Shown here: one piece after another, positions 1-54,071 of the stretch
How the letters are laid out: each line of letters opens with the position of its first letter
How positions within the stretch are numbered: position 1 is the first letter of the stretch
IMG/VR virus record: IMGVR_UViG_3300042387_000502
Span: 1 to 54,071 of that record
Direction: 5' to 3' (one strand)
DNA from: a virus
Taxonomy: Duplodnaviria > Caudoviricetes
Length of the DNA stretch: 54,071 nucleotides
Translations under genes and position numbers: made by a program
The notes under the pieces: model-generated
What the model was told of the DNA's origin: nothing
The model's database searches: none
Seen by the model: the letters and a program-made list of their open reading frames with translations, nothing else

Positions 1-1
1 T

Positions 2-1087
2 TGTCCGACTTACCGACCAGATCCAACTGGTTCTGGACAAAGATGTAGTGATTCCTGTACTCCAAGCACAAATACAACATATCCTTGCACTGGCTCAGTT
101 AGCAATTCAACTAGTTGCCCAGATACTGGATCACTTGCTGGGGATAGGTGCGGAACATGTTCACAAAGCGGAGGAACAACATACGGTTCATGTAGATCAA
201 CATCCCTTACTCCAGTTTGTCCTTCTTGCCCTGGCGGAACTACAAGTTTTGCTAGATATAATTGTACAACTGGAAACTGGCAATGTAGATGTGTTCAGCC
301 TATTAGATATTCTTATTCAGTAAGACAATCAGTCAGTACTACAACTTATTCATATACAGTATCTAGCTCTACAACTACATATTTATGTGATGTTCCAGTT
401 ACAGGAAGTGGACAATGTCCAACAAGTCTTCCAGCTTCTGGCAGTGGACCAGGGCAAAGATGTACCGACTGTATATCATACTCATCAACCTCTTATGTAT
501 CTTATTACACATTATCTACTGCACAAAGCTCTTATCTTTGTGAAAATTATACTACAGGGCAATCAAGTTGCCCAGGTGCTGGCAGCGGTCCAGGAGAAAG
601 ATGTACCGATTGTACTGTTACAACAAGCAACTATTATAAAACAAGGATTGCAGAAATTCAAACAAGATATAAAACTAAAACAAGTACAACATTAACATAT
701 AATAATTATAAAACTAGAAAATATTTGGGGGCAGTAGTTAATAAATCTTGGAAAGAAGTAGAGGAAACTACTGGAGATAAATATACTTATAATGCTAATA
801 TAAATATATACTCATATTCATCTGGTACATTAACATTAAAATCTTCTGCTATTGTAAGCACATATGCTGCTCAAGCTGGAACTGAATTTAATAGTACTTT
901 ATATCCAGATATTACTACAGTTACAGCAGTAACAACTGGTAACTCAATAAATGCAACTGGCTGGGTCGGATCAGAGTTTAATGTGGCATCAAGCACAAAT
1001 ACTGAGACAAAAGGAACGGCAGTAGGTGTAGTGGGCATCCCAGTTACAGAAAATATAGGCACTAAATTAGACAATTTCTCAGCCTAA
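2..1087 (+). CDS. 5'-truncated Cys/Thr/Ser-rich protein, probable tail fibre/receptor-binding protein C-terminus
   Basis: Frame 2 is open from base 2 (CPTYRPDPTGSGQRCSDSC...) into the listed ORF 725..1087. Repeated GSGxGxRCxxC modules; located before the small tail-associated genes. Confidence 0.65.
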   Translation, partial: CPTYRPDPTGSGQRCSDSCTPSTNTTYPCTGSVSNSTSCPDTGSLAGDRCGTCSQSGGTTYGSCRSTSLTPVCPSCPGGTTSFARYNCTTGNWQCRCVQPIRYSYSVRQSVSTTTYSYTVSSSTTTYLCDVPVTGSGQCPTSLPASGSGPGQRCTDCISYSSTSYVSYYTLSTAQSSYLCENYTTGQSSCPGAGSGPGERCTDCTVTTSNYYKTRIAEIQTRYKTKTSTTLTYNNYKTRKYLGAVVNKSWKEVEETTGDKYTYNANINIYSYSSGTLTLKSSAIVSTYAAQAGTEFNSTLYPDITTVTAVTTGNSINATGWVGSEFNVASSTNTETKGTAVGVVGIPVTENIGTKLDNFSA

Positions 1088-1140
1088 CCGCTGTAGACAA
1101 ATATACATATATTATGTATAATATATAAAAAAGGAGAATA

Positions 1141-1413
1141 ATGGCAGAAACAAACCAACCAAATTTACCGCCAGTAAAAATTGCATTTATTATTGATGGT
1201 GAAGTTGTAGATATTTTGCATACAGACGAAAGATTGGGTGCAATATTTACAAGTAATCCAATTATGAAAAATGTTACTGGCAATCTATACACTGATGAAG
1301 GTGGGGTAGTATCAGTAGGCGCTTTATATAATTCAGAAACAGATCAGTTTTCACCAGTACCAGAACCAGAGCCAGAACCAGAGCCAATACCAATTATAGA
1401 ACCAACGGAGTAA
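1141..1413 (+). CDS. hypothetical protein with C-terminal (PE)n repeat, probably tail-fibre associated
   Basis: ORF with AAGGAG RBS; PVPEPEPEPEPIP tail. Confidence 0.7.
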   Translation: MAETNQPNLPPVKIAFIIDGEVVDILHTDERLGAIFTSNPIMKNVTGNLYTDEGGVVSVGALYNSETDQFSPVPEPEPEPEPIPIIEPTE

Positions 1414-1416
1414 ATA

Positions 1417-1692
1417 ATGTCAGAAAAAACACCTTTTCAAATATGGAAAGAAAAAAATGCTGGGGATAAAGTTCGTCCTTGGGATTTATTAAATCCAAAA
1501 ATTGGAAGAGTAGATGATGAAACATTTAAATATAGATTTGAAAATCATTGTTTAAATTGTCCATCATTAATTAAAGCAACAAAAACTTGTAAAAAATGTG
1601 GATGCTTTATGACTGAAAAGGCAAAGTTACCACATGCTAGTTGCCCATTAGGAAAATGGGGAGCAATTACAGGAACTGAGGATGTAATTTAA
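1417..1692 (+). CDS. Cys-rich small protein (DUF6171-like)
   Basis: CLNC...CKKCGCFM...CPLGKW motif. Confidence 0.6.
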   Translation: MSEKTPFQIWKEKNAGDKVRPWDLLNPKIGRVDDETFKYRFENHCLNCPSLIKATKTCKKCGCFMTEKAKLPHASCPLGKWGAITGTEDVI

Positions 1693-1916
1693 TGGATTTG
1701 GAAAAACAAGAAAAAATTGATATTATTAATGTACATTTAAAAAGTGTTGTAAGTAATATTTTTAATATAAATATGTTAATTATTCAAGAATCTGCAGTGA
1801 CTCCAATTAATCAAGACTCAGTAGATGCTTTAGAATTACAGCTAGAAAATGCATTTGCAAAAAAACAAGCATTACAAAGCGAATTAGAAAAGGTAACAAA
1901 TGAACCAGGAGAATAA
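1692..1916 (+). CDS. hypothetical coiled-coil protein
   Basis: ORF overlapping the previous stop (TAATG). Confidence 0.7.
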   Translation: MDLEKQEKIDIINVHLKSVVSNIFNINMLIIQESAVTPINQDSVDALELQLENAFAKKQALQSELEKVTNEPGE

Positions 1917-2088
1917 AGCAAGCTTAGTCATTACAGCGTTGCAACAAAGAATAGGTGAATTGGTATCAAATTATGAAACTCAAATTGCAATATTACGTGC
2001 AGAGATTACACAACTTGTGGAAAAGGAAAATGCTAAAGATCAAGCAAAAGAAGAATACTCAGAGCATCTTAATAACCTCTCCGACTGA
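1900..2088 (+). CDS. hypothetical coiled-coil protein
   Basis: ORF with heptad-like pattern. Confidence 0.65.
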   Translation: MNQENKASLVITALQQRIGELVSNYETQIAILRAEITQLVEKENAKDQAKEEYSEHLNNLSD

Positions 2089-2434
2089 TTTCCCTTCAGG
2101 AATTGCTGTTAAAACAGACAAGGGTACTTACTGGATTAAAGACGGAAAAAGATACAAGTTGATATCTAAAAGAGCAGAGGAGTCTTGGTCTTTTACTACA
2201 GTAAATGCTACAGAGTCTGCCTTATCTTTAATTAAACAGTCTGGTAAATTAGGGTTTAGAGATGGCGCTTTGATTAAGAACATTGCAGATGGTAAAATGT
2301 ATTTAATATCGCAAAATAAAAAGCGTCATATTGTGAACCCAGATTCATTTTCTAAATATGGACTTAATAGGTCTAATATTGTAGAAGTAAGCGAATCGGA
2401 AATAAATTCACATGAACTAGGAGAAAATTTATAA
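2030..2434 (+). CDS. hypothetical protein (two repeats of a YxIxxxKK/R motif)
   Basis: ATG at 2030 after AAGGA, in frame with listed ORF 1955..2434. Confidence 0.65.
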   Translation: MLKIKQKKNTQSILITSPTDFPSGIAVKTDKGTYWIKDGKRYKLISKRAEESWSFTTVNATESALSLIKQSGKLGFRDGALIKNIADGKMYLISQNKKRHIVNPDSFSKYGLNRSNIVEVSESEINSHELGENL

Positions 2435-2865
2435 TGGCAGCAGAATGGAACGTTGTAACATTTAATGAGGGTGCCCCATTTGACCCAAATGATTTAAATC
2501 AATTACAATTAAATTTAACAAATGTTTTCACAAAATCCACAACTCTTTTAAATGCTACAAAGGACTCTAGCGGAACAAGCAGAGTGGCAATTACCGATCA
2601 AGGATCGGCTTCAATAGTATTAAAAGGAACAACACCAGCTTCGACAACGGTAACATTTACACCCTCATTTACTGCAGGCACAGATACTGGATTTGTTGCT
2701 TCAATGGGACAAGCTTTAACATCAACAACTGGTAATGTATCGGTATCCGCAGTAATAAATTCAGATAAAACGGGTGGAACAATATATGCAGTAAGCAGTA
2801 AGGCAACAACTTCAACAATAAATGTTAATTGGATAGCAACACAACTAAAAGATATTAGTGCTTGA
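2434..2865 (+). CDS. Thr/Ser-rich beta protein, possible minor virion protein
   Basis: ORF; C-terminal INVNWIA resembles H-type lectin-like tail domains. Confidence 0.55.
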   Translation: MAAEWNVVTFNEGAPFDPNDLNQLQLNLTNVFTKSTTLLNATKDSSGTSRVAITDQGSASIVLKGTTPASTTVTFTPSFTAGTDTGFVASMGQALTSTTGNVSVSAVINSDKTGGTIYAVSSKATTSTINVNWIATQLKDISA

Positions 2866-2903
2866 CAAAGCATATCAATATGTTAAAATATAACATGTTC
2901 AAT

Positions 2904-2928
2904 AAAGTCACGAAACCGTGACTTTTTT
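2904..2928 (+). terminator. hairpin/intrinsic terminator
   Basis: AAAGTCACG-AAAC-CGTGACTTT followed by a T run. Confidence 0.55.
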
Positions 2929-2944
2929 AATTTAAGGATATTAA

Positions 2945-3760
2945 ATGTCTAATGATTTAAAGTGGATGCTATCATCGGATCAGCAATTTCCATATCAAGA
3001 TGATAAAATGATTGAGCTTTGGTTTAAGGTTATGAAGTGGTTTAAGCCAGATGTTGTAGACTATCTTGGCGACACAGATGATCAGGCTTGCTACAGTAGA
3101 TTTACAGAAGGAAAGCCAACAGAGTTTTTAAAGGCATACAAGAATGACGACGTAACAAATGATTTAGAGTTAATGCTAAAAGACATGAAGTTTGAGGCAA
3201 GTGGTGCCCGTGAATTTTATGAAAGAACAAGAAAGATGCTTCCCAACGCACAGCTATTCTCAGCGTTAGGAAATCATGATATTAGAATTTTTGATTATTT
3301 AGATAAGAAAATTCCTGAATATGCAAAGCATGTTACCCCAGAAGCTTTATGGAGTTTAGATTCATTAGGATATGATTATATTTATTATAATGAATTGCCA
3401 AAGAAACGTTTTGGAGATATCCACGTCCATCATGGAATTTCAATTTCAGCAACAGGGTCGGTTAGAAAAGACATGGAAGATTTACAAGTATCTTTAATTA
3501 GAGGACATTCTCATAGGATTGCATCTCATTTAGTTACTTATGAATTAAGAAATAAAGGCAAGGGGGAAACTTTGCGTGGATATGAGATTGGTCATATGTG
3601 CGATGAAAAGGGACCAGGAATGAAATACACCCAGCATCACGATTGGCAAAAAGGATTTGCCATAGCACATATTGAAGGTGGCAAATATCCACACGTTAAC
3701 ATGATTCACGTATCTCCAGAGTATACTTGTGTTGTTGACGGAAAGTTGTTTACTTTATAA
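2945..3760 (+). CDS. calcineurin-like metallophosphoesterase
   Basis: SDxQ, LGD, GNHD, HHG and GHSH motifs. Confidence 0.85.
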   Translation: MSNDLKWMLSSDQQFPYQDDKMIELWFKVMKWFKPDVVDYLGDTDDQACYSRFTEGKPTEFLKAYKNDDVTNDLELMLKDMKFEASGAREFYERTRKMLPNAQLFSALGNHDIRIFDYLDKKIPEYAKHVTPEALWSLDSLGYDYIYYNELPKKRFGDIHVHHGISISATGSVRKDMEDLQVSLIRGHSHRIASHLVTYELRNKGKGETLRGYEIGHMCDEKGPGMKYTQHHDWQKGFAIAHIEGGKYPHVNMIHVSPEYTCVVDGKLFTL

Positions 3761-3945
3761 TGTGGTGTGCAAAATGCAACGGCAGAGTTTTTGTAGATAG
3801 AGTTTTTTCCCAAAAATTGCACGTAGAGCTTTTTTGTCTCCTATGCGGAAAAAGATGGATGATCAATAAAGAAACGAATAGATTTGGAAAATGGTTAGAA
3901 AAAAAAGATCGAGAGTACGCAAAAAATTTCTCTATTTCTTCTTAA
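3760..3945 (+). CDS. zinc-ribbon protein
   Basis: CAKC...CLLC. Confidence 0.65.
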   Translation: MWCAKCNGRVFVDRVFSQKLHVELFCLLCGKRWMINKETNRFGKWLEKKDREYAKNFSISS

Positions 3946-4370
3946 ACAATAAATTACATAAAGTAATTAGATTGTCTAGAGCTAAAGACGAAATTGTTGC
4001 ATGGTGCTACCCAGATAAAAAAAGGGTAATGTACTCATACTCCGATGCCGAAAAAAATATGGAAACTGCTTATACTATAAAACAAGTTGGTCAAATATTA
4101 GGCAGACACAAAGTAACAATTGAAGAATATATTTTGCAGGGTAAAATACAAAAACCTCAAAGAGTATATCCAATAAGCAATCCAAGTAGCAGGTGGTCTA
4201 AGTTTATGCTTAGTGAATCTGACATACTTAAATTACATGAGTATATATTAGAAGCTGGTTACACAAAAAATATACCTTCTAAGGCAGAACTAAGGGCACT
4301 TCTCAAAAACAACATTATATTGTATACTAAGACCGACTCTGGATTTGTACCAGTATGGAAGGCGGAGTAG
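3891..4370 (+). CDS. helix-turn-helix DNA-binding protein
   Basis: YTIKQVGQILGRHKVTIEEYI, MerR/excisionase-like HTH. Confidence 0.7.
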   Translation: MVRKKRSRVRKKFLYFFLNNKLHKVIRLSRAKDEIVAWCYPDKKRVMYSYSDAEKNMETAYTIKQVGQILGRHKVTIEEYILQGKIQKPQRVYPISNPSSRWSKFMLSESDILKLHEYILEAGYTKNIPSKAELRALLKNNIILYTKTDSGFVPVWKAE

Positions 4371-4480
4371 TGTCTAGTAGATTTGTTGTATGTGATATTT
4401 GCAACAAAGAAATAGAATTACGCTGGGCCATTTTTGGAAGCGATACTTTAAGCAGGCATAGAAAGGCGGAGCATAAATGA
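4370..4480 (+). CDS. small C2H2 zinc-finger-like protein
   Basis: Read manually from a GTG start: SSRFVVCDICNKEI...LSRHRKAEHK; fills the gap exactly. Confidence 0.5.
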   Translation: MSSRFVVCDICNKEIELRWAIFGSDTLSRHRKAEHK

Positions 4481-4680
4481 AAACAGTAGTTAAAATAGAT
4501 TTATCATTTACTAGAAATCTTGGTAATTTTGAAAGTATTAAAATTGGAGTTGGAGTAGAAGACTCTGTTAGAGATGGCGAAACTGTTAATGATGCTACTG
4601 AAAGAGTATATAAATTTGTTGAAAATAAATTAATAGAAAAAACTCAAGATATAGAAAAAGAGTTAAAGAGTGGCAAATAG
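4477..4680 (+). CDS. conserved phage protein
   Basis: FTRNLGNFESIKI motif; ATGA coupling. Confidence 0.7.
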   Translation: MKTVVKIDLSFTRNLGNFESIKIGVGVEDSVRDGETVNDATERVYKFVENKLIEKTQDIEKELKSGK

Positions 4681-4990
4681 CAAAGAGCCCTATATTCTAT
4701 TAAGCATATATCAAAATATGTATCAAAACAAATATGGCAAGATGCCATCGTTAAATAAATATAGAGAAAAATGGGCAATGCAAGATGTAATTGATAGCGT
4801 GGGATATAGTCGTGCAAAAGAGCTGATAGAGTATTATTTTATTACAGGGAAAAATGGACATCCGTTACAATTTTTCTTTTTTAACTTTGATAAAATTGAT
4901 ATAATGGAAAGAGAAATTAAGAAGGATAAAACAAATCGTCGCATTCTTCAAGAAGCAACTAAAAAATTAGTAGAAGGCGAAAACGAATGA
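4670..4990 (+). CDS. hypothetical protein (possible helicase loader/partner)
   Basis: ORF directly upstream of the helicase. Confidence 0.65.
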   Translation: MANSKEPYILLSIYQNMYQNKYGKMPSLNKYREKWAMQDVIDSVGYSRAKELIEYYFITGKNGHPLQFFFFNFDKIDIMEREIKKDKTNRRILQEATKKLVEGENE

Positions 4991-6225
4991 ATACAGAAGC
5001 AACGTTAATATCGGCAGTATGTAAAAACAAAGACATCAGTACATTGCTTGCAGATAACGTTGATGACCTATTTACTTCACATAGAGATATATGGGAAGGC
5101 TTAAAGTCATACTATTATAAGTTTAAAGCAGTTCCTGAAATTGGAGTATTGCAAGAAAAGTTTAAAGACCTAGAGCCAGACTTAAATGCAAAAGCTGAAA
5201 CTGGATATTATTTAGATAAATTAAAAAATGAGTATTTGTCAGCAAGATTAAAAAGCATTATTCTTCAAGGTGGCTCTGCACTAAAAGAAGATGCAGCATC
5301 TAGAGTATTGGCAGACATGCAAAGCAAACTTGCTAGTCTTTCTAGATTTACAAACAATGTAAGAGACTTAGATGTCACAGACTTAGATGCAGCAGAAAGA
5401 CACTTTATGTCTGTTAAAGATAGATCATTAGTAATGGGTGGAAGTCCAGGAATTAAAACAGGGTTTCAAGCAATTGATACAGCATACCCAACTGGCATGG
5501 CTCCAGGACATTTAATTGTTGCAATTGGTTGGCCAGGAAAAGGTAAGACATGGTTTACTTCATACCTTGCATGCAAAGCATGGGAGCAAGGATTTAAGCC
5601 AATGATTATCTCTCTTGAAATGTCTCCAGAAAATATGCGTGATCGTATTTACACAATGCTTGGATCAGGTTTATTTAAAGCAAGTGATTTATCAAAAGGT
5701 GACATTAACATTGATGACTTTAAGTCATGGGGTAAGAAAAAATTTGAAGGTAAAAATAGTTTTGTTTTAGTATCAAATGAGGGAGCAGGAGATGTAACTC
5801 CAGCAACTATTCAAGGTAAGATTGATCAGCATAAACCAGATTTAGTTATCTTAGATTATCATCAATTGTTTAATGACAATAAACGAAGTAATTCTGAAGT
5901 AGAAAGAAATAGAAACGTATCTCGTGAATTTAAATTATTGGCCGTAACAAACAACATACCAGTCATAGATATTACTGCAGCAACGGCAGATGATATTTCT
6001 GATCAAGACAATCCGCCAATGATGAGTCAAGTTGCATGGTCTAAAGCTATTGAATATGATGCTGATATGGCTATGGCTGTTCATAGATATCCAGGAACTA
6101 ATTTAATTGAAATTGTTTCTAGAAAAAATCGTCATGGTCATGAGTTTGATTTTCATTTAGATTGGGATATTAACAGAGGTATTATCAAAGAATTGTATGA
6201 TTATGTACCACCACAAACCAATTAA
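4987..6225 (+). CDS. dnaB: DnaB-like replicative helicase
   Basis: Walker A GWPGKGKT, SLEM, VILDY, IEYDAD, KNRHG. Confidence 0.93.
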   Translation: MNTEATLISAVCKNKDISTLLADNVDDLFTSHRDIWEGLKSYYYKFKAVPEIGVLQEKFKDLEPDLNAKAETGYYLDKLKNEYLSARLKSIILQGGSALKEDAASRVLADMQSKLASLSRFTNNVRDLDVTDLDAAERHFMSVKDRSLVMGGSPGIKTGFQAIDTAYPTGMAPGHLIVAIGWPGKGKTWFTSYLACKAWEQGFKPMIISLEMSPENMRDRIYTMLGSGLFKASDLSKGDINIDDFKSWGKKKFEGKNSFVLVSNEGAGDVTPATIQGKIDQHKPDLVILDYHQLFNDNKRSNSEVERNRNVSREFKLLAVTNNIPVIDITAATADDISDQDNPPMMSQVAWSKAIEYDADMAMAVHRYPGTNLIEIVSRKNRHGHEFDFHLDWDINRGIIKELYDYVPPQTN

Positions 6226-6496
6226 AAGATTTCAAATTGACGTAGAGTTTAAAGATGATTCAGACATCATTAGACTTAAAAATCAATATGAAAATATGTT
6301 AACTCATAAAATGAGAGACATTGGGTACTCTAGGATACTTGACATAGACACCGCATTTTCGGTAGAATTTACGGGTACAACTTGGAAGTTTTTAATGACT
6401 CTTCATGGAATATATACGGGAAGGCGGAAAGCATGGCAAGCAGAGGGAATAACACAAGGCAAATTAGTTCCACGCAATATGCACCTAACCATATAA
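6197..6496 (+). CDS. hypothetical protein
   Basis: ORF between helicase and primase. Confidence 0.65.
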   Translation: MIMYHHKPIKRFQIDVEFKDDSDIIRLKNQYENMLTHKMRDIGYSRILDIDTAFSVEFTGTTWKFLMTLHGIYTGRRKAWQAEGITQGKLVPRNMHLTI

Positions 6497-7428
6497 AATC
6501 AATAGTAAAAGAAATTGGTCTAAGGATAATTAGTGAGTCTAATAATAACCTAGTTGTATATTGTCCATTTCATAACAATACACATAGTCCAAGTTTTTAT
6601 ATTAGCGAAGAAAATGGGGCATGGCTTTGCTTCAATCCAGCCTGTGGAGAAACTGGCAACATAATTCAGCTAATTAAAAAAATTACAAACAAGAATGACT
6701 TTGAAGCAATTAGACTAGTCTCTTCAAAAGAATCACAAGCATTAGACGACTTTGATGAAGTTCTAAATAAGATGTTTGAGGATAAACCAGAGTTTATAGA
6801 ATTTGATAGTAAAAAATTAGAAGATTTATCTTTAGGACTTACATTTAGTAAAGAAGCAAGAGACTACTTTGAATCTCGTGGAATTAACCATAACTCAATG
6901 TCTCATTTTAATTTAGGATATTCCGAATCTCAAGGCATGGTAACCGTTCCAGTGCATAGCCCAGACGGCACCCCAGTTGGATTAGTAGGAAGATCTATTA
7001 CAGAAAAAAGATTTAAGAATAGCACCAACCTTCCCAAAAATAAAACTTTATTTAATATACATCGTGCTAAGAAAATTGGCGATCATGTAATAATTGTAGA
7101 ATCAAGCTTTGATGCAATCCGTGTGCATCAATCTGGTTTTCCAAACGTGGTTGCCACTCTTGGCGGTCATATGTCACCAGACAACATTAATCTATTAAAT
7201 AAATATTTTAATAAAATTACAATCATGACGGACGCAGATCAGGCTGGTAGAGAATTAGGAATATCAATTTCTAATAAATTAAAGAATAAAGACATCTTGT
7301 GGGCATCTTATACTTATGGTAAGATATATCCTCATGACGCAAAAGATTCAGGAGACATGACCGAAGCAGAAATTCAATCTTGTATCAAGAATGCAGTTTC
7401 TGATGTGGAATACAAATCCTGGAATTAA
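6433..7428 (+). CDS. dnaG: DNA primase
   Basis: CPFH...CFNPAC zinc finger; TOPRIM VES.FDA, DADQAG, KD. Confidence 0.92.
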   Translation: MASRGNNTRQISSTQYAPNHIKSIVKEIGLRIISESNNNLVVYCPFHNNTHSPSFYISEENGAWLCFNPACGETGNIIQLIKKITNKNDFEAIRLVSSKESQALDDFDEVLNKMFEDKPEFIEFDSKKLEDLSLGLTFSKEARDYFESRGINHNSMSHFNLGYSESQGMVTVPVHSPDGTPVGLVGRSITEKRFKNSTNLPKNKTLFNIHRAKKIGDHVIIVESSFDAIRVHQSGFPNVVATLGGHMSPDNINLLNKYFNKITIMTDADQAGRELGISISNKLKNKDILWASYTYGKIYPHDAKDSGDMTEAEIQSCIKNAVSDVEYKSWN

Positions 7429-7478
7429 TGATATAATAACCGTACAGATGGATATATACCATCACCAAAGGAGATAAA

Positions 7479-8147
7479 ATGAGTATAGTAAAGGGTCTAA
7501 AAGACCTAAACAAAGCGTTAGACAAACCTGTATATTCAGGTGGAGAAGACAACAAAGGTCGTTGGTTAAAAATTGAAGACGGAGAAAGCGTAAAGGTTAG
7601 ATTTCTTCAAGAGTTGGATGCAGATTCTCCCAACTATAATGACAAACTTGGATGCGGATTTATTGCATTAGAGCACACAAACCCAAAAGATTACAGACGT
7701 AAAGCTTTAGACACAATGGAAACAGAAGGACGTGACTGGGCTAATGAACAACATCGTAAAGATCCAAAAGCTGGATGGAAAGCCAGAACACGTATTTATA
7801 TAAATGTATTAGTTGATGATGGAAAGAACGAGCCATACGTTGCAATACTATCTCAAGGAACCAGTGGAAAAACAATTACTCCTACCCTTATTGAGTATGC
7901 TGGTGAAATGGGAAGCATTACAAATTTAATGTGGCGTATTAAAAGAAATGGCAGTAAGACAGATACAAGTTATACAATAATCCCGTTAGCAAAAGATGAG
8001 ACACCTTTTGATTTTGCAGCGCTTGAATTGTTTGATCTTGAAAAAACTGCCGTAAGGCATGTTCCGTATGCAGAGCAAGAAGCTTTTTATATGGGAGATA
8101 GCAATAATGAAGAAACTCAAGGCTCATCAGGTAGCGTAGAGTGGTAA
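7479..8147 (+). CDS. single-stranded DNA-binding protein (gp32-like)
   Basis: Position in the replication module, V(K)VRFL motif, acidic tail ending in W; TGnTATAAT promoter at 7428-7436. Confidence 0.7.
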   Translation: MSIVKGLKDLNKALDKPVYSGGEDNKGRWLKIEDGESVKVRFLQELDADSPNYNDKLGCGFIALEHTNPKDYRRKALDTMETEGRDWANEQHRKDPKAGWKARTRIYINVLVDDGKNEPYVAILSQGTSGKTITPTLIEYAGEMGSITNLMWRIKRNGSKTDTSYTIIPLAKDETPFDFAALELFDLEKTAVRHVPYAEQEAFYMGDSNNEETQGSSGSVEW

Positions 8148-8159
8148 TTTAATAATCTG

Positions 8160-8190
8160 GGGGGTGGCTATTGCCATCCCCTATTTTATT
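8160..8190 (+). terminator. intrinsic terminator
   Basis: GGGGTGGC-TATT-GCCATCCC stem plus T-rich tail. Confidence 0.7.
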
Positions 8191-8205
8191 TAGTAGAATC
8201 AATAC

Positions 8206-8412
8206 ATGCAAAATTACGAGATACCAGACCCATTTATGGAGTTTGTTAGAAATAGAAATCTTAAATTATCTGGAGCAATATACGATTATTTTGCTAAAGA
8301 GTGGAGTTACAAATGCAGTACTTGCCTAGATGTACTACATGCTCCAAGTAAAAAAACAATAACTAAAACTAGGCTTAGTCACACAAGAAATATTTGTTTA
8401 GGCGGATACTAA
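8206..8412 (+). CDS. small zinc-binding protein (leaderless)
   Basis: CSTC...H..C; TAGAAT 6 nt before the ATG. Confidence 0.6.
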   Translation: MQNYEIPDPFMEFVRNRNLKLSGAIYDYFAKEWSYKCSTCLDVLHAPSKKTITKTRLSHTRNICLGGY

Positions 8413-11400
8413 TGAGTTTTACACATCTTCACGTACATAGCTACTACAGCCTTATGGATGGATTAAATTCTCCACTAGAGTTAGCACAGGCTGCAAAAGA
8501 TGCTGGCCAAACATCTATTGCTATAACAGATCATGGTACACTGTCTTCACATAGAGAAATGCAATTGGCTTGTAAAGAAATTGGCATTAAGCCAATACTT
8601 GGCGTAGAAGCATACATATCCCCAACAGATAGATTTGATAGATCTTCAAAAACAGATAAAAGTATTCAGGCATACAATCACATTATTTTATTAGCTAAAA
8701 ATCAAAACGGTTTAAAGAATATAAACATACTTCAAGAGTTGGCTTGGAACGAAGGATTTTATCACAAGCCTAGAATTGATAGGGAGGTTCTAAAAGAATA
8801 TGCAGAAGATATTATTGTTCTTTCTGGATGCCTTAATGGCCTTATTAGTAAATGCATTGAAAAGGGAGAATTTGAGGAAGCGGAAAATATACTTAAAGAC
8901 TTTAAGAAAACTTTTGGCAAAGATTTTTATATTGAGGTTCAATCTCATAACCCCGAAGAAATAAATAGTAAGCTGTTAGAATTAGCGGATAAACTAGATA
9001 TAAAGCCAGTGGCAACAGGTGATGCTCATTATGCTAAGGGTGAAGATAAAATATTAGAAGAGGCAATGCTTATATTGTCTACATCACCTAAATCAGATAA
9101 AGAAGCAGACTTTGAAATGTCTAGAAATATGAATAATATGTTAGATAGATTTAATTATCTTTATCCAGATAGAAGAATATCATTTCAAAATTACAATTTA
9201 TTTATTCAGAGTAGAGAAGAGATAGAATCTGATTTTAATAAATGTAATATTAAACGAACAGACATTTATGATAATACTATTGAGATATCTGAAAAAATTG
9301 GAGAATACGATTTTAACAGGGGTCTAGACCTTTTGCCAGTACCTAAGACAGATGCAGACGAAAAGCTCTCCCAGATGGCCTTTAAAGGCTTAGAAACACT
9401 ACACCTGACCTCGTCATGGCTAGGAAATGATACATATGAGCAAAGATTAATTGAAGAGTTAGAAATAATTAAAGATAAATCATTTGCTTCGTATTTCCTA
9501 GTTGTAGCCGATATGATTAATTGGGCTAAAGAAAATAATATTATGGTTGGTCCTGGACGTGGATCTGCTGCAGGCTCACTAGTATGTTATGCGCTAGGAA
9601 TTACCGATGTAGATCCAATTGAATATGACCTATTGTTTTTCCGATTTATTAACCCTGAAAGAAATGACTTCCCAGATATTGATACTGACTTTGAAGATCG
9701 TCGCCGTAAAGAGGTTAAAGACTATCTTAAAAAGAAATTTAAGCACGTAGCCTCTATTTCAACCTATACTTATTTTAAAGACAAGGGTGTTGTTAGAGAC
9801 GCTGCTCGTGTATTTATGGTCCCGCTTTCAGATGTTAATCGTGCCATGAAATCAATTGATACATTTGAAGATTTTATAGAGTCTCCTAACACAAAAGAAT
9901 TTAGAATGAAGTATCCAGAAGTTGTATGGCTTGCAGAAAGATTACGTGGAAAGATTAGAAGCGTTGGAGTTCATGCTGCTGGAGTTGTAGTTGCAAAAGA
10001 TGATTTAAGAAATTTTGCACCTATTGAATCTCGTGAGGATGCTCAAGATAAAGTTTCAGGAAGAATACCAGTTGTTGCTTACGATATGGATACTGTAGCA
10101 GATATTGGTTTAATTAAATTAGATGCTTTGGGTTTAAAAACACTATCGGTAATTTCAGATACAATAAAAGCAGTTAAAGAAAGACACAATAAAGAAATTG
10201 TTTTATCTAGTTTACCATTTGATGATAAAGATGTTTATAAAACATTGAGCGAAGGATACACAAAAGGAGTATTCCAAGCTGAAGCAACTCCCTATACAAA
10301 TCTATTAATTAAAATGGGAGTAGACAAATTTGAAGACCTTGCTGCATCTAACGCTTTAGTTAGACCAGGAGCAATGAATACAGTGGGTGCCTCATACATT
10401 AGTAGAAAACATGGACTAGAAGCAGTTAGCTATGTTCATGAAATAATGAAACCTTTTACCGAGAATACATATGGTGTTATCATATATCAAGAGCAGGTTA
10501 TGCAGGCTTGCGTACATTTAGGTGGTATGTCTTGGTCAGAGGCTGACAAGGTCCGCAAGATTATTGGAAAGAAGAAAGATGCAAAAGAGTTCGACCAGTT
10601 CAAGGATCAATTTGTTGATGGGGCTTCAAAACACATTTCTAAAAAGAAAGCGGAATCCCTATGGCATGATTTTGAAGCTCACGCAGGTTATTCTTTTAAT
10701 CGTAGTCACGCTGTTGCTTATTCCATGCTTAGTTATTATACGGCTTGGCTTAAACATTATTACCCGCTTGAATTTATTTTTTCAATTCTTAAAAACGAAA
10801 ACGATAAAGACAAAAGAACAGAATATTTAATTGAGGCTAAAAGATTAAATCTTAAAGTATTGCTGCCACACATTAATGAGTCAGATGTATATTTTTCATT
10901 AAAAGAAAAAGCAATTCAATTTGGTTTAGCTGAAGTTAAATTTATCTCAGACAGCATTGCAAATAAAATTATAGAAAGAAGGCCATATGCCAATTATTCC
11001 GATTTCGTACAAAAAGCCTCTGCGAAAGGCAGCGGGATTAACAGTAGGGCTGTATCTGCTCTTAATGCTATTGGCGGTGCTGCTTTTGAGGACAATCTCA
11101 GAGACGGTAAGGAAAAAGAAAACTACTACGAATACTTAGGTATTCCTACATTTAATTTAGAATCAATACCACCAAGAATTAAAGCTCAAGCAAAACCAAT
11201 TCAAGATTTTGATGATTTAGGATCATTCCCAATGTTTGGAATGGTTAAAAGTATTAAGCGTGGTACTGGGTGGGCAAGAGTAGAATTAGTAGATGAAACT
11301 GGATCAATAGGTTTATTCCATAATGAGCAGACGCAAATTGAAACAGGGCAGATGTATTTTATTCTTGTTGGAGATAATCGTATTGCAAGGTATATTAAAG

Positions 11401-11693
11401 TAAATGATATAGATCCAAATGGGTCAGATCTTTTTGTAGACTATTTATATAGAAAAGAATATGATTTAGAAGATGACGAACAATTAGTTATTAACTTTAA
11501 TCCATATAAAACTAAAGCTGGCAAAACAATGGCGCATATTGTTATGACAGATAAAAACAAACAGCTCACACGAGCAATAGCATTCCCAGCAATGTATGCT
11601 AAGGTGTTAGCAAGAATGCGTGAAGGAATGAAAAGCAAACCCGTTCTATCAAAATTAGAAGATGGAACCCTAATGATAAAGGAAATAAAATGA
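8412..11693 (+). CDS. dnaE: DNA polymerase III alpha subunit
   Basis: PHP HLHVHSYYS, TDHG, GPGRGSAAGS, PDIDTDF, HAAG, YSFNRSH. Confidence 0.97.
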   Translation: MSFTHLHVHSYYSLMDGLNSPLELAQAAKDAGQTSIAITDHGTLSSHREMQLACKEIGIKPILGVEAYISPTDRFDRSSKTDKSIQAYNHIILLAKNQNGLKNINILQELAWNEGFYHKPRIDREVLKEYAEDIIVLSGCLNGLISKCIEKGEFEEAENILKDFKKTFGKDFYIEVQSHNPEEINSKLLELADKLDIKPVATGDAHYAKGEDKILEEAMLILSTSPKSDKEADFEMSRNMNNMLDRFNYLYPDRRISFQNYNLFIQSREEIESDFNKCNIKRTDIYDNTIEISEKIGEYDFNRGLDLLPVPKTDADEKLSQMAFKGLETLHLTSSWLGNDTYEQRLIEELEIIKDKSFASYFLVVADMINWAKENNIMVGPGRGSAAGSLVCYALGITDVDPIEYDLLFFRFINPERNDFPDIDTDFEDRRRKEVKDYLKKKFKHVASISTYTYFKDKGVVRDAARVFMVPLSDVNRAMKSIDTFEDFIESPNTKEFRMKYPEVVWLAERLRGKIRSVGVHAAGVVVAKDDLRNFAPIESREDAQDKVSGRIPVVAYDMDTVADIGLIKLDALGLKTLSVISDTIKAVKERHNKEIVLSSLPFDDKDVYKTLSEGYTKGVFQAEATPYTNLLIKMGVDKFEDLAASNALVRPGAMNTVGASYISRKHGLEAVSYVHEIMKPFTENTYGVIIYQEQVMQACVHLGGMSWSEADKVRKIIGKKKDAKEFDQFKDQFVDGASKHISKKKAESLWHDFEAHAGYSFNRSHAVAYSMLSYYTAWLKHYYPLEFIFSILKNENDKDKRTEYLIEAKRLNLKVLLPHINESDVYFSLKEKAIQFGLAEVKFISDSIANKIIERRPYANYSDFVQKASAKGSGINSRAVSALNAIGGAAFEDNLRDGKEKENYYEYLGIPTFNLESIPPRIKAQAKPIQDFDDLGSFPMFGMVKSIKRGTGWARVELVDETGSIGLFHNEQTQIETGQMYFILVGDNRIARYIKVNDIDPNGSDLFVDYLYRKEYDLEDDEQLVINFNPYKTKAGKTMAHIVMTDKNKQLTRAIAFPAMYAKVLARMREGMKSKPVLSKLEDGTLMIKEIK

Positions 11694-11926
11694 CACAAAA
11701 TCCAAATGAAATATTTCAATCTATGAATATTACAAAAATTTTATTAGCTATTTTAGAAAATCAAAAAGTAGTTAATGTGCCAATTGATGTTTTTATTAAT
11801 GCTGGTAATGAAGAAAAGGGTTTAAATGTTGAATACAATGAAGAAACAAAAGAATTTGTATTTCAATTAAAGGAGAAAATTGAACAACCGACTGATAATC
11901 AGGATGTTGCTACAGAATCAAATTGA
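11690..11926 (+). CDS. hypothetical protein
   Basis: ORF with ATGA coupling. Confidence 0.65.
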   Translation: MTQNPNEIFQSMNITKILLAILENQKVVNVPIDVFINAGNEEKGLNVEYNEETKEFVFQLKEKIEQPTDNQDVATESN

Positions 11927-12030
11927 TGATCCTTTGACTCCTATTTTAAATAATAGATCAAATGACTTTTGCTATAAAGAAGTAAATCCTTATTTTAATG
12001 ATATAATAAGTATACGTAGAGAGAAGATCA

Positions 12031-13035
12031 ATGACAATTTTAATAGATGATATATTATCAAAATTAGATCCAAAAACAAGAGCAAGAGTACAGTCAGCAC
12101 AAGATATAAAAGTAGAAAAACAACTAACACCAAGCATTGGTCTTAATATGGCGTTAAAAGGTGGACTAGGTTTTGGCAGACAGGTATTGGTTTGGGGCAA
12201 TAAGTCTGCTGGTAAATCTTCGTTTTGTTTACAAATGATTGCTATGGCTCAAAAAGAAGGCAAGTCTTGTGCTTGGATTGACGCAGAAGCATCATATGAC
12301 CAGTCGTGGGCAGAAAAACTTGGAGTAGACTCATCTAAATTAATATACTCATCCGCAAAAACGGTAAATGATATGGTAGATGTTGCAACAAAATTAATGG
12401 AAGCAGAAGTTGATATTATTGTTGTGGACTCCATATCAGCATTGCTGCCAGCAATTTATTTTGAAAAAGATGGAAATGAATTAAAAGATTTGCAGGATAC
12501 AAAACAAATAGGCGCAGAAGCAAAAGATATGACACATGCAGTTAAGATGTTAAATTATGCTAATAAAAATACATTACTTGTTTTAATTTCTCAACAAAGA
12601 AATCAATTTGGATCCATGCATGCTTCACATATACCAACAGGAGGAATGGCAGTAAAATTCTTTTCTTCTACTGTTATTAAGCTTTGGTCTTCTGAAGCTG
12701 AGGCTAACGCTATTAAAGACGGCGTCAAAGTTGGAGATAAAGTTATTGAACAAAGAGTTGGAAGACCAGTTAATTGGATTATTGATTATAATAAACTTGG
12801 TCCGCCAAATTTGTCTGGACAATATGATTTTTATTACCAAGGAGAAACTTTAGGAGTAGATCAAGTAGGAGAATCTTTAGATGTTGCAGAAATGTGTGGC
12901 ATTGTAGAAAAAGGTGGCGCTTGGTATACAGTTAATGGAGAAAGATTTCAAGGTCGTGCTAAAGCAGTTGCGTATTTAAAAGAAAATCCAAAGGTTGTTG
13001 ATAAACTAGTTAAGGATATAGATGCCAAATCTTAA
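12031..13035 (+). CDS. recA: RecA/UvsX recombinase
   Basis: GNKSAGKS, WIDAE, VVDS, SQQR, TGG.A.KF, GAWY. Confidence 0.93.
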   Translation: MTILIDDILSKLDPKTRARVQSAQDIKVEKQLTPSIGLNMALKGGLGFGRQVLVWGNKSAGKSSFCLQMIAMAQKEGKSCAWIDAEASYDQSWAEKLGVDSSKLIYSSAKTVNDMVDVATKLMEAEVDIIVVDSISALLPAIYFEKDGNELKDLQDTKQIGAEAKDMTHAVKMLNYANKNTLLVLISQQRNQFGSMHASHIPTGGMAVKFFSSTVIKLWSSEAEANAIKDGVKVGDKVIEQRVGRPVNWIIDYNKLGPPNLSGQYDFYYQGETLGVDQVGESLDVAEMCGIVEKGGAWYTVNGERFQGRAKAVAYLKENPKVVDKLVKDIDAKS

Positions 13036-13213
13036 AGAGTTTTTTGATAAACCTGAAATTTTACAAAAAAACGGAGTTGAAGAAATACCTGGAACAAAGC
13101 CATGTTCTAAGTGTGATAAAGATGCAGAAAAAGCATTTTGGGATCCAGCAACATTTACTATTTCTTGGAAATGTCCAGATGGACATGACAATCAATTTAA
13201 GGTTAATGGCTAA
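13022..13213 (+). CDS. zinc-ribbon protein
   Basis: CSKC...CPDGH. Confidence 0.6.
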   Translation: MPNLKEFFDKPEILQKNGVEEIPGTKPCSKCDKDAEKAFWDPATFTISWKCPDGHDNQFKVNG

Positions 13214-13527
13214 TGTCGGAAAGATCAGAGGCTAAAAGAGATGGCGCAAGACAACAAAAAAATAGTGGACGTGGTGATTATCAAAAAGGTGACGCTCAAT
13301 GGAAAAATTTTGTGGTGGATTATAAAGAGTACGAAAAATCAATCTCTATTTCAAAAAGTATTTGGGCTAAGATATGTACAGATACTTTTAAAGTTAGTAG
13401 GGATAAGAATCCAGTACTCAAACTCATCCTTGGCCCATCTAGTAGCAAAATCAGGCTAGCAGTAATTGAATGGGCTTTGCTAGAACAATTAGTAGAATGC
13501 TGGGAGGATAAAAATGGGAAGCAATAA
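13213..13527 (+). CDS. PD-(D/E)xK nuclease / Hjc-like resolvase
   Basis: NSGRG..KGD...VDYK pattern. Confidence 0.6.
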   Translation: MSERSEAKRDGARQQKNSGRGDYQKGDAQWKNFVVDYKEYEKSISISKSIWAKICTDTFKVSRDKNPVLKLILGPSSSKIRLAVIEWALLEQLVECWEDKNGKQ

Positions 13528-13639
13528 TAAAATACCTTTTAATAAAACAATTATTAAAAATGGTAGAATTATAAGACTTAGAAAAGATGGCACTATTAAA
13601 GCCGATCTTGGTCCATATAAAGTAAAAAAGGATAAATAG
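13514..13639 (+). CDS. small basic protein
   Basis: Read manually: MGSNNKIPFNKTIIKNGRIIRLRKDG...; GGAGG RBS. Confidence 0.5.
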   Translation: MGSNNKIPFNKTIIKNGRIIRLRKDGTIKADLGPYKVKKDK

Positions 13640-13974
13640 TGGAAGATAAAAATACATTAGAGTTAATTAATTCTATTACTGAGTTTAACGATCTTCATGA
13701 GTACATGAATGATGAACAGTTAGATAAAGCGTTGGCTATTGTAGTAAAGTTATTAATGAACCCAGATGTTCCATCTGCTAAAGCACCATATTTAATTATA
13801 GAGCTTCAAGCTATGTCAACTAAATTTTCTATGATGGCGTCAGTATATTCTACTATTGCAAAAGATAAAGCAGGAACTGTAAATAACAATAAGAAAAATA
13901 TTTATTATTCAGCAAAAGAGTCTATAGACAAACTTGTAGATGCACTTAAGTATGTCGTTAGGTATAGCTCATAA
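13639..13974 (+). CDS. hypothetical protein
   Basis: ORF in operon. Confidence 0.7.
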   Translation: MEDKNTLELINSITEFNDLHEYMNDEQLDKALAIVVKLLMNPDVPSAKAPYLIIELQAMSTKFSMMASVYSTIAKDKAGTVNNNKKNIYYSAKESIDKLVDALKYVVRYSS

Positions 13975-14759
13975 TGGGTAGAGATATAGTAAAAAATCTT
14001 AAATTTAAAAAACATACGGGAAAGCATTTTGACCCAGAACGATTTGCACAATTGCTTGATGAATCATATAGAAATACAAAACGTGCTGATGGAGAAATGA
14101 CAAAGAAGTCTTTTAGTCCAAGTTCTTTAGGGTATGGTCATGGAACTTGCCCAAGATATTGGTACATGGCTTTTTCTGGCGCAATGTTTATTGACGACAA
14201 CGATGCTGTTGCAGTTGCCAACATGGCACAAGGTACGCAAGCCCATGAAAGACTACAAAATTTAATTAAAACAATGCCAGAATGGAGAGCGGAAGAAGAA
14301 GAGATAGTAAATGAATATCCTCCAATCCGTGGCTTTATAGATTTAATTATGGAATACGATAATGAAACAGTAATTGGTGAAATTAAAACTGCCAAACAAG
14401 AGGTTTGGGATGGAAGACAATCAGAGATGAAGCCGACTGCAAATCATTTGCTTCAACTGTTAACTTATATGAAATTAAAAAATGCTAAAGAAGGATTCTT
14501 TTTGTATGAAAACAAAAACACCCAAGAGCTTATAGTAATACCAGTTTCAATGAATGAAAAAAATACTAAAATTATTGAAGATACTTTTTTATGGATGCGT
14601 GAGGTTTGGGATAATTTTAAAGACGGAGACCTACCAATGCGCCCAAAGGGATCATCTAAATCTAAAATGCCTTGTACCTATTGTCCAATTAAAAAGGAAT
14701 GTTACTCAGGCCTAATAGGAACAGTACAGATAGATCAATATGAGGTTCCTAAAATATGA
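13974..14759 (+). CDS. Cas4-like RecB-family exonuclease
   Basis: CPR, GFIDL, EIKT, QLLTY, CTYCPIKKEC (4Fe-4S cysteines). Confidence 0.88.
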   Translation: MGRDIVKNLKFKKHTGKHFDPERFAQLLDESYRNTKRADGEMTKKSFSPSSLGYGHGTCPRYWYMAFSGAMFIDDNDAVAVANMAQGTQAHERLQNLIKTMPEWRAEEEEIVNEYPPIRGFIDLIMEYDNETVIGEIKTAKQEVWDGRQSEMKPTANHLLQLLTYMKLKNAKEGFFLYENKNTQELIVIPVSMNEKNTKIIEDTFLWMREVWDNFKDGDLPMRPKGSSKSKMPCTYCPIKKECYSGLIGTVQIDQYEVPKI

Positions 14760-15034
14760 TCTGTTTAAATAAAGAATGTAATAAAGACTTCAATCCAAAA
14801 ACACATAATCAAAAATATTGTACTGATGAATGCTGCAGGATTGCAACCAACAAAAGAATTATGGAAAAATATTACGAAAAAAAAGCTATTAAAAATGGTG
14901 CGGTTAGATCTTGTAAACATTGTAAAACAAAACTAAGTAGATATAATCAAAATGATATTTGTGCTACATGTGAAAAAAATATAACATATGAAAGTAAAAA
15001 AATGATATGGGGTATATTAGGTGAACTTAGCTAG
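14756..15034 (+). CDS. Cys-rich zinc-finger protein
   Basis: Multiple CxxC; QKYC...C. Confidence 0.65.
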   Translation: MICLNKECNKDFNPKTHNQKYCTDECCRIATNKRIMEKYYEKKAIKNGAVRSCKHCKTKLSRYNQNDICATCEKNITYESKKMIWGILGELS

Positions 15035-15587
15035 CCTAGTTAAAACAAAAGCATATCGTGTACTAGGCATAGATGCCTCTACTACTTCAGTTGCGTTTTG
15101 TTTAATGGAAAATAATATTCCTTTAAAATGGGGAAAAATTGAATTATCTGGTGCAGACATATACGAAAAAATACATGATGCAAAGATTAAAGTAGCAGCA
15201 ATGTTAGATAATTTAAAGTCAGATTATATCGTAGTAGAAGGAGCAATCCTTGTCAGATCACCTGATGCTGTGATAAAATTATCATATGTATATGGAGTTG
15301 TTATTGCTGAGCTTATGTCTACTGGCGCTAAGGTTATTACTATTAGCCCATCCTCGTGGCAGGCGTTCATTGGCAACAAAAATCCAACGAAAGATGAAAA
15401 GTCTGAAATAAGATTAAAAAATCCTGGTTATGCAGAATCTTGGTATAAAAACCAATTACGAAATATGCGTAAACAAAGAACTGTAGATTATTTTAATAAT
15501 AAATATAAATTATTATTAACAGATTTTGACGTAGCAGATGCATTTGGCATCGCACATTATTCAAATGAGGTGTTAACTAAACGATGA
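15021..15587 (+). CDS. ruvC: RuvC-like Holliday junction resolvase
   Basis: VLGIDAS, VVE, DVADAFGIA. Confidence 0.85.
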   Translation: MNLASLVKTKAYRVLGIDASTTSVAFCLMENNIPLKWGKIELSGADIYEKIHDAKIKVAAMLDNLKSDYIVVEGAILVRSPDAVIKLSYVYGVVIAELMSTGAKVITISPSSWQAFIGNKNPTKDEKSEIRLKNPGYAESWYKNQLRNMRKQRTVDYFNNKYKLLLTDFDVADAFGIAHYSNEVLTKR

Positions 15588-16204
15588 GCGAAAGAACACA
15601 AACAAATAATAACTTTAATTTAGAATATGGAGATAGCGATCAAGAAAACTTTATAATTAAAATTTTAAATAAAAAAATAAATGGTTATTATGTAGAGTTA
15701 GGTGCAAATCATCCAATAGAAGGAAGTAATACCTATTACTTAGAAAAAGAATTTAAATGGAATGGTCTATCCCTCGAGATATTACCAAAATACCAACTAC
15801 TACATGCTGATGTCAGAATAAATCCATGCCTTTTAGAAGATGCAAGAAAATTTGACTATAAAAAATATTTTGTTGAAAACAATTTTCCAAATCAAATAGA
15901 CTTTCTTCAAATAGATATTGATGCTGGTTTTGATAAAAATGCAAAACAATTAGGAGATAATGCAAGTTCATTGCATGGATTAATTCAAATTCCATTAAAT
16001 GAATATAGATTTACTGTTATAACGTATGAGCATGAAGCCCTAAATGATTTTAAAAAAAATTCGGAAAGAGATGCTCAAAGAGAAATACTGGATTCATATG
16101 GATATGCACTAGTAGTAAGAAACTGGCATGAAGATTGGTGGATAGACCCAAATGTTATACCATATAATCAATTTAAACATTTTTATAAAATGGCAGCTCC
16201 ATGA
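15584..16204 (+). CDS. FkbM-like SAM-dependent methyltransferase
   Basis: YVELGANHP..GSNT..LE...W.G..LE; IDFLQIDID. Confidence 0.75.
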   Translation: MSERTQTNNNFNLEYGDSDQENFIIKILNKKINGYYVELGANHPIEGSNTYYLEKEFKWNGLSLEILPKYQLLHADVRINPCLLEDARKFDYKKYFVENNFPNQIDFLQIDIDAGFDKNAKQLGDNASSLHGLIQIPLNEYRFTVITYEHEALNDFKKNSERDAQREILDSYGYALVVRNWHEDWWIDPNVIPYNQFKHFYKMAAP

Positions 16205-16347
16205 AGCTATATCAAAGCAAAGACTGGCTATATCGTAGATATATTATTCAAAAGAAAACAGTTACTGAAATTGCTATAGAGTGCAGTGTTTCTGCTATGA
16301 CAATACAAAGATACTTAGACCAGTTTGGTTTAATTAAAAGGAGATAA
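16201..16347 (+). CDS. small HTH protein
   Basis: Read manually: MKLYQSKDWLYRRYIIQKKTVTEIAIECSVSAMTIQRYLDQFGL. Confidence 0.65.
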   Translation: MKLYQSKDWLYRRYIIQKKTVTEIAIECSVSAMTIQRYLDQFGLIKRR

Positions 16348-16348
16348 T

Positions 16349-17110
16349 ATGAGTATAGAAAAAAAGATCTGGCAGACTTACGAAACAATTTTTGATGAAT
16401 TGCCAATTTACGCTAAAGAAAGCGTAGGGACATGGACTCATCAAAATCCAGGATGGGCTTATGGCTACATGAGTGGACAAGACAGGGAAAACTTCTTTAA
16501 GGAACACTTCGACTCAAAAACATATGAGACCTATGTAAATCTGCCTTTAGGAGTAATGAAAGCTGGCTTATGGAGATTTGCTATTCTTTATATTCACGGT
16601 GGGATATATACAGACATGGACACACACTGCAAGACTCCAGTAGATACTTGGTTAAGCCCTGAATACGATATGATTTTAGATATCGAAAGGGATACCCCAT
16701 GGCTAGCAACTCAAACAATTGCCGCTAAAGCTGGGCATCCGCTATTAAAAGCAGCTATAGACCTTTGTGTTGAAAGATGTTCTGAAGGAATTACTCAACA
16801 TAATCATATGGTTCATTACTATACTGATGTTCAAATGTTTACAGATGCACTATATAAAAAATTAGGAGTTGAGCCTTATCAAAAACATATCAATGAGTGG
16901 GCCCCAGAACTTATGGAAATGGATTTTCTAAAAGAAAATAAAGTAAAAATTCTTTGTGGAGAAGAAGCCAGAAGGCTATTAGATAAAGATGTAGTCCATC
17001 TTTATTGGGGAGATGACAGAGAAGCAGGATGGATTGCTTGGAAAAAAGATCCTCGTGTAAATGAATCTTATCCTAATGGATTTAATCCTCATGAATGGGA
17101 AAAGGAATGA
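16349..17110 (+). CDS. glycosyltransferase family 32 (DxD)
   Basis: IWQT, RF.ILYIHGGIYTDMD. Confidence 0.85.
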   Translation: MSIEKKIWQTYETIFDELPIYAKESVGTWTHQNPGWAYGYMSGQDRENFFKEHFDSKTYETYVNLPLGVMKAGLWRFAILYIHGGIYTDMDTHCKTPVDTWLSPEYDMILDIERDTPWLATQTIAAKAGHPLLKAAIDLCVERCSEGITQHNHMVHYYTDVQMFTDALYKKLGVEPYQKHINEWAPELMEMDFLKENKVKILCGEEARRLLDKDVVHLYWGDDREAGWIAWKKDPRVNESYPNGFNPHEWEKE

Positions 17111-17772
17111 GTGTTATAGGAGTATTGCCAGCATCTGGAAAAGCTTCTAGAATTGGTGGCATTCCTAAATTTTGTTTACCTATATCAGATGAAAGATCTC
17201 TTTTACAATGGCACGTAGAGCAAATGCTTGAAGTGTGTGATGAGGTTAGGGTCTCCACAAGAGCTGAGTGGGTTCCAATTATTCAAAATATGGACATGAA
17301 TATTAAACTAATTGTTCGTGAGCCTACAACAATGTCAGATGCGGTAAAGTTTATGGTGGGAGAGTATAACGATACAGTGCTTATTGGAATGCCAGACACA
17401 TATATATTAAACGCACCTGGAAATATATACAGACCTTTATTTAAAGATAATACCGCCGACCTTATTCTAGGAATTTGGGAATGCGGAGAAGTGTTAAAGG
17501 GACGTGTCGGTCAAGTTTTAGTATCCCAAGATAAAGTAATTGGTTCAGAAGATAAGGTAGATAATTGTGACTACCCAGATATGTGGGGCACCATGCTATT
17601 CCGAAAGAATATGATAAGATACATAGATACAACACTAGATCATCCAGGAAAACAATTAAAGGAATGGATATCTAAGGGTTCTAATATTAAGGCGGTAAGA
17701 CCAGGCGGACAGTATATGGATATTGGAACGCTAAGAGGATTAAAACAATTATATAAAGAAATGGATGCGTAA
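17107..17772 (+). CDS. sugar-phosphate nucleotidyltransferase
   Basis: PASGKASRIGGIPK..LP; YMDIGT. Confidence 0.85.
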   Translation: MSVIGVLPASGKASRIGGIPKFCLPISDERSLLQWHVEQMLEVCDEVRVSTRAEWVPIIQNMDMNIKLIVREPTTMSDAVKFMVGEYNDTVLIGMPDTYILNAPGNIYRPLFKDNTADLILGIWECGEVLKGRVGQVLVSQDKVIGSEDKVDNCDYPDMWGTMLFRKNMIRYIDTTLDHPGKQLKEWISKGSNIKAVRPGGQYMDIGTLRGLKQLYKEMDA

Positions 17773-17778
17773 TGTTAA

Positions 17779-18684
17779 ATGAAGTCATTAGTTACTGGAG
17801 GTGCTGGATTTATAGGGTCTCATATTGTTGATAGGTTACTAGATCTAGGGCATGAGGTTGTATGCATAGATAATGAAAGTGCTGTATCAAATGAAAAGTT
17901 CTATTGGAATAACGAAGCAAATAACTATAAATATGATATATGCGATTATAATTTAATTGAACCATTGTTTAAAAATGTAGACTGTGTATTCCATTTAGCT
18001 TCAGATGCTAGAATTCAAATTGCTATACAAAATCCAAGAAAATCAATGCACATTAATGCTGTTGGAACATTTAATATTTTAGAGGCATCTAGAGAAAACA
18101 ATGTAAAACGTGTTATATATTCAAGCACATCATCTTCATATGGCAAAAAAAATACTTTACCAAATATTGAATCTCAAAATCCAGACCCATTAACCACCTA
18201 TTCATCAGCTAAAATATTTGGAGAAAACTTAATGAAGGTGTATTTTAATTTGTATGGGCTAGAAACTATTTCTTTAAGATATTTTAATGTGTACGGAGAA
18301 AGGCATCCATTAAAAGGACAGTATGCTCCAGTAGTTGGTTTATTTTTAAAACAATTTAAAGAAGGATTACCATTAACTATAGTTGGAGATGGAACTCAAA
18401 AAAGAGATTTTACATATATTAAAGATGCAGTAGAGGCTAATATATTAGCAGCTAACTCTGACAATCAATCTATATTTGGGGAAACATATAATATTGGTAC
18501 TGGTAAAAATATATCTATATTAGATATTGCCAAAACTATATGCAATAATGTACAATACATAGAAGATAGGCCAGGTGAAGTTAAAGAGACGTTGGCGGAT
18601 AACAACAAAGCAAAAAATGATTTTGGCTGGGAACCAAAACATGAACTATTAGAATGGATCTATAATGCTAAAGCCAGTATTTAA
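17779..18684 (+). CDS. NAD-dependent epimerase/dehydratase
   Basis: VTGGAGFIGSH, YSSAK, RYFNVYG, RDFTY. Confidence 0.93.
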   Translation: MKSLVTGGAGFIGSHIVDRLLDLGHEVVCIDNESAVSNEKFYWNNEANNYKYDICDYNLIEPLFKNVDCVFHLASDARIQIAIQNPRKSMHINAVGTFNILEASRENNVKRVIYSSTSSSYGKKNTLPNIESQNPDPLTTYSSAKIFGENLMKVYFNLYGLETISLRYFNVYGERHPLKGQYAPVVGLFLKQFKEGLPLTIVGDGTQKRDFTYIKDAVEANILAANSDNQSIFGETYNIGTGKNISILDIAKTICNNVQYIEDRPGEVKETLADNNKAKNDFGWEPKHELLEWIYNAKASI

Positions 18685-18988
18685 AGATGTAAAAGAATTT
18701 AGATATGAAGACCTATACTTACATGCAGTCAGTGCCCCAGCGGGAAATAAAATATTAAATTCTTGTTTAGAAATTGCTCAAATGTTAATTGAAAAAAATA
18801 TATCCTATGGCAATTCAGCCCTAGAGCCAATTAGAATATTTTCAACGGCGGACTCAACAGAACAATTAAAGGTAAGAATTGATGATAAATTAAATAGGGT
18901 AAAGAATAATAAAGGATTTGCTGGAGATAATGATATAGATGACCTAATAGGCTATCTAATATTATATAAAATAGCCAAATCTAATTGA
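18665..18988 (+). CDS. nucleotide-modification-associated domain 1-like protein
   Basis: KNISYGNS...VRIDDKLNR...DLIGY pattern. Confidence 0.65.
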   Translation: MLKPVFKDVKEFRYEDLYLHAVSAPAGNKILNSCLEIAQMLIEKNISYGNSALEPIRIFSTADSTEQLKVRIDDKLNRVKNNKGFAGDNDIDDLIGYLILYKIAKSN

Positions 18989-19013
18989 CTTTTTAGTCAA
19001 CTAGAATTATAAT
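18985..19013 (+). promoter_or_regulatory. sigmaA-type promoter with palindromic operator over the -35
   Basis: TTGACT-N17-TATAAT; TTGACT-TTTT-AGTCAA palindrome. Confidence 0.7.
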
Positions 19014-19021
19014 ACACATAT

Positions 19022-19555
19022 ATGGAAATTGAATTATCAGATCATTTTGATCGCATGAATAAAGTTGTTGCCGAACTTTTAAAGGGCAATAATCCGACCC
19101 AGATTGCCTCTCTGACGGGCTATAAGCGGTCAGACGTAGTAGAACTTATAGACGAGTGGAAAACTGTCGTATACAACGATACAAGCTCTAAGGAACGGGC
19201 CAAAGAGGCTATCTCAGGAGCTGATCAACATTACTCTATGTTAATTAAAGAGGCATGGAAAACAGTGGAAGATGCAGATCAGGCAGGTCAATTAAATGTT
19301 AAGGCTAACGCTCTTAAATTGATTTCAGATATTGAAACAAAAAGAATTACTATGCTTAAAGAAGTTGGTTTATTAGATAATGCCGAAATGGCAGCACAAA
19401 TTGCAGAAACAGAGCACAAGCAAGACATTCTGGTTAAAATATTAAAAGAGGTTACAGCCTCTTGTCCAAAATGTAAAATGGATGTAGCAAGAAGGCTATC
19501 ACAAATTACAGGAATTGTAGAACCAGTTGTAATAAATTCTGAAGAGGTAGTCTAA
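19022..19555 (+). CDS. HTH protein, probable terminase small subunit
   Basis: N-terminal HTH, helical body, upstream of the large terminase. Confidence 0.55.
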   Translation: MEIELSDHFDRMNKVVAELLKGNNPTQIASLTGYKRSDVVELIDEWKTVVYNDTSSKERAKEAISGADQHYSMLIKEAWKTVEDADQAGQLNVKANALKLISDIETKRITMLKEVGLLDNAEMAAQIAETEHKQDILVKILKEVTASCPKCKMDVARRLSQITGIVEPVVINSEEVV

Positions 19556-20136
19556 TGTTTGATAAAACCAATTTTGAAAAACTTGGAGAAGACATATACG
19601 TATATCATAATTTTGCAACAGATAATGAATGCGATAGGATTATACATTACTCTAATTTAATAGAAGAAGATCTCTGGCACGACAATTTTAGTTTCTATAC
19701 ATCAGATATTTCTATAACTACAATTTCTGAAATAAAAAAAAGATTAAGCTATCTTTTAAATGATAATATTTTTTTAAATGAAAATAATGGATTAATAAGA
19801 ATGCAAAAAGGGCAGTCGTGGGGCCTGCATTCAGATAATCACGACTTTTTACAATTAAGAGAAAAGGCGTCTTTATACAAAGAAGGTGATGTTTTTCATT
19901 TTGAAAAAAATAATTTGTATGGATTAATAATATATTTTAATGATTTTGAAGGTGGTGAAGTTTATTATCCAAATCAAAATATAGAATATAAACCTAAAAA
20001 AGGAGATTTGCTTATACACAGCGCAGAAGAACATTGTTTGCATGGGGTAAAAGAAGTAAAAAGTAAAGTGAGGTACTCACATTCAAGCAATCTGTATAAT
20101 TATATAAAAGTTCCAAGGAAATACAATGTCATTTAA
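19555..20136 (+). CDS. 2OG-Fe(II) oxygenase (prolyl-4-hydroxylase-like)
   Basis: HSD, YFND.FEGGE, HGV...R. Confidence 0.85.
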   Translation: MFDKTNFEKLGEDIYVYHNFATDNECDRIIHYSNLIEEDLWHDNFSFYTSDISITTISEIKKRLSYLLNDNIFLNENNGLIRMQKGQSWGLHSDNHDFLQLREKASLYKEGDVFHFEKNNLYGLIIYFNDFEGGEVYYPNQNIEYKPKKGDLLIHSAEEHCLHGVKEVKSKVRYSHSSNLYNYIKVPRKYNVI

Positions 20137-21925
20137 CTTTTCCGATATAATAGATATTTTAGATAATGAAGAGTTTGAAGAAAGACCAGTAGACCTACAA
20201 ACTTTTGTTACAAACCCTAATTACTTAGCCTTACCACCACTTTCAAATTATCAATATACACTAATTGAAAAGTCATCTCAAATATATAAAGAGTCTACAT
20301 TAATTAAATTATTTGGAGAAGAAGAAGGCTCTAGAATATTTAAGCAAACAGCCAACGAAGTAATTGCTCAACTTGGCAAAGGTTCTGGCAAAGACTACTG
20401 CTCAACAATTGCAACAGCTTATATTGTGTATTTGTTATTATGCCTGAAGGACCCAGCGTCATATTATGGGAAACCACCAGGAGATGCAATCGATATTTTA
20501 AATATTGCTATTAACGCACAACAAGCAAACAATGTTTTCTTTAAAGGTTTTAAGACACGTATTGAAAAGTCTCCATGGTTTACTGGAAAATACACAGACA
20601 AAGCTTCTGAAATGAAATTTGATAAATCTATTACAGTTCATTCTGGTCACTCTGAGCGTGAAGCTTGGGAAGGGTATAACGTTATTGTTGTTATCCTTGA
20701 TGAGATTTCAGGTTTTGCTACAGAGAATACAACTGGACATGATCAAGCTAAAACTGCAGATGCTATATACGAAATGTACAGAGCATCAGTAGACTCACGT
20801 TTCCCAGATTTTGGCAAAGTAATATTACTTTCTTTTCCAAGATTTAAAAATGATCCAATACAAAAATTTTACGAATCTGTTATTGCTGAAAAAGAAACTA
20901 TAGTAAGAAGCCATAATTTTAAAATGGATCTCGATCTCCCAGACGGAACTGAAGGTAATGAGTTTGTAGTTGAATGGGAAGAAGACCATATTCTTTCTTA
21001 TTCTATTCCAAAAGTATATGCATTAAAACGTCCGACCTGGGAAATTAATCCAACTAGAAGCATTGATGATTTTAAAGTAGCATTTTATAAAAACTCTATG
21101 GATGCATTAGGAAGGTTTGCTTGCATGCCGTCAGACGCAGTAGATGCATTTTTTAAATCAAGAGAAAAAATAGAAACAGCATTTAATAACACAGCAGTTG
21201 CTATTGATCAATTTGGAAGATTTGAAAATTGGTTCGCACCAGACCCAGATAAAGAATATTTTATACACGTAGACCTTGCACAAAAGCATGACCATTGTGC
21301 AGTTTCTTTAGCACATGTTCAAAAATGGGTTAATGTAAAAGTAAGTGATACTTATACACAGCCAGCACCAATAGTAGAAGTAGATGCAGTAAGATTTTGG
21401 ACCCCAACACCAGATAAGTCTGTAGACTTTACAGAAGTAAAAGATTACATATTGTCTTTAAGAACAAAAGGATTTAAAATAAGACTATGTACTTTTGACA
21501 GATGGAATTCTCACGATATGATGCAACAACTAAAACAATACGGCATCAATACAGAAATTCTATCTGTCGCTAAAAAACACTACGACGATATGGCGATGAT
21601 AGTTTTAGAAGAAAGACTAAAAGGGCCACACATTCCTTTACTTATAGATGAATTATTGCAATTAAAAATTATGAGAGATAAGGTAGACCACCCAAGAAAA
21701 GGATCAAAAGACTTGGCAGATGCTGTCTGTGGATCAATATTTAATGCAATACGTGGAACTAGATTTGATTCAAATGAAGAAATTAACATACACACATACG
21801 AATCAATGTCTTATGATAATGATTTTAGTAAGGATAACCCAGACGTATCTTCAGTAAATATGATAAGGGCACCAAGAATGCCAAATGAACTTAAAGACGC
21901 AATGGATAGGATGATGGTAATATGA
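20126..21925 (+). CDS. terL: terminase large subunit
   Basis: GKGSGKD, VILDE, HVDLA...D, DHP..GSKDLADA. Confidence 0.9.
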   Translation: MSFNFSDIIDILDNEEFEERPVDLQTFVTNPNYLALPPLSNYQYTLIEKSSQIYKESTLIKLFGEEEGSRIFKQTANEVIAQLGKGSGKDYCSTIATAYIVYLLLCLKDPASYYGKPPGDAIDILNIAINAQQANNVFFKGFKTRIEKSPWFTGKYTDKASEMKFDKSITVHSGHSEREAWEGYNVIVVILDEISGFATENTTGHDQAKTADAIYEMYRASVDSRFPDFGKVILLSFPRFKNDPIQKFYESVIAEKETIVRSHNFKMDLDLPDGTEGNEFVVEWEEDHILSYSIPKVYALKRPTWEINPTRSIDDFKVAFYKNSMDALGRFACMPSDAVDAFFKSREKIETAFNNTAVAIDQFGRFENWFAPDPDKEYFIHVDLAQKHDHCAVSLAHVQKWVNVKVSDTYTQPAPIVEVDAVRFWTPTPDKSVDFTEVKDYILSLRTKGFKIRLCTFDRWNSHDMMQQLKQYGINTEILSVAKKHYDDMAMIVLEERLKGPHIPLLIDELLQLKIMRDKVDHPRKGSKDLADAVCGSIFNAIRGTRFDSNEEINIHTYESMSYDNDFSKDNPDVSSVNMIRAPRMPNELKDAMDRMMVI

Positions 21926-22167
21926 GTATATATCAAGAAAAAGCTAAAGAGTGTAAATGTTGTGGAAAACATGTTCCTCTACCAACAGTTTTAAAAGAGT
22001 ATAATGGTCTTATGATTTGTCCAACAACATTTTCAAATATAATAGAGTATACAAGAATATGGAATGCAATTGGATCAAGACCACCTGGAAATGTTAGAAA
22101 GCATTTTTCTGAGTATGTCCAGCAAATTGTAGAAGCAAATATTTCTGGGGGTAAAAATGCTATCTAA
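21922..22167 (+). CDS. hypothetical protein
   Basis: ORF, CKCC motif. Confidence 0.6.
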   Translation: MSIYQEKAKECKCCGKHVPLPTVLKEYNGLMICPTTFSNIIEYTRIWNAIGSRPPGNVRKHFSEYVQQIVEANISGGKNAI

Positions 22168-22801
22168 ATTTATTAAAAATGGATATAGTGCTAGATATGT
22201 AATAGATGAAGTAATATTAGTAGATGATTTTTTAAAAAAAGAAGAAATAGAAACTTTGCTTAAAGTTGCTGAATCTACTGATGATGATGGGTGGAGAGTA
22301 GAGTATTTAGCAAATTTAAAAAGATTTTGTTTAACAAAATTTGGTAGAGATGATGTAGATAATTTAGTTAAAGAGGGCAAATTTGAAGTAACAGATAATT
22401 GGGCAGATAAAATAATAAGTACAAACTCTTTAGATGAAAGACATGTAATTACTCAAAGACTTAAAGATATTTTAAAAGATTTTCCAGAGCTAGATATCCC
22501 AGGATTTGGAAGTATTCAAAGACAATATGATGGGGTTCCATTAAAAGAACATACAGATGTACACACAGATCCATCAATACAATATGCATCTATTATTTAT
22601 TTAAATGATAACTATAATGGTGGAGAATTTTATTTTGTGCACAAAGAATTTCAAATAAAGCCAAAACCTGGTTCACTTTTAATATTTCCTGGAACAGAAG
22701 AATTTAGGCATGGAGTAAAAGCACCAGAGGCTGGCCCAATGAGATATGTTTTGCCTGGATTTATTCATACAAAAGATTTTTATAAGCATAATAAATTTTA
22801 A
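22157..22801 (+). CDS. 2OG-Fe(II) oxygenase
   Basis: HTD, YLND.YNGGE, HGV...R. Confidence 0.87.
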   Translation: MLSKFIKNGYSARYVIDEVILVDDFLKKEEIETLLKVAESTDDDGWRVEYLANLKRFCLTKFGRDDVDNLVKEGKFEVTDNWADKIISTNSLDERHVITQRLKDILKDFPELDIPGFGSIQRQYDGVPLKEHTDVHTDPSIQYASIIYLNDNYNGGEFYFVHKEFQIKPKPGSLLIFPGTEEFRHGVKAPEAGPMRYVLPGFIHTKDFYKHNKF

Positions 22802-22847
22802 GCTATTGACCTACTCAGATATAATATATATAATATATTAATTATGA

Positions 22848-22921
22848 GCAACAGTAGCTTAGTTGGTTAAAGCCCCGAACTCATAATTCGGTAATCGTAG
22901 GTTCAAGTCCTACCTGTTGCA
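22848..22921 (+). tRNA. tRNA with CAT anticodon (elongator Met or Ile2)
   Basis: Acceptor GCAACAG/CTGTTGC, anticodon arm CCGAA-CTCATAA-TTCGG, GTTCAAGTC T-loop; TTGACC-N17-TATAAT promoter at 22806-22834; no encoded CCA. Confidence 0.93.
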
Positions 22922-22933
22922 CAAGGAGATGCT

Positions 22934-23227
22934 GTGGAAGAGTCTGAAGATAATGATCTATTTAATTACTATATGGAAATTGGCGCAATAGAATTGTCTG
23001 GTATAGATGAATCTGGAGAAATAGTTTTTAAAGTTACAGATACGGCAAAAGATATGGCACCAGAGTTATGGAAAGCACATACCGATTACGTAGATGATAC
23101 ATTACTAGAATTGTACAGCAAGGATTTGATATCTGTAGAGTACGATGAAAATTTACAAGCAACAATTAGTTTAACGGAAGAAGCTCAAAGAATCATTGAA
23201 GACAAAGGGATTATGCCACTTGAATAA
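22934..23227 (+). CDS. acidic hypothetical protein
   Basis: GTG start with AAGGAG RBS. Confidence 0.7.
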   Translation: MEESEDNDLFNYYMEIGAIELSGIDESGEIVFKVTDTAKDMAPELWKAHTDYVDDTLLELYSKDLISVEYDENLQATISLTEEAQRIIEDKGIMPLE

Positions 23228-23243
23228 TATGGTACAATATATA

Positions 23244-23298
23244 TAGGTCGCCGAATGGGACCTAATTTAACTTATTCGCTTGAAGGAGGAATAAAATG
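23244..23298 (+). ncRNA. ROSE-like RNA thermometer in hsp20 5'UTR
   Basis: Two hairpins; UUAUUC-G-CUU pairs with GAGGAAUAA (SD), with a bulged G and a UCGCU motif. Confidence 0.7.
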
Positions 23299-23712
23299 GT
23301 AACAACATTCCCTATGGATCTTTTTAATGATCCATTTTTTATTGGTTTTGGGAGAAACCTAGAACGAATCACATCTAATAAAGATCTATTTGCAACTAAC
23401 TATCCGCCACATAATTTAATTAAAATTGATGAGGATAATTTTAGAATTGAACTTGCAGTCGCAGGATTTTCTAAACAAGATATTTCAATAGATCTATTAC
23501 AAAATGAACTTAGGGTATTCGGAGATAAAGAAGAAACTGAAAATAATTCTTTTGTACATAAAGGAATTGCATCACGTAATTTTCAAAAATTTTTTGCTCT
23601 TGGAGAATACATTGAAGTTGTTGAGGCTGAAATGAAAGATGGCCTACTTGTGATTTCTTTAAAGAGAAATACTCCAGAAGCCCAAAAGCCAAAGACAATC
23701 AAAATAAAATAA
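23296..23712 (+). CDS. Hsp20/IbpA small heat-shock protein
   Basis: NYPPHN, IELAVAGF, HKGIA.R.F, A.MKDGLL.I. Confidence 0.93.
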   Translation: MVTTFPMDLFNDPFFIGFGRNLERITSNKDLFATNYPPHNLIKIDEDNFRIELAVAGFSKQDISIDLLQNELRVFGDKEETENNSFVHKGIASRNFQKFFALGEYIEVVEAEMKDGLLVISLKRNTPEAQKPKTIKIK

Positions 23713-23724
23713 GATATAATAGAA

Positions 23725-23806
23725 GTCTGCACCCCGTCACTGGGGAGTCGCAGGCTGTTCGGGTTGCTACCCGAAGGATACACCTGAGCATGTGTATAAA
23801 CTGCTC
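23725..23806 (+). ncRNA. structured non-coding RNA with 3' H-type pseudoknot
   Basis: TATAAT at 23715; stems GTCTGC/GCAGGC, CCCC/GGGG, TTCGGGT/ACCCGAA, ATACAC/GTGTAT; loop GAGCA pairs with TGCTC. Confidence 0.6.
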
Positions 23807-23823
23807 TCTAACATTAAGGAACT

Positions 23824-24603
23824 ATGTTTAACTTTCATTGGCTTGCTAGAGAAAACTATTCTATAAAAAATTTAATTGAATTGTCTAATGAACTAGAATC
23901 AGTGGGATACTATTCTGTTTTATTAACATATAACTCAAAAACACCAGATTCTTTTATTAAAATTCCACATATTATTAATAAAACTCATAAACTTAAATAT
24001 ATGATTGCAATAAGGCCACACGCAATAAGTCCAGAGTATTTAAAAATGCAGTGTGATGGATTTTATGAAATACAGCCAAATAGATTAATTATAAATTTTG
24101 TAGCTGGAGATTTACTTCAAGATGAAGATGTGCCAATTCCAACTGTAGATAGAATTAATAGTTTTATGGATTTAGAATCAAGAAGAAATCATTTAAATAT
24201 TTTTTTAGAAATATTTAAAAGCTTGCCAGGTGAAAAACCAGAAATAGCGGTTAGCGGATCTTCTGACCAGATACTAAATTCAGCCGAGCAACACTCAGAT
24301 ATTTTAATAACTGAGCTATCTCAATATATAAACAAAGGACTATCAAGTAAAAATATAAACAAAACGGTAGTTAAAATTAATGTATGCATTAGAGATACTC
24401 AAAAAGAAATAGATGAAATTATTAAAAATAAAACAATTCAAGGTCTAGACCCCGAATATTCTGGAACTAAAGATAAAGTTATGTCAAGTATATTAAAACT
24501 GCAAAATATTGGAATAAAGGATATAATGGTATCTGCAGGATTTGGAGATTTACAAAAATATAGAATACATGATTTGGTAAAAACAATAAAGGAGATAAAG
24601 TAA
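23824..24603 (+). CDS. luciferase-like (LLM class) flavin-dependent oxidoreductase
   Basis: LE..GY.SVLL, KYMIAIRP...SP, RL.IN.VAG, I.VSGSS pattern. Confidence 0.7.
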   Translation: MFNFHWLARENYSIKNLIELSNELESVGYYSVLLTYNSKTPDSFIKIPHIINKTHKLKYMIAIRPHAISPEYLKMQCDGFYEIQPNRLIINFVAGDLLQDEDVPIPTVDRINSFMDLESRRNHLNIFLEIFKSLPGEKPEIAVSGSSDQILNSAEQHSDILITELSQYINKGLSSKNINKTVVKINVCIRDTQKEIDEIIKNKTIQGLDPEYSGTKDKVMSSILKLQNIGIKDIMVSAGFGDLQKYRIHDLVKTIKEIK

Positions 24604-25007
24604 TGTTTGAATATTATGTTAAAAAGGTAAGTAAAGTTGTTGACGGAGACACTATTGATGTAGATATTGATCTTGGTTTTAATATATCATTTAGCTCAAG
24701 AGTAAGGTTAGCAGGAATCGATACTCCTGAAAGCCGCACCACAGACAAAATAGAAAAAGCGTTAGGTCTTGAATCTAAAGAATATTTAAAGAAAGCAATT
24801 GATTCCTCTAAAACTGTTGTAATTAAAACAGAAAAAATGGACTCATCAGAAAAGTATGGACGCATCCTTGGATGGGTATTTTTAGACGGATCAGAAGTTT
24901 CAATAAATCAAAAAATGATTAACGAAGGATATGCTTGGGGATACATGGGGGAGACTAAAGTAAAAGATTTTGATGCTTTAGCAAAACAAAGAGCAAAGAA
25001 GAAGTAA
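24603..25007 (+). CDS. thermonuclease (SNase family)
   Basis: VVDGDT, RLAGIDTPE, KYGRILG. Confidence 0.92.
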   Translation: MFEYYVKKVSKVVDGDTIDVDIDLGFNISFSSRVRLAGIDTPESRTTDKIEKALGLESKEYLKKAIDSSKTVVIKTEKMDSSEKYGRILGWVFLDGSEVSINQKMINEGYAWGYMGETKVKDFDALAKQRAKKK

Positions 25008-25190
25008 ATGCCAATATATGAATACTCATGTGTAACATGTGACAAATCATTAGAGATTACTCGAAAGTTTGATGAAACAGAAGTTGTACCACCTTGCCCT
25101 TCTTGCGGATATGGAATGGTAAGATCATATGGAACAGTTGGAATACAATTCAAAGGAAATGGTTTTTACAAAACAGATAATCCTAAGTAA
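25008..25190 (+). CDS. FmdB-family zinc-ribbon protein
   Basis: MPIYEYSC..C...CPSCG...FKG.GFYKTD. Confidence 0.85.
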   Translation: MPIYEYSCVTCDKSLEITRKFDETEVVPPCPSCGYGMVRSYGTVGIQFKGNGFYKTDNPK

Positions 25191-25249
25191 CTAAGACTAT
25201 TTAAATAAACAAACATGATATAATCTCTATGTAACAAAAATTTTGTTAC

Positions 25250-27868
25250 TTGGAGATCCAATTGCATAGAAAGTTAAAACTATTTTTAGCTAGCCTTTTT
25301 GTAACAGGTTGGCTATTTTTTATTGGTCCAAGTTATGCGTGGGCTACAGATAATGGCGGACAAGAACAAGTTGTTGTAAGTCCTGCACAACAAGCAGTTA
25401 ATTCAGCCCTCGCAACAGCCACCACAGAAGTTCAACAGGCTATTGCAGCCACGGACACTGCCACTGCCACAATAGTAACAGCGGTTGCTGAAAGAGTAGA
25501 AGCTCAAGAAGCGGTAAACATAGTAACAGCCGCAGTAACAGTAGCGCAATCAAATGTAGCTTTAGTAGACACCGCCACTGCTACAGTTAATAACATAAAT
25601 TTAGCCGTCACACCAATAGATCAAAGTTCGCAGATAATTGCAGATGCAAAAAATACAATTACAACAGCACAAACTTCTATAAATAATATTGACACATCAA
25701 CTGCACAGGTACAAATATCTGAAGCCGTAGTTGCAAAAACAGAAGCAGTTACAGCACAAGCAACTGCACAAACAGAATTAACACAGGCAAACCTTGCTAT
25801 TGATGCTGCTCAAACAGCAGTCAATAATTTACAAGCCACTATTGGAACTAGCACAAATGTTTTGGCTGGAGTAGATGATGCTGGTGTTCAAATGAATCTT
25901 CCGTTCGGAATGCAAATGGGTGGAACTGTTTACAACAATGTATTCGTTGGATCAAATGCAACAATAACATTTGGAACAAATGAAGGATGGGTTTATCATA
26001 CAACTCCAGGAGCACCTTCAGTATCTATTGCTGGATGGGACTGGACTACTTGGAGTACAGGAACTGGAATTACATATTCAACTACTGGAACAAGTTTAGA
26101 TATTGCTTGGGATTTAAGACCATTTCCACAACAAGATGCTTCTACTCAAATGGTTCAGGTAAGATTTAATGCTGATGTAAATCCAAATGATGGTGCATGG
26201 ATGGCAAATGTAACTGCTAATGGACCAATACCAGATCAAGCGAGATTTAATGTTAGAGAAACAACTAACGGTGCACTCATTCCAATTACAGATACTAATG
26301 TTGGAGCAGGTTTTGCTGGACAAATAAGTCAAGGTGCAGCATTTACTCCGTATGTAGACCCAAATACAGAAACAGTTCAGGCAGCGGTTGACTCAGCAAA
26401 TGCAACTATTGCACAATTAAACTCAAGCCTTACTCCAGTAGTTGCTCAAAATACTACAAACACATCTAATATAAATGCTATTAATACAACATCTTTAACT
26501 AATACCGTAAACTCAGCGGTATCAACAAAGACTTCTTTACAGTCAACATTAAACACTAAAGCAGGACAACTTGTCTCTGCTATTAATAACAACATTCCAA
26601 CACCTGCCCCAATAATATCTCAAGCAGTAGTAGATGGATCAACAGTAACTGTTATGCCAGAATTACCATCTGGATATACACCAAACACATGGTTCTATCA
26701 AGTAGTAACTGAAGATGAAAATGCAGAAAATCCATATGAAGGACAAACATTAAACACAGACGGAGCGCCAGAATTTATTCAATTAACTGGATTAACAGAA
26801 GGTGCTTCATATACAATTAGAATTGCAAACTGGTCTGGTCCAGTAAGTCAGTATGTTGAAACTATTATTACAATTCCACAAGAAGAAATAATTAGTGTGC
26901 CGTCACAGCCATCTTACATAACACCAATAGAGCCAATCATTGATGAACCTGTTATACAAGAACCAATCATTGATGAACCTATTATAGAAGAACCAATTAT
27001 TGATGAACCTGTTATAGAAGAACCAATTATTGATGAACCTGTTATAGAAGAACCTATTATTGAGGAACCTATTATTGAAGAGCCATCTAACGAAGAAATT
27101 TCTGTTAGCGAAGAAGCAGAAATTGTATTTGAAGAAAGCGAAGCCTCTATTGAAGACATATCCGAAAGCGGTGCAAACCTTTCCGTAGAAGATGTTCAAG
27201 AAATTATTACTGATTTAATTAGCGATAGCGATTTAGATGCATTTGAAGTTTCTGCAGTGCTAGAAGCAATTGCTGAAGGCGGAGAGGTGTCTGCAGAAAT
27301 CGCTGCTGAAGTATCTGAATCTTTATCGGAGGGTGGGCTGACAGAAGCAGAAGCAGAATTTATTACAGAAATGCTTTCTGCAGATGGAGAAATAACAACT
27401 GCAGAAGTTGTTAATTTATCTGAAGCCTTATCTGAAGACGGTAAATTTACTTTAGTAGAAAAAGATTTAGTTGCAGATGTACTGGTAACTTCAGCAGAAG
27501 GAGCACCTGTAACTGCTGCCAACATAGAAGCAGCGGGACTTGAATATCGTGATCTTCCCCCAACAATTCCAGTAGAGGTAAGAGAAGACGCTAATGGTAA
27601 TCCAGTAGTTATTCAAGCAGAAGTTGCTTCCGCATTACTTGTTTTAGAAAGCCCAGCAGCAATAGCAAATGCAATTGCTACTTGTTTTAATCCAGAAGAG
27701 GCAATTGAAGGTTTAACAGAAGAGCAAAAATGTGAATTAGGCAAAGCACTACTTAACATGGGTGCCGATATGTCTATTCCAGAACGTGAAAAAGCAGAAG
27801 ATATCGTAGTAGTAACAATAATAGCTGGCCAGATAGTTCTTGGCACAGCATATAGAAGGAAGGTATAA
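25250..27868 (+). CDS. large membrane-anchored surface protein (signal peptide, Ala/Thr coiled coil, beta domain, Fn3-like domain, Pro repeat, acidic region, C-terminal hydrophobic anchor)
   Basis: N-terminal hydrophobic segment with AWA cleavage motif; LTGLTEGASYTIRI (Fn3-like); C-terminal VVVTIIAGQIVLG-RRKV; start uncertain. Confidence 0.7.
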   Translation: MEIQLHRKLKLFLASLFVTGWLFFIGPSYAWATDNGGQEQVVVSPAQQAVNSALATATTEVQQAIAATDTATATIVTAVAERVEAQEAVNIVTAAVTVAQSNVALVDTATATVNNINLAVTPIDQSSQIIADAKNTITTAQTSINNIDTSTAQVQISEAVVAKTEAVTAQATAQTELTQANLAIDAAQTAVNNLQATIGTSTNVLAGVDDAGVQMNLPFGMQMGGTVYNNVFVGSNATITFGTNEGWVYHTTPGAPSVSIAGWDWTTWSTGTGITYSTTGTSLDIAWDLRPFPQQDASTQMVQVRFNADVNPNDGAWMANVTANGPIPDQARFNVRETTNGALIPITDTNVGAGFAGQISQGAAFTPYVDPNTETVQAAVDSANATIAQLNSSLTPVVAQNTTNTSNINAINTTSLTNTVNSAVSTKTSLQSTLNTKAGQLVSAINNNIPTPAPIISQAVVDGSTVTVMPELPSGYTPNTWFYQVVTEDENAENPYEGQTLNTDGAPEFIQLTGLTEGASYTIRIANWSGPVSQYVETIITIPQEEIISVPSQPSYITPIEPIIDEPVIQEPIIDEPIIEEPIIDEPVIEEPIIDEPVIEEPIIEEPIIEEPSNEEISVSEEAEIVFEESEASIEDISESGANLSVEDVQEIITDLISDSDLDAFEVSAVLEAIAEGGEVSAEIAAEVSESLSEGGLTEAEAEFITEMLSADGEITTAEVVNLSEALSEDGKFTLVEKDLVADVLVTSAEGAPVTAANIEAAGLEYRDLPPTIPVEVREDANGNPVVIQAEVASALLVLESPAAIANAIATCFNPEEAIEGLTEEQKCELGKALLNMGADMSIPEREKAEDIVVVTIIAGQIVLGTAYRRKV
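26930..27085 (+). repeat. 10 x 15-bp coding tandem repeat (EP[I/V]I[D/E/Q])
   Basis: GAACC[A/T][A/G]T[C/T]AT[T/A]GA[T/A] units. Confidence 0.9.
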
Positions 27869-27875
27869 TAAGAAT

Positions 27876-28061
27876 ATGAAATGGTTAAAAAAATGGAGCC
27901 TAGCCGCTCTAAATGAAAACTTTACATTCCTTGGATTTTTTGTAGCCTGGGTAGTATTAGAAGGTAGCGCAAAAACCGTTGTAGGTTATGTAACCCTAGC
28001 CTCAGTAGCCTTATGGTTTATGACTATAGGAATTAGAGAAAAGGCTGAAAAAGAAGAATAG
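27876..28061 (+). CDS. small two-TM membrane protein (leaderless)
   Basis: Two hydrophobic segments; TATAAT 6 nt before the ATG. Confidence 0.65.
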   Translation: MKWLKKWSLAALNENFTFLGFFVAWVVLEGSAKTVVGYVTLASVALWFMTIGIREKAEKEE

Positions 28062-28094
28062 TCCTTGTAGTAATAAATTTGCTATAATAGGAAT

Positions 28095-28301
28095 ATGAAA
28101 AAATTAAAAGCTATTGTTTTATCTAGCCTATTAATGCTATCATTAACAGGTTGTGGATATGATGGGCATTTTAGATACCCCTGTCAAGATCCAGCAAATT
28201 GGGAAAAAACAGAATGCAAACCACCAGTCTGTACGGCCAACGGGGCATGTCCAGAAGATTTAGTAAGCCGAGAAGAGATAGAAGGAACACAAAATGGCTA
28301 A
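28095..28301 (+). CDS. small Cys-rich lipoprotein
   Basis: Signal peptide with lipobox LTGC and four further Cys. Confidence 0.75.
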   Translation: MKKLKAIVLSSLLMLSLTGCGYDGHFRYPCQDPANWEKTECKPPVCTANGACPEDLVSREEIEGTQNG

Positions 28302-28701
28302 AGAAAGATTATCGCCTCAAGATTTAGATGCAAGATTAAAGTTTATTCTAGGAATTACTTTAGGATCAATTTTATTTATAACTTCAACAGGCATTATGTA
28401 TGCTTTAATATTTGTTACACAACCAATCACTGGACAATCCGAAAATGATAAAATGTTCTTTAACGTATTAGGTAGCGTTGCTACATTTATTACTGGAACA
28501 TTGGCTGGACTTCTTATTGGTTCATCTGGCGCTAAAGATGTTATGGCAGCACAAATTGCAAACAAAGAAATTGATGCAAAAAATACACAAGCAGATAAAA
28601 AATTAGAAGCTGAAATTGATGATGCAAAGTCACGTAGATTGGCTAAACCAGATGGCGCAATGCCAGCAGAGCAACCAGTAGACACTAGCTGGGACAAATA
28701 A
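28294..28701 (+). CDS. two-TM membrane protein, holin candidate
   Basis: Two TM helices directly upstream of the endolysin. Confidence 0.55.
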   Translation: MAKERLSPQDLDARLKFILGITLGSILFITSTGIMYALIFVTQPITGQSENDKMFFNVLGSVATFITGTLAGLLIGSSGAKDVMAAQIANKEIDAKNTQADKKLEAEIDDAKSRRLAKPDGAMPAEQPVDTSWDK

Positions 28702-29285
28702 TGTCAGAGCAAGGAACTGCAGCAAAATTAGTTGAAATTGCAACAGCAGAAATAGGTACCGTAGAAGGTCCTAAAGACAATGAAACTAAATATGGTAAAT
28801 TTACCAAAGCAGATTTTCAACCTTGGTGTGGATCATTTGTTAATTGGTGTGCAAACGAAGCTGGAGTAAAGATTCCAAATACGGTATATACTCCTGGTGG
28901 CGCACAAGCATTTAAGAAAGCAAACTCATGGATTGATGGAGACCTTGCAGATCCAGAGCCAGGAGATATTGCTTATTTTGATTTCCCATCAGACGGTGTT
29001 GATAGAATATCACACGTAGGAATAGTTGCAATAGATAACGGTGATGGAACTGTTTGGTGCATTGAAGGTAATACTTCTGGAGATCCTAAAGGAAGCCAAA
29101 GAAATGGCGGAGAAGTTTGTAAAAAGCTTCGTGCATATAAAAAAAATAAAAAGAATATAATGGTTTCAATTGTTGGATTTGGAAGACCTAAATTTGGAGC
29201 AAGCATTGCTAAAAAATCTGAGCCTGCTGCAAAAACAACTAAAAAGGTAAAAACTTGTTCAGAGTGTGGTCAAGTAGTTAAATAA
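28701..29285 (+). CDS. CHAP-domain endolysin
   Basis: PWCGSFV, PGDI, SHVGIV, IEGNT. Confidence 0.88.
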   Translation: MSEQGTAAKLVEIATAEIGTVEGPKDNETKYGKFTKADFQPWCGSFVNWCANEAGVKIPNTVYTPGGAQAFKKANSWIDGDLADPEPGDIAYFDFPSDGVDRISHVGIVAIDNGDGTVWCIEGNTSGDPKGSQRNGGEVCKKLRAYKKNKKNIMVSIVGFGRPKFGASIAKKSEPAAKTTKKVKTCSECGQVVK

Positions 29286-29429
29286 ATGAATACTTATAGA
29301 GTAAAATTAGAAGTAGAGGTAGAAGTAGAAGCCTTTGACGAAAATGATGCTCTAGACTATGCAAATGATATATTTGGCGTAGATGACGAAATAAAAAACG
29401 TTAAAATAATTAACGTTAAGGAGAAATAA
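29286..29429 (+). CDS. small acidic protein
   Basis: Read manually: MNTYRVKLEVEVEVEAFDENDA... Confidence 0.55.
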   Translation: MNTYRVKLEVEVEVEAFDENDALDYANDIFGVDDEIKNVKIINVKEK

Positions 29430-30091
29430 TGGCAAAAGAAGGATATAAGCCAACGTCAGGAATGCAATCAGCAGCACGTCGTGCTATTAAATTAAAAGAG
29501 CAAGGCAAAGCAAAAGGTGCTGGCACAGCAGTAGGTTGGACTCGTGCAGGACAACTAGCAAGAGGCGAAACTCTAAGTTTATCTACGGTTAAAAGAATGT
29601 ATTCTTATTTTTCACGCCATGAAGTAGATAAAAAAGGTAAAGACTGGAATAATGCAGAAAGCCCATCTAATGGAAAAATTATGTGGTTAGCATGGGGTGG
29701 GGACGCAGGGTTCTCGTGGTCCAGAAAAATAGTTAACAGGGAGAAAACAATGAAAAAGAATTTAGAATTAAATGAAATCGTAGAAGAAATTAAAGATATA
29801 CTTGATGATGTAGTAAATCCAATTACTAAGGTAATTGAGATTGAAGACGATATAGTAAAGTCAATTGATCCTAAGCTAGAAGATCTTACAGATGAAGAGA
29901 TTTCAAAGTCTTACGAATCAGATAATGAAGATGAAGATAAATGGAATAATATGGAAAAGGCTTGCTGGTCTGGATATAAGCAGGTCGGAATGAAAGATAA
30001 AGGCGGAAAACGAGTACCTAATTGTGTACCAATTAAAAAGTCTTTATTTGGCACAGATGGACCTCAAACATTAATACCTAAAAATAAATAA
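29429..30091 (+). CDS. conserved phage protein
   Basis: RAGQLA.GE.LS..TVKRMYSYFSRH and C-terminal CWxGY...VPNCVP modules common in phages. Confidence 0.7.
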   Translation: MAKEGYKPTSGMQSAARRAIKLKEQGKAKGAGTAVGWTRAGQLARGETLSLSTVKRMYSYFSRHEVDKKGKDWNNAESPSNGKIMWLAWGGDAGFSWSRKIVNREKTMKKNLELNEIVEEIKDILDDVVNPITKVIEIEDDIVKSIDPKLEDLTDEEISKSYESDNEDEDKWNNMEKACWSGYKQVGMKDKGGKRVPNCVPIKKSLFGTDGPQTLIPKNK

Positions 30092-30100
30092 TAAAATCAG

Positions 30101-30130
30101 TTGACAAGGCCTAAAAGATCCCTGTATAAT
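30101..30130 (+). promoter_or_regulatory. sigmaA-type promoter overlapped by inverted repeat
   Basis: TTGACA-N18-TATAAT; ATCCCTGTATA/TATACAGGGAT inverted repeat. Confidence 0.65.
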
Positions 30131-30166
30131 AGTATACAGGGATTCGCCTTTTATATTTAAGGAAAA

Positions 30167-30397
30167 ATGTTACATTTAAATGAACGTGGTGTAGACGTAT
30201 TTATAAATAAATATAAATCAATTACCAATGATGCATATTGGAACAACTATGATTTAATTATTTGGAAAAAAAATAACAATGCATTTTTTAATATAAAAGG
30301 AATATTTAATAAAGCTTGGGGAATGGCAGATAGAGTATCTGTAGATAATAAAGGAATGTGGGTTCTACCTAAACAATATGTCAAATATTTTAAATAA
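30167..30397 (+). CDS. hypothetical protein
   Basis: ORF with RBS. Confidence 0.65.
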   Translation: MLHLNERGVDVFINKYKSITNDAYWNNYDLIIWKKNNNAFFNIKGIFNKAWGMADRVSVDNKGMWVLPKQYVKYFK

Positions 30398-30689
30398 TTT
30401 AGGGGTAGACAAAGACGATTTAGACTGGTGGCACCTTGCAGTTTGTAGAGGCATGGACACTAACTTATTTTATGATAAATATGAAAATGATCCTAAAATT
30501 GCAAAAAATGTTGACGAAGCATGTCTAGCTTGCCCAGTTATATCAATGTGTTATAAATCTGGATCTGATGGCGATGAGTATGGCGTATGGGGCGGAGTTT
30601 ATTTAAACTCTGGATCGATTGATAAAACTAGAAATTTACATAAGACAACTGATACATGGAAAAGATTGAAAAAGAAAAATGTTTATTGA
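30378..30689 (+). CDS. whiB: WhiB-family Fe-S transcription factor
   Basis: W...AVC...D..LF, C..CPV...C, GVWGG. Confidence 0.9.
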   Translation: MSNILNNLGVDKDDLDWWHLAVCRGMDTNLFYDKYENDPKIAKNVDEACLACPVISMCYKSGSDGDEYGVWGGVYLNSGSIDKTRNLHKTTDTWKRLKKKNVY

Positions 30690-30999
30690 TAAAGATAAAA
30701 ATCATTTTAAACATGGGATTAATCAATGGACTGGGGAACCCAACAAGCCAGTATTTTATACACCAGAAATGTCAAAAGCAATAAGAGGAATTACCAAACC
30801 AGCAAACAACTTACAAATGGATATAGTAAAGTATCCAGAATTTTTAGCAATAAGATTATATGAAAACAACTTTGTACAATTTGAAGGCGTTAAAAAAGAA
30901 ATGGTCATAGATTATGTAGCAAAAGTAAAAAAGCTACTTGAGTCATATGGAGTAAGATGTGAGCTGGAAGGAGTGCCTAGTGAAAGAATACTACGATAG
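30679..30999 (+). CDS. hypothetical protein
   Basis: ORF in operon. Confidence 0.65.
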   Translation: MFIDKDKNHFKHGINQWTGEPNKPVFYTPEMSKAIRGITKPANNLQMDIVKYPEFLAIRLYENNFVQFEGVKKEMVIDYVAKVKKLLESYGVRCELEGVPSERILR

Positions 31000-31183
31000 A
31001 GTATTAATTGTATTTATTCATGATCTAGGAGTTTATGGAACTACAGAAAAACTAGGAGCATTTGCCTCTATAGTAAAATATAAAAAAGATGAAATGGAGT
31101 ACGAAGAAATGATAGATAATTCAGAATTTTCAATTATGGATGAAATTGTATTTTCACATGTAGAAGAGGAATATAATGGATAA
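30959..31183 (+). CDS. hypothetical protein
   Basis: ORF in operon; start uncertain. Confidence 0.6.
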   Translation: MSWKECLVKEYYDRVLIVFIHDLGVYGTTEKLGAFASIVKYKKDEMEYEEMIDNSEFSIMDEIVFSHVEEEYNG

Positions 31184-31412
31184 GGTTCTTTGCTATTCTT
31201 GTAACAAAACTAAAAATAAGTTAAATCTTAAAAAGTCTACATTGCTTCCAATAAATTTATTTATGTGTGATGGATGTATAGAATTAAAATTTGAACCAAG
31301 ATGGCTAGTAATCATTACTGGTAGACAAAACGGGCCAGAAAGCGTTAGAGAGTTTGTTTTAAAAAAGAAATATGTTGGAGATGAAATTTCTGCTTCTGAG
31401 TTATTAATTTAG
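31176..31412 (+). CDS. zinc-binding hypothetical protein
   Basis: CYSC...CDGC. Confidence 0.65.
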   Translation: MDKVLCYSCNKTKNKLNLKKSTLLPINLFMCDGCIELKFEPRWLVIITGRQNGPESVREFVLKKKYVGDEISASELLI

Positions 31413-31442
31413 TATACATTCTACGGTATAATATGATATATA

Positions 31443-31754
31443 ATGAATCTGGATCTGAACTCTATAATTATTGCAATATCTGCTGCGATATTGTCTGGCA
31501 TGGGGACGGCAATTATTGCTGGTCTGAACGAAAATAAAAGAGAAAAAAATAGAAAACAAGAGCGTGAGCAGGACCATTTAAAGTTAGAAGTAAAAGATTT
31601 AAAAATTGAATTATATCAAATAGAAAAAGAATTAACTGAGTGGAAAGATAAATATTATGAGGCCATTCAGGAATTAATTTTAATTAAATCTGAGCTAGAA
31701 GATGCCTTAAGAAGCCTTTCAGAAATAGACTCAAATGAGGTTTTGGACAGATAA
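31443..31754 (+). CDS. membrane-anchored coiled-coil protein
   Basis: N-terminal TM helix plus heptads. Confidence 0.7.
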   Translation: MNLDLNSIIIAISAAILSGMGTAIIAGLNENKREKNRKQEREQDHLKLEVKDLKIELYQIEKELTEWKDKYYEAIQELILIKSELEDALRSLSEIDSNEVLDR

Positions 31755-31779
31755 TTTTTAATTTAGTATACTAGTCTGT

Positions 31780-32349
31780 ATGACAGCAGTGGTAGCCCTT
31801 ATTCATGAAAATAAAGTCCTTCTAGGAGGAGATTCTGCTGCATCTGATGATAAAACAGGATTAATTTTTTCACGCACAGATCCAAAAGTTTTTAGAGTAG
31901 GTCAGTTTGGAATTGCATTTGTTGATAGTTTTAGAATGGGACAAATTCTTCAATATAACTGGACGCCACCAATTTACAAACCAACAGCAGGATTTAAAAA
32001 TTTAGAAAAATTTATGCGTACCAAGTTTGTTGAATCAATTAAAGAAACATTTAAAGAACAGGGATATGGTAATCAAACCGCAGGATCTACAGAAGATGGC
32101 GATGAAGGCGGAGTTTTCTTAATAGCAGTTCAAGGTGCAGGTAGAATATTTACTATGGATAGTGATTTCCATATAGGTGAAGCAGACATTCAATACATGG
32201 CAGAAGGTGCTGGGCAAGAATTAGCTTTAGGATCACTATACTCAACATCATCTATTAAAACACCCCGTAAACGGGTCAGGATGGCTCTAGAAGCGGCTGC
32301 AAAATTTAACATGGCAGTTAGAGCACCATTTACAATAATTGAAATTTAG
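31780..32349 (+). CDS. Ntn-hydrolase peptidase (HslV/proteasome-beta-like)
   Basis: N-terminal Thr (MT), GGDS..S, PKVF, GAG...ALGSL. Confidence 0.75.
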   Translation: MTAVVALIHENKVLLGGDSAASDDKTGLIFSRTDPKVFRVGQFGIAFVDSFRMGQILQYNWTPPIYKPTAGFKNLEKFMRTKFVESIKETFKEQGYGNQTAGSTEDGDEGGVFLIAVQGAGRIFTMDSDFHIGEADIQYMAEGAGQELALGSLYSTSSIKTPRKRVRMALEAAAKFNMAVRAPFTIIEI

Positions 32350-32364
32350 AGTATAATTAAATAT

Positions 32365-32568
32365 ATGGACATTAATAATCTTAAGCCAGAAAATTATAAC
32401 ATGGCTATGGATTTAAGAGGAACACCAACTCATGTTTGTCCTTGTGGATGCTTTATATGGAATCTAAAAGTAATCTTTGAAGATTTTGATATTGCAACAT
32501 ATTTTTTAGATATGGAATGTGCAAACTGTGGTAGTTTAGCAACGGCTCCCACCCCAACAGACAGGTAA
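32365..32568 (+). CDS. zinc-ribbon protein
   Basis: CPCG...CANCG. Confidence 0.7.
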   Translation: MDINNLKPENYNMAMDLRGTPTHVCPCGCFIWNLKVIFEDFDIATYFLDMECANCGSLATAPTPTDR

Positions 32569-32571
32569 AAA

Positions 32572-32742
32572 ATGAGAAAATCAGAAAGATTACGATTGTT
32601 AGAAATGCAAATAATCAAACTAGAGTTTGAGATAGATTTATTAAACAACATGCTTGCCGCATTATTAGAGGCAAACAATTTACCACAACCTCAATTAGAC
32701 GCTGGTAAATGGTACCAGAGACGGATAGATAGAAACTCTTGA
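32572..32742 (+). CDS. small coiled-coil protein
   Basis: Read manually: MRKSERLRLLEMQIIKLEFEIDLL... Confidence 0.5.
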   Translation: MRKSERLRLLEMQIIKLEFEIDLLNNMLAALLEANNLPQPQLDAGKWYQRRIDRNS

Positions 32743-32774
32743 CAGATTTGGGTATGTTTTAGTAAAATGTACCT

Positions 32775-33908
32775 ATGAATAAAAAACTAATAACTGCAAT
32801 ATCAATACTATCACTAACACTATCTACTACATTTATTGCTGTAGAGGCGAAAGCTAATCAAGTACCCTCAACAATAGCAATTCTGGACACTGCATTAGAC
32901 ACTTCTCTACCAATTTTTAAAGATAAAATTGTATATGAAGTTTGTGTTTTAGAATTGGCCTCATGTCCAAATGGACAAAAGTTTATGGAAGGTCCAGGAT
33001 CTACTGTACTTCCATTTGATATTATTTCTAAAAATGGTTTTGATCACGGAACACAAATGGCATCAGTTGCAGTAGCAACTAATCCAAATATTAAAATTGT
33101 TTTTGTAAGAATTATTGGAAACAATCCATCTGGCTCAAGACAATCAACTGGCGAAACTGGTGTTTCTTTAGCATTAAAATGGGTATTAGATAATAAATCT
33201 CGTTTTAATATACAGAGCGTTGCAATGTCTCAATCAAATCATGCAATACTAACAACATTAACAGACTATTGCCCTACAACACCAATGTTGCGTGGAGTAA
33301 TATCTTCATTAGTTTCTTCAGGCACACCAGTGTTTTTTCCAGCAGGAAACAACAGAGACCTTTCAAGGTTATCTTGGCCAGCATGTATTAACGATTCAAT
33401 ATCAGTTGGAATGGCAGACCAGTATGAGCAAATAGATAACTTTTCTAACTTTGATAAAGATAGATTAGACTTTTATGCTCTTGGAAATATGAAAGTTGCG
33501 GTTCCAGGAGGTTCTGTAAAAAATGCAGCAGGGTCATCAATTTCTACGCAAGTTGCTGCTGCTACATGGGCTGGAATTAAAAGTTCAAATCCTTCTTTAA
33601 CTTATCAACAAGTTTTAGATATGCTAAATAATGCTTCAAAGCCAATCCGTGGTGCTAGGGGGCAATATGGTAAACTTATCTCTAGTGCCCCTATTGAAAT
33701 TGCACCAAGTGCTCCAATAGTAACAAAACCAGTCGCTCCAGTAACTAAAACTGCAGAGCAATTGGCTGCCGAAGCAAAGGCTGCTCTTACAATTGAGGCT
33801 AACAAAGCAATTTCAGAGGCGGAAGCAAGATACCAAGCTGAAGTTAAACTGGCTGCAGATAAACTGGCTGCAATTAAATTGGAGTGGGCTAAAAAAATAA
33901 ATGGCTAA
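32775..33908 (+). CDS. secreted subtilisin-like (S8) serine protease
   Basis: Signal peptide; AILDT, HGTQMA, AGN, GSS; TTGACA-N18-TAAAAT leaderless promoter. Confidence 0.85.
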   Translation: MNKKLITAISILSLTLSTTFIAVEAKANQVPSTIAILDTALDTSLPIFKDKIVYEVCVLELASCPNGQKFMEGPGSTVLPFDIISKNGFDHGTQMASVAVATNPNIKIVFVRIIGNNPSGSRQSTGETGVSLALKWVLDNKSRFNIQSVAMSQSNHAILTTLTDYCPTTPMLRGVISSLVSSGTPVFFPAGNNRDLSRLSWPACINDSISVGMADQYEQIDNFSNFDKDRLDFYALGNMKVAVPGGSVKNAAGSSISTQVAAATWAGIKSSNPSLTYQQVLDMLNNASKPIRGARGQYGKLISSAPIEIAPSAPIVTKPVAPVTKTAEQLAAEAKAALTIEANKAISEAEARYQAEVKLAADKLAAIKLEWAKKING

Positions 33909-34107
33909 CATGACAGTGCTAGAAGAAATAATTAAAGAAATCGGTGAGGAGTTGTACCAGAAATGGTACAACGCCCTTGCAATAGAAGACAGAACAGAAG
34001 AATCTTCTAAGGCTATGTCTATAAATGCTGGAGAAACAACATTTTGGGTAGTTCAAACATTTATGAATAAATTTAATGCAGCAGCAGAGGAACTAAAAGA
34101 CAAATAA
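33901..34107 (+). CDS. hypothetical protein
   Basis: ORF in operon. Confidence 0.65.
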   Translation: MANMTVLEEIIKEIGEELYQKWYNALAIEDRTEESSKAMSINAGETTFWVVQTFMNKFNAAAEELKDK

Positions 34108-34412
34108 TGCTAGAAATAAATGACGAAAATTTTGATAAAATATTAACTCTTCATAATGTTTTAGTTGTTGATTTTTGGGCAACATGGTGTAGGCCATGTA
34201 AAATGTTTTCTCCTATTTTAGAGGAAATTTCTAAAGAAAATAATATTTGGATTGCCAAAATAGATGTAGATCAAAATCCAATACAGGCTTCAAAATACAA
34301 CATAACCTCAGTTCCAACAACAATTATATTTGAAAATGGTAAAGAGGTTAAAAAAATACTTGGCGCAAAACCTAAACATCAAATGATTGAGGAGTTAAGT
34401 AAATGGCTATAG
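34107..34412 (+). CDS. trxA: thioredoxin
   Basis: VDFWATWCRPCK, SVPT. Confidence 0.93.
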   Translation: MLEINDENFDKILTLHNVLVVDFWATWCRPCKMFSPILEEISKENNIWIAKIDVDQNPIQASKYNITSVPTTIIFENGKEVKKILGAKPKHQMIEELSKWL

Positions 34413-34579
34413 ATTTTTTAGATGTTCAATCTTGGTATGAGTATGGTCGTGAAAAAAATTGGGTATCAGAGGTATTTTGCGACACACATGAAGGACCACC
34501 ACTTTCTGATGAAGAAATGGAAGAATGGGAAGAGGGCGGAGATCCTTGTAGCTTTCATGTAAAACTTTGGGATCAATAA
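34403..34579 (+). CDS. small acidic protein
   Basis: Read manually: ...FCDTHEGPPLSDEEMEEWEEGGDPC... Confidence 0.55.
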   Translation: MAIDFLDVQSWYEYGREKNWVSEVFCDTHEGPPLSDEEMEEWEEGGDPCSFHVKLWDQ

Positions 34580-34678
34580 AGACAACAAATTGCTTGGTTA
34601 AACGTTTATATATATGGGTGTACACCCAAAATAGAATTCCATTTTGTAAAAAAATGGATAAAAAGGAGAAATAAAAAA

Positions 34679-35692
34679 ATGAAGTCATTAAAAAAGATTG
34701 CCGTTGCTTCGGCTGCAGCCCTAGCATTACTAGGCATTCAATCAATTAATGCATCAGCAGCACCGTTAGCAGTAACAGTTGCTGGTTCAGCAAATACTAC
34801 AACATCTACAGCGCCTGCGACTGCGAACGTTCCAGCCGACAACACAGTAGATTCAGCAGATGCCATTGCTTTAGCAGCAACAGCAGATACTGGAACTGTA
34901 GTTACATTTACAGCAACAGGTGGCGTTAAGCTAGTCACAGCTTTAAGCGCAACAAATGCAGTAGTTAGTTCTTCTGCAGGTTCAACGTCGTATTCAGTAA
35001 CTTCTGCAGGATCTGCAGTAACTGTTTATGCATTCACAACATCAACAGCAACAGGTTCAGTTACAATTGTAAATGGATCTTACTCTACAGTTGTTTTTGT
35101 TAAAGGAATTGCAGGTTCTGTATCAAACGTCGGAGTTTCAGTACCAACTTCAGTGGCAGTAGGAACCATTCCAGCAATTACAGTAAGCACAACAGACGTG
35201 TTTGGAAACGCAGTTTCTGATACCGTAACAGCAACATTAATTGGTGGAACTTGGGCAGATGGCTCAATTTCTAAACAAATTGTAACATCTACTGCAGCTC
35301 AGGTTGCAGCGGATTCTACATTAATTTTAGGATCTAAAAAAGAGAATACTTCAGTTGCAACAATTGGTAATGTAACAATTGCAGTAACTGGTGCGACAAC
35401 AGCAACAGCAGTCACTGGACTAAAAGTTCCAGTAAAAGCCGTAGTTGCGTCATACACAGTTACCGATTTAAATGGCACAATTGCACAACTTCAATCTCAA
35501 ATTAGCTCATTGTCAGCAGATTTAAATTCAGCAAAAGCTGACGCTGCTTCAAAACAATTAGTTATTGATTCCGCAACAGCAGCAAAAATTATTGCTGATG
35601 CAGCAGTAATTAAGGAAAAGGCTGATTATAATAAATTAGCTACAGCCTGGAATAAGGCATTTCCTAAAAAGAAGGTTGCTTTAAAGAAGTAA
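34679..35692 (+). CDS. secreted Ala/Thr/Val-rich (Ig-like/S-layer-like) protein with C-terminal coiled coil
   Basis: Signal peptide (ASA-A), strong RBS, downstream terminator. Confidence 0.7.
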   Translation: MKSLKKIAVASAAALALLGIQSINASAAPLAVTVAGSANTTTSTAPATANVPADNTVDSADAIALAATADTGTVVTFTATGGVKLVTALSATNAVVSSSAGSTSYSVTSAGSAVTVYAFTTSTATGSVTIVNGSYSTVVFVKGIAGSVSNVGVSVPTSVAVGTIPAITVSTTDVFGNAVSDTVTATLIGGTWADGSISKQIVTSTAAQVAADSTLILGSKKENTSVATIGNVTIAVTGATTATAVTGLKVPVKAVVASYTVTDLNGTIAQLQSQISSLSADLNSAKADAASKQLVIDSATAAKIIADAAVIKEKADYNKLATAWNKAFPKKKVALKK

Positions 35693-35701
35693 ATTCTTTA
35701 A

Positions 35702-35737
35702 ATAAGGGGCAAGGGAAACCTTGCCCTTTTTTTATTT
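35702..35737 (+). terminator. intrinsic terminator
   Basis: GGGCAAGG-GAAA-CCTTGCCC followed by TTTTTT. Confidence 0.85.
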
Positions 35738-35885
35738 AAATGGTAGAATATATATGTGGAGTACATTGAAGATCAAATAAGAGAAAAAATATTAAACGAA
35801 ATTAAATATTTAGAGTTACCATATGAATGGAAACCTAACGAAGTAATTAATTATATATATAATAAATTAAGTAGAGGTAAAATTA

Positions 35886-36104
35886 ATGAATAGTAAAAAA
35901 AGAAGTGTTTATAAATCAATTACATGGCCAGCAGTACATATTTTGTTTGTTGGTACATTAGTATATTTATTTGAAAAAGCTATTACTGGCGAAGCACATT
36001 GGGAATATGCTGGTTCATTTGCAATAATTTATACAGCATGTGAAATGATTGGCTTTTTCTTACACGAAAGAGCATGGGAAAAATTTGGAAAAAGAGTAAA
36101 GTGA
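35886..36104 (+). CDS. DUF2061-like membrane protein
   Basis: RS..KSITW...FFLHERAW. Confidence 0.7.
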   Translation: MNSKKRSVYKSITWPAVHILFVGTLVYLFEKAITGEAHWEYAGSFAIIYTACEMIGFFLHERAWEKFGKRVK

Positions 36105-36243
36105 GTTTAGTATTAAAGTCAGAAAATCCATTAGTTCATAGTATGTGTGAAAAAAATGATTGTGAAAATAAAGCAACAAGAATTATTAAAGATTTAAATC
36201 TTTATAGCTGGGTGTGTGAAGAATGCTATGGAAAATATAGGCC

Positions 36244-36867
36244 TTGATAAAAAATATAAATAATAAAATTTATATAATTGAGGGATATATATCTAAAAGC
36301 ACATCAGATTTTTTAACAGAAACATTTAATAGTACTACATCAGATGCACCAGATTACCAGATAAAAGGTGGTCCGTCCTTAAGTCCAGAAAATGGATATA
36401 CTTTTAAATGTGGTAATCCTATTAAAAGCTACCAAGATGATAATAATTACAATATTGGAATAGACATTTTGACAATGTTATGTAATTCAATGTCAAACAC
36501 AATTTCAGACTTTTTAGATACAAAAATGGATATTAAAACAATGTTTTATGGGTTAATGCTAGAAGGTTCTGAAATGAAAACGCATACAGATAATTACATT
36601 ACACCTAATGACCCAGAAAGTATTAGAAAAAATTCAAAAGACGATTGGTCTGGGCTTCTTTATCTTAACGATAATTATGAGGGTGGGCTTTTAGAGTTTC
36701 CTCAAGAAAATTTTTCAATAAAACCAAAACCTGGAACCTTTATTTTTTTTAAAGGGGATCATGATTTACCACATCAGGTGTCAAAAATTGAAAAAGGGCA
36801 TAGAAACGTAATAATATCATTTTTTTGGCCTATAAAATATCGTGGCCTAGATACTGTTTTGGGTTAG
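36244..36867 (+). CDS. 2OG-Fe(II) oxygenase
   Basis: HTD, YLNDNYEGG, HQV...R. Confidence 0.87.
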   Translation: MIKNINNKIYIIEGYISKSTSDFLTETFNSTTSDAPDYQIKGGPSLSPENGYTFKCGNPIKSYQDDNNYNIGIDILTMLCNSMSNTISDFLDTKMDIKTMFYGLMLEGSEMKTHTDNYITPNDPESIRKNSKDDWSGLLYLNDNYEGGLLEFPQENFSIKPKPGTFIFFKGDHDLPHQVSKIEKGHRNVIISFFWPIKYRGLDTVLG

Positions 36868-36946
36868 TAATTTCTTAAATGCTATAATAAGGGTATAGAT
36901 GGATTTCTAGACCCATCTAAATACAACAACCTATAGGAGAAATAAA

Positions 36947-37105
36947 ATGTCAGACGGAAAAGATTTAAAAGGATTTAACGAAACAAAGCCAGTAGGATCA
37001 TCACCATGGTCAACAGAATCATACACAGAGGCACCAAAAGCTGCATTCCCATCAACTGATAAGTCATCACAAGATGGCGCAGGCGTAAACAACGGCGGTA
37101 AGTAA
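36947..37105 (+). CDS. 52-aa peptide
   Basis: TGCTATAAT promoter, AGGAG RBS; MSDGKDLKGFNETKPVGSSPW... Confidence 0.65.
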   Translation: MSDGKDLKGFNETKPVGSSPWSTESYTEAPKAAFPSTDKSSQDGAGVNNGGK

Positions 37106-37107
37106 TA

Positions 37108-37257
37108 ATGTGTTTTGAATGCGGATGTGAATCAGTAGGAAGTACAACTGGAATTGTTCCAGTTACAATTACTGAAGTTTCAAGAGATGGAGAGGCTGGT
37201 CTTACATTAAATATGACCGCCACTCCAGCGCAAAGAACATCATTTATCAATGAGTGA
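37108..37257 (+). CDS. 49-aa peptide with N-terminal CxxCxC
   Basis: Read manually: MCFECGCESVGSTTG... Confidence 0.55.
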   Translation: MCFECGCESVGSTTGIVPVTITEVSRDGEAGLTLNMTATPAQRTSFINE

Positions 37258-37468
37258 AAATGGCACAGGTATGGCGACACCGCCAAACAATGAACCAGCA
37301 GGCGCAGTAACTTCTCAAGAAGTTGGTCGTAAAAAACCAAATCAAGGTAAATTTAGATCTGGAATTGCAAATCAAAGATCATTAACAAGAGTTGACCGTA
37401 ATAAACATGGGATTCGTAGAGAAACCAATATGGGTCCTAAAAAAACTGGTAGACCAAAGAAGGTTTAA
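37250..37468 (+). CDS. small basic disordered protein
   Basis: ORF ending KKTGRPKKV (AT-hook-like GRP). Confidence 0.6.
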   Translation: MSENGTGMATPPNNEPAGAVTSQEVGRKKPNQGKFRSGIANQRSLTRVDRNKHGIRRETNMGPKKTGRPKKV

Positions 37469-37470
37469 TA

Positions 37471-37572
37471 ATGTGCACAAGATCAATATCTAGTTCTTCG
37501 GATCTAGATATTGATATTTTAAATACTATAGATGATCAAATTGATAAAGCTGAAGGAACAGGATTAATATAG
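37471..37572 (+). CDS. 33-aa peptide
   Basis: Read manually; fills the gap, stop overlaps the next start. Confidence 0.4.
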   Translation: MCTRSISSSSDLDIDILNTIDDQIDKAEGTGLI

Positions 37573-38240
37573 TGATAGAAATTATTCATAAATCAGATAT
37601 TGTTGAGTATAAAAATGTATTTACAAAAGAAGAATGTGATTATATAATTTCATATTGGAATAGTCTTGATGACTGGATGCTCTCTTGCTTTTATAATATG
37701 TATACAATTTCTGGGAAAAAACCCCATACTAAAGAAGGCGGAGAAGCTTTAAATAAATTTAAAATGTTTTCACAAAATTTAGCCGAGAAAGTATTTAATA
37801 GGAAATTAAAACAAATTAGTGTAAGCTCTCATATGTGGCAGCCAGGTGCTTTTGCAGCAGATCATGCTGATAATGCTGAACTTGATGGTACTCCAAATGC
37901 ATGGATTGAAAATAAATTAGTTACAATGATTTATTTAAATGATAATTTTGAAGGTGGGCATTTAACTTTTAGAGATCATAAATTAGCTTTTAGGCCACAG
38001 GTTGGAAGTGTTATTGTTTTTGATGTTGGAATAAATAATGTACATGCAGTTACTGAAGTAACTTCTGGAACTAGGTATACAATGATGGCTTCTTATGACT
38101 ATGCAGATAGCGTTTATAATGTAGATTATAAAAAAATTAAAAATGAAAGTGAACCTTCTAGAAAAAAATTACAAGAAGAATGGGCAGAAGGAATTATAAT
38201 GCCTAAAAGTGCAGCTACTAGATATGACCCAATAAATTAA
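37572..38240 (+). CDS. 2OG-Fe(II) oxygenase
   Basis: HAD, YLNDNFEGG, HAV..V.SG.R. Confidence 0.87.
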   Translation: MIEIIHKSDIVEYKNVFTKEECDYIISYWNSLDDWMLSCFYNMYTISGKKPHTKEGGEALNKFKMFSQNLAEKVFNRKLKQISVSSHMWQPGAFAADHADNAELDGTPNAWIENKLVTMIYLNDNFEGGHLTFRDHKLAFRPQVGSVIVFDVGINNVHAVTEVTSGTRYTMMASYDYADSVYNVDYKKIKNESEPSRKKLQEEWAEGIIMPKSAATRYDPIN

Positions 38241-38241
38241 A

Positions 38242-39105
38242 ATGTATACAATAAAAACTATAGAGTTTCCTGGATACGAAGAACTTAAAAATAACTTTAA
38301 TCAATATAAGGATATGTTTTTAAGTGACAGTATTATTGCATTTAGAAATGCAAATATTAATTTTGAAATGCAAACTAAAATAATGCATTTATTTGGAGAC
38401 AATCTATCCTGGTATCCAAATTCTTCAAATAAAAATCCTTCGGATTATATAGAAACACATCACAAACATATGGACGAAAAAAACGTTTTTGATAAAAATT
38501 CTATTATGCTTCAATGGCATCAAGAACATGTTGCTCAAGAACATAACCCTTATGTCAGTGGATTATGGAATATGATTTTATTTAAATGTGAACCAAATAC
38601 TGGAAAAACATTTTTTGTAGATATGTCTAAATTATTTAATATGTTTAATGATGAAGATAAAGATTTTTTATCAAAATGCCAAATATTAATTAAGAATTAT
38701 AGGTGGCATGGCAAAAAAGATTATTATTATTATCTTGATGAAAAAGATTCAAAAAATAATAATGATGAGTTGGTTACCTACAGTTTAGTTTCAGAACATT
38801 GGATAACTAAAGAAAAAACAATTAGAACATATTTATCTGAAAGTGAGGTTACAAGTCTATATAAATTTAATAATGAAACTCCTACCATTGAAAATATTAA
38901 TAAATATAAAGAAATATCTAAAAAAATAAATAATGAAATAAATAATAATGAAGATATAAGAATGCAACATATTTGGGAACAAGGTGATCTTTTAGTACCA
39001 GATTTATTTAAACTGGCACATGCTGTTAGCGGTGGATTTAATAAAGATCAAAGACAGCTAGACGGAATGTTCGGCACACTAAGTCCTTGGCCAAAAAGAA
39101 ATTAA
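38242..39105 (+). CDS. TauD/TfdA-family dioxygenase
   Basis: WHQE, G.T.FVD, H.WEQGDLLV.D...AH...R. Confidence 0.8.
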   Translation: MYTIKTIEFPGYEELKNNFNQYKDMFLSDSIIAFRNANINFEMQTKIMHLFGDNLSWYPNSSNKNPSDYIETHHKHMDEKNVFDKNSIMLQWHQEHVAQEHNPYVSGLWNMILFKCEPNTGKTFFVDMSKLFNMFNDEDKDFLSKCQILIKNYRWHGKKDYYYYLDEKDSKNNNDELVTYSLVSEHWITKEKTIRTYLSESEVTSLYKFNNETPTIENINKYKEISKKINNEINNNEDIRMQHIWEQGDLLVPDLFKLAHAVSGGFNKDQRQLDGMFGTLSPWPKRN

Positions 39106-39108
39106 TAC

Positions 39109-39678
39109 ATGCTTGAAGAAAAAATTAGAAAAGCAAAAGTAGAAAAAAGGCCAGTTTTATTTAAAGGGATACTTCCAACTAATTCGGACTGGAACTATAT
39201 AATGAATTATATAAATAATAAGTTTAATGAGACCCCAGAATACCCAGTTCAAAATGATAGATTTTTTAAAAATAAAAAAGATAAAACTGTTTCAATGTTT
39301 AGCAATTCTGACCTTAATTTACAGGCATGGGGAATTAAATTACCAGAATGCAAAAATCTTTCTGATACATTTTCAATAACTAACAAGGTAAATGAATCTT
39401 CATTTAAACTTTTAATAGATTTTTTAGGATTTGGAAATTTAAACAATATACATAAAGATAAATCAGAGGTATATTCTTGGACTCTAATTAATTCTGTAGA
39501 ATATAGAATATATGAAAATAAAAATGAATATCCTTTTGAAGAAACACTAGAGATTGATAATGAACCTTATGAATCTTTTATTATTGAAGCTGGTGACGTT
39601 ATGTACATGCCTAAAGGAGTTGTTCATCAATCAGTAGTCAATGAGCCTAGAGTATCATTGGTAGCATCTTTTTTATAA
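39109..39678 (+). CDS. cupin/JmjC-like oxygenase
   Basis: HKD, EAGDVMYMPKGVVH, R.S. Confidence 0.75.
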   Translation: MLEEKIRKAKVEKRPVLFKGILPTNSDWNYIMNYINNKFNETPEYPVQNDRFFKNKKDKTVSMFSNSDLNLQAWGIKLPECKNLSDTFSITNKVNESSFKLLIDFLGFGNLNNIHKDKSEVYSWTLINSVEYRIYENKNEYPFEETLEIDNEPYESFIIEAGDVMYMPKGVVHQSVVNEPRVSLVASFL

Positions 39679-39680
39679 TA

Positions 39681-40247
39681 TTAATATTTTAAAGCGTAAT
39701 TTTTATCATTACCTAACCAAATTAACATAGTGTATCTAGTGTCTACTATTTTTTTAATTTCATGGTCATAATTAAGTTCTCCATTTTGAGATGGAAAACA
39801 AAAAAGGTCCCCAGAACGAGGTTGATATTTATATTCTAAATAAGGAAAATGAACTTCACCTTCATTAAATACATCATTTAAATAAATAGAGCAGGTATAT
39901 TTAATATGGGGATTTCTTCCAAAATCGTTATCTCCATGAATTTCTAAAAATGCACCATCCGTTTGTTTTGCCAACCAAAAAGAAGAAGGGTAAAGATCTT
40001 CATAACATTGATATTCAGACCTTATCTTCTCGACACATTTTTCAAAATATTTTAATACTAAATTTTTAATTTCTTCAAGTTCATTTAAATTTATTGATGA
40101 TTCATGATAATTGTCTTTACCAAACATTTTTATAAAGTATTTATTCTCTTGAAAAGATTGAAATTTATTTAAATTATTATCAATATATGTTATTACCTGA
40201 TTAGACTCTGATTTTTCAATAAATTTATTAAATATTTTTATAGTCAT
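39681..40247 (-). CDS. 2OG-Fe(II) oxygenase (inverted, leaderless)
   Basis: HGD, YLND, HEI...R; TGATACAAT 6 nt upstream. Confidence 0.85.
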   Translation of the reverse strand: MTIKIFNKFIEKSESNQVITYIDNNLNKFQSFQENKYFIKMFGKDNYHESSINLNELEEIKNLVLKYFEKCVEKIRSEYQCYEDLYPSSFWLAKQTDGAFLEIHGDNDFGRNPHIKYTCSIYLNDVFNEGEVHFPYLEYKYQPRSGDLFCFPSQNGELNYDHEIKKIVDTRYTMLIWLGNDKNYALKY

Positions 40248-40283
40248 GGTATTATTGTATCATTTATGGTATAATTTTGGTAT

Positions 40284-40466
40284 ATGCGTAAATTAATTGA
40301 CGGTTCTATAGTTAATTCATATAAAGAGCCAACGACTTTAACAGTTAAAACAAAAGCCCCAGAAAAATGGAAGCTTATTGATATGGAAACTGGACAGGAA
40401 TATGTTGGTTCCCCAAACCTCACTAAATATGGAATGTGGATTAGAGTTAAGGATAAAAATAATTAA
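40284..40466 (+). CDS. hypothetical protein
   Basis: TKAPEKWKLIDMETGQEY; TGGTATAAT promoter. Confidence 0.65.
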   Translation: MRKLIDGSIVNSYKEPTTLTVKTKAPEKWKLIDMETGQEYVGSPNLTKYGMWIRVKDKNN

Positions 40467-40468
40467 TA

Positions 40469-41161
40469 ATGAAATATAATCTTGATTTGACTACAATTGA
40501 AGGAGATCTTCAATATATTGATAATTTTTTAACACAAGAAGAATTAGATTTTTTTAAACCATACATGGACGACCATGAGGGATGGTATACAACTATGCGT
40601 TCTCCATATAAAAATATTTTAAATAAATTTATTTCTGTTGATTTGCCAAGAAGACCAGATGGAAGCACTGGTGTGCCATCCGATGAGCCACCTATATTAC
40701 ATGATGTTTTTCATAGACCAATGGGAATATATGAAAGATTGTTTAAAGTTATGCCTCCAACATATAGGCCGCATAATGCTTTACAAACATTTAAATATTG
40801 TACAGATGAAGAAATTTTAAGAGATCTGCATCCAGACCTTAAAAAAGAATATAAAGGTAAAGAGCATGAAATTGATTTTGCTATGTCATTTCACTGTGAG
40901 TGGAGCGATGAAAGTACTGTGCCTGAATTTAATAGATCTTTGTCTATTTATTTAAATGATGATTTCGAGGGCGGAATTTTAGATTTTAAATTTAAACCAT
41001 ATAAAATTAAGCCAAAAGCTGGCATGCTAGTTTTGGTTCCAGTAACTCACGAATTTACTCATAGGGTTACTAAAATAACTTCTGGCAACTGGAGACACAC
41101 TCTTTATGGTGCTTCTTGGAATGGTAAATTTCCTCCTCCAAGCACAGAAGAAACTTGCTAA
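40469..41161 (+). CDS. 2OG-Fe(II) oxygenase
   Basis: HCE, YLNDDFEGG, HRV..I.SG..R. Confidence 0.82.
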   Translation: MKYNLDLTTIEGDLQYIDNFLTQEELDFFKPYMDDHEGWYTTMRSPYKNILNKFISVDLPRRPDGSTGVPSDEPPILHDVFHRPMGIYERLFKVMPPTYRPHNALQTFKYCTDEEILRDLHPDLKKEYKGKEHEIDFAMSFHCEWSDESTVPEFNRSLSIYLNDDFEGGILDFKFKPYKIKPKAGMLVLVPVTHEFTHRVTKITSGNWRHTLYGASWNGKFPPPSTEETC

Positions 41162-41224
41162 TATCTATTGACTAAATCAATATAAATATTGTATAATAAA
41201 CACCTACTAGTAGAAAGATAAATA

Positions 41225-43267
41225 ATGAGCGAATCTAAATGCCCATTTACGGGTAATGCTTTAAATAATGAAAAAACATCTAACGAGTATTGGTGGCCTA
41301 ATCAATTAGACCTATCACCACTAAGAAAACATTCAGAAAAATCTAATCCAATGACAAATGGATTCGATTACGCTAAAGAGTTTAATAGCTTAGACCTTGA
41401 TGCCCTTAAGAGTGATATTAATACACTCCTTACTACCTCACAAGAATGGTGGCCAGCAGATTACGGAAACTATGGACCATTCTTTATTCGTATGGCATGG
41501 CATTCTGCAGGTACGTACAGAACAACAGATGGTCGTGGCGGTGCAGGAGAAGGATTACATAGATTTGCTCCACAAAACTCTTGGCCAGATAATGGTAATT
41601 TAGATAAAGCTCGTCGTTTGCTCTGGCCTATTAAGCAAAAGTATGGAAATAAAATTTCATGGGCAGACCTTATGATTCTTGCAGGTAATGTTGCTCTTGA
41701 AAATATGGGATTCAAAACATTTGGTTTTGCTGGTGGTCGTGAAGATGTTTGGGAATCAGATGATACATACTGGGGTTCAGAAAAAGAATGGCTTGCAGAT
41801 AATCGATATAGTAGAGATCGTGAATTAGAAAATCCTCTTGCTGCAGTTCAAATGGGATTAATTTATGTAAACCCAGAAGGTCCTAATGGAAATCCAGATC
41901 CAATTCTTTCTGCAAAAGATATTCGTGAAACATTTGCACGTATGGCTATGAATGATGAGGAAACTGTTTCTCTTATTGCAGGTGGACATGCATTTGGTAA
42001 AGCACATGGCGCTGGTGATCCATCAAACGTTGGGCCAAATCCTGAAGCTGCACCTATTGAAGAAATGGGTCTTGGTTGGAAAAACTCATTTGGAAAAGGA
42101 AACGCAGAAGACACAATTACAAGTGGTATTGAAGGTGCATGGACTGCAACCCCTACTAAGTGGGACAACTCATACCTTAAGTTATTGTTTAAGTATGATT
42201 GGACACAAACAAAGTCACCTGCTGGTGCAACACAATGGATTCCAACAGATGAGTCTGCTGCTAATTTAGTTCCAGACGCACACATTAAAGGTAAGTTCCA
42301 TGCTCCAGTGATGACAACTGCAGACCTCGCATTGAAGTTTGATCCAGAGTACGAAAAGATTTCACGAAGATTCCTTGAAGACTTTGACTACTTCTCAGAT
42401 CAGTTTGCTCGTGCATGGTTTAAGCTAACTCATAGAGATATGGGTCCAATTGCAAGATACCTTGGCAAAGAAGTTCCTTCTGAAGAATTAATTTGGCAGG
42501 ACCCAGTTTCATTATCTAATACAAATATTGATATAGACTCTATTAAGAATAAGATTAAGTCTTCTGATATACCTATGTCATACTTTGTAGAAACGGCATG
42601 GGCTTCTGCATCTACTTTCCGAAAAACAGATAAGCGTGGCGGAGCAAATGGTGCTCGTATTAAATTAGAACCACAAAACAAGTGGGAAGTAAATAGCAGC
42701 AATGCAGTATCAACCGTTATTAATTTCCTAGAATCTATTAAAGAAGAGTCTGGTGCTTCTCTTGCTGATTTAATTGTTTTAGCAGGATGTGCAGCAATTG
42801 AAAAAATCTCTAAAGACTTATTAATAGTTCCGTTTACTCCTGGGCGTGGGGACGCAACACAAGAACAAACAGACATAGATTCATTTGCAGTCCTTGAACC
42901 AAAATTTGATGGTTTCCGTAACTACACTCATTGGAGCATAACTGTCCCAGAAGAAGTTTTATTAGTAGAAAAAGCTAATCTATTAGGCCTAACCCCAGTA
43001 GAATTAGTGCTTTTGTTATCTGGTATGAGAATGTTAAGCAATAATAAACTAGACAATAGTTACTTAATTGAATTACTTTCATATACCAATGCCAATCAAG
43101 CAAAAGGTATTCCTGTTGTAGATTTAATCATTGCGTCTAACTCTGAACTTCGTGCAATTGCCGAAGTGTATGCCTCAGATGATGCTAAAGATAAATATAT
43201 TAAAGACTTTATTTCAGCGTGGGATAAGGTTATGATGTTAGACCGATTTGATACAAGAAAAGGATAA
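41225..43267 (+). CDS. katG: catalase-peroxidase
   Basis: [44 protein letters not shown]; TTGACT-N18-TATAAT promoter. Confidence 0.97.
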
Positions 43268-43380
43268 ATATGTTTTATTTACTACATTCATCAGCAATTG
43301 TCTTGTTAATGCTAGGCTCATATGGACTAGGATATAAACAGGCTACAAGCAGGGTAAAATCAAAGACTAAGTAGTCATAT

Positions 43381-43578
43381 ATGATACCAGACCTTAGAAA
43401 TGAAACTCTTAACCTAATAGATGATTTTATATTAGATCATATAGATGACTTTACAAATGAAGAGCTATATTGGATTATAAATGAATTAGAGTCACTGTCT
43501 AATACATTTTATAAAAAGTTTAAGCCACTAATCGATGAAGATATAGAGGCCTTAATTGAAGATATTGAGGAAGAATGA
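43381..43578 (+). CDS. acidic hypothetical protein
   Basis: ORF. Confidence 0.55.
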   Translation: MIPDLRNETLNLIDDFILDHIDDFTNEELYWIINELESLSNTFYKKFKPLIDEDIEALIEDIEEE

Positions 43579-43826
43579 TAAGGTATTTTAAACTTAGAAA
43601 AGCCATGAAAGAAGTAATTAAAAATAATAATGAATTTTTAATGGCATTGGCAGAGTCTGAAAGAAATGAACAATCATCTAATTTAACATGGGATGAAGAC
43701 GGTGTATGGAAATGCTGGACCTATAATAGAGACACAAATAGATACTATTTTGATGACATAGGTAATGAATCTATTACGGGATTATGGGAAAATCAAATTA
43801 CTCAAGAAGCTAATGAAAGAATTTAA
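43575..43826 (+). CDS. hypothetical protein
   Basis: ORF with ATGA coupling. Confidence 0.6.
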   Translation: MIRYFKLRKAMKEVIKNNNEFLMALAESERNEQSSNLTWDEDGVWKCWTYNRDTNRYYFDDIGNESITGLWENQITQEANERI

Positions 43827-43962
43827 ATCTTATTGTAGATATTGTGAACAGGTAGTTGAAGGAAAGACTACTGCAGTAACCGTACTAGAATCTGGCAATT
43901 ACTTATATATTGGTGAATGTAATGTTTGTCTATATGAGATAAGAAGAATCTCTAGGCCATGA
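43813..43962 (+). CDS. zinc-ribbon protein
   Basis: MKEFKSYCRYC...ECNVC; internal ATG of listed ORF 43765..43962. Confidence 0.55.
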   Translation: MKEFKSYCRYCEQVVEGKTTAVTVLESGNYLYIGECNVCLYEIRRISRP

Positions 43963-44110
43963 ACAAATTAACCTGCCATGGGTGCCAGAAGTCTGCTAAA
44001 TTATTTTTACATGTTATGGATGATAGTTTTATATACGCCCTATGTAGAAAATGTGTAATAGTTCAATTAGACATAGAGCACTACATGAGAAAGAATAATG
44101 AATTGTAGGT

Positions 44111-44569
44111 ATGTCTAAAAGGCATAGAAATAGACCAGAGTGCGGTACAAGATCTGGATACGATTGGCATAGAAGAGATGCTAAAGAACTTGCTTGCTTA
44201 GAGTGTCGCAATGCTGAGGCATTGTATTGGCGGGAACAAAGGATAATCAGGGGCGATGTAATAAGACAAAATAACCAAAGAAGACGTTCCAGATACTTTA
44301 GAGCTATAGGAAAAAATACCAAGATATCTGTATTTACAGAAAAAGAAATATTAGATTTATATGGGACTAATTGCCACATATGCCACAGACCAATAGATTT
44401 AAATGCCCCCAGAGGGGTAGGTAAGCCTGGATGGGAAAATGGACTACATTTAGACCATGTAATACCATTATCTAAGGGTGGAGATAATACTATTGAAAAT
44501 GTAAAACCATCTCATGGATATTGTAATATAACTAAGAATGCTACAATTATTAGTAAACATAATACATAG
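44111..44569 (+). CDS. HNH endonuclease
   Basis: CHIC, LHLDHVIPLSKGG.NT.EN...H..CN. Confidence 0.9.
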   Translation: MSKRHRNRPECGTRSGYDWHRRDAKELACLECRNAEALYWREQRIIRGDVIRQNNQRRRSRYFRAIGKNTKISVFTEKEILDLYGTNCHICHRPIDLNAPRGVGKPGWENGLHLDHVIPLSKGGDNTIENVKPSHGYCNITKNATIISKHNT

Positions 44570-45166
44570 TATATTGATCTAAATTAGTCCAAGCAAAAGT
44601 GCGGCGAAAAGTAGAAGCCCCCAAGCCAGTACCTGGCCTGACAATATAGTATAATGGATATATGACCTGTAAATGTAATGATGAGCAAAAAACAGGATAC
44701 GGGTATGATGAATTAAAAGACTTTGATATGGGATATAGAGATCCTAGGCAAAGTAGAATAACTCCATTTAGAGGACCAATTAGATAAGGATGAGCATGGG
44801 ATTTTTAGACAGATTAGAGGAGTGGCTGGATTTTGAAGAAGAGGTAGATCTGGAGTCAGAATCTTCATGATTAAATTTAGAAGCCCTATATACTGGGAGC
44901 ATAAGTTCAATGCAACACTGAGTATATTATGCCAAAATTGTGGTGTAAGGTTTAATACAACATTTAAGAAGTATGAGAGAAATAAAAGCTGTCCTAGATG
45001 CATGTATAAAGCAGTTGACTAGAATAATATAGATATAGTATAATTACTATATGAACCTACTTACACATCAAGAGCCATATAATCATTTAAATAGATCTAT
45101 TTTAATCATTGGCATCATATCAGTAATATGCTTAATGGTTTACGTATCCAAAAAAGGGCGGGGCTG

Positions 45167-45355
45167 ATGATAGAACTACTACTAATAGCCATTACATGGT
45201 ATGCAACTAAGGTATTTTACACAAGAGATATAAAGATCAATATCCCCCAAAGGGAGACAGATTTCATAGATGCTTTATGTGCTAAATGTGCTCAGACCCT
45301 TGTGATCCATAAAAAGCATATGAGAACTCCGTTCTACTGTTTGCTCTGTAGATAA
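45167..45355 (+). CDS. membrane-anchored zinc-ribbon protein
   Basis: MIELLLIAITW...CAKC...CLLC; start uncertain. Confidence 0.5.
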   Translation: MIELLLIAITWYATKVFYTRDIKINIPQRETDFIDALCAKCAQTLVIHKKHMRTPFYCLLCR

Positions 45356-45372
45356 TAGGATATAATTGATAT

Positions 45373-45726
45373 ATGAAGAAATATATGATTGCTGATATGG
45401 TTAAATCTGCAAGTGTTGACTACGTAGAATTATGGCGTGAAAAAGGATATCCAGAACAATTCTATTTTAAAATAAAGCCATCTAAGTCTACTTGGCGAAG
45501 AAATATGGCGGAGGACCCAGCTGAGGTAGATGCTTACCCTATATATGAATCAATAGGCGAAGATGGAGAGGATACTCCATATTATTATGTAGATGTAAAT
45601 TGGCCTAAAGGATCGACAAATGCTAAATATATTAAAACATATGAAATGGATATAGATACTATAGAATCTTGGTCAAATGATACTTCAGGCACTTATTTTA
45701 ATGCCAACATACGTGGCAAAATATAG
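45373..45726 (+). CDS. hypothetical protein (leaderless)
   Basis: TATAAT 6 nt before the ATG. Confidence 0.65.
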   Translation: MKKYMIADMVKSASVDYVELWREKGYPEQFYFKIKPSKSTWRRNMAEDPAEVDAYPIYESIGEDGEDTPYYYVDVNWPKGSTNAKYIKTYEMDIDTIESWSNDTSGTYFNANIRGKI

Positions 45727-46250
45727 CCTCATATCCTAGGTTACCCTTACCCTTAAACCCCCCTCAAATAGTCTTATATGCCTTTTTAGAGCCATATCTA
45801 CTACATATCTATCAAAGTAAATACTATTAATTATAACGTAAATGTTATCGATATATACTCAGATATATATACATGTTATGGGACGTGCCCTCCATAATCC
45901 TCCACATAATACCATTTTGCTCCACATGGCATATATTACCCATATTGTCAAGAGCTTTGGACCAAATGTTATATATATGTTGTATAAATGTGTTCCAGGA
46001 TATATAAACATGTCTCGTAAAGCCATATATTTGCCCACATATTTTGCCATATTTTATATACTTTTTGTTATATTCTATATATGTTTAATAAAATAATTAT
46101 ACATTTATATTAAATTATCCTAGATTTTCAGGGATTTTTTATAGCTCTTCGTAAAGCGAACATTCTGCCCTTACGGATATATAACAAATGGGACATATAT
46201 ATCCAAGATGTACATATAGTACAAATCGGACATACTGTCCCAATATGTTT
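45727..46250. other. non-coding AT-rich junction between convergent gene blocks (candidate origin or packaging region)
   Basis: No convincing ORF; short direct repeats; strand switch. Confidence 0.45.
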
Positions 46251-46252
46251 TG

Positions 46253-46444
46253 TTATTTAGTTATACGTGTTACGGTTACTGGACCACATAGGGTATTGTA
46301 TCTATCTTGTTCCGCCGTCTTTCTTGCCTTCTCTATTTTCTTCCATTTACGGAAAGCTGTTAGGGCATGATTCTTATCTCTACCCCGCTTTGTATCCTCC
46401 CATTTCTTCGGCTTACGTTGAGAGGACCCCGTAGCTTTGCTCAT
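46253..46444 (-). CDS. small basic protein
   Basis: ORF coupled to upstream gene (ATGA). Confidence 0.55.
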   Translation of the reverse strand: MSKATGSSQRKPKKWEDTKRGRDKNHALTAFRKWKKIEKARKTAEQDRYNTLCGPVTVTRITK

Positions 46445-46710
46445 GCGGTAGGCTCATGCATTTCTATAACCTCAGCAAGGTGGCTAGATAACATCAGAGC
46501 CTCAGAGGTAATACCCTCAGCCCAATAGGGTTCAAAGTTGCCAGCCTGATATCTAATAATTTCCTTTATCAACTCCATAAGTCTATCTTGGGTATATAGA
46601 GGAAAGTTATTTACAATTATGTTAGCGCATATCATTGGATTAAACCAATGGTTGTCTAACACTTTTGCTAATTGTTCTGCGATTTTTTCTTCATCTGTTT
46701 TTTTAGCCAT
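46441..46710 (-). CDS. hypothetical protein
   Basis: GAAAGGCGG RBS; TGGTATAAT promoter. Confidence 0.7.
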   Translation of the reverse strand: MAKKTDEEKIAEQLAKVLDNHWFNPMICANIIVNNFPLYTQDRLMELIKEIIRYQAGNFEPYWAEGITSEALMLSSHLAEVIEMHEPTA

Positions 46711-46796
46711 GTCCGCCTTTCATAAAGATTATACCAAAAAGGTTGGAGAAGGTCAACGATTTCGGGGGCTCGTCAACCCTCTCCAATATTTATTGT

Positions 46797-46940
46797 TTAC
46801 TTAGTTAGTTTAACTTCTGCAGTAAACTTTACGCCGTTCTTCTCTGCCTCTGACAGAGCTTGCTTAGCAGCACCTGAGAAGCGACCACGCTTGCCCACTG
46901 TAATGCCCTTGGTCTTTAGATATTCACGCTTTGTTGTCAT
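46797..46940 (-). CDS. Lsr2-like DNA-binding domain protein
   Basis: Read manually: MTTKREYLKTKGITVGKRGRFSGAAKQAL; RGR AT-hook as in the Lsr2 C-domain. Confidence 0.7.
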   Translation of the reverse strand: MTTKREYLKTKGITVGKRGRFSGAAKQALSEAEKNGVKFTAEVKLTK

Positions 46941-47374
46941 TGTGTTGACCCTTCTAATACTACAGGCTCCGCCTTGAAGCCTGCTTCTTGCGTTCCATAT
47001 TCAGTTGTGTTATCTGACTGCACGTCGTCAGAATCCTCGTCATCTAGCCAGCCGTCTTCCTCCAGGGCGGCAAGGTAGTCGTTGTCTATCATCCAGTCTT
47101 GGATTGCCTCATCAACATACTCTGCCCCATATTCAAGGGTAAATTCAGTTGGCGGGTTATCCCAAAGTTTCTCCCAGATATTATCCAGAGTGATACCTTC
47201 AGTAACAACATAATCATTATACTCATTAGGTTCTTTATAAGTATCATATTTGTCTGAGATTACGTCCCAAACCCATAACCATACTAATGGAGCACCAATT
47301 GGCATACCATTTAAAGTCTTAATAATTTGATCTAACTGCATTTTAGTTTGTGGACCTAGATCTTTATTAACCAC
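46937..47374 (-). CDS. acidic hypothetical protein
   Basis: ORF in operon. Confidence 0.7.
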   Translation of the reverse strand: MVNKDLGPQTKMQLDQIIKTLNGMPIGAPLVWLWVWDVISDKYDTYKEPNEYNDYVVTEGITLDNIWEKLWDNPPTEFTLEYGAEYVDEAIQDWMIDNDYLAALEEDGWLDDEDSDDVQSDNTTEYGTQEAGFKAEPVVLEGSTQ

Positions 47375-47615
47375 GTTGTTTAGCCCTTTCGTTGATAGCG
47401 AATGATAAATTATACGTCATAACATAGATTTCTGTCAATGCGTCTAGTCGACCTGAAAAATATTTATATTCAGGCATATCCTGTAATTCAGATATGTCTA
47501 ACAGTTTAGTTTCACATTCATACATTAGATTCTTCATATGTCCATGCATGATGTCTGTACCTGTCTCACCCATGTCTACAAGCTTTTGAAGATGTGTGTC
47601 AAGTTTGTCACTCAT
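47367..47615 (-). CDS. hypothetical protein
   Basis: ORF in operon. Confidence 0.7.
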   Translation of the reverse strand: MSDKLDTHLQKLVDMGETGTDIMHGHMKNLMYECETKLLDISELQDMPEYKYFSGRLDALTEIYVMTYNLSFAINERAKQRG

Positions 47616-47788
47616 AGTAATACTCCCGTCATATGAATATCTAACAGATGTCTAACTGCATGTATCTGTCCTTCTATAAATATAATATCTTCAGGACTTT
47701 TATCTAATGGGTCCCTATCTTGATTAAGACTAATTAAATATATCTTCATATACTCAACTAAGTAATTATCCGTAGTAAGTGTTTTCAT
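47612..47788 (-). CDS. hypothetical protein
   Basis: Read manually: MKTLTTDNYLVEYMKIY...; ATGA coupling. Confidence 0.55.
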   Translation of the reverse strand: MKTLTTDNYLVEYMKIYLISLNQDRDPLDKSPEDIIFIEGQIHAVRHLLDIHMTGVLL

Positions 47789-47933
47789 CTATATACCCTT
47801 CTGCTAGTAGGCCTTCAAAGAAGTCCCATATGGTTAATAGACCTTGCTTAACATCAGGGTCGGAAGCGGAATCAATAGCAACAGTTAAACTATTACCAAA
47901 GTTCTGTATATCCTTATATGTATATCCTAACAT
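47766..47933 (-). CDS. hypothetical protein
   Basis: Read manually: MLGYTYKDIQNF...DFFEGLLAEGYI. Confidence 0.55.
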   Translation of the reverse strand: MLGYTYKDIQNFGNSLTVAIDSASDPDVKQGLLTIWDFFEGLLAEGYIDENTYYG

Positions 47934-48166
47934 TCTATGTAGTATTCCTCTCCAGGTTCTACCTGCCAGTATTCATTAAATTGTTTCTTGACGGATTCAT
48001 CAGAACACATACTTGCCATTTCATAGTCAGCAATAAACATACCTTCATCTATATGACCAGTTATCCAAGAATCAAATAACTGTTCTTGAATATCTTGTAA
48101 TACAGCGTCTGATATATGCTTAGGCATATCATCAAACATACTAGGTTTATCATTTTGATATCCCAT
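47927..48166 (-). CDS. acidic hypothetical protein
   Basis: CGAAAGGAA RBS; first gene after the promoter at 48190-48211. Confidence 0.7.
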   Translation of the reverse strand: MGYQNDKPSMFDDMPKHISDAVLQDIQEQLFDSWITGHIDEGMFIADYEMASMCSDESVKKQFNEYWQVEPGEEYYIEC

Positions 48167-48189
48167 ATATTCCTTTCGCTAGGACCTTA

Positions 48190-48211
48190 ATTATATAACA
48201 GACCACTGACA
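48190..48211 (-). promoter_or_regulatory. PafBC/RecA-NDp-type promoter
   Basis: TGTCAG-TGGTCTGTTA-TATAAT. Confidence 0.75.
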
Positions 48212-48320
48212 TTGTATATAGAATATAGGTGTGTTTCACACCACATGTCCAAGCTTTGAGATTTCAGGGAAATATATTTGACTGTCGTAAACAACATATG
48301 CTACCCTCACCCGTGAGCGC

Positions 48321-48452
48321 AAAAGAGAAGCCCCCGTGTATGGGATCACGGGGACTAAGATAAATGGCTGCTAGGACCTCAACGAAAGGAAAAACCTGCC
48401 TTACTTAGCATCTAGAGGAGATGCACCATTTATATAAATAGGCACAAGGCCT
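48321..48452 (-). ncRNA. candidate trans-acting sRNA with anti-RBS seed
   Basis: TGATATAAT promoter at 48459-48467; seed UUCCUUUCGUUGA; terminator CCCCGUG/CACGGGG plus CUUCUCUUUU. Confidence 0.6.
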
Positions 48453-48469
48453 ATTCAAATTATATCACA

Positions 48470-48874
48470 CTAAACGAGTAATCTTTCCAGCGCATACTTC
48501 TCACAGAACGCCGATAGGTCCATGGTAAAAATTGCTTCATTCTTCATACCAAGAACTTTGTTTTCAAGGTTTCGGTGATCGTCTTGCTCATGTAGCGAGA
48601 ACGTTTGATCTTTCCAGTTGATAACAGCAATCTTATGCTCGTTATCTCCAATTGAATTTACTTGAAGACCCCAGCCTGTTTCCATGTTCCATTGATCTCC
48701 GATTAATTGACTGATCGCAATACGTGTAGCATATGATTCATCTGTCCAACGGGGACGGGCAGCAATGACAGCATCCGCCAATTTACCTAACATGTTATAT
48801 CCAGCCCAATGTCCATACAGACATATAGTGTCGCCTGCTCCGTCTACGAATACGTAGTTTGCTCTATCTCCCAT
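48470..48874 (-). CDS. conserved phage hypothetical protein
   Basis: MGDRAN...LYGHWAG...RW.D.SY. Confidence 0.75.
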   Translation of the reverse strand: MGDRANYVFVDGAGDTICLYGHWAGYNMLGKLADAVIAARPRWTDESYATRIAISQLIGDQWNMETGWGLQVNSIGDNEHKIAVINWKDQTFSLHEQDDHRNLENKVLGMKNEAIFTMDLSAFCEKYALERLLV

Positions 48875-49101
48875 TATATTTCCGCCTTTTCTAGTTGAGG
48901 GACTTTTTCTGTTTTATTTAATTCTACTATTTCTAGTGTTACTTTGTCAAGAGCCTGTTTATTCTTGTTTAAATGGTGGCTACAGAAGCTGAGCTCATTT
49001 GATGTAAGCCCTCCCACTGTATCTACATCTGACTTATTAACAAATCTAATTATCCATTTAGCCTGAGCTGGACAAGAATCGCATTTAATCCATTCGCTCA
49101 T
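48874..49101 (-). CDS. zinc-binding protein (actinobacterial CDxC...FCxHH type)
   Basis: CDSC.AQA...LSFCSHH. Confidence 0.7.
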   Translation of the reverse strand: MSEWIKCDSCPAQAKWIIRFVNKSDVDTVGGLTSNELSFCSHHLNKNKQALDKVTLEIVELNKTEKVPQLEKAEI

Positions 49102-49244
49102 AGTTTATTACTTTCAATCATGTCTGATAGTCTGTCTAATAACCATGAATCAATGTCAGCGATATCAATCTCCCGTAACTTCTCAATCATTTCTTCACGG
49201 GCAAACTTATAGCCTTCTTGGAATCCATCTTTATAATCAGACAT
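49098..49244 (-). CDS. hypothetical protein
   Basis: Read manually: MSDYKDGFQEGYKFAREE... Confidence 0.6.
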   Translation of the reverse strand: MSDYKDGFQEGYKFAREEMIEKLREIDIADIDSWLLDRLSDMIESNKL

Positions 49245-49476
49245 TTAACATCCTATCATATCTATATGCCAATTCGTTATCAGCATATTTACTTTCGACT
49301 AAAACCTTAAGTTGGTGCTTAGATATTAATCTAGTTACCTTCTCAATGTTACCAGTTCCTATTTCGAAAGTCAATGTTTCTTTGTTATATGAATCAGGAT
49401 CTAATCCTCCAACCTCAGCGTCCCATATAGAAAAATGGAACGCCCTGGATGAATCTGCTTTTAATTTATAAAACAT
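49237..49476 (-). CDS. hypothetical protein
   Basis: ATG overlapping the upstream stop. Confidence 0.65.
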   Translation of the reverse strand: MFYKLKADSSRAFHFSIWDAEVGGLDPDSYNKETLTFEIGTGNIEKVTRLISKHQLKVLVESKYADNELAYRYDRMLNV

Positions 49477-50108
49477 TAGTTCCAATCCACATCTGTGTCT
49501 TCAATTGACCAATCATTTACTTCAACATCATTGCCATATGATGTTAATGAAAGTTCATCTCCGAGTTTGTAATGAGCGTCAAAGTTATCAATCTCATCAA
49601 GTGGGACCTGAACAGTTACTTCAAAGTTAATAGTTCCAGTTACTGTAACTGTCTTTGATAATTCAAAGCCAAACAGTTCTGATATTTGTTGAAGCGCTTC
49701 TTCTTTTGTATAATTAGGATTATACAATTCAACTAGAAGTTCCTCTAACTCATTAACTTTAAGTTTAAGGCCATTGTATAAATCATCAGCACGGCGACCT
49801 TGTTCAAGGGCCCATTCGATGTCGACTACCTTCTCTGTCGAGTAAGTTGTCTCCCCGTTAAAAATCTTCTTGTAAGTTACAAGTAGATTAGAGTTATACT
49901 CATTAGGTACTGCAGGTGTTATTGTTGCTCCATATGTTTCCATTTTATTCCTTTCGTTGGTTGAGAGTATTGTAGCATCTTGCACTGACAATAAGGTGGA
50001 CCGTATCAAACAGTGTGAAATATTTGTAGCTTCCCCTTTTCGTGTTACCTCAATCAAGGCATCACAATTAGTGCAAAGGTATGTATCCTTAAACCATTTG
50101 TCAGTCAT
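49476..50108 (-). CDS. hypothetical protein with a second in-frame start at 49943
   Basis: Coupled ATG at 50108; internal promoter and RBS before the ATG at 49943. Confidence 0.7.
   Translation of the reverse strand: MTDKWFKDTYLCTNCDALIEVTRKGEATNISHCLIRSTLLSVQDATILSTNERNKMETYGATITPAVPNEYNSNLLVTYKKIFNGETTYSTEKVVDIEWALEQGRRADDLYNGLKLKVNELEELLVELYNPNYTKEEALQQISELFGFELSKTVTVTGTINFEVTVQVPLDEIDNFDAHYKLGDELSLTSYGNDVEVNDWSIEDTDVDWN
49969..49990 (-). promoter_or_regulatory. PafBC/RecA-NDp-type promoter
   Basis: TGTCAG-TGCAAGATGC-TACAAT. Confidence 0.75.
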
Positions 50109-50839
50109 ACTTTAACCTTATGAACACTGCATTCTGCCATGGCCTGTTCATCTTGCCAAGATCCTTGATTACAAAGTTCACAGAATTCACCGCATCCCTC
50201 TTCGCAGTATTCTATTGTATTGTAAGATTGACAGGCATAGCAACGATTTTGATATTCCATTAATTCGTTAACCTCACCACGGACAATCTCGTATTCTCCG
50301 CCCCAACCTGTTTCTTCCTCAAATTCAAGGGTTAGTAAAGAGTTAGGAACAAGATTACTTAGTTTAGTTAATATAGTTACAGCAGGTGACCAAGCAGTAT
50401 TATATTTATATACCAACCAGTTATCATCACCGTCTGATGTGTATTCAAGTAATTCAGTATCAGGATACTCGTCACCGTCTGATACGGCTACATCCCATTT
50501 AGTTCCCCAGTTAGTTGTATTCCATGAATACCAATCTTTCTGAGTCATAGCATGCGCTACCTCTTTAGCAAACCAATCAGGTGCACTCGTGTCTGTTCCT
50601 AGTCGTGTAGGCTGTTGAACATATTCTTGCATTGTAATACCGTCTTGTAGTGGAGAATGTATATTCCAAAATGCAAAGACAGGATTAGAGTAAGTTGATT
50701 CTGTTATTTCCATTTTCATAGTTTCCATATTCCAACTATCGTGCCATACCATAAATGGCTCGTTAAGTTTATCTTTGATAAAATCTATCTCAGACTTTGG
50801 ACCTTGGATTGTTAATGTGTTATACACCCAGTTAGGCAT
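50105..50839 (-). CDS. YubB/DUF1281 (Api92-like ferredoxin-fold) protein
   Basis: MPNWVYNTL, WYSWN..NWGTKWD, YNTAWSP. Confidence 0.8.
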   Translation of the reverse strand: MPNWVYNTLTIQGPKSEIDFIKDKLNEPFMVWHDSWNMETMKMEITESTYSNPVFAFWNIHSPLQDGITMQEYVQQPTRLGTDTSAPDWFAKEVAHAMTQKDWYSWNTTNWGTKWDVAVSDGDEYPDTELLEYTSDGDDNWLVYKYNTAWSPAVTILTKLSNLVPNSLLTLEFEEETGWGGEYEIVRGEVNELMEYQNRCYACQSYNTIEYCEEGCGEFCELCNQGSWQDEQAMAECSVHKVKV

Positions 50840-50864
50840 ATTATTCCTTTCGTTGAATAGCGCA

Positions 50865-50886
50865 ATTGTAGCAGAGTCAACTGACA
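50865..50886 (-). promoter_or_regulatory. PafBC/RecA-NDp-type promoter
   Basis: TGTCAG-TTGACTCTGC-TACAAT. Confidence 0.75.
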
Positions 50887-50958
50887 TTATCAAGGATTTC
50901 AGGGCTTTTTATACACATGCCGTAAAAAAGAAAAATGGCCTTTACGTCTGGGGGCTTG

Positions 50959-51032
50959 CGATCCATAACGGACTTGAACCGTCGACCTCTACCGTGACAG
51001 GGTAGCGCTCTAACCAACTGAGCTAATGGACC
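50959..51032 (-). tRNA. tRNA-Asp(GTC)
   Basis: Acceptor GGTCCAT/ATGGATC, anticodon arm CTACC-CTGTCAC-GGTAG, GTTCAAGTC T-loop, G73. Confidence 0.95.
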
Positions 51033-51063
51033 TAGATGTGGGGCCCTTTCGGGCCCCAGTTGA

Positions 51064-52071
51064 TTAGGCTAACGCCTTAACCGCTTTGAGAATTTTATTC
51101 TTCTCTGCGGTAATGATTGGATCGAAACCACTTGCACCAGCATTTAGCGATTCGGTGTTACCAGTACGGGCGGTACGGTAATAATCTAAACGCTCAGTCA
51201 ATGCATTAAACGCACCCCAAGCAGTGCCTTTAATTGTGTTATTAGTTGGTGAGTTATGATAAAGGTCATCAATTAAAACAACCTTATTCTCCCACTTCTT
51301 TAATGCGCCTTTAACATCTGCTTCAGGCTTTGGGTATAGATTGCGAATCAAATCCGAGAATTGCTTATCGGTAATTGATTGCTTGAATAATTCGTCCGCT
51401 TCCTTTTGAAATGCATCTGCGTATGCAAATGTTAATCCCAATGCTTGACGGGCTTGCACAATTCTACCTTCGGCAGTTTGTGTATGACGAATCTTGAATG
51501 ATTGCTTAGCGCCCTTCATTGCAAGATTAAGAGTGTTTTGGCATACAACACGAACGGGTGTAATTGCTGCTTGAACCGCAACTGAACCGTCGTGAGATGT
51601 CCATACAATTAAATATAACTTAGTTTTATCGTTAATACCTTGTGGGTCTAATACGATCTCTCTAGGTATATCTAATGAGCCAAATACAACTTTGCCCTTT
51701 TTAATTGAGCCAGCAGATTCCCATTTAGCAGAATCGTTATCTAATACATTATCAGCAAATGCGAATAACTCTTCATTCTGAACAGTTTTGTATCGCTTGC
51801 CAACTACTGATAAAACATCAGTGCCTTGGTCAAATGGATTATCACGAATGACAAAGAAATTGTCTGATGTATTTCTCCATGTGTTTGGGATATGATCTGC
51901 AACATCTGACAAGCGGACATTCCAGTTATTCAACTTTGCTTCTTCAAGCATTGTTGCGGTAGTTACATTTTCATCTTGAGCGAAAATGCGATTTGCAAGA
52001 TTATGCCAAGCAGGTGCACCACGCAATGCAAATGCTACTTGACCATCTTGCTCTTCGAGATTATGAGCCAT
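51064..52071 (-). CDS. DUF932 / TIGR03299 phage-plasmid protein
   Basis: AWH.L, Y..VQN, SHDGS, TPVRVVCQNTL, RHT, GTAWGAFNALTE. Confidence 0.88.
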   Translation of the reverse strand: MAHNLEEQDGQVAFALRGAPAWHNLANRIFAQDENVTTATMLEEAKLNNWNVRLSDVADHIPNTWRNTSDNFFVIRDNPFDQGTDVLSVVGKRYKTVQNEELFAFADNVLDNDSAKWESAGSIKKGKVVFGSLDIPREIVLDPQGINDKTKLYLIVWTSHDGSVAVQAAITPVRVVCQNTLNLAMKGAKQSFKIRHTQTAEGRIVQARQALGLTFAYADAFQKEADELFKQSITDKQFSDLIRNLYPKPEADVKGALKKWENKVVLIDDLYHNSPTNNTIKGTAWGAFNALTERLDYYRTARTGNTESLNAGASGFDPIITAEKNKILKAVKALA

Positions 52072-52098
52072 TTTATCCTTTCGTTTGGTTGAATGCTT

Positions 52099-52120
52099 AT
52101 TCTAACATACACGACTGACA
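52099..52120 (-). promoter_or_regulatory. PafBC/RecA-NDp-type promoter
   Basis: TGTCAG-TCGTGTATGT-TAGAAT. Confidence 0.75.
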
Positions 52121-52153
52121 TTGTCTATCTTATTTGACATGAATTTGCGGGGG

Positions 52154-52185
52154 TTTTCCACAGGGTGCCGTAAGGCTGTGGATAA
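52154..52185. promoter_or_regulatory. pair of DnaA boxes
   Basis: TTTTCCACA (52154-62) and TGTGGATAA (52177-85). Confidence 0.55.
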
Positions 52186-52243
52186 GTCCCCAGCTATTGA
52201 GGGCAGGGGAAATGGGCCAGGGGACTAGGCTGGCCCAAGTTTA

Positions 52244-52456
52244 TTAGATTAAGTTATGAATCTCTTCTGGAAAGAATGCTGCGAATACTTTTTTGTTTTC
52301 TTGTGTATCAACAACATATGCTTTAACATTGCCTTGAAATTTTTTTAAATTACTTTTAACTAACTTAGTTAATGCATCACGATTATAACTATTTGCAGAC
52401 CATAACGTTAGATCATGAGCTTTATTAGCATCATAGATTTCTACACGATACCGCAT
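52244..52456 (-). CDS. hypothetical protein
   Basis: AAAGGAA RBS; TGTTATAAT promoter. Confidence 0.7.
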   Translation of the reverse strand: MRYRVEIYDANKAHDLTLWSANSYNRDALTKLVKSNLKKFQGNVKAYVVDTQENKKVFAAFFPEEIHNLI

Positions 52457-52528
52457 TGTGTTCCTTTGTTAGTAGGGATAGAAATTATAACATAGGGGGC
52501 TAGATTTTGTCTAGCCCCCATCTGTTAT

Positions 52529-52951
52529 TTAGAGATAACGAGCAATAGCGTTATAGGTGCTTGTGCTAACTGTTTCCTCATCGGTCATTTTGAGAATACG
52601 AATAGCATTTTCCATTTCCTCTTTCATCTCACGATAAGTGTGCTGATGGATTTGCTCAAAATCTTTTACAGGCTCAGCAGGGAAATCGCCTTCCTTAACT
52701 GTTAAATCAAAATCAACATTAAGGGAGTTGTTCCAAGAACGATAGTTGGTGCGTAGGTTTTCAGCCTTTGAGAATTGACTAATAGCCCATTTCCCAATTT
52801 CCTTTTTCCAAGCATCTACTTTCTTTTGGAACTTTGCTTCGTTTTCATCTTGCTTTGTGTAATCAGCCTCTAGTTTGGCTAATCTTGTTTCTAAGGCTTT
52901 GATAACCTTAGCAGTAGGTATTTTTACCTGTATTGCTTTGCCTCTTGCCAT
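52529..52951 (-). CDS. hypothetical protein
   Basis: CAACGAAAGGAA RBS. Confidence 0.8.
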   Translation of the reverse strand: MARGKAIQVKIPTAKVIKALETRLAKLEADYTKQDENEAKFQKKVDAWKKEIGKWAISQFSKAENLRTNYRSWNNSLNVDFDLTVKEGDFPAEPVKDFEQIHQHTYREMKEEMENAIRILKMTDEETVSTSTYNAIARYL

Positions 52952-52988
52952 TTGTGTTTCCTTTCGTTGGTTGGTTGTTGTTATGAGT

Positions 52989-53010
52989 ATTATAGCAGGA
53001 GGGTCTGACG
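52989..53010 (-). promoter_or_regulatory. PafBC-type promoter variant inside a hairpin
   Basis: CGTCAG-ACCCTCCTGC-TATAAT; 10-bp inverted repeat at 52995-53020. Confidence 0.65.
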
Positions 53011-53029
53011 ACCCTCCTGCCCTAAATTA

Positions 53030-53209
53030 CTAGCCCAGTAGCGTTTTAGCGGATACTGAAGTCCAACGAGTTTCTTTCGTTGGCATTTCTAGTAGCACAC
53101 GCACCGAGCCAGATGCCTGTGGGTGTATCTCTTTGATAACACCTGTTCTTTTTGACTTTAGGGTGGTGAATAAATCGCCAACCTGATAGAGTTTTCCTTC
53201 TATTGTCAT
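53030..53209 (-). CDS. small SH3/KOW-like protein
   Basis: Read manually: MTIEGKLYQVGDLFTTLKSKRTGVIKEI... Confidence 0.65.
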   Translation of the reverse strand: MTIEGKLYQVGDLFTTLKSKRTGVIKEIHPQASGSVRVLLEMPTKETRWTSVSAKTLLG

Positions 53210-53237
53210 TTTTGCCTCTTTTCTTTGTTAGGTGGTA

Positions 53238-53259
53238 AGTATAACATTGGGGTCTGACA
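53238..53259 (-). promoter_or_regulatory. PafBC/RecA-NDp-type promoter
   Basis: TGTCAG-ACCCCAATGT-TATACT. Confidence 0.72.
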
Positions 53260-53304
53260 TTTGTCTAGCCCTATCTCACTATTTGAGAATCTTAGCGTGT
53301 GACC

Positions 53305-53571
53305 TTAGTCACTTTCTTGTAGCCAAGCGTGGAGGTGGTGTTGGTCTACGATAGCCGATGCAGGTGCGAATTTTTCTCCACGATAAAATACGCCTTCAGG
53401 CATTTCGATCAATTTGTTGTAGTCCTCATCCCAATAAGCGTCAATAGCCTCGATGCAAGGTTGCACCATAGATAGTGGAACGGGCGGGTAATGATTACCC
53501 TGTAAGTGATAAGCGATACCTTGTTCTAAATCGAACTCGCTTGCTAAATCTAGCGCAGTGTTATTTCCCAT
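53305..53571 (-). CDS. conserved actinophage hypothetical protein
   Basis: HLQGNHYPPVP...HHL.AWL. Confidence 0.75.
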   Translation of the reverse strand: MGNNTALDLASEFDLEQGIAYHLQGNHYPPVPLSMVQPCIEAIDAYWDEDYNKLIEMPEGVFYRGEKFAPASAIVDQHHLHAWLQESD

Positions 53572-53573
53572 TG

Positions 53574-53798
53574 TTAGTTTCCTTCCGCAATAGTTACTTC
53601 AGCCCAAGTGTTATTTTCATTAGCAAGTGGTAATACATTAGACATACCAAGTGCGTGTAGTGTTGCTTCCTTGCACATTTGCTTTAGTGTTGTTTCGTCA
53701 AGCGCAATTAGCGCAGGCAATAAACTTGCAGGAATTTTATCCAAGTCAATAATTGCCTCGAATACTATTGTGTGTGGAACTTTCATTAGATTAGACAT
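53574..53798 (-). CDS. hypothetical protein
   Basis: CAACGAAAGG RBS. Confidence 0.7.
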   Translation of the reverse strand: MSNLMKVPHTIVFEAIIDLDKIPASLLPALIALDETTLKQMCKEATLHALGMSNVLPLANENNTWAEVTIAEGN

Positions 53799-53826
53799 TT
53801 GCTACCTTTCGTTGGTTGATAAGAGT

Positions 53827-53848
53827 ATTTTACACTATGCCACTGACA
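53827..53848 (-). promoter_or_regulatory. PafBC/RecA-NDp-type promoter
   Basis: TGTCAG-TGGCATAGTG-TAAAAT. Confidence 0.75.
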
Positions 53849-53864
53849 TTACCTAATCCATCCT

Positions 53865-53986
53865 CGGCGTGTCGCAGCTTTTGTGATAATACTCACAATT
53901 TCAGGGGTTGTGGATAACTCTCGTAACCCTGTGGATAACCCCCTACATATAGGGGCCGAGCTGACAATTGTCAACTCGACACGCCG
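53865..53986. promoter_or_regulatory. cluster of host-regulator-like sites (CRP, DnaA, GACAC boxes)
   Basis: TGTGA-N6-TCACA at 53882-97; TGTGGATAA at 53909-17 and 53930-38; CGGCGTGTCG at 53865 and CGACACGCCG at 53977. Confidence 0.6.
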
Positions 53987-54071
53987 TTATTCTTTCTCCC
54001 AACGATAGGGCACATCATCTTTACCGTCATGATTATTATCAACCTTGGCACCACGCCACACGTACATGGCT
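53987..54071 (-). CDS. 3' end of a gene truncated by the window
   Basis: ...AMYVWRGAKVDNNHDGKDDVPYRWEKE*. Confidence 0.45.
   Translation of the reverse strand, partial: AMYVWRGAKVDNNHDGKDDVPYRWEKE

Follow-up and report, generated by a model that had tools for sequence, protein, structure and literature searches.

What switches on the block of small minus-strand genes near the right end of this phage sequence? The window, that is, the whole 54,071-nt stretch analyzed here (IMG/VR record IMGVR_UViG_3300042387_000502), had been described in a first-pass annotation as carrying seven minus-strand promoters, 20-40 nt upstream of gene starts, that resemble those of the actinobacterial DNA damage activator PafBC (RecA-NDp type).

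Seven minus-strand sites and their conservation

A pattern search for YGTCAG-N10-TANNNT recovered all seven sites to the nucleotide, among eight matches in a window for which 0.87 ± 0.92 are expected (0 of 100 shuffles reached eight). Site 1 (TGTCAGTGGCATAGTGTAAAAT; 53827..53848), a promoter-like -26/-10 element, lies upstream of a 74-aa ORF (53574-53798), after which comes an 88-aa ORF (53305-53571). Site 2 (TGTCAGACCCCAATGTTATACT; 53238..53259), of the 'ACC' flavor, precedes a 59-aa ORF (53030-53209) and has a partial -35-like TAGACA upstream. The hexamer of site 3 (CGTCAGACCCTCCTGCTATAAT; 52989..53010), which is located upstream of a 140-aa ORF (52529-52951), is contained in the loop that a 10-bp inverted repeat encloses. 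Site 4 (TGTCAGTCGTGTATGTTAGAAT; 52099..52120) is found in front of the gene (51064-52071) for a 335-aa DUF932 protein (Pfam 5e-57, phrog_1221), and site 5 (TGTCAGTTGACTCTGCTACAAT; 50865..50886) in front of a 244-aa DUF1281_C-like ORF (50105-50839). Site 6 (TGTCAGTGCAAGATGCTACAAT; 49969..49990) falls within a longer in-frame ORF (49476-50108) and lies upstream of an ATG at 49943; four small ORFs reaching 48470 are found downstream, with DUF7455 at 48874-49101 among them. Site 7 (TGTCAGTGGTCTGTTATATAAT; 48190..48211) precedes six small ORFs running from 48166 down to 46797, the last of which is an Lsr2-like fragment (46797-46940). From site 1 to site 7, the end of the -10 hexamer is 28, 28, 37, 27, 25, 25, and 23 nt away from the ATG, a range of 23-37 nt that agrees with the distances first proposed. 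A few individual sites have partial -35-like hexamers (TAGACA, TTGATA). The eighth match, absent from the earlier list, is isolated and lies antisense inside a plus-strand epimerase gene (18442..18463, minus strand); it is probably a chance match, about one of which is expected.

We compared these sites with 80 related IMG/VR loci (887,513 bases) and with five complete relatives of 104-120 kb. In the 80 loci, 1019 motif matches are on the gene strand versus 8 on the opposite strand. When the spacer was varied from N6 to N15, N10 returned 730 unique contexts and each other spacing at most 67. The hexamer accepts an A to G change at position 5 (118 versus 0), the remaining single changes being near background, and match counts fall to background if G2, T3, or C4 is altered. 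The resulting family motif is TGTCRG-N10-TAnnnT. A position matrix built from 728 sites reads aAA-TGTC(A.83/G.16)G-T-S-S-c...T-G(.81)-c-TAtAAT, with a TAtAAT -10 element and an extended TG at -15/-14 in 81% of the sites. The -35 position holds ~0.9 bit in total versus >11 bits for the hexamer, and a conserved -35 element is thus missing. Because the motif is conserved in relatives, a chance or compositional origin of the sites is ruled out; it is shared across the family, is confined to one strand, and keeps its spacing fixed. The complete relatives contain 14-18 sites each, 14-17 of which are found within one 9.5-12-kb block. Although the seven promoters of the first-pass annotation stand, the regulon is therefore larger than proposed, its block being cut by the window. 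In the window, the site-driven block spans ~11 kb and consists of small, mostly uncharacterized genes, each unit having its own promoter.

Host PafBC and the search for a reader

In the excerpted text of PMC8635444, PafBC promoters follow tGTCgg(N10)tA(N3)T, with a -26 element at -28 to -23 and no -35 element, and PafB reads the GTC of the -26 element in the published structure. The geometry and the invariant GTC of our motif agree with this excerpted consensus, which bears out the likeness noted earlier, and a GTC-core hexamer 10 nt before the -10 is present in seven of seven window sites. The R at hexamer position 5 equals that of the TGTCR form quoted in the first-pass annotation. The core of the LexA box is GAAC-N4-GTTC, for which a search of the window returned zero matches.

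The motif is also found upstream of recA in 38 of 40 actinobacterial genomes (20/20 of those of 1.3-1.5 Mb and 18/20 of larger, high-GC ones), with 0 on the reverse strand. The TGTCAG form at recA occurs in 16 of the 20 genomes of 1.3-1.5 Mb, typically as TGTCAGTGGCGCCTGCTACCTT, versus 1 of 18 large high-GC genomes. A matrix derived from the small-genome recA sites ranks only three of the seven phage sites at the top; the high-GC recA matrix has none of them among its top 14. Both phage 3' flavors, TGG... and ACCC..., are seen among host recA sites, and the phage consensus shares more than the hexamer with the host recA site (GTGGC...CTGC). Tandem WYL ORFs are present in five of five small genomes of the candidate host order. 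In genome G304, the pair corresponds to PafB (E 1e-47 to PDB 9fnd/7p5x chains, with the R-M-F-E-R segment retained) and PafC (Pfam HTH_PafC, 4e-24), and in this order PafC-HTH scores above cut-off throughout (61 of 61 genomes). The pafB-pafC pair is thus found in the order to which we infer the host to belong. WhiB and the Lsr2-like fragment in the window are markers of an actinobacterial host, and 173 of 173 cultured-phage matches to the WhiB are actinophages. A comparison of KatG gave a weak host link, and one of tRNA-Asp yielded none. GC content is 34-41% for the window versus ~48-53% at sampled candidate-host loci. A streamlined freshwater actinobacterium is the more likely host. Mycobacterium and Corynebacterium, the model hosts of the first-pass annotation, are not the natural host, because the window has 34% GC.

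It is conceivable that host RNA polymerase itself, or a general partner (sigma-A, CarD, RbpA), reads the hexamer as a lineage-specific promoter element, with no role for PafBC or DNA damage. A -35 element is absent from many actinobacterial promoters, and carD itself has the motif in one host genome. The host genomes, however, contain 11-16 motif matches each versus 7-15 for a reversed-pattern control, indicating that host promoters do not generally take this form, and the -26 element is assigned to PafB in the structure as excerpted from PMC8635444. We thus regard direct reading as very improbable. Apart from recA, the exact-pattern host sites are located before carD, LysM, Rce1-like, TPR, DUF6504, and NlpC/P60 genes, with no textbook repair set among them.

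We searched the five complete relatives for a reader encoded by the phage and found no match to WYL, PafB, PafC-HTH, or Sigma70_r2 in any of the five. The alternative of a phage PafBC mimic beyond the window, raised in the first-pass annotation, is thus unsupported in these relatives. A phage activator of unrecognized fold, made from canonical promoters or brought in with the virion, might instead read TGTCRG, as T4 MotA does with AsiA; in that case, the recA likeness would reflect only convergence, or mimicry at the level of the binding site. It is common for phages to supply the activators of their middle genes themselves, most proteins of the block and genome cannot be placed in a family (a PHROG match is lacking for 12 of 20 block proteins), and sub-threshold sigma-r4-like helix-turn-helix (HTH) matches are found in 49-62-aa ORFs of four of the five complete relatives. 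The remaining relative, G001, lacks the small HTH but keeps 14 sites, and a separate reader would need neither a recA likeness that extends beyond the hexamer nor both flavors. Such an activator is therefore unlikely in our view.

We favor, with reasonable though moderate confidence, the reading that the seven sites are PafBC-class promoters read by host PafBC, through which the block would be switched on via the host damage sensor. The PafBC interpretation is supported, each of the computational checks suggested in the first-pass annotation having turned out in its favor. The promoter would be defined by TGTCRG as the -26 element and, after a gap of exactly 10 nt, the -10 of a housekeeping sigma factor, in most cases with an extended TG; a conserved -35 is absent. 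With no recognizable reader of its own, the phage would depend on the host heterodimer PafB-PafC. Once bound to ssDNA, this heterodimer would, by 'sigma adaptation', insert itself between the -26 element and domain 4 of sigma-A, letting host RNA polymerase initiate at the phage sites. We infer PafBC reading of the sites, a trigger by ssDNA from infection or damage, and an early timing of the block. Besides the phage reader of unrecognized fold considered above, several points speak against PafBC reading: the GC difference between the window and the candidate-host loci, the weak host links, the partial -35-like hexamers at a few sites, the limited ranking of the phage sites by the recA matrices, and the lack of a textbook repair set behind the other host sites. 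In addition, an extended-TG -10 could function without any upstream factor, and the dependency is odd for genes that the phage needs at once, because PafBC promoters have been described as inactive unless ssDNA is present. Since their -10 is near consensus and carries the TG, the phage sites may have basal activity that is boosted by PafBC.

Leader, structured RNA, and other promoters

An mRNA leader, AACGAAAGG, is present in six copies on the minus strand (47385..53813), with 5' ends at 53813, 52968, 52085, 50854, 49958, and 47393. No copies were found in the plus-strand block of the window, 498 gene-strand copies were counted across the 80 related loci, and the leader is regulon-specific. 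A structured noncoding RNA candidate supported by covariation is located at 48318..48455 (minus strand), immediately downstream of an extended -10 (TGATATAAT; 48459-48467). It begins with a 5' hairpin, continues with a long-range helix, within which lie a hairpin named P1 and, as an invariant segment, UUCCUUUCGUU (48381-48391), and closes with a terminator hairpin (48329-48356). The invariant segment is complementary to the leader, and the candidate matches no family in an Rfam search. The minus strand further has perfect DnaA-box words (TTATCCACA) at 53930-53938, 53909-53917, and 52177-52185, between transcription units, and a tRNA-Asp (GTC) inside the block (50958..51032).

Other promoter types are found as well. 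A canonical TTGACC-N17-TATAAT promoter (46728..46756, minus strand) lies upstream of the two ORFs that end the block (46441-46710 and 46253-46444), and a second canonical -35/-10 site was matched at 47409-47438 on the same strand. The different promoter types reported earlier for the plus strand were found again, with nine TTGACn-N16-18-TAnAAT matches, eight of which are in gaps before genes by our reading of the ORF map; the genome outside the block has ordinary -35/-10 promoters. Lake metatranscriptome contigs overlap parts of the block but, as some read through a promoter, offer no resolution.

One block unit (52484..52519, minus strand) has a terminator hairpin (52495-52519) followed by a promoter with an extended -10 only (TGTTATAAT; 52484-52492) and no TGTCRG hexamer, in front of a 70-aa ORF (52244-52456). 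This unit would fit sites that act mainly as PafBC decoys, 14-17 strong ones per genome copy absorbing PafBC and blunting the host damage response, or as operators for a repressor silencing the block, with transcription starting from the extended -10 alone. The near-consensus -10, with TG in 81% of sites, also fits, and ~12 kb of phage DNA hold as many sites as a whole host genome has pattern matches. Neither decoys nor operators, however, would have to keep a constant 10 nt from the -10 or all face the same way, and the sites are found solely before genes; we consider this explanation improbable. A more elaborate, tentative scheme builds on PafBC reading and strikes us as possible but doubtful as a whole. 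In it, the self-contained gene programme of a widespread lytic lake actinophage family would use 14-17 PafBC-borrowing promoters that are fired by the host alarm at incoming or damaged DNA and also titrate PafBC off repair genes; the leader CCAACGAAAGGA would be exclusive to these mRNAs, and the structured RNA would pair with it through its invariant segment, so that translation of the block is gated or shut off.

Significance and comparison with known systems

To our knowledge, PafBC and 'sigma adaptation' are known solely as a host DNA damage response. BrxR and CapW, relatives of WYL-type sensors, turn on anti-phage defense. Under the tentative scheme above, the family would provide the first known case of a virus hijacking a damage activator of the WYL type. 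A phage family with its gene block under this promoter class would reveal viral exploitation of WYL-type ssDNA sensors, a new control logic. The ~730 distinct variant sites may serve as a natural promoter set defining PafBC tolerance, and the motif as a sequence-only handle for assigning hosts to uncultured actinophages. Two further testable regulatory layers come from the RNA complementary to the leader and from the clusters of DnaA boxes, and direct testing is possible with the systems published for Mycobacterium smegmatis, which cover both in vitro transcription and reporters.

A close likeness is to the PafBC-dependent (RecA-NDp) promoters of mycobacteria and other actinobacteria, which share the GTC core at -28 to -23, the exact 10-nt gap, the sigma-A -10 TAnnnT, R at position 5, and the lack of a -35 element, the motif also being found upstream of host recA. 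They differ in that our sites are phage-borne, with 14-17 copies in one block, precede small uncharacterized genes rather than repair genes, and have a near-consensus -10 with extended TG; their dependence on PafBC is predicted. In SOS-coupled prophage induction (LexA or CI cleavage), phage expression is likewise tied to host DNA damage and ssDNA sensing. There, derepression proceeds through RecA, whereas here activation would proceed through a WYL protein, and the window has no SOS box and, by Pfam scan, no integrase or repressor. T4 middle promoters (MotA box plus sigma-70 -10, with AsiA; sigma appropriation) similarly replace the -35 with an upstream box and use the host housekeeping -10, and the excerpted text of PMC8635444 draws a parallel between PafBC and T4 sigma appropriation. 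T4, however, supplies two proteins of its own and remodels sigma; here no phage reader was found in the complete relatives, and the borrowed factor would be the host damage sensor. Finally, the terminal-repeat block of Jay2Jay and its kin (large Streptomyces phages, Stanwilliamsviridae) has a homologous DUF932 gene (~54% identity), an Lsr2-like gene, many small genes with their own promoters, and CGAAAGG-type leaders, and these phages carry the WhiB closest to that of the window. Their units have -35/-10-type promoters, TTG(T/C)AT-N17-(TG)TAGACT, in which TGTCC matches are incidental. In the freshwater phage family, by comparison, a -26 element has taken the place of the -35.

PafBC-like sites in the window and in related phages

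The first-pass annotation had proposed seven PafBC-like sites in front of the minus-strand run of small genes at the right end of the window, and our pattern scan places all seven at exactly these positions: 53827-53848, 53238-53259, 52989-53010 (site 3), 52099-52120, 50865-50886, 49969-49990 and 48190-48211, all on the minus strand. The -10 hexamer ends 23-37 nt before an ATG at 7/7 sites, in line with the 20-40 nt distance to a gene start that had been claimed. The pattern YGTCAG-N10-TANNNT occurs eight times in the window versus 0.87 (sd 0.92) expected, and 0/100 dinucleotide shuffles reach eight. The eighth match (18442-18463, minus strand) lies antisense within an epimerase gene and fits the single chance match expected. 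Site 49969-49990 falls within an in-frame 210-aa ORF (49476-50108, minus strand), whose start overlaps the preceding stop codon (ATGA) and which carries a CxxC...HC motif at its N-terminus; both a long and a short protein form may be made. At site 3 alone, the CGTCAG hexamer sits as a loop between the arms of a 10-bp inverted repeat (GCAGGAGGGT...ACCCTCCTGC, 52995-53020, minus strand), which overlaps both spacer and extended -10. This hairpin is a local feature: a stem of ≥4 bp is present in only 8/146 ACC-type and 1/510 T-type sites of the family.

We compared these sites with those of relatives, as had been suggested earlier, and found gene-strand clusters with a fixed N10 spacer both in 80 loci and in five complete relatives. 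The loci were retained from 158 related IMG/VR stretches recovered with a DUF932 protein query, on contigs of up to 120 kb. Their 887,513 bases contain 1019 pattern matches on the gene strand versus 8 on the opposite strand. The N10 spacing accounts for 730 unique contexts, any other spacing of N6-N15 for at most 67. The hexamer tolerates just one single-base change, A to G at position 5 (118 versus 0), which gives TGTCRG-N10-TAnnnT as the motif of the family. The 728 distinct sites combine into a matrix of the form aAA-TGTC(A/G)G-T-S-S-c-n-t-n-T-G-c-TAtAAT, with TG before the -10 in 81% of sites and a -35 position nearly without information. Two 3' flavours are seen among the 730 sites (TGG..., 510; ACC..., 146). 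The A/G choice was rejected as a clade marker, being mixed within phages (<10% G in 47/77 loci, >40% in 11). In the five complete relatives (104-120 kb), 14-18 same-strand matches each are found, 14-17 of them within one 9.5-12 kb stretch; the opposite strand has 0-3 matches and a reversed-pattern control 0-2. The block of the closest complete relative begins at a divergent junction, contains 14 sites, has three canonical promoters at its end and converges on oppositely oriented genes. The window, which is an entire IMG/VR record and about 50% complete according to CheckV, corresponds to the distal portion of this layout and is cut at the right end. Scanning viral contigs for the pattern, over 80 of at least 164 stretches, revealed further clusters, some barely alignable to the family; in one locus (L246), 9 sites lie within 3.4 kb and the best blastn match to the family spans 48 nt. 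Loci without similarity to the family gave one or two isolated matches in the same 80 of at least 164 stretches.

We next describe the gene content of the window (GC 27-41% in 2-kb windows). ORFs were called by a crude longest-ORF pick, and 103 were scanned against Pfam; some antisense ORFs, such as 49145-49471 and 53608-53856 on the plus strand, are probably not genes. Plus-strand matches include WhiB, a DnaB-like helicase, primase, Pol III alpha, RecA, KatG, Hsp20, thioredoxin and many 2OG-Fe(II) oxygenases. Seven ORFs in 19555-41158 match 2OG-Fe(II) oxygenase families, and TauD-like and JmjC-like ORFs, a sugar epimerase, a glycosyltransferase and a nucleotidyltransferase are encoded there as well; their joint occurrence suggests DNA or surface modification functions. 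The minus-strand block matches DUF932, DUF7455 and a DUF1281_C-like protein. Among 20 block proteins compared with PHROGs, the sole named match is an Lsr2-like fragment and 12 have no match at all; a megablast search with the block matched no cultured phage.

Candidate hosts and their PafBC system

Each of the 173 cultured-phage records matching the window's WhiB belongs to a phage of Actinobacteria, and an actinobacterial host is thus well supported. The link to a candidate order with small genomes (1.2-2.2 Mb) and mostly TGTCAG at recA is weak. Several host markers were tried and set aside. Phage RecA matches 356/401 genomes of the class around a Streptomyces genome, at 34-38% identity in all matches listed, and is uninformative. 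The tRNA-Asp is 82-88% identical in 21/401 assorted genomes and is equally uninformative; unpublished genomes were counted only within these two tallies, and none of the conclusions depends on them. A nucleotide search with region 23000-42999 against the candidate order found katG only (49/61 genomes, 67-74% identity). KatG protein identity is 56-64% over many phyla, and the best match in the candidate order (64.8%, 920 bits) compares with 62.9% and 894 bits for a Bacteroidota genome. The phage and the candidate order fall into one 16-row clade of the KatG tree (SH-like 99), in which branching is poorly defined and some rows are mis-picked ORFs on long branches. With this small score margin, the spread over many phyla and the ambiguous branching, KatG was rejected as a host marker. 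The katG gene itself (41225-43264, plus strand; Pfam 7e-67) has a canonical TTGACT-N18-TATAAT promoter at 41168. Candidate hosts are said to be peroxide-sensitive, and KatG is unusual among the auxiliary genes of a phage infecting such hosts. Phage GC is well under that of the sampled host loci, and according to the labels of the RNA runs the sequence comes from lake water.

The motif is present upstream of recA in 20/20 single-contig or small genomes (1.3-1.5 Mb), which by size and habitat are similar to streamlined actinobacteria of fresh water such as 'Ca. Nanopelagicales'. Here, TGTCAG is found in 16 (typically TGTCAGTGGCGCCTGCTACCTT) and TGTCGG in 4. Larger high-GC genomes have GTC-N12-TAnnnT at recA on the gene strand in 18/20 cases and on the reverse strand in none; these 18 sites comprise TGTCGG (10), TGTCCG (4), TGTCAG (1) and others (3). 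The phage form is therefore that of the small genomes. Both phage 3' flavours are represented among host recA sites. A full-width host recA matrix was discarded as a comparison, as it is dominated by spacer composition. In the candidate hosts the motif is no general form of promoter, with 11-16 matches per genome versus 7-15 for a control.

The first-pass annotation had pointed to host pafBC genes, and the candidate order indeed has them. Two adjacent WYL ORFs occur in 5/5 small genomes. In one of the small genomes (G304), one of the two is PafB (E 1e-47 against the PafB chains of PDB 9fnd and 7p5x) and the other PafC (Pfam HTH_PafC 4e-24; E 8e-22 to the PafC chain). An R-M-F-E-R segment is conserved in this PafB and by spacing contains both DNA-reading arginines. 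PafC-HTH scores above the curated cut-off in 61/61 sampled genomes of the order.

According to PMC8635444, the in vivo PafBC motif is tGTCgg(N10)tA(N3)T, and its 5' part at -28 to -23 forms the '-26 element', whose GTC triplet is read by the PafB HTH. PafBC promoters have a canonical -10 and no -35, and their guanines are near-absolutely conserved across actinobacteria (PMC8635444). The earlier assignment to this promoter type agrees with that motif in GTC core, N10 spacing, canonical -10 and missing -35, and by sequence each feature of a PafBC promoter is found in the phage motif. PafBC is activated by ssDNA bound to its WYL domains, as shown in PMC11804915. Under the mechanism we propose, the block would fire once host PafBC, activated by ssDNA, has adapted sigma-A RNA polymerase to the TGTCRG element. 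The near-consensus extended -10 may provide basal activity that PafBC boosts, and the large number of sites could also titrate PafBC. As an alternative, a PafBC mimic encoded by the phage outside the window had been considered. The Pfam scan of 103 crude ORFs shows neither a WYL domain nor a sigma factor in the window, and WYL, host PafB, HTH_PafC and Sigma70_r2 have no match in 5/5 complete relatives, which speaks against a mimic. A sub-threshold sigma-r4-like HTH is present in 49-62 aa ORFs of 4/5 complete relatives; the remaining one (G001) lacks it, yet has 14 sites. Activation by host PafBC remains our preferred reading. Parts of the block are found in 24 lake or freshwater RNA runs; contigs of 4 runs span 17-22 of 30 bins and give no starts, with one contig crossing a promoter.

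The first-pass annotation was aware of no earlier description for such phages. Judged by titles and the openings of abstracts, the papers listed on PafBC with RecA-NDp, on RecA-NDp alone and on PafBC with phage include none on phage promoters of this class, and likewise those on PafBC with actinophage or phage resistance. PMC12848934 cites a 2025 ACS Infect Dis paper on pafBC and mycobacteriophage resistance. A Planktophila phage isolation paper (PMC10202952) reports 39-kb phages of another family and, in the portion available, does not discuss promoters.

Leader, structured RNA candidate and DnaA boxes

The leader AACGAAAGG (within CCAACGAAAGGA) lies downstream of 5/7 sites. Its 6 copies in the window are all within the block, on the minus strand with 5' ends at 53813, 52968, 52085, 50854, 49958 and 47393. 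It precedes 0/81 plus-strand genes, which have AAGGAG-type sites instead, and is found 498 times on the gene strand across the 80 loci. The 260-nt gap 48212-48470 contains a structured noncoding RNA candidate (48318-48455, minus strand) next to a promoter-like TGATATAAT (48459-48467, minus strand). Over 21 distinct sequences, its three helices are 97.4% paired versus 78.4% in shuffles (0/500 reach this value), with 52 double-change cells versus 17 and slid controls at 39-61%. Covariation thus supports the three helices. The copy in the window has a folding energy of -44.3 kcal/mol (z -3.5), the candidate is present in 59/80 loci, and no Rfam family was matched. Its invariant CUUUCGUU core (within 48381-48391) is the complement of the block leader/Shine-Dalgarno region. 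The RNA may act on translation of the block, gating it or shutting it off. A stem flanking the invariant segment is not claimed, because it is only partly consistent.

Perfect DnaA-box words TTATCCACA are located on the minus strand at 53930-53938, 53909-53917 and 52177-52185. In the 80 loci the gene strand has 196 of them and the opposite strand 81, versus about 4 expected per strand; 70/80 loci have at least one, often clustered with an inverted copy. These boxes may represent a phage origin using host DnaA, or DnaA titration sites.

Comparison with cultured Streptomyces phages

The best cultured matches of the DUF932 gene (~54%) are in large Streptomyces phages, where it occurs twice per record and is located in the terminal repeat. 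One of these phages, Jay2Jay, resembles the freshwater block in having an Lsr2-like gene, many small genes and CGAAAGG-type leaders. Its promoters differ, however, and are of the -35/-10 type, TTG(T/C)AT-N17-(TG)TAGACT; GTC-N12-TAnnnT matches in Jay2Jay (8 versus 0) proved incidental. Because DUF932, the Lsr2-like gene and the leaders are common to both and the Jay2Jay promoters are of the -35/-10 type, the freshwater family appears to have a homologous block with a -26 element in place of the -35. Early expression of the block is probable, by analogy with the terminal-repeat genes. In Jay2Jay, these genes (1-16000) share the promoter gggcTTGTAtCTGCc-N-TGTAGACT and the leader CATCGAAAGGGgg, a design that resembles the promoter-leader unit of the freshwater phages.

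Follow-up and report, generated by a model that had tools for sequence, protein, structure and literature searches.

To our knowledge, most phage-encoded regulatory RNAs described to date come from a handful of enterobacterial phages, and as a rule each has one target. In hosts that lack Hfq, the unpaired C/U-rich loops of the mycobacterial 6C/B11 RNAs and of the staphylococcal RsaE and RNAIII pair with the Shine-Dalgarno (SD) sequences of several mRNAs, and 3′UTR-derived small RNAs (sRNAs) are born either as the 3′ end of an mRNA or from a promoter of their own. The processive antiterminator RNAs HK022 put and Bacillus EAR represent another arrangement, in which a compact conserved RNA lies within an operon, just 5′ of terminators. 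The c4 RNA of phages P1 and P7, as outlined in PMC12197685, is a folded phage RNA that comes from the transcription unit of its own target and carries short complementary stretches in its loops, by which it pairs around the ribosome-binding site (RBS) and blocks translation (PMC12197685).

The RNA described here would, by analogy, be most like c4 in its working, as both are folded phage RNAs with loop-displayed complementarity to an RBS region, which in our case is read from sequence. While c4 acts on one operon (icd-ant) and serves immunity in temperate enterobacterial phages, here one loop faces 7 to 14 early leaders in lake phages of ~115 kb, and the RNA is further unlike c4 in its three-way-junction scaffold and in lacking any sequence or Rfam relation to it. 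With 6C/B11, RsaE and RNAIII it has in common a pyrimidine-rich unpaired loop that is set against purine-rich SD regions; unlike these, it is phage encoded, its seed reaches into a leader-specific AAC prefix, and it has no similarity to an Rfam family. By its position in the operon, it is a compact RNA like put and EAR, without sequence or Rfam similarity to either, and it differs from them in having its own promoter in most loci, a loop antisense to leaders, and a scaffold that is dispensable in one locus (L060).

The locus is part of a 54,071-base virus contig from IMG/VR (34.3% G+C; estimated completeness, 50%), the whole of which is referred to as the window, and the - strand of the window holds genes from ~43.5 kb to its end. 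As summarized in Table 1, a -10 element, a small hairpin, a 75-nt unit and a terminator follow one another on this strand, between the stop codon of a 134-aa open reading frame (ORF) at 48470 and the ATG at 48166. The preliminary description of this locus had listed an extended -10, an enclosing stem, internal hairpins, an intrinsic terminator and a characteristic word in the middle of the unit, and every item was found in the sequence. The internal hairpins appeared in the fold as GCATCT/AGATGC and GCAGG...CCU(A)GC, the middle of the unit reads GGUUUUUCCUUUCGUUGAGG, and the 75-nt unit has the ends AUAAAUGG and CCAUUUAU. Folding of the 136-nt unit yielded -42.8 kcal/mol (z = -3.08), a value matched by none of 200 shuffled sequences; in the fold of the window copy, the CCUU of the seed is able to pair with a GAGG inside its own loop.

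Table 1. Positions of the RNA, its flanking elements and the early leaders in the window
Feature	Position	Strand	Remarks
134-aa gene (phrog_31860)	48470-48874	-	always 5′ of the RNA
Extended -10 promoter element TGATATAAT	48459-48467	-	directly 3′ of the TAG stop codon (48472-48470) of the 134-aa ORF
5′ terminal hairpin UAGGC-CUUGU-GCCUA	48439-48453	-	from the fold; just 3′ of the inferred transcription start
RNA core, three-way junction, 75 nt	48360-48434	-	covariance model R1 and covariation
P1	48425-48433 with 48360-48368	-	enclosing stem ATAAATGG/CCATTTAT, 48427-48434 with 48360-48367
P2 hairpin	48408-48424	-	helix of the RNA core
J2/3, UAAGUAAG	48400-48407	-	junction between P2 and P3
P3	48370-48399	-	helix of the RNA core
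P3 loop, UUUUUCCUUUCGUUGAGGU, proposed seed	48376-48394	-	complement of the leader word
Invariant P3 loop core, CUUUCGUU	48381-48388	-	within the P3 loop
Intrinsic terminator	48321-48356	-	10-pair G+C-rich stem-loop, 48329-48356; U-rich tail TCTCTTTTGC, 48321-48328
Leader CAACGAAAGGGC, 5′ of GTG 47374	47383-47394	-	10-nt match; -20.6 kcal/mol
Leader UAGCGAAAGGAA, 5′ of ATG 48166	48170-48181	-	9-nt match; -18.5 kcal/mol
Leader CAACGAAAGGAA, 5′ of ATG 49943	49948-49959	-	12-nt match; -19.7 kcal/mol
Leader CAACGAAAGGAA, 5′ of ATG 50839 (MPNW / DUF1281_C-type gene)	50844-50855	-	12-nt match; -22.3 kcal/mol
Leader AAACGAAAGGAU, 5′ of ATG 52071	52075-52086	-	10-nt match; -18.3 kcal/mol
Leader CAACGAAAGGAA, 5′ of ATG 52951	52958-52969	-	12-nt match; -22.0 kcal/mol
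Leader CAACGAAAGGUA, 5′ of ATG 53798	53803-53814	-	10-nt match; -16.1 kcal/mol

Two statements about promoters in the preliminary description had to be revised. The extended -10 class had been tied to the + strand gene block, but TGNTATAAT was only mildly enriched in the window (13 copies versus 7.6 expected; 4 of 100 shuffles reached 13) and occurred on both strands. The PafBC-type promoter, TGTCAGT-N9-TAnnnT, was present as claimed upstream of 48166, 52071 and 53798, but it was not exclusive to these genes, since it also precedes 49943 and 50839 (5 matches versus 0.31 expected). At 52951, an extended -10 was found in its place.

Using the 134-aa neighbour protein as a handle, we retrieved 64 related IMG/VR loci, and the RNA element was located 3′ of the 134-aa gene in every locus with sufficient downstream DNA. 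A 23-mer of the loop was kept exactly even at 73 to 82% identity of the 134-aa protein. RNAalifold analysis of 29 long-type sequences yielded a P1 of 7 bp, a P2 of 6 bp stacked on P1, a P3 of 5 bp with one bulged base, and an 8-nt P2/P3 junction with the consensus UAA(G/A)UAAR. The covariance model R1, built from those 29 sequences with the window copy left out of the training set, matched the window copy with 52.9 bits (E = 2e-10). It gave one match per source in 49 of 50 sources, on the gene-sense strand only, and in a second set it again matched once per source, in 62 of 65 sources; each of the five genomes that are 92 to 100% complete (113 to 116.5 kb) contains exactly one copy. A degenerate pattern scan of IMG/VR revealed at least 119 further stretches. 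Judged by these sequence matches, this is an RNA family with more than 100 members.

Covariation was evaluated in an alignment of 47 distinct rows. In this alignment 98.1% of the cells were paired, compared with 79.9% after shuffling (none of 500 shuffles reached 98.1%) and 26 to 49% in controls with slid partners, and double-change cells numbered 152 versus 42.9. A second alignment, of 41 distinct sequences, had 94.0% of its cells paired versus 78.4% after shuffling. P1 contains an invariant U.G pair and P2 frequent G.U pairs, which on the opposite strand would be A.C; thus, the RNA is read from the - strand of the window. Overall, the substitution pattern is that of a conserved, structured RNA under selection on this strand. 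The junction bases UAAGUAAA, the bulged A and the invariant U.G are conserved beyond what base pairing needs, and neither the three-way-junction scaffold nor these junction bases had figured in the preliminary description. Since the conservation of the junction bases also exceeds what a scaffold for displaying a loop would need, it hints at a partner, protein or ribosome, beyond pairing with the leaders. An alternative hairpin formed by UAAGUAAA and UUUACUUA, seen in the minimum free energy fold of locus L038, was rejected as a family feature, as UUUACUUA is missing from the window type and from locus L040 and the G-to-A changes are uncompensated.

Library searches placed the RNA in no described family. 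No match was obtained when 47900-48900 was compared by blastn with 50,697 phage records, and with Rfam 15 at gathering thresholds the whole window yielded two tRNAs only. When E values up to 10 were accepted for 47800-48900, Rfam returned chance-level rows, the best over the element being RsaD with 15.2 bits against a threshold of 50, and five relatives of other loop types gave nothing below E = 0.1. ARAGORN identified only a tRNA-Met (22848-22922) and a tRNA-Asp (50958-51032) in the window, none of them at the RNA element. In the literature, covered mainly through titles and abstracts, we found no description of the RNA or of the leader word. The RNA family is thus new to the libraries searched. 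A tmRNA was considered because in the Streptomyces phage MindFlayer a tmRNA (gene 185) lies directly 3′ of the homologue of the 134-aa gene, as the RNA does here; this arrangement is not repeated in NTR1 or DSL-LC01. The tRNA/tmRNA reading was discarded: no tRNA or tmRNA match by ARAGORN or Rfam falls at the element, local alignment to the MindFlayer tmRNA scored 20 versus a shuffle mean of 20 to 21, and that tmRNA has 279 nt compared with 75 to 100 nt for the RNA here.

Homologues of the 134-aa protein were found in actinophage records only (34 of 34), and the one in DSL-LC01 has 43% identity. The protein had no Pfam match and no PDB match by sequence, and in the ESM Atlas it fell into unnamed viral clusters only; for its AlphaFold model (pLDDT 89), Foldseek returned nothing at E <= 0.001, and a wide VIA search reached a best Z of 3.7. 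The phage also has a WhiB-like domain, and 24 lake or freshwater metatranscriptome runs contain 7 to 47% of the sampled window words. Because the neighbour-gene homologues are confined to actinophages, a WhiB-like domain is present and the runs are from lake water, this phage probably infects a low-GC actinobacterium of fresh water. The only three matches of the model in a collection of prokaryote genomes (MAG contigs of 2.9 to 3.5 kb labelled Bacteroidia, Polynucleobacter and unclassified) were not taken as host evidence, since they show phage synteny and are probably mis-binned phage.

The architecture of the element was then counted in 99 unique loci with full flanks. Both the extended -10 and an intrinsic terminator were present in 67 loci, 12 had a terminator without the promoter, 6 had the promoter without a terminator, and 14, mostly of loop type B (defined below), had neither. 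The sequence signals expected of the discrete sRNA proposed in the preliminary description are therefore present in the majority of the family and missing from those 14, in which the RNA can be just the tail of an early operon transcript; a free sRNA is not universal. Over all loci, TGNTA(T/C)A(A/C)T occurred 26 to 39 nt 5′ of P1 in 73 of 99 (72 of 97 in a second count), and a terminator, by simple criteria, in 79. In 65 of the 72 promoter-bearing relatives, a hairpin with 5 bp or more begins no further than 13 nt from the -10; its stem sequence is diverse, and it would look like the stabilising 5′ end of a primary transcript.

These counts bear on the possibility that the RNA works in cis within the early operon, upon its own transcript or the RNA polymerase bearing it, and that its match to the leaders is secondary. 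It could then be a processive antiterminator like put or EAR, an mRNA stabiliser or processing element, or a platform for a protein (e.g., the 134-aa protein). Such an element would explain why the RNA is invariably found at the 3′ end of the 134-aa gene, just 5′ of the terminator, in a co-oriented gene array, why some loci have neither promoter nor terminator of their own, and why junction nucleotides are conserved past base-pairing needs. It would also fit contigs assembled from RNA libraries, which in 3 of 4 lake runs continue unbroken from the 134-aa gene into the RNA and so span both the stop codon and the promoter, although these contigs record presence in RNA libraries only and give neither strand nor transcript ends. 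They end inside P3, at 48371 (X1 and X3) and 48377 (X4), with no loose end, and positions 48170-48370, comprising the terminator, a conserved block and the next promoter, had no contig cover in the four runs, which strain branching in the assembly may explain. A cis element does not readily account for the dedicated promoter of most loci and the hairpin that follows it, nor for the finding that conservation in the RNA is highest in an unpaired loop exactly antisense to the leader word. Moreover, in locus L060 a 9-bp hairpin presenting UUUCCUUUCGUUCUC takes the place of the three-way junction and is followed by a strong terminator; this locus keeps the loop and drops the junction, and thus the loop rather than the scaffold is indispensable. 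The folds also gave no sign that P1 and the terminator pair alternatively with each other, which again speaks against a cis element. On balance, we regard a cis element as unlikely, although it is the likeliest of the rivals. A riboswitch with the terminator as its platform was rejected, as the terminator is missing in 20 of the 99 loci, the next gene has its own promoter and no alternative pairing is evident.

We favour instead an RNA directed at the early leaders, and the loop is where the family is most constrained. The stems vary, but CTTTCGTT was found in the P3 loop of each of the 99 unique loci. The loop core CUUUCGUU is the one stretch that never changes (99 of 99) and the sole invariant unpaired stretch of the RNA, so that the conservation of the seed expected by the preliminary description holds throughout these loci. 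Three loop types were distinguished: type A, UUCCUUUCGUU, which is that of the window; type B, UUUUACUUUCGUUGGU, whose loci mostly have neither promoter nor terminator; and type C, UUAUUUCUUUCGUUGGA.

In the window, CAACGAAAGGAA occurs exactly four times, with three copies on the - strand and one on the + strand (48380-91); 0.00 copies were expected from 100 shuffles. The copy at the RNA is the only one of the leader word on the opposite strand, and the reported complementarity of 12 nt at 49943, 50839 and 52951 and of 9 to 10 nt at 48166, 52071 and 53798 was likewise confirmed. When duplex energies with the RNA were computed for 143 initiation regions of the window (mean, -9.6 kcal/mol; sd, 3.9), the best six were all - strand leaders, ranging from -22.3 to -18.3 kcal/mol. 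The loop is thus antisense to the early leader at its SD, in line with the shared SD-overlapping seed that had been suggested. The CG prefix is specific to the early leaders: of the AAAGG/A motifs at start codons, 6 of 21 are preceded by CG among the - strand genes versus 1 of 79 among those of the + strand, and the + strand genes, which use AAAGGAG, scored poorly against the RNA.

The leader word is likewise a property of the family. All relatives have (A)ACGAAAGGA 4 to 8 nt 5′ of the start codon in the genes that open their early transcripts. In five genomes the word AACGAAAGG, and in five more complete genomes the word AACGAAAG, is present in 7 to 14 copies that share one orientation and lie in the ~10 kb around the RNA, while the reversed control word has 0 to 7 copies across these ten complete or near-complete genomes (0 to 2 in the AACGAAAGG set). 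Loop core CUUUCGUU and leader core AACGAAAG, each of them invariant, lie opposite one another in the predicted duplex and are co-conserved across the family. The leader of the MPNW gene lies directly 3′ of the RNA in most relatives and at 50839 in the window, where the flanking UAUUC/GAAUA could pair so that AACGAAAG occupies a hairpin loop of 8 nt. Of 80 unique MPNW-gene leaders, 55 have a stem with 4 bp or more enclosing the AACGAAAG loop, with stem changes from AUAUC/GAUAU to (C/U)AUUC/GAAU(G/A); since this hairpin exposes AACGAAAG, a loop-loop kiss with the RNA is plausible.

The distribution of the word could also be read at the DNA level, the word being an operator of an early-gene regulator and its copy in the RNA gene one more site, whose orientation would be irrelevant. 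At many promoters, the word is positioned around +5 to +25, where repressor roadblocks are usual. Moreover, the distantly related Actinomycetia phage DSL-LC01 has 22 ACGAAAGG leaders, and no antisense copy of ACGAAAGG and no match to model R1 were found in its 129 kb. As DSL-LC01 keeps the leader word without the RNA, the word has its own role, of which the RNA may take advantage. However, in the RNA gene the word is always in the loop of a covariation-backed helix, or in L060 in a hairpin loop, and the leader word overlaps the SD and keeps a constant spacing to the start codon, which argues for a role at the RNA level. We therefore consider the operator reading very improbable.

A further reading, which we think quite improbable but less so than an operator, is that the loop mimics the 3′ tail of 16S rRNA (UCCUUUC) and acts as a general SD decoy or as bait for a factor or toxin with affinity for the anti-SD. 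The A-type loop UUCCUUUC has 7 nt in common with what we take to be the actinobacterial anti-SD, CCUCCUUUCU, and early leaders and late genes both have SDs of the AAAGGA type. Against it, loop types B (UACUUUC) and C (UUCUUUC) drop the CC of the anti-SD while CUUUCGUU remains invariant, the conserved GUU faces the AAC of the leaders, for which pairing of the 16S type offers no explanation, and the + strand AAAGGAG genes are poor in duplex energy. In a related comparison, GGUGCGGCU and AAGUCG...UAA presumably resemble the rRNA 3′ minor domain (16S helix 45); their bases vary within the family, so the likeness is not kept, and helix 45 mimicry was dropped.

If the RNA acts on the leaders, loops and leaders might be expected to change together, as the preliminary description had supposed. 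In the B (UUACUUUCGUUGG) and C (UUUCUUUCGUUGG) loops, the CC facing the GG of the leader is lost, and the leaders show no compensating change. In a cross matrix of loop-leader energies, the B and C loops had no advantage over A loops in pairing with the leaders of their own genomes, and CCAAC leaders, which would match the extra GG of the B and C loops, were no commoner (5 of 57 versus 6 of 68). A correlation did appear at the level of genomes: CGAAAG leaders continue with GAA in 37 of 68 cases in CC-loop genomes versus 4 of 57 in AC/UC-loop genomes (Fisher p = 9e-9, a value that is overstated, as leaders and genomes are non-independent and the 11 related genomes perhaps represent one or two evolutionary events). 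The co-variation is thus visible as a genome-level association, with no clean compensatory change in the leaders and no energy gain for the own loop. Taken as a whole, the interpretation first given to this locus is partly supported.

We infer from the complementarity that the RNA and the leaders pair in vivo, and we lean, with slightly better than even confidence, towards an anti-leader RNA that would damp the translation of early genes, with the repression, its sign and its timing being part of the proposal. In such a scheme, the RNA would form the 3′-terminal part of the early operon that finishes with the 134-aa gene and, in most relatives, would also be made from its own extended -10 as a primary transcript of ~130 nt, with a protective 5′ hairpin at its start and the intrinsic terminator at its end. 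The three-way junction of P1, P2 and P3 would hold out the P3 loop, and CUUUCGUU, extended to UUCCUUUCGUUG in the window, would base-pair with (C)AACGAAAGGA(A), which lies in the short 5′ leaders of 7 to 14 early transcripts and overlaps the SD GAAAGGA. At the MPNW-type leader, where AACGAAAG may be presented in a hairpin loop, the contact could start as a loop-loop kiss. Once the two are paired, the 30S subunit would be kept from binding, and decay might follow. Because the RNA ends the early operon and has a constitutive-looking promoter, it may build up as a stable RNA and lower translation of the early block, providing delayed negative feedback or a timer.

More tentatively, and at rather less than even confidence, one RNA may read an address common to 7 to 22 early leaders and shut their translation jointly in Hfq-less hosts, may confer cross-immunity against superinfecting relatives, and may have a junction partner, possibly the 134-aa protein. 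Silencing of the early genes of superinfecting relatives is conceivable because the leader address is common to the phage family, including DSL-LC01, which is devoid of the RNA; if true, this would amount to RNA-based cross-immunity among lytic lake phages.

The RNA family is found at a constant genomic position in lake phages of ~115 kb, which form an abundant group, and its more than 100 natural variants can be used for the study of its structure. If the pairing is functional, the family would show how the early programme of a large lytic phage is timed at the level of translation, and it would show sRNA control in hosts without Hfq.

The word ACGAAAGG is carried by 22 leaders in Actinomycetia phage DSL-LC01 (L207), all of them in a single orientation over ~20 kb (24 to 43 kb of the record), and neither an antisense copy of this word nor a member of the anti-leader RNA family was found in that phage. 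The early-leader word, i.e., the SD-overlapping word before early-gene starts to which the P3 loop of the RNA is antisense, is older and wider than the anti-leader RNA.

The gene directly upstream of the anti-leader RNA belongs to phrog_31860 and encodes a 134-aa protein, with 54 invariant columns among 28 sequences (e.g., HW.G, DNEHK, and FSLH). Its structure model was confident (pLDDT 89, pTM 0.85), and the fold search with this model yielded no match, the best VIA Z being 3.7. The 134-aa protein may represent a new small fold, and it is always paired with the anti-leader RNA. In Streptomyces phage MindFlayer (L208, 2001 to 2695), the homologue is gene 184, and the tmRNA gene of this phage lies 20 nt after it, within a tRNA cluster; in Nocardia phage NTR1 and DSL-LC01, no RNA gene was found after the homologues. 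The arrangement 134-aa gene, then RNA, then MPNW gene, the last of which directly follows the RNA in most relatives, is a phage synteny that was also shared by three contigs of 2.9 to 3.5 kb (L083, L086, and L087) from MAGs labelled Bacteroidia, Polynucleobacter, and unclassified. These contigs probably represent pieces of phage DNA that were wrongly binned with bacterial genomes.

Features of the window (- and +, strand)
Feature	Position	Strand	Remark
134-aa gene	48470-48874	-	
TGTCAGT-N9-TAnnnT promoters	48190-48211, 49969-49990, 50865-50886, 52099-52120, 53827-53848	-	early promoters
Conserved block	about 48262-48320	-	between RNA terminator and next promoter; same place in all related loci
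Hairpin/palindrome GGTGTG-AAA-CACACC	48228-48242	-	upstream of 48166 promoter
MPNW-type gene leader hairpin	50839-50870	-	about 3650-3700 in related loci
tRNA-Asp(GTC)	50958-51032	-	in early block, directly upstream of 50839 promoter
tRNA-Met(CAT)	22848-22922	+	in + strand block
2OG-Fe(II) oxygenase/endonuclease-V-like paralogues	22157-22801, 36244-36867, 37572-38240, 39681-40247 (-), 40469-41161		PHROG matches

The MPNW-type gene product is DUF1281_C/Api92-like, and the leader of this gene forms a conserved hairpin with an 8-nt loop, AACGAAAG, and part of the SD in the 3' strand. Of the 80 unique MPNW-gene leaders, 55 had a stem with 4 or more base pairs, which showed some covariation.

Family-wide conservation was seen for the block behind the RNA terminator, which follows the pattern GC(G/C)C-N-C...GAGGGTA(N)CATAT-N6-TTTACG(N3-4)GTCAA(N8-10)CCTGAAAT and includes GGGTAnnnT, -10-like in appearance, as well as a small CCC/GGG hairpin. 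At the position equivalent to the palindrome, relatives carry GGCATGT-ATC-ACATGCC or GGCGGG-AATC-ACA, and this element represents an operator or, alternatively, an RNA hairpin.

Elsewhere in the window, the five paralogues listed match phrog_61 and phrog_2297, and this five-fold set is an unusual expansion.

The promoter motif TGTCAGT-N9-TAnnnT had 5 matches in the window versus 0.31 expected, and in most relatives it also lies upstream of the MPNW gene. We take this motif to resemble that of actinobacterial PafBC promoters, which respond to DNA damage independently of RecA. If this likeness is true, a host stress regulator would be tied to early transcription of the phage.
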